In this document: positions 1 to 32,000 of the stretch, piece after piece
How positions within the stretch are numbered: position 1 is the stretch's first letter
Layout of the letters: every line of letters begins with the position of its first letter
Assembly (NCBI RefSeq): GCF_000018465.1
Contig: NC_010085.1
Span: forward strand, 1,050,001-1,082,000
Origin: Nitrosopumilus maritimus SCM1
GTDB taxonomy: Archaea; Thermoproteota; Nitrososphaeria; Nitrososphaerales; Nitrosopumilaceae
Length of the DNA stretch: 32,000 nt
Reading direction: 5' to 3'
The notes under the pieces: model-generated
Database searches by the model: none
Told to the model about the DNA's origin: nothing
The model's input: only the letters and a program-made list of their open reading frames with translations
Position numbers and translations under genes: made by a program

Positions 1-102
1 ACTAATGTCCAGTTCACGTGAGATTTGTCTAAAGGACTTTCTTCCATCTTCCTGCAAAGACTGGATTATTCCAATATCTACTTCATCTAATTCATGAGGC
101 AT
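1..102 (-). CDS. Lrp/AsnC-family transcriptional regulator, N-terminal HTH fragment (gene continues beyond left edge)
   Basis: Hand translation of minus strand from ATG at 102..100 gives MPHELDEVDIGIIQSLQEDGRKSFRQISRELDIS, the typical Lrp/AsnC HTH opening. It is absent from the ORF track because the window edge truncates it. Confidence 0.6.
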   Translation of the reverse strand, partial: MPHELDEVDIGIIQSLQEDGRKSFRQISRELDIS

Positions 103-141
103 GGATTATCATACAATCTTTCCATATTTATGAACCAAACT

Positions 142-153
142 TTACAATTGTAA
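142..153. promoter_or_regulatory. Perfect palindrome TTACAATTGTAA, candidate operator 40 nt upstream of the Lrp/AsnC start
   Basis: Exact 12-bp palindrome in an intergenic region. An AT-rich TATA-like box (cataaatatgg on the minus strand) lies between it and the ATG. Confidence 0.5.
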
Positions 154-212
154 AATTACAAAAATGCTAGTTATTGGCTAGAGATGAGTATTATCTATGA
201 AATCTTACTTCA

Positions 213-1010
213 TTACCTGTTTAATTGCCCGTCAATGACTCTCTGAAATGTAGAGTATGGCTGAGCCCCAGATATAGGAGTAAATCCGATATCTGCATTT
301 CCTACAAAGAATCCAGGAGTTCCAGAGACACCATACGTGCGCCCATCATTGAGATCATTTTGAACCTCCTCAATGTATTTTCCTGAATCCAAACAAGAAT
401 CAAACTCGATAGAATCAAGACCCAGTTCTGATGCATATTGCTTGTAAAGTGTAACAGATTGAGCAACAGGCAGGTCTTTCCAAATTTGTTGGTCTTCAAA
501 AATCATGTCATGCATCTCCCAGAACTTTCCTTGATCATCAGCGCATTCAGATGCCAGTGCTGCAGGAACAGCATTTGGATGAATGTTTTGAATTGGGAAA
601 TCTCTGTAAACAAAGTTCACTTTTCCTGTTTGGATATAGTTTTGCTCTATTAGTGGAAGTGTTGTCTCATGAAATTTTGCGCAAAATGGGCACTGGAAAT
701 CAGAGAATTCAACTATGGTAATTGATGCGTTTGGATTTCCCTTCATAGGATCATCATCAAAAGAGATGTTTCTAATAATCTGAGGCCCAAATTGTTGTTG
801 AGAAGCAGTACTTGGTTGCAGGTTTGGAACAGATTCCCTTATGACAACTTCTTTTGGCTCAGCAGTCTCTCCACCAATTACATAACCTCCCAAAAATGCA
901 GAAACGATAGATACTGCAACAATTGCCACAATTAGCCGATTAAATGTGGATTTGCTTACAGAGATTTCTTTGTCTGGTTTTTGATCCTCAATGAATTCAA
1001 AATCTTCCAC
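213..1010 (-). CDS. Membrane-anchored DsbA-family thiol:disulfide oxidoreductase (thioredoxin fold)
   Basis: N-terminal TM helix (LIVAIVAVSIVSAFLGGYVIGG) followed by a FSDFQCPFCAKF CxxC active site and a DsbA-like C-terminal part (GTPGFFVGN). The start at 1010 is GTG and no in-frame ATG precedes the TM helix. Confidence 0.8.
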   Translation of the reverse strand: MEDFEFIEDQKPDKEISVSKSTFNRLIVAIVAVSIVSAFLGGYVIGGETAEPKEVVIRESVPNLQPSTASQQQFGPQIIRNISFDDDPMKGNPNASITIVEFSDFQCPFCAKFHETTLPLIEQNYIQTGKVNFVYRDFPIQNIHPNAVPAALASECADDQGKFWEMHDMIFEDQQIWKDLPVAQSVTLYKQYASELGLDSIEFDSCLDSGKYIEEVQNDLNDGRTYGVSGTPGFFVGNADIGFTPISGAQPYSTFQRVIDGQLNR

Positions 1011-1048
1011 ACAACATGTAATTTCTCAAGAAATATAATAACAGGTCT

Positions 1049-1060
1049 TTACAATTGTAA
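1049..1060. promoter_or_regulatory. Perfect palindrome TTACAATTGTAA, 39 nt upstream of the DsbA start
   Basis: Exact copy of the 142..153 motif, immediately upstream of a TATA-like ttattatattt (minus-strand reading). Confidence 0.5.
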
Positions 1061-1124
1061 GGAATATCAGAATTTTAAAAAAAATAACACATATCAAGAA
1101 ATGTACAGAATAAATCAGATAATT

Positions 1125-1814
1125 CTAATTTTTGGCCCAACCACGCTGAATTAGCTTTTCCGCAGTATTGGAACTAACACAAGCAGGACTGTTATCTGTA
1201 GTTTTGAGTACCAATTGCAAATTTTCTTTGCATAAAATGTCATCAGGTAAAATACCACTTGCAACTTGTTTTAGGGGCGCCAGGTCTGAAGCAGGAGGAT
1301 CTACGTTAACATCTGATTCCAAATTATCGTTTTCCAATTTTTCTATGATTTGTACTACTAGAAATTCATAAACTAATGTTTCCACATCATTTGTGATTAA
1401 AACAAGTTTGTATTTTCCAGGAAGCTCATTAAAGAAGAATGTTTGAGGAAGTTGCCATTCACTGTGTGAAGTTGAAGGAGCTATACCTGTTTCTTTGGTA
1501 GTTGTCTTCCAGAGAACGCTGTCCCTGTATACGTTGATCATATCAGGGATTGTTCCATTCCCACCTATTCCATAAAAAGTTCCCAGATCAACAACAGGTA
1601 ATTTGGTATCAGGATCCTCAAAAATTCCAACAGAGCTGTCCACTACACTAAATATGCTCACGGATTGAGGTACAAATGTTTCATCACACAGTATGTTTTT
1701 TGTATTATTCATATTGATGCATTCATCATGTGCTGGCGAATCATCTGCAAATGATTTTTCAACATCAATTGTTAAAAGAAAAATTAGTGGAAGAATTATC
1801 CAAATTAGTTTCAT
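1125..1814 (-). CDS. Secreted hypothetical protein
   Basis: 229-aa ORF with an N-terminal signal-like segment (MKLIWIILPLIFLLTIDVEKSFA). No family recognised. Confidence 0.6.
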   Translation of the reverse strand: MKLIWIILPLIFLLTIDVEKSFADDSPAHDECINMNNTKNILCDETFVPQSVSIFSVVDSSVGIFEDPDTKLPVVDLGTFYGIGGNGTIPDMINVYRDSVLWKTTTKETGIAPSTSHSEWQLPQTFFFNELPGKYKLVLITNDVETLVYEFLVVQIIEKLENDNLESDVNVDPPASDLAPLKQVASGILPDDILCKENLQLVLKTTDNSPACVSSNTAEKLIQRGWAKN

Positions 1815-1872
1815 TGTAGATATGAAATTAAAATCATAAATAAATCTAATTGAAAAATTGGTAGTATCGTCA

Positions 1873-1884
1873 TTACAATTGTAA
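1873..1884. promoter_or_regulatory. Perfect palindrome TTACAATTGTAA, 59 nt upstream of the secreted-protein gene
   Basis: Third exact copy of the motif, also intergenic. Confidence 0.45.
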
Positions 1885-1901
1885 AATTAATTTTTTTCAT
1901 T

Positions 1902-1913
1902 TTACAGTTGTAA
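1902..1913. promoter_or_regulatory. Palindrome variant TTACAGTTGTAA (1 mismatch), 43 nt upstream of a divergent micro-ORF
   Basis: Matches the consensus at 11 of 12 positions and faces the plus-strand micro-ORF at 1956. Confidence 0.4.
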
Positions 1914-1955
1914 ATATACAAAGTAATAACTGATAAAAATAATTTTCAAAACAAA

Positions 1956-2063
1956 ATGAACAAGGATGTTTTTGTGTTAGCAGGAATTTTAATTAGTGTT
2001 GGAATACCTGTGGCACTAATGATTTTAGTCGAAAGAGGAATCATCAACAATCCGTTTAGATAG
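1956..2063 (+). CDS. Candidate 35-aa single-TM micro-protein
   Basis: Hand translation gives MNKDVFVLAGILISVGIPVALMILVERGIINNPFR. It has an ATG start and a hydrophobic core, and sits behind a palindrome-bearing promoter-like region. Too short for the ORF track. Confidence 0.3.
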   Translation: MNKDVFVLAGILISVGIPVALMILVERGIINNPFR

Positions 2064-2122
2064 AACATAGTTTTTTCAAAACTAATTAATCAAAATATTG
2101 TTTGAATAAATAATTTACAAAG

Positions 2123-2866
2123 CTACTGTTCTAATTTCTCATCAATGATTTTTTGAAAATCTGAAAATGACTGTGTGCCAAACAATGAGGAATATCCCAC
2201 TTTATCATTGCCAACAAAAAACGTAGGAGTGCCTGAAACTGCATAATCACGACCGTCACCAACATCAGAATTTATCTCATCAGCATATTTTCCTGAATCC
2301 AAACAAGAGTCAAATTTTTCTTGATTTAGGACCAATGTGTTGGCAAATTGCTTGAATGTTAAAAGGGATAAATCAGATTCGTTTTGCCTCCACGTATGCT
2401 GATTTTCGAACAAAATATCATGATATTCCCAAAATTTACCTTGCTCATTAGCACATTCTGAGGCTAGTGCAGCAGACATGGAATTATCATAAATTTTTGG
2501 TATGGGGAAATCACGATAGATCAGATTTACCTTGCCTGTATCGATATATTGTGTTTTCAGTAACGGTAATGTATCAGAATAAAACCTAAGACAAAACTTG
2601 CATTGAAAATTAGAGAATTCAACAATAGATAATGGTGCATCAGGATCACCTAACAGAGGATCATTATCTTTTGAGATTTGGGAAGGAGTATTAGATTTAG
2701 AATCTTTTAACTCGGCTAGTCTTTGTTCTAAATTTGCTAGCTCTTGTTTTCTAACTGTATCCTGTCCAACTTCCATTCCAACAAGATATCCTAGAAAAAA
2801 AACAACCAGTACTACTGATGCTACACAGAGCACAAGATTATTTTTTACAAATGTTTTTACCAGCAT
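2123..2866 (-). CDS. Membrane-anchored DsbA-family thiol:disulfide oxidoreductase (paralog 2)
   Basis: TM helix (LVLCVASVVLVVFFLGYLVG), FSNFQCKFCLRF CxxC motif and GTPTFFVGN. The track starts at GTG 2869. The ATG at 2866 is the next codon and is the more likely start. Confidence 0.8.
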   Translation of the reverse strand: MLVKTFVKNNLVLCVASVVLVVFFLGYLVGMEVGQDTVRKQELANLEQRLAELKDSKSNTPSQISKDNDPLLGDPDAPLSIVEFSNFQCKFCLRFYSDTLPLLKTQYIDTGKVNLIYRDFPIPKIYDNSMSAALASECANEQGKFWEYHDILFENQHTWRQNESDLSLLTFKQFANTLVLNQEKFDSCLDSGKYADEINSDVGDGRDYAVSGTPTFFVGNDKVGYSSLFGTQSFSDFQKIIDEKLEQ

Positions 2867-2906
2867 CACATCAAGAATGAAATCAGAGATAATTAACTAC
2901 TGAATT

Positions 2907-2918
2907 TTACAAGTGTAA
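2907..2918. promoter_or_regulatory. Palindrome variant TTACAAGTGTAA (1 mismatch), 41 nt upstream of DsbA paralog 2
   Basis: Matches the consensus at 11 of 12 positions. A TTAATTAT TATA-like box lies 10 nt downstream in the minus-strand reading. Confidence 0.45.
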
Positions 2919-2921
2919 AGT

Positions 2922-2933
2922 TTTCAATTGTAA
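2922..2933. promoter_or_regulatory. Palindrome variant TTTCAATTGTAA (1 mismatch), tandem to the 2907 site
   Basis: Matches the consensus at 11 of 12 positions, 3 nt from the previous site. Confidence 0.4.
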
Positions 2934-2972
2934 AATAATCAATTAATTCTCAAAATATTAAAATTCTAGAGA

Positions 2973-3077
2973 TTATCTCATAGCATCAAATCCACCTATT
3001 GCAGGTGAGCCAATAATTACTGCAAACGTAATTACTATTCCTAAAAGTGCAATTACAATAGCAAAACGTCTATTCAT
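2973..3077 (-). CDS. Candidate 34-aa single-TM micro-protein
   Basis: Hand translation gives MNRRFAIVIALLGIVITFAVIIGSPAIGGFDAMR, with an ATG start and a TAA stop. Only the composition supports it. Confidence 0.3.
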   Translation of the reverse strand: MNRRFAIVIALLGIVITFAVIIGSPAIGGFDAMR

Positions 3078-3176
3078 GCAGACAATGTTGTTGTTTTTGT
3101 TAAAAAGTAATATGATTATTTTTTGAAATATTATGTTACAATATTTTTTATAATAAATTCAAATCACAATACAATC

Positions 3177-3431
3177 ATGGAAGAATATGAAATTACATGT
3201 GTCAAGCAGGATTTTTTTGGCAACATAACACATGTGGAAGTTAACGGGAAAGAACTTCGTTCAGAAACTATCGTACACTGGCTACGAATAAAAAAATACA
3301 GTTTCTATACGTACAAAGAAGACAACAAGGTGTACATTTATCCAAAAAAGAATTGGCTTTCAGGCTGGTTTTTGACAACTGATCCGTACAGCGACCAGGC
3401 AAACAATCTAGAATTCTTGTGTAAATGCTGA
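3177..3431 (+). CDS. DUF3892-like small protein
   Basis: MEEYEITCVKQDFFGNITHVEV...WFLTTDPYSDQANNLEFL fits my recollection of the DUF3892 pattern (ITHV near the N-terminus, T.pD...dNL..L at the C-terminus). The internal ATG at 3177 is preferred over the track start 3123, which adds an AT-rich, promoter-like leader. Confidence 0.55.
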   Translation: MEEYEITCVKQDFFGNITHVEVNGKELRSETIVHWLRIKKYSFYTYKEDNKVYIYPKKNWLSGWFLTTDPYSDQANNLEFLCKC

Positions 3432-3528
3432 CCAACATGTTGCTTACCTAGTTGTCTATATGATTTCAAACAAATTGCGTTGATGTTTTCTTTGATAAAA
3501 TCAGATTATAGAGTCATATTCTATATTT

Positions 3529-3921
3529 TTGGATTTACTAGTTTTTTTATATCATGCACAATTACAAAATTTTTTTGTGACAAAGAAGTTAAGGCCATTG
3601 TTAGTAGAAAAGTACGATATTTCTCATAAAATCTTCAACGAGCTGGCCAATTTGGAATCAAGACACATTCTATTTTCAATCATAAAAAAACCAAAAACAA
3701 CACAAGAGATTTCAAAAGAATTGAAAATTCCTATGAGCTCAGTTTACAAAAAAATTCACAGCCTTAAAGAATGCTCATTGATTTTGGAGAAATCAGATTT
3801 TGCAAAAACAGGTCACGTAAATAGATTGTACCAAAGTCTGATCAGAGACGTAAAAATCAGCATCAAGGAATTTGAACCAAAAATAACATTTAGCAAGAAT
3901 ACAAGTATCAAAAATGAGTAG
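3529..3921 (+). CDS. Winged-HTH (ArsR/TrmB-like) transcriptional regulator
   Basis: LESRHILFSIIKKPKTTQEISKELKIPMSSVYKKIHSLKECSLI is a typical wHTH core. The start is uncertain: the track uses a non-ATG start and there is no in-frame ATG near the N-terminus. Confidence 0.55.
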   Translation: MDLLVFLYHAQLQNFFVTKKLRPLLVEKYDISHKIFNELANLESRHILFSIIKKPKTTQEISKELKIPMSSVYKKIHSLKECSLILEKSDFAKTGHVNRLYQSLIRDVKISIKEFEPKITFSKNTSIKNE

Positions 3922-4027
3922 ACAGACATCTCTAAAAATTTGCAGTTTGTGCGGAGGGATTTCCACAATACATTATTTCACAAAACAGAAAAACAAATGT
4001 CCAAAATGCAGACTCTTGATCCCATAA
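3914..4027 (+). CDS. Candidate 37-aa zinc-ribbon micro-protein
   Basis: Hand translation gives MSRQTSLKICSLCGGISTIHYFTKQKNKCPKCRLLIP (CxxC...CxxC). Its ATG overlaps the last codons of the upstream regulator gene. It competes with track ORF 3940..4128 in another frame. Confidence 0.4.
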   Translation: MSRQTSLKICSLCGGISTIHYFTKQKNKCPKCRLLIP

Positions 4028-4156
4028 TGACATGTAGAGGAATTTGTGAAAGGTATCGTTTTGAAAGTAAAAGATACGGGAAAGATATCAAAAGATGTAG
4101 CTCACGTATGAAAATTGTATATCATTAGTGAGTTTATTCTTCGTAAATATATCAAA

Positions 4157-4861
4157 TTAAAACGCAATCAAATTCTCAAGAATTCCAATCTGAAATATTA
4201 TGTTAAACCCAATAATAAGACTGAATATTCCCGATACATATCTGAAAGTCTTTTGAATCATTCCAATTTTACTAGTAAAGACAAGAGGTATTCCCATGAG
4301 ACCTCCAACTAGAGTCATTCCAATCATCGAACCAATTCCAAATATCATAATAAAACTCAAAACCAGTTCAATATTTTCTAAAGTTGTGGCAGTTAACACT
4401 ACAAGACTTCCGCTTCCTGCCAACCCATGGATTAAACCAATCAAATATGATTTGTGAGCATGTCTATGATCAGAATCATTATGATTATGTTCATCAAGAT
4501 GAATAGTTCCATCTTTGTGTTGATGTGGGTGTTTGTGTTTGAGTTGGATTTTTTTATTAACAATTGTAGTTATTCCCAGAAATACAAGCATCAGTCCTAC
4601 TGCAAACTCAAATCCAAAAAAGATCTGATCCTGAATTGTTATTGCAAGTACATATACTAAAAATCCAATCAGAACTAGAGTTGTAGTGTGTCCTGCTCCC
4701 CAAAGTGCGCCAAGAATAGATGATTTTGTAAGAGATTCTTTGAGTGATGCTCCTACGGATTTCTGCAGATATTTTGATTTTGATATCTGAGTACTTACTG
4801 CAGCAACATGATCTGGTTCAAATGCATGTTGAATTCCAACTACAAGTCCTAATCCCATCAC
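4157..4861 (-). CDS. NicO/RcnA-like Ni/Co-type metal transporter with a His-rich loop
   Basis: Polytopic membrane protein with HAFEPDH (HX4DH-type signature) in the first helix and a central loop HKHPHQHKDGTIHLDEHNHNDSDHRHAH. The second half contains GLIHGLAGSG. Confidence 0.65.
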   Translation of the reverse strand: MMGLGLVVGIQHAFEPDHVAAVSTQISKSKYLQKSVGASLKESLTKSSILGALWGAGHTTTLVLIGFLVYVLAITIQDQIFFGFEFAVGLMLVFLGITTIVNKKIQLKHKHPHQHKDGTIHLDEHNHNDSDHRHAHKSYLIGLIHGLAGSGSLVVLTATTLENIELVLSFIMIFGIGSMIGMTLVGGLMGIPLVFTSKIGMIQKTFRYVSGIFSLIIGFNIIFQIGILENLIAF

Positions 4862-5120
4862 TAAAGAAGGAGTAAGTATTCCAATTTGTTCAAGAACTTC
4901 TTCTACTATGAGATATCAACTAATTTGTTCAAAGTATAATTAATAAAATTAAGTGTTAATTGTTTTCCAGTAAAAATAGTGATAAAAAATTGATGAGTCA
5001 TACATTAGAATCTAAAAAAATATCCGAAACAGATTATCTGTAAAAAATGAATCAAAAACAGTATTTTAAAACAAAGTGAATGACTCAATTCTCACAAAGT
5101 TTGAACCATTTTTAGGCAAA

Positions 5121-5165
5121 TGTTTAGTTCACAGATCAATAGTCGTTTAGCAAGTATTGGTTACA
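5121..5165 (+). repeat. 45-nt direct repeat, copy A
   Basis: Ungapped hand alignment to 7725..7769 (offset 2604) gives 37 of 45 identical positions: tgtttaGTTCACAGAtCAATAGTcGTTT..C.AGT.TTGGTT.CA. Confidence 0.6.
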
Positions 5166-5188
5166 CATGAAATAATCATTTTCTACAA

Positions 5189-5299
5189 TTAACAATCACA
5201 TTTGCACCCTTTTCCAAACTTTGGATTGCATATTTTACAATCCAACATACACTTGTCTTCAGGGCAATAACCGCAAAACTGCTTTCTCTTGGATTCCAA
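5189..5299 (-). CDS. Candidate metallothionein-like Cys-rich micro-ORF (8 Cys in the last 28 residues)
   Basis: Hand translation, checked codon by codon, gives (TTG)ESKRKQFCGYCPEDKCMLDCKICNPKFGKGCKCDC*. It is in the same frame as the upstream Met-rich gene, 4 codons after that gene's TAG. An alternative ATG start at 5248 would give MLDCKICNPKFGKGCKCDC. Confidence 0.4.
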   Translation of the reverse strand: MESKRKQFCGYCPEDKCMLDCKICNPKFGKGCKCDC

Positions 5300-5311
5300 T
5301 ACTTGTATTCT

Positions 5312-6625
5312 CTAAGGATTGTTCAGACTCTGTATGAATTGTTGATTGTTCATCATGTTATTCATCATTTGAGGATTCATCATCATGTTATTCATCATTT
5401 GCTGTCGTAGTTCTGGATCATCCATCATTTGGTTCATTATTGAACTCATCATGTTACCCATCATTCCTTGCATGTGCCAAGGATTGTTTAACATCATATC
5501 ATGCATGTTCTGCATTGCTTGTGGATTACTCATCATCTGATTCATCATGTTATTCATCATGTGGTGATTATTCATTGTCCAGTTACTGTTCATCACAGGA
5601 TTCATGTTCATCATGTTCATCATTTGATTATTGTTCATCATATCATACATCATTTGTGGGTGATTCATCATGTCAATCATCATCTGCTGTCTAAGTTCAG
5701 GATCATTCATTGCAGTTCCCATCATGCTTGTATTGTTCATAGTTGACATCATTCCGTGATTCATTCCCATCATGTTATTCATCATCATTCCTTTACCCAT
5801 CATAGAGCCACCCATCATGTTGTTGTTCATCATGTTATTTCCCATCATCATGTTTGAGCCCATCATGTTGCCCATCATCATTCCACCTTTCATCATGTTC
5901 ATCATCATTCCATTATTCATCATGTCTTGTATCATCTGAGGGTTGTTTGTCATCATATCCATCATTTGTTGTCTAGTAGTAGGATCATTCATCATTCCCA
6001 TCATACCATGATTCATTGAACCTCCCATCATCATGTTCATCATAGTACCATTTCCCCGAATTGTTTGCATCATTGGTTGGTGTTGCATCATCATATCCAT
6101 CATTTGTTGACGTAGTTCTGGATCATTCATCATAGTATTCATCATAGGACTCATCATCTGAGGGTTGTTTGTCATAGTTGACATCATTTGATTAGTCATT
6201 GTCTGCAAATGTTGAGGATCATTTGTCATGACATCATACCAAAGCTTTCCAGTTTGAGGATTGTTCATCATACTATTCATTACTCGTTGCATTTGTTGAG
6301 GATCGTTTGCCATCATGTTCATATCCCAATTACCCCAACCACGATCTGCCAATCTCAAATAGCTGTCAGGATTGACACAGACAGATGTTCCCATATTTCT
6401 CATCATGAGAACTTTGCCATCAACACATGTGATTTGGTCGGGACTTGTTCCCATCATCATTTGTTGTCTAGGGGTCATATGAGGAGTCATTTGAGCAAAA
6501 ACGGGTTCAGAGATTAATGAAAATGAAATTACTGTTAGAGTAAAAACCAAAATTCCCGCAAAGAGGTAGTTATTCAATGAATTTTTTATGTAATTATGGG
6601 ATTTAAGTGAAATTCCAATTTTCAT
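5312..6625 (-). CDS. Secreted or anchored, extremely Met/Asn-rich repeat protein (candidate Cu(I)-type metal-binding protein)
   Basis: 437 aa with an ATG start. An N-terminal hydrophobic segment (LFAGILVFTLTVISFSLISEPVFA) is followed by a domain with 124 Met by hand count. The unit NDPELRQQMM.DMM..NPQMM..MMNN recurs at least 4 times. Confidence 0.75.
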   Translation of the reverse strand: MKIGISLKSHNYIKNSLNNYLFAGILVFTLTVISFSLISEPVFAQMTPHMTPRQQMMMGTSPDQITCVDGKVLMMRNMGTSVCVNPDSYLRLADRGWGNWDMNMMANDPQQMQRVMNSMMNNPQTGKLWYDVMTNDPQHLQTMTNQMMSTMTNNPQMMSPMMNTMMNDPELRQQMMDMMMQHQPMMQTIRGNGTMMNMMMGGSMNHGMMGMMNDPTTRQQMMDMMTNNPQMIQDMMNNGMMMNMMKGGMMMGNMMGSNMMMGNNMMNNNMMGGSMMGKGMMMNNMMGMNHGMMSTMNNTSMMGTAMNDPELRQQMMIDMMNHPQMMYDMMNNNQMMNMMNMNPVMNSNWTMNNHHMMNNMMNQMMSNPQAMQNMHDMMLNNPWHMQGMMGNMMSSIMNQMMDDPELRQQMMNNMMMNPQMMNNMMNNQQFIQSLNNP

Positions 6626-6657
6626 AATTGATTCTATTAATTTAGAATGTTCTATTT

Positions 6658-6671
6658 ATATAATATTATAT
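6658..6671. promoter_or_regulatory. Perfect 14-bp palindrome ATATAATATTATAT in the divergent Met-rich / ArsR promoter region (candidate operator overlapping TATA boxes)
   Basis: Exact palindrome 33 nt from the Met-rich gene ATG (6625) and 15 nt from the preferred ArsR ATG (6686). It is AT-only, so it may simply be a bidirectional TATA element. Confidence 0.35.
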
Positions 6672-6685
6672 CATTAATTGATGAT

Positions 6686-7015
6686 ATGTTAAAGATGGTA
6701 AATGACAAACTGGAACTTAAAGCAAAATTGTTCAGAGGTTTCGGAGATGTGACAAGATTAGCCATTCTAGAATCAGTATCAGATGGAGAAAAGACAGTTA
6801 CAGAGATTGCAGAAAAACTAAAGCAAAGCCAACCAAACGTATCTAATCATTTGTCCTGCTTGTTAGAATGTGGTCTAGTCAAGAGCAGGAAGGATGGCAA
6901 GAATAGATTTTACAGTATTGGAGACAAAAGAGTTGCCAAGCTTCTCAAACAAAGTGATGATATTTTGACTGACATTGCAGATGGAATCTATTCCTGTGTC
7001 AATTACAAAAAATAA
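6686..7015 (+). CDS. ArsR/SmtB-family metal-responsive transcriptional repressor
   Basis: LFRGFGDVTRLAILESVSDGEKTVTEIAEKLKQSQPNVSNHLSCLLECGLVKSRKDGKNRFYSI is a canonical ArsR wHTH. Cys residues in CLLEC and the C-terminal YSCVNY are possible sensing ligands. The track start 6647 would place the TATA-like sequence inside the CDS, so ATG 6686 (or 6695) is preferred. Confidence 0.8.
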   Translation: MLKMVNDKLELKAKLFRGFGDVTRLAILESVSDGEKTVTEIAEKLKQSQPNVSNHLSCLLECGLVKSRKDGKNRFYSIGDKRVAKLLKQSDDILTDIADGIYSCVNYKK

Positions 7016-7093
7016 TCTTGTGGTTCTTTATTGGAAATTCTTTTGATTGTTGCAAGATTTGCATTCAAACACAATTTGTCATGAGGAAATGAA

Positions 7094-7711
7094 ATGTCTG
7101 ACGATGACGATTTACCAAAAGATCTAGCACACATCACTCCTGCTTATCGTAGAGCATTATGGATAGTTGTTTTGCTTAATGTGGGTTATGGATTAGTCGA
7201 AATGATTGGAGGATTCTTTGCAGATTCCCAAGCACTCAAAGCAGACGCACTAGATTTTCTAGGAGATGGTTCTATTACATTCTTAGGACTGCTTGCTATA
7301 GGATGGGGGCTTAAACTTCGAGCTCGTTCAGCACTCATTCAAGGAATATTTCTAGGAGTTATGGGAATTGGTGTTCTAGCGTACACAATTTACCGAACGC
7401 AAGTTCTACAAACCCCTGAAGCTGGACTAATGGGAATACTTGGTTTTGGTGCATTATTGATCAATGTTATTGCAGTTATCATATTGCTTCCACATCGAAA
7501 AGGTGATGCTAATGTTCGTGCAGTATGGCTCTTTAGTAGAAACGATGCACTTGGAAATATTTTGGTCATAGTCGGTGCAGGTTTTGTCTTTTTGACAGAC
7601 ACGTCATTTCCTGATCTTATTGTAGCAGGCATTATTGCAAGTCTCTTTTTGCAATCCTCATGGTCAATAATAAAAGATGCACGAAGTGATCTAAAAAAAT
7701 CTGAAGTGTGA
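7094..7711 (+). CDS. Cation diffusion facilitator (CDF) family transporter, short form lacking the usual cytoplasmic C-terminal domain
   Basis: LWIVVLLNVGYGLVEMIGGFFADSQALKADALDFLGDG is the typical CDF TM1-TM2 motif. The 205 aa comprise about 5-6 TM segments only. Confidence 0.7.
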   Translation: MSDDDDLPKDLAHITPAYRRALWIVVLLNVGYGLVEMIGGFFADSQALKADALDFLGDGSITFLGLLAIGWGLKLRARSALIQGIFLGVMGIGVLAYTIYRTQVLQTPEAGLMGILGFGALLINVIAVIILLPHRKGDANVRAVWLFSRNDALGNILVIVGAGFVFLTDTSFPDLIVAGIIASLFLQSSWSIIKDARSDLKKSEV

Positions 7712-7724
7712 GACTAATGGATAG

Positions 7725-7769
7725 TGTTTGGTTCACAGACCAATAGTTGTTTTACGAGTGTTGGTTCCA
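7725..7769 (+). repeat. 45-nt direct repeat, copy B
   Basis: 37 of 45 positions identical to 5121..5165. It starts 14 nt after the CDF stop codon. Confidence 0.6.
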
Positions 7770-7912
7770 ATCTCTACAGACTATGCCACCAAAGTGTCTT
7801 GAAAAAAGTTCCTAAAAACAACATATTTCAAACAAAATTTGTGTTGAGTGATGATTGTTAATCAAAGTTCAGTTTTGTAGCGGATTAAATATCATGAAAG
7901 GTAACAAATTGT

Positions 7913-9058
7913 GTGAAAAATTCAGTCTGTCTTGCACTGATCGCATCACTGATTTTAATTCTACCAGCACAATATGTTTATGCAGATAATTGGGGTTTAC
8001 CAACATTTGATCTAACCAATACTTTTGAATCAATAGTTGAGCCAATTTCAAAACCTGCTGAAATCAATGAGCTTATGTGGGAATTACCTTTCGTAATTCA
8101 AAAATTACATGATGGTATGATAGATTATGAAATTTTAGCCAAGATTGGAGACAAATTGCACTATGTCAAAAATACATATCCAGATGAATTTGATCTTTTA
8201 GTAACAATATTTCCAGATGTGCCAGAATTTCTAGATCATTTCTATACATATGAAAAATATGTTTTAATCAGTTCTATTTCACATTCAATGAATTCGGATG
8301 ATATTTTAGATATTCCTGAAATCACTATTCCATTACAACAGATTGCAATTGATGATATGATGATGCAAATGGCATATGCTGAAAATCTTGAAGGTGTGGA
8401 TTCTAAACAAGAGATTACAACAAAAATTGCATTTGAGGTTATGGAAAAAGTACACACAATTGATCCTAAATCAGGAAAAGAAGTATCTCTTGGAGAGCAT
8501 TTGAATACATTATTCCCAGAACGGACATATGAAGAGATGTTATTCTTAGTTACAGGTACAGAATACATTTTTTCAATACCTCTTGTACCTCATGAGGATC
8601 AACTCATATCTATAGATGAATTGTGTCAACGGGAGATAGACGCACAAAAATGTGAATTATTAAAAAAATATGCAATATTGGGTCACAAAGCTGCAAAAAA
8701 AGACCCTGATGCAGCATTAGAAATAACAAAAATAATTTTGGAAATTGCTCTTGATGTAAACTATAAGACAAATGCTGGACACGATGACAAGATACTATTT
8801 GCATTGTATTATGCCGATAAAAGTTCAGAAGAACTCTTAGATGAAAAAATGTTTAGGATTGACGGTAATATGATGTCATTGAATGACATGACTAATTTAC
8901 AATGTGGGGATGCAAACATCAGTCTTGCAGAAAAAATGATTGTAAGCTACAACTTCAAAAAACAAAATGTTGTGGAGATGCAATCCGAATATAATGATGT
9001 GATTAATCTTTTGCAAAACATCGATGAAGATAGTTGCAGTTTGTCATTAGTAAAGTAA
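7913..9058 (+). CDS. Secreted hypothetical protein
   Basis: 381-aa ORF with a signal peptide (MKNSVCLALIASLILILPAQYVYA) and a GTG start in the track. No family recognised. Confidence 0.6.
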   Translation: MKNSVCLALIASLILILPAQYVYADNWGLPTFDLTNTFESIVEPISKPAEINELMWELPFVIQKLHDGMIDYEILAKIGDKLHYVKNTYPDEFDLLVTIFPDVPEFLDHFYTYEKYVLISSISHSMNSDDILDIPEITIPLQQIAIDDMMMQMAYAENLEGVDSKQEITTKIAFEVMEKVHTIDPKSGKEVSLGEHLNTLFPERTYEEMLFLVTGTEYIFSIPLVPHEDQLISIDELCQREIDAQKCELLKKYAILGHKAAKKDPDAALEITKIILEIALDVNYKTNAGHDDKILFALYYADKSSEELLDEKMFRIDGNMMSLNDMTNLQCGDANISLAEKMIVSYNFKKQNVVEMQSEYNDVINLLQNIDEDSCSLSLVK

Positions 9059-9088
9059 TTTCATAAATAAAAATTTCAAATATGGAAG

Positions 9089-10267
9089 TTAACTATCCAA
9101 TAGAAACTCCTTTGTAAGTAAATTATTAGAAAGTTGTTTTTCTGCAGGCAAATATATCCACACGGGTATGTTCATTTGAGATAGATACTTGCAAAGTATG
9201 GGTCCAACATCTTCCCAACTTAGACGTCCTAAACCACAACCTAGTGCAGGAATTGCAAGTGATTCTATTCCTTTTTGTTCATAGTTATCTAAAAGCCATT
9301 TTAATCCCTGCTCTATACCCTCAATATCGCTATTATCTCGCCAGTGTTGTTTTGTAGCAAAAAGCAAAAACCATGTGTCTTTTTTATTTCCTAAAGAGCT
9401 AGGATCATCTGCAATTTGTTCATGATATGGGGCTTCACGTTGATACAATACAGGCTTGCCCATTCGAAGTGTTTTTCTTTTACACTGATCTTGATAGTGT
9501 ACATAAACATCTGGGAATTGATATTTTGCTCTAGAGGCCAACCCTTTTCCCATTACTCCAATACAATTTACACTTACAGTAAGGGTTTGCATTTTTGAGA
9601 AAAACAAATCTCCTTCTACCAATGAAAGATTTGAAGTGAGTGGAATTTGTCTTACAGGTTGGAAGAACATAGAAGGTTCAGGAATTATTGAAATGCTAGA
9701 AGACATAGAATTTCGTATTTCGTCTGCAAGAGTATGATTACTAACATAAATTGCACGAATGAATTCAGGTGGAATTCGTTCTGGAACTAGACATTCAGCC
9801 ATAATTTGTCTTTTAGTAGCATTACTATCTGTCCACCACTGTAAACTAGTAATTCTGTTAATTTGTCGTTCAATAGTTTTGAATTCAGTATTAGGATAGA
9901 AATGTGTAGGACCATTTGCAGCATTTCCGTCAGTGATAATTGTGTTAGGAGTAGTAAGGATTTTTTTATCAACAGCGACAACAGCTATGCAATCAGGAGA
10001 TTTTTCCATAGTTACACGGTACAGCATAGGATTTCGAGGTTGGAAATACAGATTAGCAAAATACCAAAGACTTTTCCCATTAGCGGTTTTTTCTCTTCTA
10101 CTGGAAACAATATCGCTGTCATAAATTGAAGTGTATTCGAGTTTTTGTTTTACAATTTGATCATGAGAGAGAATTCCATTTTGCAGCATGGACGGAATAT
10201 TGTCAATATGTGTAATGTAGAAAAGGTATTGGCTCAAGTCAGGAGTATAAATTTTGAATTCATCCAT
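9089..10267 (-). CDS. DarT-like (DUF4433) DNA ADP-ribosyltransferase fused to a C-terminal macrodomain
   Basis: N-terminal half: LFYITHIDNIPSMLQNGILSH, ANLYFQPRNPMLY and QIMAECLVPERIP, which are DarT hallmarks including the catalytic-Glu context. C-terminal half: VNCIGVMGKGLASRAKYQFP ... LAIPALGCGLGRLSWEDV, which is macrodomain-like. It is one uninterrupted 392-aa ORF. Confidence 0.75.
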   Translation of the reverse strand: MDEFKIYTPDLSQYLFYITHIDNIPSMLQNGILSHDQIVKQKLEYTSIYDSDIVSSRREKTANGKSLWYFANLYFQPRNPMLYRVTMEKSPDCIAVVAVDKKILTTPNTIITDGNAANGPTHFYPNTEFKTIERQINRITSLQWWTDSNATKRQIMAECLVPERIPPEFIRAIYVSNHTLADEIRNSMSSSISIIPEPSMFFQPVRQIPLTSNLSLVEGDLFFSKMQTLTVSVNCIGVMGKGLASRAKYQFPDVYVHYQDQCKRKTLRMGKPVLYQREAPYHEQIADDPSSLGNKKDTWFLLFATKQHWRDNSDIEGIEQGLKWLLDNYEQKGIESLAIPALGCGLGRLSWEDVGPILCKYLSQMNIPVWIYLPAEKQLSNNLLTKEFLLDS

Positions 10268-10285
10268 AATTCTCCATTTCTTATT

Positions 10286-10302
10286 ATGTATTTTAAATAC
10301 AT
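10286..10302. promoter_or_regulatory. 8+1+8 palindrome ATGTATTT-T-AAATACAT overlapping the TATA-like region of the DarT-macro gene
   Basis: Perfect inverted repeat 19-35 nt upstream of the ATG at 10267. It contains a TTTAAA core. Confidence 0.35.
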
Positions 10303-10418
10303 GATTGAGAGGATGGTATGGAATAGGTTAATTTGCCTAAAAATGGGATCTTTTCAGTGAATAATACTACCCACTAGGAACACAGATACATAGATAGAGT
10401 TGAAATTTCTAAAATTTT

Positions 10419-11375
10419 CTAGAATAATGTTTGGTTTCTTCCTGAAAGAACATCCATCATTCTTTTTACAGATTTTTTATCTTCTTTTTCAATTCTAGAT
10501 TTCAATGTGGTTAATGAACCAACATATTTTGAATCGCCCTTAGTTTTTCTAGAGTATGCCAAAATATAGTATTCAATATTTCCAGGAATTCCACGTATAG
10601 GAATAGTTTCTCCTAATTTTTTTCCTAAAATTTCTGAAAGTTTTTCTTGATACTTATCCTCAATTGTTTGTCCTTGTGATATCTCATACAATAAAGCCTC
10701 AGCATTTTCTTCACCCCAATATTCATTCCAAGTAGATTCTGTAGATGTATCGCCCTTATCCAATTTGCCTTTAACTCGTAAAAGACCCTGAGAACCCACA
10801 TTGATCATAAAATCTTGAGCAGGAAATGAGTCGCTAAGAAATTTTAGGGTCTTCATTTTTATTTCCATACCCTCAGGATCAACAAAAGTAAAAACAATAG
10901 GATTACTAAATTTAGATTTTATATTATTAACAACATTTGAAATAACAGCATTACAATCACCTTGAATCACATTAAATTTTTCTTTAGGAAGAATTTTGTC
11001 TAAACGTTGTTCTAAAACTTGGGATTTCTTCTTATCTTTTTCAACACATACAGCATAGTCAAAATTCATGTCCGGATGCGATAACGCACAAAGAGGAGAA
11101 CCTGCTATAATATCACCAGTTTCTCTTAATTTAACTAAACCTGAACCGGAAAAAAGATCAATGTAAACAGCACCATCATAATATTTTTTTGCTTTATCAT
11201 TTCGTCTTACAACATTCAGAAAAGTAGTTTTGTAATAATTTACAGAAATTAATTTTAATGCGGTATATTCTGCATATTCATTTTTAATTTCAGAATCAGG
11301 CACTTTCTGCGCAATTTTAGTTAGAATTTCTAATTTATTTCGAATCCAATCTTCTTGTTTCATTTTAGGAGGCAA
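10419..11375 (-). CDS. Three-Cys-motif partner protein TcmP-like (methyltransferase-fold)
   Basis: AVYIDLFSGSGLV (Gly-rich, SAM motif I-like), GSPLCAL, YAVCVEKD and its position next to a Gp37/Gp68 gene fit my recollection of the TcmP family. The track start is TTG 11375 and an ATG at 11363 is an alternative. Confidence 0.6.
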   Translation of the reverse strand: MPPKMKQEDWIRNKLEILTKIAQKVPDSEIKNEYAEYTALKLISVNYYKTTFLNVVRRNDKAKKYYDGAVYIDLFSGSGLVKLRETGDIIAGSPLCALSHPDMNFDYAVCVEKDKKKSQVLEQRLDKILPKEKFNVIQGDCNAVISNVVNNIKSKFSNPIVFTFVDPEGMEIKMKTLKFLSDSFPAQDFMINVGSQGLLRVKGKLDKGDTSTESTWNEYWGEENAEALLYEISQGQTIEDKYQEKLSEILGKKLGETIPIRGIPGNIEYYILAYSRKTKGDSKYVGSLTTLKSRIEKEDKKSVKRMMDVLSGRNQTLF

Positions 11376-11436
11376 AGTTACAGTGTTACGTTATGAAATT
11401 CGCCTTAAAACATTTAAAATTAATGATTTTTAGCTT

Positions 11437-12276
11437 ATGTCATTGGCAATTGGGTCGGGGATTGAGTGGACAGAGGCAACGTGGAACCCCACAAGTGGCT
11501 GTTCAAAAATTTCTCCAGGTTGTAAAAATTGCTATGCAGAGACACTTACTAAAAGATTGAAAGCTATGGGGCAACAAAAATATAAAAAAGGATTTCAATA
11601 TGTGGAACACCCTTCAGATGTCAATCTACCACTAACATGGAAAAAGCCCAAAAAGATTTTTGTTAATAGCATGTCAGATCTTTTCCACGAAAACTCAACA
11701 TTTGAGTTTACAGGCAAATGTTTTGCAACAATGATTCAGGCTGATCGTCATGATTATCAAATTTTAACAAAACGTCCAAAAAGAATGGCAGAATTCTCAA
11801 AAATATTTTTTGAATATTTTGGTCATAAAATTCCTAATTTCATGTGGATGGGAACAAGTATTGAAAATAAACAATATGTTTCAAGAATCAAAGATCTTCG
11901 AAAAGTCAAATGCCATACAAGATTCATTAGTTTTGAACCTCTTATTGGTTCAGTTGGAAAAGTGAACCTAAAAGGTATTGATTGGGCAATAATTGGAGGA
12001 GAAAGTGGTCATCATTTTAGAAAAGTAAAGAAAGAATGGATTGAAGAGATAATTGATCAATGTAAAGAACAAGAAGTTCCAGTATTTTTCAAACAATGGG
12101 GAGGATTCAGACCAAAATCTGGAGGAAGAACAATTAACAGAAGAAAGTATAGTGAATATCCAGAAATTGAGAAAAGAAATTCTTTGAAAAATGTTAATTT
12201 TGATGAAATTGCCTTTGCAGAAATGTGTATGAAACACGAAGCAATGAAAAGGGAACAAATGCTTGTAAAAAATTAA
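11437..12276 (+). CDS. Phage Gp37/Gp68 (DUF5131) family protein with an N-terminal three-Cys motif
   Basis: The opening IEWTEATWNPTSGCSKISPGCKNCYAE is the family signature. The later WAIIGGESG segment is also typical. ATG start. Confidence 0.8.
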   Translation: MSLAIGSGIEWTEATWNPTSGCSKISPGCKNCYAETLTKRLKAMGQQKYKKGFQYVEHPSDVNLPLTWKKPKKIFVNSMSDLFHENSTFEFTGKCFATMIQADRHDYQILTKRPKRMAEFSKIFFEYFGHKIPNFMWMGTSIENKQYVSRIKDLRKVKCHTRFISFEPLIGSVGKVNLKGIDWAIIGGESGHHFRKVKKEWIEEIIDQCKEQEVPVFFKQWGGFRPKSGGRTINRRKYSEYPEIEKRNSLKNVNFDEIAFAEMCMKHEAMKREQMLVKN

Positions 12277-12347
12277 TTTAGAAAAATTTTCAACACAGTG
12301 GGACTGTTAAGTTCCAGACATTGTTTTAGGCCCAATTTGGACACAGT

Positions 12348-13691
12348 TTAGAACAAAGATTTGATTCCATATAACAAGGACGTAATAAAATCAGAAATTG
12401 TTGCAATTATTCTGCCAATATGGTCATTTTCTGACAAATTTGATTCAAGGATCTTACCTTTAGAAGAGTCAGAATGTTCAGATTTTGTAATTTTTTCCTC
12501 AAGTGGCTGAATCATGGTTAGGCCGGAGGACTCTAACATGTCATCAAATGTCTGCTTAGCCTTGTTTATTTCTGCAACATAGTATTCTTTTTTGGAATCC
12601 TCCAAATCCAAAGACTGCATTTCCTCCAAAGAACGAACATGTTGTTGATCAAGGTTCTCAGATTTTACCTTGAAAATTTCACCCCATATTGAAATCTGCC
12701 CAGAATAAAATTCCCGAGACAGTCCTGCATCAGCCAAAGCCAAATCAAGATATTTTTCAGGATCGTTTTCCATTAATTTTATGTTCTCTACAATTTGAGG
12801 ATTGAATTGATCTATGTGTCTGGTGAAAAATTCCTCCATGTATTCCAAGTGTAATTGCCCGTCAGAGTTGGAAACAGATACAATGTTCAATGACGTGCTG
12901 CCAAAATTTGCAAGAATTTTCTTTGCTTGTTTTTCTTGCAGCGTTTTGTGTTCTTCTTGTTTTTGTTCTAAAGTTGTTTCTTCTGTTTTGGAATCAGGAA
13001 AATCAGATTCTGCCGTTTGATAATTCTCCAATGCAACAGGTACAGTAAGAGTTTCTGTTTCCCAGGGATGTATCATGCAGAAAAAAGAATAGACACCATT
13101 CTCAAGAACATAGGATACGGATTCTCCCTTGTGAATAATTCCAGAAGAAAACAACGGTGTGTGTTTTGCAGGAGTACCGCTTGTTATTGTATGGGACAAA
13201 CTATCCTTTGATGTCCATGTAACTTTCTCACCGTTTTCTAATTTCTCAACATCAATTGTAAAATTATCAAACAGAGAATCAGATTGGTACGATGTTTTTT
13301 TAATTACATTTGTATCAACCAAAAATTCCAAGCTTGAAAGAAACTCGGAATCAGACACAATGCCGTCTGTCCACCAGTCTGCAGTATTTTTTATCCAATC
13401 AGGAATTCCGGCGGACGGACTTGTAGGATCAAACAATGGCACTGAAATCAAATTTTGGTTTGCTAGATATTCTGTTGACAAGATAAATTCATCATCTGCA
13501 ATTTGTCTTTCCGTCCACATGATTACAAATTCTGTATACCAGTTTGGAAAATCACCAGATTCTTGGGCATATGCAAAAGACGGGATTATCAGAGCAAATG
13601 CCAATACAAGATACGTCAGATGCAAGCATGGTGTGGAGCGTGTACTAGTATATGAATATTCATGGAATTCATGGTAATCATGGCTATACAT
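12348..13691 (-). CDS. Secreted protein with a thaumarchaeal WW..G.I.D.EF repeat pair and a cupredoxin-like domain
   Basis: Signal-like LHLTYLVLAFALIIPSFAYA. Two repeats (FPNWYTEFVIMWTERQIADDEF..., IPDWIKNTADWWTDGIVSDSEF...). Cupredoxin pattern TWTSKDSLSHTITSG...YSFFCMIHPWETETLTV. The track start 13745 (TTG) would overlap the AbrB-like ORF, so ATG 13691 or a later start is more plausible. Confidence 0.65.
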   Translation of the reverse strand: MYSHDYHEFHEYSYTSTRSTPCLHLTYLVLAFALIIPSFAYAQESGDFPNWYTEFVIMWTERQIADDEFILSTEYLANQNLISVPLFDPTSPSAGIPDWIKNTADWWTDGIVSDSEFLSSLEFLVDTNVIKKTSYQSDSLFDNFTIDVEKLENGEKVTWTSKDSLSHTITSGTPAKHTPLFSSGIIHKGESVSYVLENGVYSFFCMIHPWETETLTVPVALENYQTAESDFPDSKTEETTLEQKQEEHKTLQEKQAKKILANFGSTSLNIVSVSNSDGQLHLEYMEEFFTRHIDQFNPQIVENIKLMENDPEKYLDLALADAGLSREFYSGQISIWGEIFKVKSENLDQQHVRSLEEMQSLDLEDSKKEYYVAEINKAKQTFDDMLESSGLTMIQPLEEKITKSEHSDSSKGKILESNLSENDHIGRIIATISDFITSLLYGIKSLF

Positions 13692-13723
13692 AATTTTCTT
13701 GATATCTTTGATTTTCATGAGAT

Positions 13724-13873
13724 ATGGCAAAAATTCTAGGCTCAAGTAAAGTTACTGTTAGATATCAGATTACAGTACCCGAGGATGTCAGGAAGGTTAT
13801 GAAAATTGAGTCCGGTCAGACTCTAGCATTTGTTGAGGAAGACGGCAAAATTGTCCTAAAGACAGATGTATAG
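13724..13873 (+). CDS. AbrB/SpoVT (MazE-like) domain DNA-binding micro-protein, 49 aa
   Basis: Hand translation gives MAKILGSSKVTVRYQITVPEDVRKVMKIESGQTLAFVEEDGKIVLKTDV, which fits the swapped-hairpin AbrB pattern (QITVP..VRK...I..G..L.F.E.DGKIVLK). Missing from the ORF track. Confidence 0.6.
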   Translation: MAKILGSSKVTVRYQITVPEDVRKVMKIESGQTLAFVEEDGKIVLKTDV

Positions 13874-13933
13874 AAATTTCAAAAAAAATCCATCATTTTA
13901 TAACGAACCTCAAAATGGATGTCATGAAAGGTA

Positions 13934-14167
13934 TTGAGTGAGAAAAATTTTACTTCTTGTCTTATGATCTATTTTAAAAATACAGTACACATGCTAAGAG
14001 AGTTACACATTCGTCTTTTTGTGCACTGCAAAAAATGCGGGCAGAAAATTAATCCTGACAAAGGATATTGGACGTGGGAAAACAAGTCTCCGATTATTGG
14101 AGGATATTATCATGTTGAGTGCGGAATGATAAACAATCCTCCGCCAAAAGAAAGCATTCCGTTTTAG
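13934..14167 (+). CDS. Small CxxC...HxxC zinc-binding hypothetical protein
   Basis: HCKKCGQKINPDKGYWTWENKSPIIGGYYHVECG. The start is uncertain (non-ATG in the track, and MLRELH is an internal ATG option). Confidence 0.35.
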   Translation: MSEKNFTSCLMIYFKNTVHMLRELHIRLFVHCKKCGQKINPDKGYWTWENKSPIIGGYYHVECGMINNPPPKESIPF

Positions 14168-14547
14168 GGCTCTATCTCTTGTAAGAACGGACCGCTAATG
14201 TCGTAATCATATTCTCCAAATGGCGTATTTTCATTGCATAATTTGTCCGAGCCACCATAGAAATTGTAAAGTGTAAATTCTGCATTGTCTCTGTCCGTTT
14301 CGTTTTTAATCTCAGTGTAGTAGACTTTGATGTCATCACGGTTACTCATTACTTTTTTTACACAAGAGTTTGACTCGTCATTGCTTTCATGGACTTTCAT
14401 TCTTTCGTAAATATTTACCTGGCCTACGTATTTTGCCTTTTTGATGCCATCAATTGTTTTTGCAATAATGTACACTCCGGAATATTTTGGATATGTAAAT
14501 TTTCCTCCGACAGAATATGTTATGGGACCGTTCCATGTTAACTTCAT
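14164..14547 (-). CDS. Degenerate GIY-YIG-like domain protein
   Basis: SGVYIIAK...KYVGQVNIYERMKVHE...DNAEFTLYNFY follows GIY-YIG spacing (GxY..., YxG, R, H/E, later E/N). Its start overlaps the upstream stop (ATGA). Confidence 0.5.
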   Translation of the reverse strand: MKLTWNGPITYSVGGKFTYPKYSGVYIIAKTIDGIKKAKYVGQVNIYERMKVHESNDESNSCVKKVMSNRDDIKVYYTEIKNETDRDNAEFTLYNFYGGSDKLCNENTPFGEYDYDISGPFLQEIEP

Positions 14548-14774
14548 GTATTGATCACTCCCATCTGATTTAGAAAATATGCAACTCCCAAAAGTGTGGC
14601 AGCAGATGTTGCAATTTTAAATTGTATTCCGCCGTACTGAATCATCATTGTAAAAAAGAATAATCCAAATCCTGCAAACAAGAACATGCTTGTGTGTCCA
14701 CCTGCAACTGCAATCAGTGCGCCAAGAGCCCCTACAATCCCTGAGATTTTTGCCTTGTCCATGATTGCAGTCAT
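14544..14774 (-). CDS. 76-aa two-TM membrane protein
   Basis: Two Gly/Ala-rich hydrophobic helices (ISGIVGALGALIAVAGG..., MFLFAGFGLFFFTMMI...). It starts 4 nt after the upstream stop and overlaps the next gene by ATGA. Confidence 0.55.
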   Translation of the reverse strand: MTAIMDKAKISGIVGALGALIAVAGGHTSMFLFAGFGLFFFTMMIQYGGIQFKIATSAATLLGVAYFLNQMGVINT

Positions 14775-14778
14775 TTTA

Positions 14779-15132
14779 TCACCCTAGAAATCTCTCCCAA
14801 AAACCCTTGCAGCTGTTAGGCTTTGTTCTGTTGCGAGAAGGACATGTTCTTCTAATGGAGTTGCGTTCAAGGTTATAGGCCTGTGTTCTTGTGGAGGTTT
14901 TTTGGTAGCTGACAGATGTACCAGTATTGCCTGTGCGCTGATGCTCTTTTACACGCCTATGCAGGTCATTAGTGCTTCCAATATAACGCGTCTTTCCGTA
15001 TTGGTTAATCTTGTAGACTCCAGGGCTTTTTGGAATTTTCGATATTCCCGATGTGGTAAATGGAACCCTTGAGGTTTGCTTTGCCTTTATTGCCCTGACT
15101 TGGCCACATCTATTTCGTCCACGTACTGCCAT
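14779..15132 (-). CDS. GIY-YIG nuclease-domain protein with a basic N-terminal tail
   Basis: PGVYKINQYGKTRYIGSTNDLHRRVKEH ... AYNLERNSI gives the GIY, YIG, Arg, His/Glu and Asn motifs in canonical order. ATG start. Confidence 0.65.
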   Translation of the reverse strand: MAVRGRNRCGQVRAIKAKQTSRVPFTTSGISKIPKSPGVYKINQYGKTRYIGSTNDLHRRVKEHQRTGNTGTSVSYQKTSTRTQAYNLERNSIRRTCPSRNRTKPNSCKGFWERFLG

Positions 15133-15271
15133 CAGAGACCAGCCCTCACAATCATTAGAGTATTATCAGAATTCATGTTTTGGTACGGTAATAGTACCGC
15201 ATTGTACCTAATAAAGATGATCGTAGAATTTTTTGATCCAGCATGATCAAACATGTCAAAAGAATATAGTG

Positions 15272-15415
15272 TCATGAATACCACCCAAACATCTTTCGAT
15301 GTCTATTGCTAGTAGCGTGAGATTTTTCTACAAATTTTTTTTGCTTTTCTGTTCGAAATTTTAATGTCTTGCCGCAAGTGCAACGTTCTTCGTGATAGTC
15401 TAGAAATTTTTTCAT
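15272..15415 (-). CDS. Candidate 47-aa basic micro-protein
   Basis: Hand translation gives MKKFLDYHEERCTCGKTLKFRTEKQKKFVEKSHATSNRHRKMFGWYS. Its ATG overlaps the upstream stop (ATGA coupling). Confidence 0.35.
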   Translation of the reverse strand: MKKFLDYHEERCTCGKTLKFRTEKQKKFVEKSHATSNRHRKMFGWYS

Positions 15416-15618
15416 CGTATGCTCCTCAACAATTCATCTTTGCGTTGTGAAATGCCATCAGTAGATTCAATTATTTTTTCTAATCGTCTGGTGTCAGAGC
15501 CGTTAATGATGGAAATAATCCAAGGCAGTGTCTTTTTTCCGCGAAGGTATGCAGTGATGCAGCCTTCAACATAATTCCAGCCGATTTGTTCAGTGTCTTC
15601 CATCATGATTCTCCCCAT
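15412..15618 (-). CDS. Hypothetical 64-68-aa protein
   Basis: ORF-track protein with no recognised family. The likely start is ATG 15606 or 15603, preceded by ggagaa. It overlaps the upstream gene end. Confidence 0.4.
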   Translation of the reverse strand: MGRIMMEDTEQIGWNYVEGCITAYLRGKKTLPWIISIINGSDTRRLEKIIESTDGISQRKDELLRSIR

Positions 15619-16066
15619 AGTCTCGAATTACCAAATGTCCCAGTTCATCATCGGTACACTCACAAAGATTTTTCCAATCAAATAGGAATTTTGCTGCACC
15701 AGCACCAGCTGCAGCTCCCAGAACTCCTCCAATAGGACCAAACTTTAGTCCCATCAGAGCTCCCAGAATAGTTCCACCTGCTGTTTTCCCAGAGCTGCCA
15801 ACATAGATGCTCAAAATTGCACGAAGGTAAGAGACTCCTGCTTGCTGAAGAGTTGTCGTGATTAATTCAAAAAGATACTTGTCTGTAACGTTGTCTGGAG
15901 GATTAAAAATAATTTCAATTGCATTGTTTGCAATACTGCAGGTAAGATGATCTAAAAAGTTCAGATTATTTGCAAGATGTCTTTCGCATTGGGATGCAAC
16001 TGTACTCTGTATGATTTGGCCGACATCAATTTTAATTCTGTATTTTGCAGCAGAGTCTAGATACAT
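15590..16066 (-). CDS. Hypothetical protein with a C-terminal glycine-zipper segment
   Basis: GSSGKTAGGTILGALMGLKFGPIGGVLGAAAGAGAAKF is a GxxxG-rich glycine-zipper-type segment. ATG 16066 (MYLDSAAKY) is preferred over the track's TTG at 16117. Confidence 0.5.
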   Translation of the reverse strand: MYLDSAAKYRIKIDVGQIIQSTVASQCERHLANNLNFLDHLTCSIANNAIEIIFNPPDNVTDKYLFELITTTLQQAGVSYLRAILSIYVGSSGKTAGGTILGALMGLKFGPIGGVLGAAAGAGAAKFLFDWKNLCECTDDELGHLVIRDYGENHDGRH

Positions 16067-16307
16067 GATTTTCCCCCAATTGATACAGATGCAGAAATTA
16101 GAGCAAAAGACAGACAAAATGTCTGGTTTTTGCCCATAGTGTGGTTTTCTGTCCGTATGACCATTGTATCCTTGGTTTATTCTGTTTCATTTAAGAGCTT
16201 TCATACTCAGCATACGTGTAAAGGTGTCAAAAAATATGCCAAAAATTAACCAAATTGTCATTTTGAACAAGCAAGGCATTAATACAAGGAGGATAAAAGG
16301 TGGATAC

Positions 16308-16448
16308 ATGACGATGTATACATCAGTCAAATTGCCAAAGACACTGGCCAAACAAATTAACGAGATTACGGAAACGGGCGGGTACAGATCAGTTTCAGAT
16401 TTTGTGTTAGAAGCTACGCGAAGCCATTTACGAGAAGTACGAGGATAA
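16308..16448 (+). CDS. Ribbon-helix-helix (CopG/Arc/MetJ-type) DNA-binding protein, 46 aa
   Basis: MTMYTSVKLPKTLAKQINEITETGGYRSVSDFVLEATRSHL is the classic RHH beta-strand plus two helices. The internal ATG is preceded by aaggtgga. The track ORF 16164.. adds an implausible leader. Confidence 0.6.
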   Translation: MTMYTSVKLPKTLAKQINEITETGGYRSVSDFVLEATRSHLREVRG

Positions 16449-16520
16449 CAAAAATCCTTTCTTCATTTTTATTAAAATTAATTTTAGAAAATGCGATCCA
16501 CCATATCTTGTAAAAAAATA

Positions 16521-16723
16521 ATTTATTTTTTTACACAGTTATTTTCAGGCGTGCCAACCATGCTTTTAGCATAACAGCTTTGTGATCGGACATAAGACAG
16601 ATCAGAAATTCTGCTTGATTTTTTTAATTTTTTTATTTGCGGTAATTTTTCAGGCACAGCAACCATCCTTTAAGGATGACAGCTTTATGATCGGGTAAAA
16701 CAGAGATCAGAATTTTAGTCTTG
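16521..16723. repeat. Two tandem copies of a ~105-bp element with conserved hairpins
   Basis: The landmark ttcaggc occurs at 16544 and 16649, giving a period of 105. Both copies share ..caaccat.ctttta.g.at.acagcttt.tgatcgg....a.aca.agatcagaa.tt... Each has a 5-bp hairpin (ATGC/GCAT in copy A, ATCC/GGAT in copy B) and a TGATC...GATCA hairpin. Confidence 0.65.
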
Positions 16724-17632
16724 GACGGAATCTCCCCAATAAGTCCATGTTCCGTCATCTGCAGAGTCTTTGCCCCTTGCAAACATTTCAAACTTCTTTT
16801 TTGCAGGATAGTATTTTTCAATCATACGATAAAACATGCGAGGCTTTTCAGAGTGTCTTGTTCTTTCTGCCATTCCAACAGAGGACACACGTACAGACTC
16901 TGGTGGAACTCCTGGGTTTCCTTTGGTGCCAACAAGCAGAAGCTCATGTGATCCCTTAAAGTAATACCCAGTACCGTTTTGCAGTTTGTTGTTTTTTTGT
17001 TTTACCCACACCATGTTTGTTTTGTAAGTAAAACCCCAATGTTTCATAAGAGACAATGCCTCGTCAAGTTTGGGATTCGTAGTCCACATAAACAAAATGC
17101 AGTCCTTGTATGAGGGAACATTAGGAATCTCCAATTTCATTTCTTCAAGTGTCATTGTTTTGTAATCAGGTGCTCCTTCTAATGGCAAGTCATATTTCCA
17201 GGGAGGATCTGCAACAATTACCTCGTACTGGTTTTTTGGCAGATTGGGAGTTGGAGTTGTGGCCTTTTTTGCAGTGTTGATCATTTTGTGAGCATAGTCT
17301 ATGCTCATACCGGACTCTATTCTTTGAGGGATATTGCCAAATTCCTTTGGATTTTCCCTCACCTGCTGCTCTATTGCCATGATTTTGTCAATTTGGCCTC
17401 CAGACACGCCTACATAATGCGCAATTTCGTCACGAACCTTGAATTTTGGCTCACCTGGTGATAATTTGACACCAGCTTGGCGGCGTTTTTTGGCCTCTTC
17501 ATCTAGCTTGGGTTTTAGCTTGGAAATTATCTCACACATTTCAGAAAACGTGAAGTTTTTTCGAATTGTGTTTTCTGTAATTTCTATTTGCTGACCCAAA
17601 GGCAAGTCCTGCAAAAGTGTCTCATCAATCAT
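16715..17632 (-). CDS. MT-A70-family N6-adenine DNA methyltransferase with an N-terminal ParB-like HTH segment
   Basis: VIVADPPWKY (DPPW catalytic motif), and later FMWTTNPKL and HSEKP. The N-terminal ~110 aa resemble the HTH/middle part of ParB-type proteins. Confidence 0.8.
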   Translation of the reverse strand: MIDETLLQDLPLGQQIEITENTIRKNFTFSEMCEIISKLKPKLDEEAKKRRQAGVKLSPGEPKFKVRDEIAHYVGVSGGQIDKIMAIEQQVRENPKEFGNIPQRIESGMSIDYAHKMINTAKKATTPTPNLPKNQYEVIVADPPWKYDLPLEGAPDYKTMTLEEMKLEIPNVPSYKDCILFMWTTNPKLDEALSLMKHWGFTYKTNMVWVKQKNNKLQNGTGYYFKGSHELLLVGTKGNPGVPPESVRVSSVGMAERTRHSEKPRMFYRMIEKYYPAKKKFEMFARGKDSADDGTWTYWGDSVQD

Positions 17633-17868
17633 TTCTTATCCCCCATAACATGTGCATCAATTTTCTCAAATCCTAGAGACTTGCAAGCTTGCAGACGTCT
17701 GAATCCTGCAAGAAGTGTAAATGCACCACTTGTTTCCTGTTTTACTATTATTGGCTGTAACAGTCCCAGTGTGGCAATAGAATTTTCAAGTAGTTGAATA
17801 CTACCAATGTCTTTTCTGAACCGCTTGCCTATTCGAATATTTTTGACACTTATTTTTTGGAAAGACAT
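17629..17868 (-). CDS. ParB N-terminal (ParB/Srx) domain protein, 79 aa
   Basis: LLENSIATLGLLQPIIVKQETSGAFTLLAGFRRLQACKSLGFEKIDAHV matches the ParB-N core (GLLQPIxV...aGxRRlxAxkxLG). Its stop overlaps the methyltransferase start (ATGA). Confidence 0.7.
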   Translation of the reverse strand: MSFQKISVKNIRIGKRFRKDIGSIQLLENSIATLGLLQPIIVKQETSGAFTLLAGFRRLQACKSLGFEKIDAHVMGDKK

Positions 17869-18335
17869 TATTGAAAGTCCTCCTTTTTTAGAGAATACTC
17901 TACATAGACACTATCACCATCATCTACTCGTTTTAGAACGCCAGCGCTTGAACAGATTTTGTCAAGGTATCGTCGTGCAGTAATTGGAGAGATGTTGATT
18001 TTTTCTGCAGCCGAATTTATCAGATCATGTTCCTCAACTCGCAAGTTCTCTGACTCTGATATCTGCTGATAAGCATACAGGCGGAATCGCACTTCTTTTC
18101 TTCTGTTAATTTGAATTTCCGTTTCATATCCCGTATCTTTTCTAATTTTCTCACTCTCACTCACACACAGAAGAGACAGATTGCGAAGACAAATGCAAGT
18201 GTTGCACATTACAAGTTCTTTTTCCTCAGAGTCATCTGCAGTTACTTTGGACAGAGGATTTTTTGTTGAAGACTTTCCGCACATTTGGCAAAATTGATCA
18301 TCAACAGAATCATTTGCTAAAACATCAGAGTTCAT
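17868..18335 (-). CDS. Zinc-ribbon plus C-terminal wHTH-like hypothetical protein
   Basis: CQMCGK...CNTCIC followed by ISPITARRYLDKICSSAGVLKRV. ATG 18335 (MNSDV) overlaps the upstream stop by ATGA, so it is preferred over the track start 18365. Confidence 0.5.
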   Translation of the reverse strand: MNSDVLANDSVDDQFCQMCGKSSTKNPLSKVTADDSEEKELVMCNTCICLRNLSLLCVSESEKIRKDTGYETEIQINRRKEVRFRLYAYQQISESENLRVEEHDLINSAAEKINISPITARRYLDKICSSAGVLKRVDDGDSVYVEYSLKKEDFQ

Positions 18336-18478
18336 TTGGAATTCTCCTCGCATTTGCAGCTGCACTTTACGTCTATTGCAAGATTCGTTACACTATCTAC
18401 AACAGAGATTTGAGAGACATGTTCAGAGCAGTCTCCACAAGAACAGCCCTTGCAGAGCATATTGGTGGAAATGCTCAT
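18332..18478 (-). CDS. Candidate 48-aa Cys-rich micro-protein
   Basis: Hand translation gives MSISTNMLCKGCSCGDCSEHVSQISVVDSVTNLAIDVKCSCKCEENSK. It is coupled by ATGA overlaps at both ends. Confidence 0.4.
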   Translation of the reverse strand: MSISTNMLCKGCSCGDCSEHVSQISVVDSVTNLAIDVKCSCKCEENSK

Positions 18479-18600
18479 TTTTTAGCCTCCAAATCAAGCA
18501 GTTTTTTGATAATATCCTCATAGGACTGGCCAAATTTACCGATTTTCGTCAGCTTTGCTTTTGTGTCACAGGAGACAGTTATTGTAGTTCTGCAAGACAT
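18475..18600 (-). CDS. VapB/DUF217-like small antitoxin-type protein, 41 aa
   Basis: Hand translation gives MSCRTTITVSCDTKAKLTKIGKFGQSYEDIIKKLLDLEAKK, which fits the archaeal pattern TI.vs.e.k..L..lK..geSfddvI..LL. It is the first gene of the overlapping operon. Confidence 0.5.
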   Translation of the reverse strand: MSCRTTITVSCDTKAKLTKIGKFGQSYEDIIKKLLDLEAKK

Positions 18601-18657
18601 TAATCATATTCAGTGAACAAGATGAATATAGTACAATGATGATTGTTACACCAGTGA

Positions 18658-19332
18658 ATGGTTAATCGAATTACTAAAAGATCCGAGCATGGCAATACAC
18701 TCCAGATAATTCAAAAATTTCTAGCAAAAGTAGAAGAGGCAACAGTCAGTCAAATCGAAAAAGAGTTAGCAAGTAAGGAAATAAAATACAAAAGCAAGCG
18801 TTCTGTAATTGCAAGACTAAACAGACTCGTTGAACAGAATTTTTTAGAAAAGATAGAGTACAAAGATGTTCCAAGGTACTGTCTTCCAAATGGACGAATG
18901 ACTCCATCACATATTGGATTGATGATAAAAACAGAGACAAACAATTTCCTAGGCAAAACAATGTCAAGGATTGGGGCAAAAAAATTCCTTAAATTTTATT
19001 CAAAATTTGCAGGAGTGTATGAGATGTATGTAGAAGCGCTCAGCTGGAAGTTGTTCAAGGATGAAAAGAATTTTAGAAAAAGAACAAGAAGTAGAGAGGA
19101 ATTTTTACAAGAGGCACTTCAATTAAGAATTCCGTTTCCAAAGAGCATAGCAGAGTTGGCTCAAATCCATGACATGAAAAAAATTGAGATCATTTACAAG
19201 AACTGTGAAAAGATCGTTTTAGAAACAGAGTCAAAATTAGATGAAGAATGTTTGGAGATATGCAAGGGAATGTTCAGGATTACAGAAGAAAAAATTTCAC
19301 ATATTGCAAAAACAAAAGATCCTATTCTGTAA
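18658..19332 (+). CDS. wHTH transcriptional regulator of the element (divergent from the operon)
   Basis: The N-terminal LQIIQKFLAKVEEATVSQIEKELASKEIKYKSKRSVIARLNRLVEQNFLEKI is wHTH-like. The rest has no recognised family. Confidence 0.5.
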   Translation: MVNRITKRSEHGNTLQIIQKFLAKVEEATVSQIEKELASKEIKYKSKRSVIARLNRLVEQNFLEKIEYKDVPRYCLPNGRMTPSHIGLMIKTETNNFLGKTMSRIGAKKFLKFYSKFAGVYEMYVEALSWKLFKDEKNFRKRTRSREEFLQEALQLRIPFPKSIAELAQIHDMKKIEIIYKNCEKIVLETESKLDEECLEICKGMFRITEEKISHIAKTKDPIL

Positions 19333-20524
19333 CAGTCCAGCCTTTTTGCGTTAATTCTTTTTTTACCCGCTCAACAGCATCATCCACCAATGTTGGAATT
19401 TGTTCCTCAAGATTCTTTTTCGCTTCTTTGAGTTTCTGATTTTCAAATTTTACGCGTTCAGTGTCTGAAATTGTAAGAAATGGGATTGCCTTTTCATATT
19501 CGGAGAATCTCTCAAAATCCTCTTCAGCGTATCGCTCATAGTGCTTTTCCAAGCCTGTCTTGTGTCCCATCATGTCTTCCTTGTCTAGGAAGTCTACCTT
19601 GGCTCGCCTGAGATTTGTGTTAAAGGATTTTCTAAAGCCATGGTCCAGTTTTACCTCGTGTCTTCGCCTTCCTGGAGGTAGAGGAGGTCTAAGACCAATT
19701 GCGCGAACTACATTCTCAACTCTCCTTCGAACGCCCTTGTGATTTAGTCTGTGTATTGTAGGATACTTTACTGCCTTGAGCAGCGGATCATCAGGATTTG
19801 GATATACACCAATGTCAGCCTTCCATTTTTCTCGATACATGTCAAGGTAATTGCATGCCTCTGGCGTGATAAATGTCCAATATTGTTCTGGGTCATTTCT
19901 GTAAACACACAGTGCTGCACCTCTAAAGCTGTCATCAGGATTTCTAAAAAATACCACGTCCTTCCATGTAAAATAATCCCATGACTCTAGTCGGAATCCT
20001 GCTGATGCAAACATTGTAACTATTACCTTGTCGGTAATGTCGTTTGACACCTCAAGCATTCTCTGCATCTCTTCTGTGGTGTATGCTCTATCGTTTGAGC
20101 CTCGGGTAATCCTCGGATACAGTTTTGACAAAGACTTCCAGTGAACTGCAATTCGATTAGAGTCAAGTAGTACCTTAATTGGCTTGATATGATTTGGAAG
20201 TGTCTGCGGACTAATCTCTCCTGCTTCCACTCTCTTCTTGTCTTCCTTGATGTATGCGGCAATAATGTCTGATGCTAGATCAGAACTCTTTCTTGCAGCA
20301 TCAACAAAGAATTTTGCAAGTGTTGTAGCTTCATTGTTTGGAGGTTTTTCTCCTAGTGCATCTTGGTAGATTTCGTTTGGGATTAATTTTAGAAACGTGT
20401 ACAGCAGATTCTTGTATCTCCTTTTTGTCTCCTTGTGTTTTATCGAGTCCAAAAAAAGTTGGTAGGGATCACTTCTTGTGTTTATCTTCTCTAGGGTAAT
20501 TTCCATCAGATGATGCCATGACAT
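19322..20524 (-). CDS. Tyrosine recombinase / phage-type integrase
   Basis: C-terminal catalytic region with LDHGFRKSF (HxxR) and MMGHKTGLEKHYERY (His ... Tyr nucleophile), and an upstream GFRLES Arg box. 400 aa. Confidence 0.85.
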   Translation of the reverse strand: MSWHHLMEITLEKINTRSDPYQLFLDSIKHKETKRRYKNLLYTFLKLIPNEIYQDALGEKPPNNEATTLAKFFVDAARKSSDLASDIIAAYIKEDKKRVEAGEISPQTLPNHIKPIKVLLDSNRIAVHWKSLSKLYPRITRGSNDRAYTTEEMQRMLEVSNDITDKVIVTMFASAGFRLESWDYFTWKDVVFFRNPDDSFRGAALCVYRNDPEQYWTFITPEACNYLDMYREKWKADIGVYPNPDDPLLKAVKYPTIHRLNHKGVRRRVENVVRAIGLRPPLPPGRRRHEVKLDHGFRKSFNTNLRRAKVDFLDKEDMMGHKTGLEKHYERYAEEDFERFSEYEKAIPFLTISDTERVKFENQKLKEAKKNLEEQIPTLVDDAVERVKKELTQKGWTVTE

Positions 20525-20561
20525 AGGTCGTATTTAACATCCATGATGCACCAGTATTCCC

Positions 20562-20575
20562 ATCCGGTCCACTAC
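20562..20575 (+). repeat. 14-bp direct repeat ATCCGGTCCACTAC, copy 1 (candidate att core or shared operator)
   Basis: Exact match to 21386..21399. It has 8 of 14 G/C in an AT-rich genome and lies 38 nt beyond the integrase start codon. Confidence 0.5.
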
Positions 20576-20691
20576 ATTCCTAGGTTGTTTTGCAGATTCT
20601 ATTCATCTACAACAATGGTTCAAGTTTTAACAGATTCATTCTGAAAAAGAATTCTTAATATTCTCCAAACAAAGATGTGAGTTGAATACAA

Positions 20692-21237
20692 ATGCCAACA
20701 ATTCTGTTGATTTTAGGCTCACAAACAGGAGCATTTGCAGCTGGAAACTATAACAAAGGACTTTTTGAAGCAGCAAAAGAATTACTTTCAAAAAAATATG
20801 ATGTAATTGAAACCAAAATTGAAGAAGGGTACGAAATTGCAGATGAAATTGAAAAATGGAAAAAATCTGATTTTATTATTTACCAATATCCAATCTATTG
20901 GTTCATGATGCCTCCAATTCTCAAAAAATATTTGGATGATGTTTATGCTTATGGTGAATTTTTTGCATTTAATGATGGACCTTATGGTTCTGGTGGATTG
21001 ATGAAAGGAAAAAAAGTAATGTTGTCTACAACTTGGAATTCTCCTGCAGATGCACTTGGAGGAGAATTCTTTGATGGTGCTAGTCGAGATGATGTATTGT
21101 TGCCTATGCGTCTAAGCCAAACTTATTGTGGAATGGAAGAATTATCGCATTTTTCATGTCATGATGTAATCAAAAATCCTCACTTTGATGATGATAAACA
21201 ACGATTCATCAAACATTTAGAACAAGTATTTTCTTAA
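20692..21237 (+). CDS. Flavodoxin-like-fold NAD(P)H:quinone oxidoreductase (MdaB-like)
   Basis: ILLILGS...SDFIIYQYPIYWFMMPPILKKYLDDV...YGSGGLMKGKKVMLSTTWNSP parallels the MdaB motif YGSGGL..GKK.MLS.TWN.P. Confidence 0.7.
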   Translation: MPTILLILGSQTGAFAAGNYNKGLFEAAKELLSKKYDVIETKIEEGYEIADEIEKWKKSDFIIYQYPIYWFMMPPILKKYLDDVYAYGEFFAFNDGPYGSGGLMKGKKVMLSTTWNSPADALGGEFFDGASRDDVLLPMRLSQTYCGMEELSHFSCHDVIKNPHFDDDKQRFIKHLEQVFS

Positions 21238-21385
21238 TTGGTTCAAGTCATACCAGAATCTGAACTTTAAATAAAATCTCAAAAATGTCCCACCGTGGGT
21301 TACAATCGTAAATAGTCCATACCTATGATGAGGGTTTTTTATAAAAAAATAATCTCCAAAATACCCCAGGAATCTCCGTAATCTA

Positions 21386-21399
21386 ATCCGGTCCACTAC
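21386..21399 (+). repeat. 14-bp direct repeat ATCCGGTCCACTAC, copy 2
   Basis: Exact match to 20562..20575, 824 bp downstream and 58 nt upstream of the DCC-family gene. Confidence 0.5.
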
Positions 21400-21456
21400 C
21401 ATAATTTCAGAGTTTTTGAAAAAAAGTTATTATTCTAAAAAGACAAAAAGATAGTA

Positions 21457-21837
21457 TTGGAAATTCAAGAAATATCACCTGTTGTAATTTACGATAATGC
21501 ATGTCATCTTTGTGCAAAGTTTGCAAGTACAGTTAACTTTTTTGCTAGAGGGAAGATTGCATTAGTTGGGCATTATTCTGAAACGGGAGAAAAACTTCGA
21601 AAACAATATCTTGATTCTAGTGCAACAGAAATGTTTTGGTTTATTGATGGAAAAAATGCATATGGTGGTCGTGCAGCATTGTTACCATTAATTGGAGAAA
21701 TTCTTTTCTCAAAGAAAAGAGCACCAATTCAAACAATAGTTGAAGAGACATGTGATGCGGGATGTAAAGCACCTAATGCAGTCTTTGTAAGATCTGCTAG
21801 TCTTTTTACTCATAGCAAAAAGATCAAAATCAACTAG
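21457..21837 (+). CDS. DCC1-like (DUF393) thiol-disulfide oxidoreductase
   Basis: VVIYDNACHLCAKFASTVNFFARGKIALVG gives the DUF393 N-terminal CxxC in its usual vlYDg.C.lC context. TTG start in the track. Confidence 0.65.
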   Translation: MEIQEISPVVIYDNACHLCAKFASTVNFFARGKIALVGHYSETGEKLRKQYLDSSATEMFWFIDGKNAYGGRAALLPLIGEILFSKKRAPIQTIVEETCDAGCKAPNAVFVRSASLFTHSKKIKIN

Positions 21838-23174
21838 TTTTCTAATGGGACAATCCAAGACTTTGGAAGAAGTGTTCTTGGTTCTTTTGCCAAATCAACG
21901 TTTGGGTAAATTAATTTTTGATAATCTCGCCCATTTACAGAGGATGTTATATCCACTCGAATCTCAATGTCTTCATATCCTTGACTGCGATATTTTTCTG
22001 CAAGAAAATGGCTGTACTGTAAAATCATATCAGGTCTTGTAGACATTTTAGATTCTTGTCTTGCAGTTAGGTCCTCATCATGATCTACTGTCCAACTCCT
22101 TCCTGTACTAGGATCTGTTGCTGTAAATTCCATAAACAACGTATCTTTGTCTCTAAGCTTCATGTGCCATGCAAAATTGTGCCCTTCTTCAGTCCAGCTA
22201 ACATTTCCAGGATATGCATAATGACGTAAGGGCAGGGTAATTTGTACAACAAGGAAAATCAGGATTAGGGATAAGACAATTTTTTGGTTTTTTGTCAATG
22301 TTGTGATTTTGGATTTTGGTTTTTTTGCTACTTTGAATCTCTTTAAGACTCTAGGCCAACTAGGAACAAAGAAGATCAAAGTTGCAAAAATCATAAACCA
22401 CGGAAATATTCCAATTGAAAATAGTTGTGCGTTTAGAAGGTGAAATGAAACTAAAATTGCATATGCAAAAATTCTAGAACGGCGCCAGAGCAAAAACGGT
22501 ACTGCAAGCAAATCAACAAACAAGGCACTATATGCAAAAAACATTACAAACCACTCTTCAGTAAAAAACTGACCTAAAAGAGGAAACGTATCAGCTTCAC
22601 TTTCAAGCCAGAATCTTAATGGATATCCTGCAAGCCAATCAGGATTTAGTTTTGCAATGCCACCAAAAAAGTATGGAATTCCAACTAGAATTCTCAAAAG
22701 CCATAACGAGTATGCTGAAATAAAATCAGTTCTAATTTTCTTGTTGAACCATGAATCAATGGAAAGTGATCTATTTGCAGGAATGAAGATAAGAATAAAG
22801 CTGACAAGCCAAATCAAATAAAAGTGATTGAGATATCTCGATTGTTCTGAGAAAAAGATCTGGGAGAAAGCCAAGAAAAACAAAATTGCACAAATTCGGT
22901 ATTTGAATCCAACCATTATGCAGACAGACAAAACCCCCATTGCAGCAAAATGCACATACATCAGATCACCAGGCCATGGCTTTACCCAATCAAATCCATA
23001 GTATGTAAAATGGAATATTGGATCTATCCAGTATTTAGATATCCAATCATGTTCAAAATATCGAAACACTTCCCAAAGCATAACAGCTCCAAAAATTATC
23101 CTGAAGTAAACCAGAATTGCAATATCACTTGGCTCAAATAGTTTTTGCAAAATTGTTGTTTTTGCAATACTCAT
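21834..23174 (-). CDS. HTTM-domain (vitamin K-dependent gamma-carboxylase-like) membrane protein
   Basis: ILVYFRIIFGAVMLWEVFRYF...DPIFHFTYYGFDWVKPWPG...YLNHFYLIWLVSFILIFIPANRSLSID parallels the N-terminal HTTM/VKGC pattern. Polytopic, 446 aa. Confidence 0.75.
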   Translation of the reverse strand: MSIAKTTILQKLFEPSDIAILVYFRIIFGAVMLWEVFRYFEHDWISKYWIDPIFHFTYYGFDWVKPWPGDLMYVHFAAMGVLSVCIMVGFKYRICAILFFLAFSQIFFSEQSRYLNHFYLIWLVSFILIFIPANRSLSIDSWFNKKIRTDFISAYSLWLLRILVGIPYFFGGIAKLNPDWLAGYPLRFWLESEADTFPLLGQFFTEEWFVMFFAYSALFVDLLAVPFLLWRRSRIFAYAILVSFHLLNAQLFSIGIFPWFMIFATLIFFVPSWPRVLKRFKVAKKPKSKITTLTKNQKIVLSLILIFLVVQITLPLRHYAYPGNVSWTEEGHNFAWHMKLRDKDTLFMEFTATDPSTGRSWTVDHDEDLTARQESKMSTRPDMILQYSHFLAEKYRSQGYEDIEIRVDITSSVNGRDYQKLIYPNVDLAKEPRTLLPKSWIVPLEN

Positions 23175-23272
23175 TTGAAGAGTTGTGAATTTTGGATTAT
23201 TAAAATTTGGATCAAAGATTGGGTGATAATGTCATTCAACTTACTTAAATTAGACAACCAATCAAAAAAATC

Positions 23273-23404
23273 ATGAAAGCAAGATTCCCTGGAAAATGTG
23301 TAGAATGTGGGGAGGCAATCAAAGTTGGAAAAGAAATTCTAAAAAATTCCAAAGAACAGTGGGTTCATGCAGCATGTTCTGATTTAGAAGATGAATTACC
23401 ATAA
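23273..23404 (+). CDS. Candidate 43-aa zinc-binding micro-protein
   Basis: Hand translation gives MKARFPGKCVECGEAIKVGKEILKNSKEQWVHAACSDLEDELP (CxxC...HxxC). ATG start, missing from the track. Confidence 0.45.
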   Translation: MKARFPGKCVECGEAIKVGKEILKNSKEQWVHAACSDLEDELP

Positions 23405-23456
23405 AATGATTAAATTTGCAATAAATCTTTTAAACAACCATAAAAAAGCTAGTCAC

Positions 23457-23876
23457 ATGAAGACAAAAACAAGTATCGTTCTAGCAATTATTGCATCATT
23501 TGCAGTTCTGATGTTTCCATCAGAGGCAATTGCAGAGAATTCAGAAACGACAACAATCACTCCAATCAATGAAGAAATCAGTCTACAAAGAACAGTCACA
23601 ACAATGATTGTTCCAGAAGGCAATACACTACCATGGGGATTTGTCACAGGTAGTGCTTCAGAATATGTTGAAAGACATCCAGTAATCATTCAATTCTTTG
23701 ATGAAGCAAATGATTTGGTACATGTTGCCCAAGTTGATGTCAAAGGAGATGGTTCTTACGAATACAAGTTTAGAGTAACTAGTATTGATGAAAATGGAGA
23801 TATGGAAAAAGCCTTTGAAGGCGAATATACTGTAATGATATACAGAGTCATTCCTAACTCAAATCAACTAGTCTAA
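23457..23876 (+). CDS. Secreted hypothetical protein
   Basis: The signal peptide MKTKTSIVLAIIASFAVLMFPSEAIA starts at the internal ATG 23457. The track start 23391 overlaps the micro-ORF. Confidence 0.55.
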   Translation: MKTKTSIVLAIIASFAVLMFPSEAIAENSETTTITPINEEISLQRTVTTMIVPEGNTLPWGFVTGSASEYVERHPVIIQFFDEANDLVHVAQVDVKGDGSYEYKFRVTSIDENGDMEKAFEGEYTVMIYRVIPNSNQLV

Positions 23877-23931
23877 ACATTCCTTTTTTTCATAGAATTC
23901 ATATACTATTCAAGAAAATGCTAGCTAGAAA

Positions 23932-24471
23932 ATGAGTAAAAATTTTTGGCACGATATAGAATCAGGAGCAGATATTCCTGAAATTATCAATGTAGTAGTA
24001 GAGATTCCTAAAGGTTCTATGAACAAATACGAATATGATAAAAAACACAACATGATAAAACTTGACAGAGTTTTATTTTCACCATTTCATTATCCAGGCG
24101 ATTATGGATTAGTTCCTCAAACACTTTCTGAGGATGGGGATCCGCTGGACGCACTAGTACTTGTTACAAACCCAACTTATCCAGGAATTCTAATTGAAGC
24201 TAGACCAATTGGATTACTTCAAATGAAAGATGCAGGAGATTTAGATGACAAGATTATTTGCGTCTCAACAAATGATCCAAGATATTTACATACTACAGAT
24301 ATTTCAGACATTGAAGATCATTATCGTTCTGAAATTGCACATTTTTTCCAAGTGTACAAAGATTTGGAAGGGAAAAAAGTAGAGATACTAGGATGGCAAT
24401 CAGCAAAAGAAGCAAAGAGCATAATTGTTGAATCAATTAAAAGATACAAGAATACTTTGAAGAAATTTTAA
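23932..24471 (+). CDS. ppa: Inorganic pyrophosphatase, family I
   Basis: VVVEIPKGSMNKYEYD, DGDPLDALVL and DDKIICV are the canonical family I PPase acidic motifs. 179 aa. Confidence 0.9.
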   Translation: MSKNFWHDIESGADIPEIINVVVEIPKGSMNKYEYDKKHNMIKLDRVLFSPFHYPGDYGLVPQTLSEDGDPLDALVLVTNPTYPGILIEARPIGLLQMKDAGDLDDKIICVSTNDPRYLHTTDISDIEDHYRSEIAHFFQVYKDLEGKKVEILGWQSAKEAKSIIVESIKRYKNTLKKF

Positions 24472-24472
24472 G

Positions 24473-24730
24473 ATGTCAAAAGAGTGTAATCATTTTTTAG
24501 AAGAGACAAAAGGGATAGCACCAAACACAAAAAGCTGTGAAGAATGTGAAAAAGAACATCTTCCAGTAGTTGCAATAAGGATGTGTTTGACATGTGGACA
24601 TGTAGGATGCTGTGATTCATCTATTGGAAAACACGCAACAAAACACTTTGAAGAAACAGGGCATCCAGTTATGAAAGCAATTCCAGGAGATATTTGGAAA
24701 TGGTGTTACATTTGCAAAGAATACTATTAA
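24473..24730 (+). CDS. UBP-type zinc-finger protein
   Basis: CEECEKEH...RMCLTCGHVGCCDSSIGKHATKHFEETGHPVMKAI...WKWCYIC matches the ZnF-UBP pattern. Confidence 0.7.
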   Translation: MSKECNHFLEETKGIAPNTKSCEECEKEHLPVVAIRMCLTCGHVGCCDSSIGKHATKHFEETGHPVMKAIPGDIWKWCYICKEYY

Positions 24731-24758
24731 TTTTCAACATATAACAAGCACGTAGACA

Positions 24759-24974
24759 TTGAACAAAGAAAAACTTCACTGGACTTTTTGGGTAGGAATA
24801 GGATTTCTAATTGCAGGAGGAATTAGCTGGGGAATTTTACTGGCAGGAGAGGGTCCACCAAGTTTTGTTGAAGAGACCATAACGTATAGTTACGGTTGGG
24901 TAATTTTTGGAGGAGGTTTGATCATATACTCTACCATTAGAAAGGTTGTAAAATCTAGAGAATCCAAACCTTAG
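24759..24974 (+). CDS. Small two-TM membrane protein
   Basis: WTFWVGIGFLIAGGISWGILLAG and YGWVIFGGGLIIYSTI helices. Non-ATG start in the track. Confidence 0.4.
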   Translation: MNKEKLHWTFWVGIGFLIAGGISWGILLAGEGPPSFVEETITYSYGWVIFGGGLIIYSTIRKVVKSRESKP

Positions 24975-25013
24975 CATATTCATTTTTTAATAGTTAGGAA
25001 ATTACGATTAGCA

Positions 25014-26786
25014 ATGTCTCAATACCAGTTAGGAATGTGGAATCTTTCAGAATTAGCAAAAAATCCAAAAAGTTCAGCATTTCAAAAACAGATCAAAGAA
25101 TTAGAAAATCAGGCTGAAAAATTTGAGAAAATTAAATCAAAACTGGACCCAAAAATGTCATCAAAGAAATTCATGGAAATACTTAGTCAAGTAGAAGAAA
25201 TTTCTGAGAAAATGAGTAAAATTGGTGGATATGCATCTCTTTCATATTCTTCAGATACACAATCAGATGAAGCAACATCATTAATGACTAGAATGTCAAA
25301 ATTAGGATCAGACATTTCAAACAAAATATTGTTTTTTGATTTATGGTGGAAAACGCAAGTTGATGAAAAAAATGCAAAGAGATTGATTAAAGATGCAGGA
25401 GAACTCTCAGAATATCTAGCACACAAAAGACTAATTGCAAAATACTCACTCAGTGAACCTGAAGAGAGAATCATTAACACATTAGATGTTACAGGTATTT
25501 CTGCACTTGTAAAATTGTATGACAAGATAACTAATGCATTTGAATACCAAATGAAAATCGGAAACAAAACAAAAAAGATGACAAGAGAAGAATTAACAAA
25601 TTATGTTCGACATACAAATCCAAAAATTCGTGAAACAGCTTACAAAACAATCCTAGGAAAATATAATGAAAACAAAGGTGTTGTTGGAGAAATTTATCAA
25701 AATATTGCACTTAATTGGAAAGATGAAGGAATCGATATTCGAGGCTACAGAACGCCAATTTCTATGAGGAATATTGGAAATGATGTAGATGACAAAACAA
25801 TAGAATCACTACTTCTAGTTTGCAAAAAAAATGCTCCAGTCTTTCAAAAATTCTTTGTGCAAAAAGCAAAGATGCTCAAAATGAAAAAGCTTAGAAGATA
25901 TGACATCTATGCACCTGCTGCTGCAAACATTAAAGAAAAAAATTATTCATACAACAAATCTGTAAAACTAGTTTTTGAATCACTAGGCAAATTTAGTAAC
26001 ACATTAGAAGATTTTGCAAGAAAGGTTTTCAATGAAAATCATATTGACTCAGAAGTAAGACAAGGAAAAAGAGATGGAGCATTTTGTAGTACATTAACAC
26101 CCAAAATCACGCCTTATGTATTGGTCAATTTTACAGGAAAATCAAGAGACGTATTTACATTAGCTCATGAGTTAGGTCACGCGGTCCACAGTCAAGCTGC
26201 ACAAGATAGATCAATTCTAGTCCAAGATGCACCATTACCATTAGCTGAAACAGCATCAACATTTTCTGAATTACTGCTTTATGACAATATTTCAGACAAG
26301 ATTTCAGATGATGAAAAGAAAATAATGTTATCTGAAAAAATTGATGATTTGTATGCAACAATTCTAAGACAATCATTTTTTACAATTTTTGAGATTGATG
26401 CTCATAAACAAATTGGCGAAGGAACAACCATAGATGAAATTTCAAAAACATATTTACAAAATCTCAAACAACAATTTGGAAAATCAGTTGATGTTACAGA
26501 TGACTTTGCAATAGAATGGAGTTGTATCCCACATTTCTATCACACACCATTTTATTGCTATGCATATTCATTTGGAAATCTTCTTGCATTATCATTATTC
26601 CAAAGATACAAAAAAGAAGGTAAAGACTTTGTTCCAGCATACATTGACATTCTTGCAGCAGGGGGTTCAAAAAAACCTGAAAAACTCCTTAAAGAACATG
26701 GATTAGATATACAATCTACCAAGTTTTGGCAAGAAGGTTTTGATTATGTTAACGGACAGGTAAAAGCACTATCATCACTAAACTAG
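25014..26786 (+). CDS. pepF: Oligoendopeptidase F-like M3B metallopeptidase
   Basis: 590 aa with the HELGHAVH zinc motif and a downstream LAETASTFSE Glu ligand context. Overall M3B length. Confidence 0.8.
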   Translation: MSQYQLGMWNLSELAKNPKSSAFQKQIKELENQAEKFEKIKSKLDPKMSSKKFMEILSQVEEISEKMSKIGGYASLSYSSDTQSDEATSLMTRMSKLGSDISNKILFFDLWWKTQVDEKNAKRLIKDAGELSEYLAHKRLIAKYSLSEPEERIINTLDVTGISALVKLYDKITNAFEYQMKIGNKTKKMTREELTNYVRHTNPKIRETAYKTILGKYNENKGVVGEIYQNIALNWKDEGIDIRGYRTPISMRNIGNDVDDKTIESLLLVCKKNAPVFQKFFVQKAKMLKMKKLRRYDIYAPAAANIKEKNYSYNKSVKLVFESLGKFSNTLEDFARKVFNENHIDSEVRQGKRDGAFCSTLTPKITPYVLVNFTGKSRDVFTLAHELGHAVHSQAAQDRSILVQDAPLPLAETASTFSELLLYDNISDKISDDEKKIMLSEKIDDLYATILRQSFFTIFEIDAHKQIGEGTTIDEISKTYLQNLKQQFGKSVDVTDDFAIEWSCIPHFYHTPFYCYAYSFGNLLALSLFQRYKKEGKDFVPAYIDILAAGGSKKPEKLLKEHGLDIQSTKFWQEGFDYVNGQVKALSSLN

Positions 26787-26797
26787 ATTTTTAATAA

Positions 26798-26872
26798 ATG
26801 GGGCTGACAGTCCAACGCAAGGACTGCCAGCTTTGTTCCCCGAACGGTTTGAATTCGATGTCAAAACCCCAT
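26798..26872. other. GC-rich structured intergenic element (candidate small RNA or bidirectional terminator)
   Basis: An 11-bp stem with one A.C mismatch (GCTGACAGTCC 26803-26813 / GGACTGCCAGC 26821-26831, 7-nt loop) is enclosed by a possible ATGGGG / CCCCAT closing helix (26798-26803 / 26867-26872). Local G+C is clearly above the intergenic background. Confidence 0.4.
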
Positions 26873-26901
26873 CGCAGATTATCTGATTTAAACGTTTGAA
26901 A

Positions 26902-27474
26902 TTATTCCAAGTCTAATTTCTTAGGTTTGATTTTACGTATTGTTCCACCCAAGATTCCAATTGTAATTCCTAATTGATATAAAAAATACAACAACACCTC
27001 AAAGGTACTAGGAGTAAGATCTGTAAATCTACTAATTCCAGTCAATACAAGCAATAACGAACTAAAAAAGAAGACAAATAATTTTACAATTCCATGAAGA
27101 TTTGTGAATTTCAAAATAACAAAAGTCATAACAGTTACAGAAATTGCCAGGACTGTTAGGAATCCAGTATTCATTCCAAAAATAAGAAACAATAATGAAG
27201 CAAGTTCTGCAGGGCTTCCTGCAGAAAGATTTGAAAATTCAATTTTCTCAGGGGATGCAAATCGAGGAACACTCAAAATTGCATTTGCCAAAAACAAAAC
27301 AAACAAAGTAATGGATACTGTTTTTAGATGATTTTGTAGTCGTGGGAATCGAACAAGAATCGCACGGCCTAAAATAATCCCTTGAAATAATCCAACTCCA
27401 AATGCTCCAATTACTGCAAGAATAGAGAAAATTGGATCTTGAAATATATCAACAAGAAATGGGATTAGGGCCAA
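26902..27474 (-). CDS. Polytopic membrane protein, unknown function
   Basis: 190 aa with about 5-6 hydrophobic helices. No family recognised. Confidence 0.55.
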   Translation of the reverse strand: MALIPFLVDIFQDPIFSILAVIGAFGVGLFQGIILGRAILVRFPRLQNHLKTVSITLFVLFLANAILSVPRFASPEKIEFSNLSAGSPAELASLLFLIFGMNTGFLTVLAISVTVMTFVILKFTNLHGIVKLFVFFFSSLLLVLTGISRFTDLTPSTFEVLLYFLYQLGITIGILGGTIRKIKPKKLDLE

Positions 27475-27621
27475 TACTAGGATAATTTCGTGAAAAATAG
27501 AATATTAGTTAGAAGATGACTAATTTTCGTAAAAAAAATAAAAAAAATTCATCAAAAAATTCTTTGAAAAATAAACAAAATAGGAGTAAAGTTAATAATT
27601 TCATGACTGGAGGGACAACCA

Positions 27622-28767
27622 ATGCAAAAGATACTTTGGATTCTACTACTAGTAGCAGTTGTTGGAATCTCTACAAATTTTGCATATTCACAAGAAATAG
27701 GTTTAGCAACTTTTCAAGAAACGGCTCAAGTGCTAGTAGATAGAAGCATATCTCAAAATGTGACAGCATCTATCACTCTACAAAGTACAAGCATTCAAGA
27801 AATTAGAATTCCTGCAGAATTGGAACAAAAACTAAGAGAAGATGAAATGGTTAAAGCAGTAATTATTACAAATCAAGAACAATGTGTTTTGGGCGTATTT
27901 GATGAATCATGCATAATGATTAATGTGGTGAGAGACCCAACAGCAAAAGGCATTATAGAGATTCAAGATGCAGCCAAAGAAGTTGCAATGCCATACATTG
28001 ATGAGATAAATCAGGTGTTTGATGTAAATTCAAAATTACATTCAGTTTTTGTACATAGTGACGATGCATCCAATGAGGCATTGGAGACATCAGGAGTGAT
28101 TTCAGGCAAGGGAATGATTTCAGTGGTATACACAATGTCACCAGAGGATACTAATGCAATGTATGAAAAAACTTCAGCAATTTTAATTCCAAAAATCATT
28201 AGAGAAAGTGGCGGATTTTATGAAGTTGCAAAAAATCTCTCATTTGAAGAAAATGCAAAGATGACATTTTCTATAATACCTTTAGATTCAAAATCACTTT
28301 TACAGTTAAAATTATCAGTGGATTATCCAAATGAAGCCTCTACAATTTCTGAAGTTAGTCCATTAGATTTGTTAAAAACAAATACAATCAACAGATCAGA
28401 TTATTTTTCCTCAGGATTTTACCCACTTAATTCAATCATTCAAGTAGTAATACTATCACCAGAAGATGAAACCATTTCAAACATTAGAGGAAACATTGTT
28501 CCAACACAAATAATTGATAATGAGAAAATTCCAACAGACATATCAAAGGAAGGATGGGTTTTTGATCCTCAAGAAGGACAAAGAATTCAGGGAATGTATA
28601 TTTTTGGAGAAGAAACTTCAGTTAGCAAAGACAAATTAAAATTTTCATTAGGTGATGCACCACCTATTCAACCAGAATCATCAGATGACTCACTTATAGT
28701 AGTAATAATAATTTCAATAGTTGCAATTGCAGCTGCTTTATTCTATCTTAAAGGATACAAAAGATAA
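27622..28767 (+). CDS. Cell-surface protein with a signal peptide and C-terminal TM anchor
   Basis: MQKILWILLLVAVVGISTNFAYS signal, and a C-terminal LIVVIIISIVAIAAALFYLKGYKR anchor with a basic tail. Confidence 0.6.
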   Translation: MQKILWILLLVAVVGISTNFAYSQEIGLATFQETAQVLVDRSISQNVTASITLQSTSIQEIRIPAELEQKLREDEMVKAVIITNQEQCVLGVFDESCIMINVVRDPTAKGIIEIQDAAKEVAMPYIDEINQVFDVNSKLHSVFVHSDDASNEALETSGVISGKGMISVVYTMSPEDTNAMYEKTSAILIPKIIRESGGFYEVAKNLSFEENAKMTFSIIPLDSKSLLQLKLSVDYPNEASTISEVSPLDLLKTNTINRSDYFSSGFYPLNSIIQVVILSPEDETISNIRGNIVPTQIIDNEKIPTDISKEGWVFDPQEGQRIQGMYIFGEETSVSKDKLKFSLGDAPPIQPESSDDSLIVVIIISIVAIAAALFYLKGYKR

Positions 28768-29319
28768 TCATACTAAAAGTACTGCTGCGGCAAAAACAGT
28801 AGTCCATTTACCATCTTTGTCACCACGTGTTTGCTGAGTAATGTTTTGAGTCTTGTAAATTTCTCCAGATATTTTCCATTGTTGTCTTTTTTCATCCCAG
28901 TTCTTATCAACATCAAATGGAATACCTAATGAAGAGGCCAACATTTGTGCTGCAATGTCTTCAGCATAATCACCTGCTTGGGTTTCGGTTTGCCCAAAGG
29001 CTTCGTATTCAGACAAATAACCATATCTGTCTTTGTCCTTAGGTTGTGCGATTCCTACAGATGCAGAACACATTCTATGAGGTTCATTAGTCTGATTCTT
29101 TGAATAAATTGTAAACAAAATCTGCCCAGGTTTGATTTGTTGTAACCCCTCTTTTCTTGAAATTAGTTTTGCCTTTGGTGGAAATATACTGGAAATCAAT
29201 ACTAAGTTGGTACCTGCAATACCGGCATCCCTCAAAGCATATTCAAAACTGGTTAATCTATCTTCATGAATTCCTTTTCCTCTTGTAAGAAATAATTTCT
29301 TTGCAACTAAATCCAGCAT
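28768..29319 (-). CDS. pdaD: Pyruvoyl-dependent arginine decarboxylase
   Basis: LTSFEYALRDAGIAGTNLVLISSIFPP (self-cleavage Ser-Ser context) and a C-terminal VFAAAVLL match PdaD. Confidence 0.85.
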   Translation of the reverse strand: MLDLVAKKLFLTRGKGIHEDRLTSFEYALRDAGIAGTNLVLISSIFPPKAKLISRKEGLQQIKPGQILFTIYSKNQTNEPHRMCSASVGIAQPKDKDRYGYLSEYEAFGQTETQAGDYAEDIAAQMLASSLGIPFDVDKNWDEKRQQWKISGEIYKTQNITQQTRGDKDGKWTTVFAAAVLLV

Positions 29320-29406
29320 TTCAAAATTTTAGAAAATGTATTATTATTTAACTTTAATCAAAAAGACATTTTTTCAGAAATGTTAAAGAGTGAAGGTATT
29401 AAGATG

Positions 29407-29649
29407 TTAATCTCGCTTCTTTTTCTTTTTTCTTTTATCAGGAGTTTTTGCTTCTTGTGTTAGCAAGAGAAAGGTGAAAAATGCGCCCAATCCAACATTG
29501 ACAACTCCCATGAATGTAATGAACATGGTTTGGTCAGGTCCAGCGATAGGAGATAAACCAATTATGATACCCAAAGTACCAGTTGCAAAGAACATCATCA
29601 TCAAAACTTTGATTCTAGTGGGTTCAATGTATCTCATAACAGGTATCAA
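29407..29649 (-). CDS. Small two-TM membrane protein with a Lys-rich tail
   Basis: Two hydrophobic helices and a C-terminal KRKKKKKRD. No family recognised. Confidence 0.45.
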   Translation of the reverse strand: MIPVMRYIEPTRIKVLMMMFFATGTLGIIIGLSPIAGPDQTMFITFMGVVNVGLGAFFTFLLLTQEAKTPDKRKKKKKRD

Positions 29650-29754
29650 AAAATGGCATTATTATAAACTGACGGTTATGAAATTTCTAGAAAAATCCTT
29701 ACAAAAAGAACACAGGTAACACTTTAAACCTTCAAAAATTTCATTTTACTTCGT

Positions 29755-29829
29755 GCCAATGTAGCTCAGCCTGGCTAGAGCATTCGCCTTGTAAGCGAAA
29801 GGTCATGGGTTCAGATCCCATCATTGGCT
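29755..29829 (+). tRNA. tRNA-Thr: tRNA-Thr (anticodon UGU)
   Basis: Hand-folded cloverleaf: acceptor GCCAATG/CATTGGC, D stem GCTC/GAGC, anticodon stem TTCGC/GCGAA with loop CTTGTAA, T stem ATGGG/CCCAT with loop TTCAGAT. No encoded CCA. Confidence 0.9.
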
Positions 29830-29836
29830 TTAAAAT

Positions 29837-29848
29837 TTTGAAGTGTAA
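29837..29848. promoter_or_regulatory. Degenerate copy (TTTGAAGTGTAA, 9/12) of the TTACAATTGTAA palindrome upstream of the third DsbA gene
   Basis: It ends 45 nt upstream of ATG 29893, and a TTAATTAT box (identical to the one at DsbA paralog 2) lies 13 nt downstream. Weak match. Confidence 0.25.
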
Positions 29849-29892
29849 TTTGGCAATACGGTTAATTATACTAGGTTTTGGAACAATCTTAC

Positions 29893-30690
29893 ATGAGTTT
29901 TGACGATAATGAAATTAATCAAAATGAACATACTCAAAATAAATCAAAATCAAATGGTCTAATAATTGGATTAATCGTTGCAGTAGGGGTTGCAGCATTT
30001 TTTGCAGGAATGTATTTCTCAAATGCAAATTCAGATCAGATTTCACAAGAAGATTTGGATGATGCAATTGCCAAACTTGAGCTCAAAATGTTGCAAAACA
30101 GACTACCTACAAATCAACCATCAGAACCAGTAAAGATTTCAGCAGATGATGATCCAATAATCGGAAATCCAGATGCGCCAATTACAATAATAGAATTTTC
30201 TGATTTTCAATGTCCATTCTGTGCACGATTCCACGTCCAAACACTTCCATTACTTCTTGAGGAATACATTGATCAGGGCAAAGTAAAACTAGTTTTTAGA
30301 GACTTTCCAATACAAAGCATTCATCCAAATGCACTTCCTGCATCAGTAGCAGCAGAATGTGCAAATGAACAAGGACAATTCAAAGCAATGCATGACATGT
30401 TATTTGATAATCAAGGTCAATGGAGTAATCAAGAAACAGTTGATGCATTATCTATGTTTAGCCAATATGCAACTCAGATACAACTAGATCAAGAAACATT
30501 TGATTCTTGTCTTACCAGTGGAAAGTATATTGAAGAAATACGAAAAGATCTTGATGATGGTAGAAGTTACGATGTAACAGGAACTCCAGGATTTTTTGTA
30601 GGAAATGATGAGATAGGTTACGTCGAACTAAAAGGTGCGCAGCCATTTGAAAGTTTCAAGAAAGTTATTGATGCACAATTAGAGGCATAA
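29893..30690 (+). CDS. Membrane-anchored DsbA-family thiol:disulfide oxidoreductase (paralog 3)
   Basis: TM helix LIIGLIVAVGVAAFFAGMYF, FSDFQCPFCARF and GTPGFFVGN, close to the 213..1010 paralog. ATG 29893 is preferred over the track's TTG 29878. Confidence 0.8.
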   Translation: MSFDDNEINQNEHTQNKSKSNGLIIGLIVAVGVAAFFAGMYFSNANSDQISQEDLDDAIAKLELKMLQNRLPTNQPSEPVKISADDDPIIGNPDAPITIIEFSDFQCPFCARFHVQTLPLLLEEYIDQGKVKLVFRDFPIQSIHPNALPASVAAECANEQGQFKAMHDMLFDNQGQWSNQETVDALSMFSQYATQIQLDQETFDSCLTSGKYIEEIRKDLDDGRSYDVTGTPGFFVGNDEIGYVELKGAQPFESFKKVIDAQLEA

Positions 30691-30790
30691 AAAATAACAA
30701 GCGTTTATTAGACCTAAACTGTGACTTTACGCATCGGAATAATGACGTCTGGCAATGAGCTTTTCGTCATTGCTAAAGAGAAGAAAACAA

Positions 30791-32000
30791 AATGACAAAA
30801 TTTCAAGAATTAGGATTAAAAGAAGACATACTGAAAGGATTAAACGATCTTGGGTTTGAAGAAGCATTTCCAATTCAAGAAGCAGTAATTCCCGTATTAC
30901 TTACAGGAAGAGATGTTGTAGGGCAAGCACATACAGGCTCTGGTAAGACTGCAGCATTTTCATTATCAATGCTACAAGAGATTCAACCAAAAAATGGCAT
31001 TCAAGGTTTGATCATGGCACCAACAAGAGAGCTTGCAATGCAGATTACAGATGAAATCAAAAAATTTGGAAAATATACAGGAATCAAAGTAGCTACAGTT
31101 TATGGAGGGCAAGGCATGGGACTCCAATTAGATGCTCTGGAAAGAGGAGTAGAGATTGTAGTAGCAACACCAGGTAGATTGATTGACCATCTCAAAAGAG
31201 GTTCTATAGAGCTTAGAGATGTCACACACATTGTTTTGGATGAAGCCGACACAATGTTGGATATGGGATTTATTGATGATATTGGATTCATTTTAGATTT
31301 AGCACCAGAAGATAGAGTAATGTCATTGTTTTCAGCAACAATGCCAACTGAAATTCTCAGATTATCGGAAGAGTATTTGAACAATCCAAAGCAATTCTTG
31401 CTAGATGCAGACGATCTTAGTGGAGAAGGAATTGACCAATCATATTTGGTCATTAAAGACAGAGACAAATTCAAGTATCTAATTGACTTTATCAAACCAA
31501 CAAAAGGCCAAGCCATTGTATTTTGTTCTACAAAGTATAGAACTAGAGATGTTGCAAAATTCCTACATCAAGAAAAATTTGATGCAGTAGCAATAGAAGG
31601 GGACATGTCACAACATAGAAGAGAGCAATCTATGGGAAAATTCCGTAGTGGAAAGGCAGACATTCTAGTAGCAACAGATGTTGCATCAAGAGGTATTGAT
31701 GTTCCTAGAGTAGAATTAGTAATCAATTATGATGTTCCAAATCAGGAAATGGCATATTTCCATAGAATCGGCAGAACTGCAAGAGCAGGAGCAAAAGGTA
31801 AAGCAGTAACATTTGTTTCATATTCGTCTGTAGGGGATTGGAACCTCATCAAACGTCAAATCAAAGTTCCAATCAAAGATTTGAATGAGGAAATGGGAAT
31901 TGAAATTGCAATTCCAGATCCACTAAAAAGACAAATGCCATCAAGAAGATATGGAGGTCAATCAAGATCAAACTATTCTAGAGGGGGTCGTTCTGGAGGA
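30791..32000 (+). CDS. DEAD-box ATP-dependent RNA helicase (3' end beyond window)
   Basis: Hand translation gives MTKFQELGLKEDILKGLNDLGFEEAFPIQ (Q motif), AHTGSGKT, PTRELA, VLDEADTML, SAT, HRIGRTARAG and an RGG-like tail at the window edge. It is not in the ORF track because no stop codon occurs in the window. Confidence 0.9.

Follow-up and report, generated by a model that had tools for sequence, protein, structure and literature searches.

A methionine-rich protein family of Nitrosopumilaceae with cupredoxin fusions and metal-sensor linkage: a candidate extracytoplasmic soft-metal binder

The gene, its neighbors, and its conservation

The window, i.e. the whole stretch of 32,000 nucleotides of Nitrosopumilus maritimus SCM1 that was analyzed, carries a reverse-strand ORF that starts with ATG and encodes 437 amino acids, 124 of which are Met (Table 1). 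Our recount (28.4%) matches the hand count of the first-pass annotation, and the share in the mature part, past the predicted cleavage at ...VFAQ/M (123/393, 31.3%), is close to the third given there; the remaining long ORFs of the window have 1–9% Met. After Met, the protein is richest in Asn (15.8%), Gln (8.2%), and Gly (6.6%), and the ORF has 124 ATG codons in frame vs 13 and 1 in the two other frames. MM occurs 55 times, MxxM 34 times, and MxxxM 56 times. His occurs 11 times and the motif H-x(0-3)-M 10 times; Lys and Arg together number only 17, and the only 2 Cys both lie within a small N-terminal domain (WING-49). Given its place between Nmar_1153 and Nmar_1155, the ORF presumably corresponds to Nmar_1154.

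Table 1. Features of the Met-rich gene, its product, and its surroundings, in window coordinates.
Feature	Position	Strand	Basis
NicO/RcnA-like membrane protein (Nmar_1153), His-rich loop	4157..4861	-	Pfam NicO 6.1e-5 and DsbD_2 3.8e-5, both below cut-offs
Cys-rich micro-ORF, 36 aa, 8 Cys, conserved TTG start, 12 nt past the Met-rich stop codon	5189..5299	-	Sequence
Gene for Met-rich, predicted secreted protein, 437 aa, 124 Met	5312..6625	-	ORF, composition, orthologue selection, family alignment A1
Second helical block (residues ~299–437) with core module NPQAMQNMHDMMLNNPWHMQGMM...DDPELRQQMMNNMMMNPQMM	5315..5731	-	BLASTP; conserved columns
Low-complexity MMG/MMN core (residues ~240–298), predicted disordered	5732..5908	-	Alignment A1; pLDDT 32–45
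First helical Met-rich block (residues ~107–239), [ND]-P-capped 14-residue helices including NDPELRQQMM and NDPTTRQQMM	5909..6307	-	Repeats; AF2
WING-49 domain (residues 52–98), beta-hairpin plus helix	6332..6472	-	NCBIfam NF058652, E = 6e-18; AF2 pLDDT 76–90
N-terminal extension and predicted Sec-type signal peptide (residues 1–44, ...SEPVFA/Q)	6494..6625	-	AF2 helix 9–43; conserved A44, Q45
ArsR/SmtB metalloregulator (Nmar_1155), CxxxC in recognition helix and C-terminal Cys	6647..7015	+	Pfam HTH_5 3.9e-18; NCBIfam HTH_metalloreg 9.6e-25
TATA-like box TTATATAAATA, ~33 nt upstream of the Met-rich ATG	6653..6663	-	Read from sequence; function inferred
Inverted repeat ATATCAT-N6-ATGATAT, candidate ArsR operator	6668..6687	.	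Divergent promoter region; once in window
Short CDF cation-efflux protein (Nmar_1156), 205 aa, without C-terminal cytoplasmic domain	7094..7711	+	Pfam Cation_efflux 1.1e-17

The neighbors are those listed in the first-pass annotation, i.e. a divergent ArsR-type sensor, a CDF, a His-rich NicO-like transporter, and an 8-Cys micro-ORF, and the host is the copper-dependent ammonia oxidizer it had assumed. Nmar_1155 matches the NCBIfam CmtR profile at 1e-17, below the cut-off of that profile; a direct comparison with a CmtR sequence is taken as a lead only. The 109-aa form in RefSeq, which begins at the ATG at 6686, probably reflects its true start. Nmar_1156 is atypical, and metal specificity read by eye from its TM2 and TM5 site residues is unreliable. 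Nmar_1153 appears as arCOG HoxN in a published table. The micro-ORF, possibly co-transcribed with the Met-rich gene, is kept at 69–82% identity in loci L006, L008, and L010, the last with two copies; L009 and L011 have degenerate versions. The SCM1 region also has three DsbA-like genes, DsbD, a thioredoxin/glutaredoxin-like gene, YHS/TRASH, and plastocyanin; in L004, L007, and L010, too, relatives have DsbA-like genes beside them. No gene for a Cu(I) P-type ATPase, CopZ, or a CusF-like protein is adjacent to the Met-rich gene.

From the spacing between the TATA-like box and the ATG, the transcript is predicted to be leaderless or to have a very short leader. The inverted repeat recurs exactly in 6 of 6 loci outside SCM1 that have an ArsR homologue, always at the 5′ end of ArsR. 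ArsR and/or CDF genes adjoin the Met-rich gene in 8 type-A loci (L007–L010, L012–L014, and L016), which show two arrangements, i.e. a divergent ArsR, as in the window, or a CDF followed on the same strand by the Met-rich gene after a 78-nt gap; the CDF is adjacent in L007, L008, L009, L010, and L012. With its conserved ArsR adjacency and operator-like inverted repeat, the Met-rich gene fits an ArsR/SmtB-regulated metal-resistance module in which repression itself is putative.

The Met-rich gene is under purifying selection, with dN/dS of 0.09–0.13 among orthologues at dS of 0.4–1.5, and as such it is not a chance ORF. The ratio is ~0.1 over the entire gene, low-complexity core included. Orthologues have 25–31% Met, their starts mostly align with residue 17 of the 437-aa protein, and stand-alone forms are 78–82% identical across Nitrosopumilus and Nitrosarchaeum. 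Tandem repeats in the DNA are only short and degenerate (periods of 9–27 nt, 2–4.7 copies), and therefore the repeats of the protein are old and recent slippage is rejected as their source.

It could still be argued that the ORF is untranslated, being an artefact of ATG/CAT-rich DNA or part of a noncoding element. A 2025 RefSeq-based expression table for SCM1 passes from Nmar_1153 (NMAR_RS06195) to Nmar_1155 (NMAR_RS06200) with no row for the Met-rich gene between them, the exact 437-aa sequence is absent from the named-protein collection searched, and ARAGORN calls a 91-nt tRNA-Trp at 6579–6669, overlapping the start of the ORF. However, the tRNA call is rejected, as Rfam yields nothing for it at E ≤ 1 and its fold is neither a cloverleaf nor unusually stable (z = −1.1). 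Gene callers report the ORF on Logan contigs, the TATA-like box is suitably spaced from the ATG, and the 191 collinear homologues described below include in-frame cupredoxin fusions. Above all, the substitution pattern in the Met-rich frame, with low dN/dS at dS of ~1, effectively refutes this explanation, which we regard as extremely improbable. We presume that the gene is expressed.

Architecture of the protein and its family

Secretion, proposed in the first-pass annotation, is also predicted here. A hydrophobic helix is followed by a conserved ...FAQ, in which A44 and Q45 are nearly invariant across the family (alignment A1); judged from the AF2 model and the alignment, these features are compatible with cleavage or with membrane anchorage, and the helix may be an uncleaved anchor instead of a cleaved signal peptide. 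The domain that follows matches positions 1–48 of the 49-position WING-49 profile with 64.7 bits, against a cut-off of 22 bits. It has invariant C67 and C83 and the motif LADRGWG, and contains the Cys-bearing segment that had been noticed after the signal (ITCVDGKVLMMRNMGTSVCVNPD, residues 65–87). WING-49 is also found in the window ORF 1125–1814(-) and, at the C-terminal end, in many thaumarchaeal plastocyanin proteins. The NF058652 family name covers this small domain only, and neither the Met-rich part nor any function.

A 14-residue unit, [ND]-P-[QE]-x-x-Q-Q-M-M-x-x-M-M, underlies the ~20 short helices of the Met-rich part. In each unit, P+2/3, P+6/7, and P+10/11 are taken by Met or other apolar residues and the remaining positions by Gln, Asn, or Asp, which gives amphipathic helices with Met on one face. 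Part of the Met content may therefore be structural, because Met forms the apolar face. Four copies of [ND]DPxxRQQM start at residues 167, 213, 307, and 402, in line with the at least four imperfect repeats seen earlier. For the first helical block, AF2 predicts helices from H109 to H237 with pLDDT of ~62–85, falling to 44 at residues 201–210. The MMG/MMN core, conserved among orthologues apart from one 19-aa indel, stands where most relatives have CPWCP...C(A)WC (alignment A1, columns 201–330). The core module of the second block is common to TM-anchored cupredoxin proteins (for P0106, 4e-15 and 56% identity over 87 aa by BLASTP with compositional adjustment), and in this block M378 and M385 are invariant and H384 nearly so. 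The chain ends with ...QQFIQSLNNP and has no cupredoxin domain (PF00127, PF13473). Overall, the helices are modeled with confidence and their packing is not (pTM is 0.36 for the window protein; a 302-aa relative has 0.58).

Searches of Pfam and NCBIfam return no copper- or silver-resistance family at E ≤ 0.01 for the Met-rich protein and, specifically, no profile match to CusF, CopC/PcoC, CopM/DUF305, CopZ/HMA, PCuAC, Sco, or Csp; NCBIfam gives WING-49 alone. A PDB sequence search has no match below E = 0.02, and Foldseek against PDB has none at E ≤ 0.001 for either AF2 model. Pfam matches to TetR_C_28, TetR_C_11, and T4SS BID were sub-threshold and are rejected as composition artefacts.

The family is confined to Nitrosopumilaceae and comprises 191 homologues with collinear motifs. 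At least 44 of 120 relatives have a T1-Cu signature (amicyanin-like or CuA-like cupredoxin) at the C-terminal end. For example, P0001 and P0004 share the N-terminal architecture of the window protein and continue into a plastocyanin/amicyanin-like domain with an intact H...C-x2-H-x2-M site, and TM-anchored relatives bear Cupredoxin_1/CuA-like domains. Other fusion partners are not copper domains (rhodanese, Vgb-like propeller, DUF1264, and DUF7482). In all fused relatives the Met-rich module follows an anchor, which is either a TM helix or a signal peptide with WING-49, and precedes a C-terminal globular domain; the clade of the window protein has no C-terminal domain. Distant relatives have only 12–16% Met, yet their invariant or near-invariant columns are mostly Met and His, and ligand-type residues are conserved at M179, M185, M378, M385, and H384 in alignment A1 and at H114 and H254 in A2. 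A subfamily of ~300 aa is located among housekeeping genes (e.g. amidohydrolase and RpiA), and the L011 paralogue is flanked by a multicopper oxidase and a DtxR repressor. An exhaustive profile search gave 3700 matches; the profile held plastocyanin columns and most long matches are ordinary plastocyanin-domain proteins, so this search served only to find further WING-49 and Met-rich members.

A full-text literature search by locus tags, WING-49, and methionine-rich proteins of Thaumarchaeota or AOA found no paper on the family, which, given also the missing row in the SCM1 table, appears to have gone unnoticed so far.

Candidate functions

We tentatively favor the reading that the protein is an extracytoplasmic thioether sponge or chaperone for soft, Cu(I)-type metals, similar to SilE/PcoE without being homologous to them, and put its chance a little short of even. 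After export, the signal peptide would be cleaved off and the disulfide-type WING-49 domain would retain the protein beneath the S-layer or dock it to a partner. The amphipathic helices have apolar faces that are nearly all Met, with a few conserved His, and there is a flexible MMG/MMN segment in mid-chain; the thioether clusters of neighboring helices could offer many binding sites to soft ions of the Cu(I) type (Cu+, Ag+, and perhaps Cd2+ or Hg2+). The protein would thus buffer metal that enters the compartment or is pumped into it by the adjacent exporters, while in fused relatives the Met-rich part would pass copper on to the cupredoxin domain joined to it. The divergent CmtR-like ArsR would control expression via the palindrome.

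Several findings favor a metal function. The module is fused to copper domains in many relatives, ArsR/CDF linkage and the exact palindrome are accompanied by the multicopper oxidase/DtxR context of L011, the Met and His columns persist in the Met-poorer relatives, and the window clade swaps CPWCP...C(A)WC for MMG/MMN, i.e. soft ligand for soft ligand. SilE and PcoE, as Met/His periplasmic sponges, provide a precedent. Against this, Met at apolar a/d-like positions could be a mere hydrophobic core or a flexible binding surface, the ~300-aa subfamily sits among housekeeping genes and some fusions are to non-copper domains, no sequence or fold matches a known metal-binding family, and the gene has no row in the expression table. 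The Cu(I) part of the reading is further weakened by a regulator of the CmtR-like (Cd/Pb) type and by CDF and NicO/RcnA-like transporters. Such transporters move divalent cations, which thioethers bind poorly. The first-pass annotation had proposed a high-capacity periplasmic Cu(I) buffer; the metal idea gains from the cupredoxin fusions, the multicopper oxidase and DtxR genes by the paralogue, and the 8 linked loci, while its copper-buffer part loses ground to the CmtR-like sensor, the CDF, and the RcnA/NicO-like protein. Because these are not Cu(I) systems, the locus context looks more like defense against metal excess than copper supply or buffering.

Other functions can be envisaged for so much Met. 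Exposed Met could be a sacrificial sink, the alternative named in the first-pass annotation, for H2O2, HOCl, and NO-derived oxidants from ammonia oxidation, shielding AMO and cupredoxins, with the sulfoxide re-reduced via the neighboring DsbD/thioredoxin-like system. This suits the 124 Met of one secreted protein, the extracytoplasmic thiol-redox genes in which the SCM1 neighborhood is rich, and the DsbA-like genes by relatives; AOA are not known to have catalase and are sensitive to H2O2. However, no MsrA, MsrB, or MsrP gene lies beside any member in the loci examined, the neighbors whose linkage is conserved are a metal sensor and an exporter, not redox regulators, and a bulk sink would have no need for position-conserved Met along one face of the helix or for the accompanying His and CxxC motifs. 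It also leaves the specific fusions to cupredoxins unexplained, and we consider it improbable. The classic amphipathic helices with an apolar face of Met, modeled confidently in themselves and not in their packing, suggest instead a ‘methionine-bristle’ surface, whose plastic faces would bind hydrophobic peptides, lipids, or quinone-like ligands, in the manner of SRP54-M, Get3, or calmodulin, and act as an extracytoplasmic holdase or as a docking arm for partners, attached cupredoxins included. The diversity of fusion partners agrees with this; the conserved His/CxxC motifs and the linkage to ArsR, CDF, and multicopper oxidase do not follow from it, and the protein resembles SRP54-M, Get3, or calmodulin neither in sequence nor in fold. 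We give this reading a small chance.

Finally, the module could be a structural spacer or tether, i.e. a flexible arm that places WING-49 and cupredoxin domains in the pseudo-periplasm or S-layer, in which case the stand-alone window protein would have degenerated by loss of its cupredoxin, with Met tolerated rather than used. The constant position of the module between anchor and globular domain, the C-terminal WING-49 of plastocyanin proteins, and the missing C-terminal domain of the window clade can all be read this way. Yet purifying selection extends over the full length, core included, stand-alone forms remain highly similar between the two genera, invariant Met/His columns are rare in linkers, and the cost of 124 Met is hard to justify for a neutral arm, so that this explanation has a slim chance.

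The soft-metal sponge or chaperone can be extended to a bolder proposal, which we think unlikely as it stands. The NP-capped, 14-residue Met helix repeat would be a new, high-capacity thioether metal-binding fold, i.e. an archaeal and oxidation-resistant counterpart of metallothionein/Csp, that captures pseudo-periplasmic Cu(I) in marine ammonia oxidizers and loads cupredoxins in cis when fused or in trans when stand-alone. The copper enzymes of ammonia oxidation might also receive their metal from such a fold. Few microbes of the ocean are as abundant as Nitrosopumilaceae, which rely on copper proteins for their energy metabolism; we know of no evident canonical chaperones for copper handling outside the membrane in this group. 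A lineage-specific family under strong purifying selection, with repeated cupredoxin fusions and ties to a metal sensor and exporter, is a clonable candidate for this missing copper step or for metal defense. Its extreme composition, with up to 31% Met in orthologues, would also recommend it as a model for redox buffering by Met or for the chemistry of thioethers with metals. With only 17 Lys and Arg among 124 oxidizable Met, the protein would be hard to detect by tryptic proteomics, and since the RefSeq-based table has no row for it either, existing omics data have probably never reported the gene.

Comparison with known systems

In the cytosol, the SRP54 M-domain and Get3 use Met-bristle grooves to bind signal or tail-anchor peptides. 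The window protein is like them in having amphipathic helices with a Met-dominated apolar face; unlike it, they have a far lower Met content, and neither their sequence nor their fold matches it.

The copper storage proteins Csp1/Csp3 of methanotrophs and the metallothioneins are high-capacity binders with many sulfurs, and the key monooxygenase of the Csp host needs copper. As in Csp, many potential sulfur ligands lie on helices of the window protein, and, as in smtB-smtA, a gene for an ArsR-family repressor is divergent from that of the putative binder, here with the Cys-rich micro-ORF directly downstream. In contrast to both Csp and metallothioneins, to which there is no homology, the ligands would be thioethers and not thiolates. 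No four-helix bundle is modeled with confidence, and the neighboring exporters suggest a setting of excess, not of supply.

Met-rich Cu(I) segments are also known from the Met-rich helix of CueO, the Met sites of PcoC/CopC and CusF, the Mets motifs of Ctr1, and CopI, a cupredoxin with a His/Met-rich region. In these, MxxM/MxM clusters lie beside or are fused to cupredoxin folds in an oxidizing extracytoplasmic compartment, and the fused relatives of the window protein likewise place the Met-rich region before a T1-Cu domain. Their Met tracts, however, span 10–50 residues, whereas that of the window protein spans ~340, essentially the whole protein, which matches none of their Pfam families and has no cupredoxin domain of its own.

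A further parallel is with SilE/PcoE, disordered periplasmic Met/His sponges that become helical on binding 6–8 Ag+ or Cu+ and that have repeated MxxHxxxxxHxxM and HxxMxxxHxxM motifs with ten conserved His (PMC5008109). Pfam, NCBIfam, and PDB sequence searches detect no homology between them and the window protein. SilE/PcoE have ~120–145 aa, with 10 His, 10–15 Met, and MxxH/HxxM motifs, whereas the window protein has 124 Met, 11 His, the NP-capped 14-residue repeat, and WING-49; they are enterobacterial and accompanied by genes for a two-component system, RND, and a P-type ATPase, while the window protein is archaeal and accompanied by ArsR and CDF. Like the proteins of the sil/pco systems, however, it is predicted to be secreted, partly disordered, and equipped with repeated Met motifs in helix-forming segments, and its gene has metal sensor and exporter neighbors. 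The role proposed for SilE/PcoE, first-line binding of several soft metal ions (PMC5008109), is also the one that we suggest for the window protein.

Coding evidence and annotation of the Met-rich gene

Methionine accounts for 124 of the 437 residues of the Met-rich protein (28.4%), a hand count in the first-pass annotation that our residue count confirms, and for 123 of the 393 residues past the predicted signal peptide (31.3%), while N, Q, and G together add another 31%. The Met share of the window's other long ORFs is 1–9%, and within this ORF the ATG triplet occurs 124 times in frame, vs 13 and 1 in the two alternative frames. Orthologues were taken from Nitrosopumilus and Nitrosarchaeum genomes (L006–L011 in the table). 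Against those in L010, L006, and L008, the window gene has dN/dS values of 0.112, 0.111, and 0.086 (Nei–Gojobori; dS 0.96–1.55) at 78–82% protein identity, and the low-complexity core is also conserved among orthologues, save one 19-residue indel. The exact 437-aa product is called by gene callers on independent Logan assemblies. Judged from these comparisons, the ORF is a genuine, strongly conserved gene, and it is extremely improbable that it is not a gene at all. DNA-level tandem repeats within the gene are short and degenerate, and the protein repeats are therefore ancient. An ARAGORN call of a 91-nt tRNA-Trp across the gene's 5′ end was rejected: Rfam returns no tRNA match for it (E ≤ 1) and its fold is unremarkable (z = −1.1), so that it is a spurious call in AT-rich promoter DNA.

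A 2025 RefSeq-based SCM1 expression table lists Nmar_1153/NMAR_RS06195 and Nmar_1155/NMAR_RS06200 as consecutive rows with the Met-rich gene absent, and the exact protein is absent from the named-protein collection, where both neighbours are present. This suggests that RefSeq in its present form does not annotate the gene, which would then probably be overlooked by omics analyses relying on it. In the literature, the gene, the locus tags of its neighbours, and the WING-49 domain appear in no paper that we found, and none links Met-rich proteins with ammonia-oxidising archaea.

Features of the window and orthologues of the Met-rich gene
Feature	Position	Strand	Details
WING-49 protein	1125-1814	(-)	secreted; WING-49 at residues 180-228
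NicO-like protein	4157-4861	(-)	
Cys-rich micro-ORF	5189-5299	(-)	L006 ~7251-7364; L008 4737-4847; L010 8083-8193, 11377-11481
Met-rich protein gene (predicted secreted)	5312-6625	(-)	ATG start, 437 aa
N-terminal extension and hydrophobic helix	residues 1-44		ends in family-conserved ...FA|Q
WING-49	residues 52-98		NCBIfam NF058652, E = 6e-18
ARAGORN tRNA-Trp (rejected)	6579-6669	(+)	
ArsR	6647-7015	(+)	ABX13051/Nmar_1155
Inverted repeat	6668-6687		ATATCAT-N6-ATGATAT
CDF	7094-7711	(+)	ABX13052/Nmar_1156
DarT-Macro ORF	9089-10267	(-)	392 aa
DUF5131	11437-12276		
MT-A70 methyltransferase	16715-17632		
400-aa ORF	19322-20524		
HTTM/gamma-carboxylase protein	21834-23174	(-)	446 aa
Orthologue L006			417 aa, 29.7% Met
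Orthologue L007			443 aa, 30.9% Met
Orthologue L008			440 aa as trimmed for comparison, 30.5% Met; full 455-aa ORF 29.5%
Orthologue L009			427 aa, 30.2% Met
Orthologue L010			438 aa, 31.1% Met
Orthologue L011			419 aa, 25.3% Met

Protein architecture, family, and fusions

The Cys-pair segment described by the first-pass annotation is present as stated, and so are its repeats: four copies of [ND]DPxxRQQM, starting at residues 167, 213, 307, and 402, together with MM(G/N) runs. WING-49 carries two invariant Cys and the motif L-x-D-R-G-W-G in the family alignment (A1), and is a beta-hairpin plus helix in the AF2 model (pLDDT 76–90). Beyond it, the model has a run of short helices, every one starting at an N/D-P cap, and residues ~240–298, which hold the MMG/MMN runs, are predicted disordered. 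Alignment of all N/D-P units gives a 14-residue repeat, x-[ND]-P-[QE]-(M/L/H)-(M/R)-Q-Q-M-M-[ND]-x-M-M, common to 313 units from closer relatives and 284 from a second, TM-anchored protein class. Positions P+2/3, P+6/7, and P+10/11 are Met or another apolar residue, with Q/N/D elsewhere, so each helix is amphipathic, and Met makes up nearly all of its apolar face.

A word-indexed search returns 191 homologues, essentially all from Nitrosopumilaceae. Two come from bacteria-labelled MAGs, both judged mis-binned: the "Planctomycetota" contig (L008) because its ArsR and CDF are 87–91% identical to SCM1 proteins, while the second is a 2.8 kb contig with one 37-residue match. The family is undescribed, and its sole curated label is the 49-residue N-terminal WING-49; the Met-rich protein is a lineage-specific, compositionally extreme, predicted secreted protein. 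From the alignment, we conclude that the A1 relatives share true positional homology, beyond composition. Their N-terminal half runs from the signal peptide through SPRQQ(M/W) and WING-49 to a first helical block with the end MMGPMMNDPELRQQM; a variable centre follows, and then a second block, WMMxNPQHMQ...MHxMMxxNPxHM...MMDDPELRQQM.... Most members have a central CPWCP...C(A)WC motif. It is gone from the clade of the window protein, where an MMG/MMN expansion and extra NDPxxRQQMM units stand instead. Distant members have just 12–16% Met, and their invariant columns are still chiefly Met and His.

In about half of the close relatives, the chain runs on into a T1-Cu domain of amicyanin-like type (...YYCIAHPWM...). 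The C-terminal ~87 residues of the Met-rich region are also homologous to the second class (BLASTP with compositional adjustment, 4e-15, 56% identity over 87 residues), in whose members the Met-rich module stands between an N-terminal TM anchor and a Cupredoxin_1/CuA-like domain. Rarer fusion partners include cupredoxin with EB_dh, rhodanese, a Vgb-like propeller, DUF1264, and DUF7482, and at least 44 of the 120 matches listed end in a C..H..M copper-site signature. WING-49 itself is also C-terminal in many thaumarchaeal plastocyanin proteins (e.g. P0166, P0194, P0216, and P0270) and in another secreted protein of the window, where it has two Cys and ...RGWG. WING-49 may serve to anchor or dock copper proteins outside the cytoplasm.

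Neighbourhood and candidate operator

All neighbours named by the first-pass annotation are found. In SCM1, the Met-rich gene is divergent from ArsR–CDF and is followed 12 nt on by the Cys-rich micro-ORF, and then by a NicO/RcnA-like membrane protein. The latter shares with the Ni/Co exporter RcnA a His-rich loop, here HKHPHQHKDGTIHLDEHNHNDSDHRHAH; its RefSeq name in a published table, "high frequency lysogenization protein HflD", looks like a mis-annotation. Farther out lie three DsbA-like genes, DsbD, YHS/TRASH, a thioredoxin-like gene, and plastocyanin. ArsR and/or CDF adjoin the Met-rich gene in 8 type-A loci, with both subclades represented. Specifically, L008, L012, L013, and L014 share the window's divergent arrangement of ArsR; in L007, L009, and L010, the gene immediately upstream in the same orientation is CDF (gap of 78 nt in L010), with ArsR also divergent in L007; and in L016 nothing more than a 38-residue CDF match is present, a short way upstream and on the same strand. 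Other members occur between a multicopper oxidase and a DtxR-type repressor (L011) and upstream of a DUF302 gene (L021), and a ~300-aa subfamily is flanked by amidohydrolase and ribose-5-phosphate isomerase.

ArsR has CxxxC in its recognition helix and a C-terminal Cys. Its best specific NCBIfam match is the Cd/Pb sensor CmtR (1e-17, below cut-off), with which a direct sequence comparison agrees, as a lead only. A TATA-like TTATATAAATA lies ~33 nt upstream of the Met-rich gene's ATG, and orthologues have a conserved TTTAAATTTA box ~25–30 nt ahead of their starts, consistent with leaderless or short-leader transcripts. In the window, between the two TATA-like elements of the divergent promoter region and at the 5′ end of ArsR, is a perfect 7-6-7 inverted repeat. 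It recurs exactly in 6 of 6 non-SCM1 loci with an ArsR homologue (L007, L008, L012, L013, L014, and L040), including a Nitrosotenuis one whose ArsR is merely 63% identical. This palindrome is a good candidate for the ArsR operator, which would place the Met-rich gene, ArsR, and CDF under one sensor; we infer such joint control. Its position also favours an ArsR start at ATG 6686 (the 109-aa RefSeq form) rather than 6647.

The micro-ORF encodes 34–36 aa, (M/L)ESKKKQFCGYCPEDKCLLDCKICNP...C.C, with 7–8 Cys and a conserved TTG start. It immediately follows the Met-rich gene in L006, overlapping its 3′ end by a few bases, has two copies in L010, and is degenerate in L009 and L011; gene callers do not call it on Logan contigs. 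A metallothionein-like or zinc-ribbon peptide of the cytoplasm is one possible product, and would make the layout a parallel of smtB–smtA. In L010, a Nitrosopumilus chromosome, the Met-rich gene and the micro-ORF are separated by a tandem pair of small membrane proteins (109 and 118 aa; 7346-8028, minus strand) that look YnfA/UPF0060-like by eye.

Farther along the window, ~9000–20600 has a mobile-element flavour, with a DarT-Macro ORF, DUF5131, an MT-A70 methyltransferase, and several ORFs lacking a Pfam match. GC content is 36–40% over ~13–20 kb vs 31–35% on most of the flanks, and Pfam detects no integrase domain in the 400-aa ORF. The DarT-Macro ORF joins a DarT ssDNA thymidine ADP-ribosyltransferase domain (E = 9e-50) to a C-terminal Macro domain, and looks like a fused DarT–DarG-like toxin–antitoxin. 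The HTTM and vitamin-K-dependent gamma-carboxylase lumenal domain protein (E = 1e-80 and 3e-46) belongs to an animal-like enzyme family, unusual for an archaeon.

Proposed metal binding and its alternatives

We tentatively read the Met-rich protein as an extracytoplasmic metal sponge or chaperone, at a little short of even chances. The main proposal of the first-pass annotation, a high-capacity periplasmic Cu(I) buffer, is plausible and now better supported by the fusions and synteny. Several features argue for soft-metal binding outside the membrane: relatives are fused to copper domains, Met, His, and CxxC columns are conserved, Met runs have taken the place of a Cys motif, and the link to ArsR–CDF persists. 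Two observations lower our confidence. The sensor and exporters linked to the gene belong to divalent-cation types, a context suggestive of defence against excess metal, and the surroundings of the gene speak for metal defence no less than for copper supply. Moreover, Met is exactly the apolar stripe of the amphipathic helices, and this stripe may be structural, or may offer a pliable hydrophobic surface for binding, like that of SRP54-M.

A protein that binds hydrophobic ligands is an unlikely reading, and we rate the Met-based oxidant sink, the alternative offered by the first-pass annotation, as equally improbable. A role as spacer or tether seems somewhat less probable again, and some other function takes up the remainder.

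Profile, sequence, and fold searches find no homology of the family to SilE/PcoE, CusF, CopC, CopM, PCuAC, or Csp. In mechanism, the closest analogues of the Met-rich protein, although not homologous, would be SilE/PcoE, secreted and partly disordered Met/His "molecular sponges" that take on helical structure as they bind 6–8 soft ions (PMC5008109).

Follow-up and report, generated by a model that had tools for sequence, protein, structure and literature searches.

A single-chain DarT-macrodomain (DarTG) gene of the archaeon Nitrosopumilus maritimus belongs to a widespread fused family

Our analysis of a 32,000-nucleotide stretch of the Nitrosopumilus maritimus SCM1 genome (the window; NC_010085.1, positions 1,050,001 to 1,082,000) concerned a gene which, according to both the ORF list and the sequence, is a single ORF of 392 aa with an ATG start and a TAA stop (Table 1). 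Its product is 100% identical to the N. maritimus SCM1 entries ABX13054.1, WP_012215541.1 and UniProt A9A5P9, which confirms the archaeal host, and the RefSeq name of WP_012215541.1 is already that of a DarT-family protein. The first-pass annotation of this DNA had proposed that a DarT (DUF4433) toxin and a macrodomain antidote are fused, in that order, in one polypeptide. Every peptide motif it quoted is found in the ORF, and the Pfam, PADLOC and NCBIfam profiles bear out a DarT domain followed by a DarG-type macrodomain.

Table 1. Coordinates, in the window, of the fused gene, its domains and its upstream elements. A1 is an alignment of 28 diverse fused proteins.
Feature	Position	Strand	Basis
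Fused DarT-macrodomain protein (single-chain DarTG)	9089..10267	-	ORF list, exact database identity, end-to-end homology with 7OMU
DarT (ARTD-type DNA ADP-ribosyltransferase) domain, aa 16-202	9662..10222	-	Pfam PF14487, invariant residues
Glu158 codon GAA (MAECLVP), catalytic	9794..9796	-	Invariant in A1; alignments with 7OMU and 7OMV
Conserved structured inter-domain linker, aa 195-213 (IPEPxMFFQP...LT)	9629..9685	-	A1 conservation and predicted structure
DarG/TARG1-type macrodomain (predicted ADP-ribosyl-DNA glycohydrolase), aa 214-382	9122..9628	-	PADLOC, NCBIfam, alignment to 5M31 and 5M3I
Lys306 codon AAA, equivalent of DarG catalytic Lys80 (TKxHW)	9350..9352	-	TaqDarG alignment; invariant in A1
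Conserved promoter block TCAATCATgTaTTTAAAATAC, including TATA-like box TTTAAAATA at 10289..10297	10288..10308	-	Five-way upstream alignment
Perfect 8+1+8 palindrome ATGTATTT-T-AAATACAT over the TATA box	10286..10302	.	Exact match

The assignment of the N-terminal half to DarT is secure: it matches the Pfam DarT profile PF14487 over its full length (positions 1-201 of 201; E 9.2e-50, 169.6 bits against a cut-off of 22.5 bits) and the PADLOC DarT model with E 3.6e-37. Its score against NCBIfam toxin_DarT (NF048013), 97.3 bits, falls below the equivalog cut-off of 150, which indicates a divergent subfamily rather than an equivalog of the characterised two-gene DarT. The H-Y-E motif consists of H20, Y74 and E158; H20 and E158 are invariant in A1 and position 74 is Tyr or Phe, so that the catalytic Glu is intact on alignment. 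Opposite E158, the Thermus DarT chain 7OMV has an Ala (AAFLV) in place of its catalytic Glu (E160 in T. aquaticus DarT), and Y74 aligns with the position of DarT2 Y71. The loop arginine R57 is invariant in A1, although a three-residue gap in the HMM alignment makes its equivalence to DarT2 R51 (the NAD-loop arginine that abstracts the thymine proton) uncertain by +/-2 residues. The DarT domain profile matched Thermus sp. 2.9 DarT2 with E 5.5e-14 and Mtb DarT with E 2.3e-8, and aligned more poorly with E. coli C7 DarT1; identity to characterised DarTs in structural alignments is about 17-20%. Judged by its profile, the DarT half is nearer to DarT2 than to DarT1. Comparison with the guanine-specific DarTG1 system (DarT1 plus NADAR), which shares a homologous DarT fold and, on prediction, the reversible ADP-ribosylation of ssDNA bases, gives further points of difference. 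The antidote in N. maritimus is a macrodomain and not a NADAR, DarT1 (8BAQ) gives only a partial profile alignment and a lower structural score (TMt 0.63 against 0.76), and, where DarT1 has a Ser at the Tyr position of H-Y-E and an Asp two residues past the loop Arg, N. maritimus has Tyr74 and, at the R57+2 position, which is variable in A1, no conserved Asp. The NADAR partner, the Ser in place of Tyr and the catalytic Asp at loop Arg+2 are the published criteria for DarTG1 (PMC11543638).

The macrodomain expected in the C-terminal half is recovered by the PADLOC DarG model (aa 215-380, E 4.9e-47), by Pfam Macro (E 2.5e-9) and by NCBIfam antitoxin_DarG (aa 216-382, scoring 151 against a cut-off of 250). 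Both DarG profiles are matched over their first 150 or so positions only (PADLOC 3-151 of 329, NCBIfam 3-156 of 338), so that the protein has the macrodomain but no DarG C-terminal domain, as had been proposed for this gene; the chain terminates 10 residues past the macrodomain. Residue-by-residue alignment to 5M31 and 5M3I equates N234, K241, K306 and G345 with N22, K29, K80 and G119 of TaqDarG, and all four are invariant or nearly so in the 28 fused sequences of A1. The functional importance of these TaqDarG residues has been described, and the K80A mutation abolishes its activity (PMC5179494). Between the two domains, linker residues P198, F201, F202 and P204 vary little or not at all in A1, and the linker is predicted with pLDDT >90 and regular secondary structure. 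Scans with Pfam, PADLOC and NCBIfam profiles detected no DNA-binding domain in the 392-aa protein.

The region upstream of the gene contains a 21-nt block (TCAATCATGTATTTAAAATAC) that is conserved in an alignment of five Nitrosopumilus-clade upstream regions. The motif occurs once in the window, precedes each Nitrosopumilus-clade ortholog that we fetched by one and the same offset and is found nowhere else in 85 loci; the promoter block travels with the gene. The TATA-like box is centred about 26 nt before the ATG, a spacing suggestive of a leaderless, or nearly leaderless, mRNA. The first-pass annotation had also pointed to a perfect palindrome over this box. The palindrome is there exactly as described, and was confirmed by script (a repeat search with a length floor of 12 missed it). 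Perfect 8+(0-4)+8 palindromes, however, number 9 in the AT-rich window, where first-order Markov sequences would lead one to expect 6.1 +/- 2.9, so that this one is not by itself beyond chance, and its left arm differs in every ortholog. With no enrichment over chance and no conservation of the arms, a role as a conserved operator is rejected, and the palindrome is probably an incidental feature specific to N. maritimus. The locus differs in this respect from a classical type II toxin-antitoxin module, which has a separate labile antitoxin and an autoregulated operator, whereas here the antidote is fused through a structured linker and the palindrome is not conserved.

It had been assumed that characterised DarTG systems exist as separate proteins only. 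This is contradicted by PDB entry 7OMU ("Thermosipho africanus DarTG in complex with ADP-ribose", released 2021-06-23), a single-chain fusion of the same architecture that was reportedly described by Schuller et al. in 2021 (Nature 596:597). Residues 14-392 of the N. maritimus protein align with residues 25-406 of the 7OMU chain with E 3.5e-137, and identity to the Thermosipho africanus fusion is 52.6% across 382 aa. The AlphaFold model of the N. maritimus protein (pLDDT 84.6, pTM 0.83) superposes on 7OMU in Foldseek over both domains (TM 0.89/0.93, rmsd 2.2 A, 382 columns); in this comparison of a predicted model with a crystal, as opposed to two experiments, the relative arrangement of the domains is the same. 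The aligned 7OMU chain equals the natural Thermosipho ORF at 381 of the 382 positions, the sole difference being the replacement of the catalytic Glu by Ala at the E158 position. The two proteins are alike in being single chains of one length class with the catalytic motifs of both halves; they differ in that T. africanus is a thermophilic bacterium and N. maritimus a mesophilic marine ammonia-oxidising archaeon, and in that the N. maritimus gene has an archaeal TATA-type promoter and another genomic neighbourhood. The N. maritimus gene, the ortholog of the fused DarTG of T. africanus, is almost certainly a member of the fused DarTG family.

Nor is the fusion a singular architecture. Fusions of about 390 aa occur in at least 524 species genomes, spread over many phyla of bacteria and no fewer than three lineages of archaea; among database matches, the best 120 are all full-length fusions. 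In each of 81 related loci (81/81) the fusion is one ORF, mostly of 386-428 aa, and mean column identity across phyla is 63% in A1. The fused DarT-macrodomain design is thus already known, being crystallised, widespread and annotated, and the N. maritimus gene is an ordinary archaeal member. Among archaea the copies belong to three or more separate lineages, and some copies are nearest to bacterial relatives; one metagenome-assembled genome (MAG) has two fused copies with 99.5% identity on separate contigs. A canonical split darT-darG plasmid pair has the identical T-then-G order, which is consistent with an origin by gene fusion.

The claim that no second gene is present stands, with one ORF at this locus and no partner gene conserved across the 81 related loci. 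We looked for a hidden partner or antitoxin gene by clustering every ORF of 70 aa or more that lies within about 6 kb of the gene in these loci, and rejected it: the largest neighbour family occurs in 7 of the 81 and has no fixed position. The N. maritimus gene adjoins a TcmP/DUF5131 pair, which matches PDC-M41A/B, a candidate defence pair in PADLOC, and the N. zosterae ortholog of the gene (85% identity) is surrounded by Mrr-like, SNF2-helicase, MT-A70 and PIN genes, a neighbourhood wholly unlike that of N. maritimus. Across the family, however, the immediate neighbours are heterogeneous and include housekeeping genes (ParB, tRNA synthetase, IPP transferase). Among 60 close same-strand neighbours searched with Pfam and PADLOC profiles, nothing but scattered helicases turned up (ResIII in 6/60), and any single defence model, mostly of the helicase type, matched just 2-3 of the 60. 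A family-wide association with defence islands is therefore unsupported by the immediate neighbours; the argument rests mainly on the two Nitrosopumilus genomes, in which the association is suggestive. For a possible integrated element bounded by tRNA-Trp and a XerA-like recombinase, we found neither an att-like direct repeat nor a GC shift. The gene, with its own conserved archaeal promoter, varied neighbourhoods and patchy bacterial and archaeal spread, is a free-standing cassette.

Canonical two-gene DarTG2, as in Thermus aquaticus, M. tuberculosis and enteropathogenic E. coli, consists of DarT and a DarG made up of a macrodomain and a C-terminal DarT-binding domain. The N. maritimus protein shares with it the DarT fold, the H-Y-E motif with its catalytic Glu, the TARG1-type macrodomain residues and the T-then-G order, but it is one polypeptide and lacks the C-terminal sequestration (ssDNA-mimic) domain of DarG. 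Unlike canonical DarTG2, the fusion fixes the ratio of toxin to antidote at 1:1, which makes control through a labile antitoxin impossible. Our preferred reading, to which we give a probability of roughly 0.65, is that the gene specifies a single-chain protein of the macrodomain-associated DarTG2 class that acts by a write-erase mechanism, and serves as a mobile toxin-antidote or antiviral gene. Taken separately, the write-erase mechanism is probable, and for the antiviral or toxin-antidote role the odds are about even. According to this model, the DarT domain would transfer ADP-ribose from NAD+ to a base of single-stranded DNA and thereby block replication. The target base would most likely be thymidine, because the H-Y-E motif is DarT2-like and the partner is a macrodomain. 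The linked macrodomain would hydrolyse the adduct made by its own chain, and the enforced 1:1 ratio would keep host DNA essentially unmodified; of the known dual DarG antidote mechanism, the protein would in this way keep the enzymatic part and dispense with sequestration.

The first-pass annotation had considered both the holding off and the release of a cis-fused toxin to be unexplained by the known DarTG mechanism. The holding off can in fact be accounted for, since the TaqDarG macrodomain by itself is a sufficient antitoxin (Jankevicius et al. 2016, PMC5179494). The remark does apply to the release step, which was still unexplained for canonical DarTG as well in 2024 (PMC11481870). Selective degradation of the antidote is not an option in a fusion, so activation would have to come from a shift in the balance between writing and erasing, caused for instance by a surge in replicating viral ssDNA, or from some factor that puts the macrodomain out of action. 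The gene would then be a mobile, self-contained toxin-antidote or antiviral gene that reached Nitrosopumilus by horizontal transfer. In the searchable literature, which did not cover the 2021 structure paper, we found no activity, toxicity or antiviral phenotype for any fused DarTG. A writer and an eraser in a 1:1 ratio might also yield no net modification, in which case a regulatory or NAD-consuming role would fit equally well.

Other explanations carry less weight. In a steric auto-inhibition model resembling a CapRel-like sensor-effector, the macrodomain would putatively block the ssDNA groove of DarT at rest, a viral protein binding to the macrodomain or the linker would open the enzyme, and the hydrolase would be secondary. 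This would agree with the conserved and confidently structured linker and with an inter-domain arrangement that is modelled with pTM 0.83 and matches 7OMU; differential proteolysis cannot remove a fused antidote, and trigger-opened fused toxin-antitoxins provide a precedent (cited in PMC11481870). One of these precedents, CapRel(SJ46), likewise carries toxin and antidote in one chain, so that its activation cannot depend on antitoxin degradation, but the enzymes are unrelated and its antitoxin domain is a non-enzymatic lid, whereas the antidote in N. maritimus is a conserved, predicted product-reversing enzyme. We consider steric auto-inhibition unlikely, as all four of the macrodomain catalytic and ligand residues tested are conserved, which argues that hydrolysis, and not occlusion alone, is under selection. 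Moreover, the Thermosipho protein was crystallised in its Glu-to-Ala form, which suggests that some activity persists in the wild-type fusion. A more speculative extension of these ideas, which we view as doubtful, is that the rigid writer-eraser fusion represents a mechanistically distinct branch of DarTG and is more than a DarTG short of one domain; its output would be set either by substrate load, through a viral ssDNA-driven futile cycle that consumes NAD+, or by a viral factor that binds the macrodomain and unmasks DarT. If this were true, N. maritimus would supply the first demonstrated case of an archaeal antiviral system of the DarTG type.

A housekeeping or regulatory role, in which the enzyme would tune replication or growth by adding ADP-ribose to host ssDNA and taking it off again, at replication origins for example, rather than act in defence or addiction, could account for the many fused genes that adjoin ordinary genes, ParB included, and for the absence of a family-wide defence signal among the neighbours. 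We find it improbable nonetheless, since the patchy spread of the family and its unrelated neighbourhoods, even in closely related Nitrosopumilus genomes, are typical of accessory mobile genes and not of core regulators, and the near-identical copies on different contigs of one MAG count against it too. The notion of an ssDNA-activated NAD+ sink, where abundant target ssDNA would drive a futile cycle converting NAD+ to ADP-ribose and nicotinamide and the loss of NAD+ would abort infection, draws on the conservation of both activities in a fixed 1:1 geometry and on the stoichiometry of writing plus erasing, which would amount to net NAD+ hydrolysis; we rate it as very improbable. The chance that the gene is an inactive relic or the product of a sequencing error joining two genes is negligible. 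An assembly or frameshift artefact, and with it the worry that two genes had been misread as one, is ruled out by the single ORF of similar length at all 81 independent loci and by the single-chain crystal structure, and the catalytic residues are invariant among sequences that have diverged across phyla to the mean identity given above.

The fused family is a clean natural experiment in how a toxin can be kept in check by nothing but an eraser enzyme attached to it, with neither sequestration nor a labile antitoxin involved. We found no test of how a fused DarTG is switched on in the searchable literature. N. maritimus, a cultivable model ammonia-oxidising archaeon whose copy carries a conserved, portable promoter, would offer a convenient entry to the question whether archaea use DNA ADP-ribosylation against viruses. 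The same hydrolase family is also represented in phages by orphan DarG-like macrodomains (for example AdfM of a chimallivirus and the "Appr-1-p processing" proteins of the phiEco32 group), which have 39-43% identity to aa 202-373 of the N. maritimus protein and stand alone, without a DarT domain. Such stand-alone phage erasers serve as a counter-defence against DarTG (PMC13309987).

Our analysis showed that the gene under study encodes an archaeal member of a known family of fused DarTG proteins with hundreds of members, one of them of solved structure. Searching the PDB by sequence gave 7OMU, whose 406-residue chain aligns in one stretch to residues 14-392 of the query (E 3.5e-137) and which Foldseek labels "Thermosipho africanus DarTG in complex with ADP-ribose" (released 2021-06-23). 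The window protein as modelled with AlphaFold2 (pLDDT 84.6, pTM 0.83) superposes on 7OMU across both domains (Foldseek TM 0.89/0.93, rmsd 2.2 A, 382 columns). The aligned part of the 7OMU sequence, as rebuilt from the alignment (382 residues, chain positions 25-406), shares 381 of 382 residues with the fused ORF that a Thermosipho MAG (L061) carries; the sole difference is a change of the catalytic Glu to Ala in KRKIMA[E/A]CLVP, from which we infer that the makers of 7OMU handled the Thermosipho enzyme as an active toxin. The publication behind the entry is presumably Schuller et al. 2021 (Nature 596:597). The window protein is itself 100% identical to ABX13054.1 / WP_012215541.1 / UniProt A9A5P9 of Nitrosopumilus maritimus SCM1, so the host is an archaeon, as the first-pass annotation had said, and NCBI already names WP_012215541.1 "DarT ssDNA thymidine ADP-ribosyltransferase family protein". 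With the same fusion present end to end in 7OMU, hundreds of relatives and the exact protein annotated, the proposal of an unprecedented architecture does not stand.

The two-domain reading itself was borne out by profile searches, and every peptide motif quoted in its favour is present in the ORF. Residues 16-202 match Pfam DarT (PF14487) over all 201 model positions (E 9.2e-50), with a PADLOC DarT match at E 3.6e-37 for the N-terminal half; in the C-terminal half the hits are PADLOC DarG (E 4.9e-47) and NCBIfam antitoxin_DarG (E 4e-44). Both DarG matches are confined to the macrodomain part of the profile (the first ~150 positions out of ~330), and the protein ends ten residues past the macrodomain; the DarG C-terminal domain is thus absent from the window protein by these searches, in agreement with the earlier description.

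We aligned 28 fused sequences, archaeal ones and others from many bacterial phyla, with a mean column identity of 63%. In the DarT half, H20, R57, E158 and the N72-Q76-R78-N79 segment are invariant, position 74 being Tyr or Phe (Y74 in the window protein); the catalytic Glu is E158. Mutagenesis of Thermus aquaticus DarG has shown that N22, K29, K80 (catalytic) and G119 matter (PMC5179494); these residues align with N234, K241, K306 and G345 of the window protein, all invariant or nearly so. Judging from the alignment, both active sites are under selection. The DarT half resembles DarT2: its profile can be aligned from end to end with Thermus sp. 2.9 DarT2 (E 5.5e-14) and M. tuberculosis DarT (E 2.3e-8) and only patchily with E. 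coli C7 DarT1, in line with structural scores (TMt 0.76-0.77 to DarT2 vs 0.63 to DarT1). Like DarT2 and unlike the guanine-specific DarT1, it has a Tyr at the H-Y-E position and lacks a conserved Asp two residues past the presumed loop Arg (PMC11543638). Since the linker (IPEPxMFFQP...) is conserved and predicted to be ordered (pLDDT above 90), the two domains are, in the predicted structure, rigidly coupled rather than arranged as beads on a string.

The best 120 matches among 5.8 billion proteins are all full-length relatives (385-433 aa), most with both Pfam domains and 55-85% identity. When GTDB species were scanned with one genome each, at least 524 genomes were seen to encode a relative; the carriers include Chloroflexota, Planctomycetota, Acidobacteriota, Ignavibacteria, cyanobacteria, Aquificaceae and Thermosipho among bacteria, and Nitrososphaerota and Halobacteria MAGs among archaea; a protein set clustered at 50% identity gave 122 representatives at E <= 1e-30, including ~30 full-length fused clusters. 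The fused protein is encoded by a single ORF in 81 of 81 loci. Clustering of all neighbouring ORFs of at least 70 aa within about 6 kb in these loci revealed no conserved partner gene, the largest neighbour family occurring in 7/81 at varying positions, and close same-strand neighbours are heterogeneous, with ResIII helicases (6/60), ParB, a tRNA synthetase and metabolic enzymes. It is thus the single gene that is inherited as a unit, and the view that there is neither a second gene nor a misread pair of genes is upheld. About 6 of 60 loci (L010, L017, L023, L041, L045 and others) have a ResIII/DEAD-type helicase as the immediate same-strand neighbour of the fused gene, some of these helicases coming with MrfA Zn-binding or DUF790 domains; the arrangement is reminiscent of the helicase-associated 'DarHTG' variants that have been validated in E. 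coli (PMC13069673).

A split plasmid operon has darT followed by darG, the same order as the domains of the fusion, as would be expected if the two genes had fused and the DarG C-terminal domain had been lost. Archaeal copies form at least three groups: those of a Nitrosopumilus clade, with 64-85% identity to the query; one other Nitrososphaerota sequence, matched best by bacterial ones (about 56%); and two from Halobacteria, which come closest to Chloroflexota sequences (66%). Such a distribution speaks for repeated horizontal acquisition. In one uncultured Nitrosopumilus MAG the fused gene occurs twice, the copies being 99.5% identical and on different contigs of 41 kb and 1.86 Mb (L002:6001-7164, L003:6001-7164), which could represent a recent duplication, a mobile element or assembly redundancy.

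DarT ADP-ribosylates thymidine in ssDNA, which blocks replication, and the DarG macrodomain takes the adduct off. The window protein joins a DarT2-like writer to a DarG-like eraser in one chain, predicted to be rigid, with catalytic residues intact and no sequestration domain. The eraser would thus always be close by, at an enforced 1:1 ratio to the writer, and may keep host DNA essentially clean; this would account for how the toxin is "held off", which the first-pass annotation had considered unexplained by the known DarTG mechanism. Its point about release stands, but the same point is made about the trigger of canonical DarTG in PMC11481870, so the gap is not peculiar to the fusion. The classical route, in which a labile antitoxin is degraded, could not operate here. 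Activation would instead have to come from a shifted write/erase balance, for example upon a flood of replicating viral ssDNA, or from a factor that inactivates the macrodomain or pushes it aside, comparable to the trigger-opened fused toxin-antitoxins for which there is precedent (cited in PMC11481870). Steric auto-inhibition released by a trigger, housekeeping control of replication and an ssDNA-driven NAD+ futile cycle are possible alternatives, each less directly supported than control by the attached eraser. What keeps single-chain DarTG proteins of interest is the manner of their activation and a possible part in antiviral defence in archaea.

Features of the window and example phage macrodomains (window positions unless a phage is named)
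Feature	Coordinates	Strand	Remarks
tRNA-Trp	6579-6669		91 nt, probably intron-containing
Fused DarT-macrodomain ORF	9089..10267	-	392 aa, ATG start, TAA stop
8+1+8 palindrome	10286..10302		exact
Conserved promoter block TCAATCATnTnTTTAAAATAC	10288..10308	-	21 nt
TcmP 'three-Cys-motif partner' gene	10419-11375	-	divergent pair with DUF5131 gene, directly upstream of DarTG gene; TIGR04474 E 1.6e-28; PADLOC PDC-M41A E 4e-20
DUF5131/Gp37-Gp68 gene	11437-12276	+	Pfam E 6e-88; PADLOC PDC-M41B E 2e-100
Small ORF, weakly GIY-YIG nuclease-like	14164-14547	-	Pfam E 9e-3; NCBIfam UvrC N-terminal-like
Small ORF, weakly GIY-YIG nuclease-like, adjacent	14779-15132	-	Pfam E 7e-5; NCBIfam UvrC N-terminal-like
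MT-A70-family DNA/RNA methyltransferase	16715-17632	-	Pfam E 6e-26; PADLOC MTase_II E 2e-43
Distant XerA-like tyrosine recombinase	19322-20524	-	NCBIfam E 1e-8, far below cut-off
Escherichia phage phiEco32 macrodomain	34836-35252
Klebsiella phage vB_KvM-Eowyn macrodomain	4254-4706

The promoter block occurs once in the window and nowhere else in 85 loci except at the same offset upstream of every Nitrosopumilus-clade ortholog fetched (L001:4689-4709; the MAG copies L002/L003:5957-5977; N. zosterae, L081:7960-7980), though the upstream genes differ, and its conservation exceeds that of the coding sequence. Within it lies a TATA-like box whose centre is ~26 nt from the ATG, a spacing which suggests a leaderless or near-leaderless transcript. 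The fused gene thus has a promoter of its own, as had been proposed; this archaeal promoter is portable and goes with the gene into unrelated neighbourhoods. Conservation past the TATA box could reflect a bound regulator. The perfect palindrome described in the first-pass annotation is real, but nine such palindromes were seen against about 6 expected in the window (34% GC). Its left arm differs in every ortholog and, with a count near expectation, we rejected it as an operator.

Within Nitrosopumilus the gene shifts between contexts. In N. maritimus it adjoins the TcmP/DUF5131 pair, a candidate PDC-M41A/B phage-defence pair, and lies ~6.4 kb from the MT-A70 gene; the N. zosterae ortholog (85% identical) sits among Mrr-like, SNF2-helicase, MT-A70 and PIN genes. 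The MT-A70 gene there (L081:2486-3166) recurs though the remaining neighbourhood differs. Both contexts look defence-like. Among 60 close same-strand neighbours, PADLOC revealed no family-wide defence signal, any single model being matched by only 2-3, mostly helicase-type, so a defence role for fused DarTG is one that we infer. The tRNA-Trp and the recombinase bracket a region with DarTG, the TcmP pair, the GIY-YIG-like ORFs and MT-A70, and this region may have integrated as an island, although a search for att-like direct repeats and for a shift in GC gave neither. Adjoining the recombinase-like gene, a flavodoxin-like gene (20692-21237) is flanked by an imperfect 22-nt direct repeat, GTAxTCxxATCCGGTCCACTAC (86% identity; 20554-20575 and 21378-21399).

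Phage records matching the query number 265, and in 14 of the best 15 only the macrodomain half is matched and a DarT domain is lacking. These macrodomains (records H17-H30) are 39-43% identical to residues 202-373, and their stand-alone occurrence agrees with the published proposal that phages use orphan DarG-like proteins for anti-defence.
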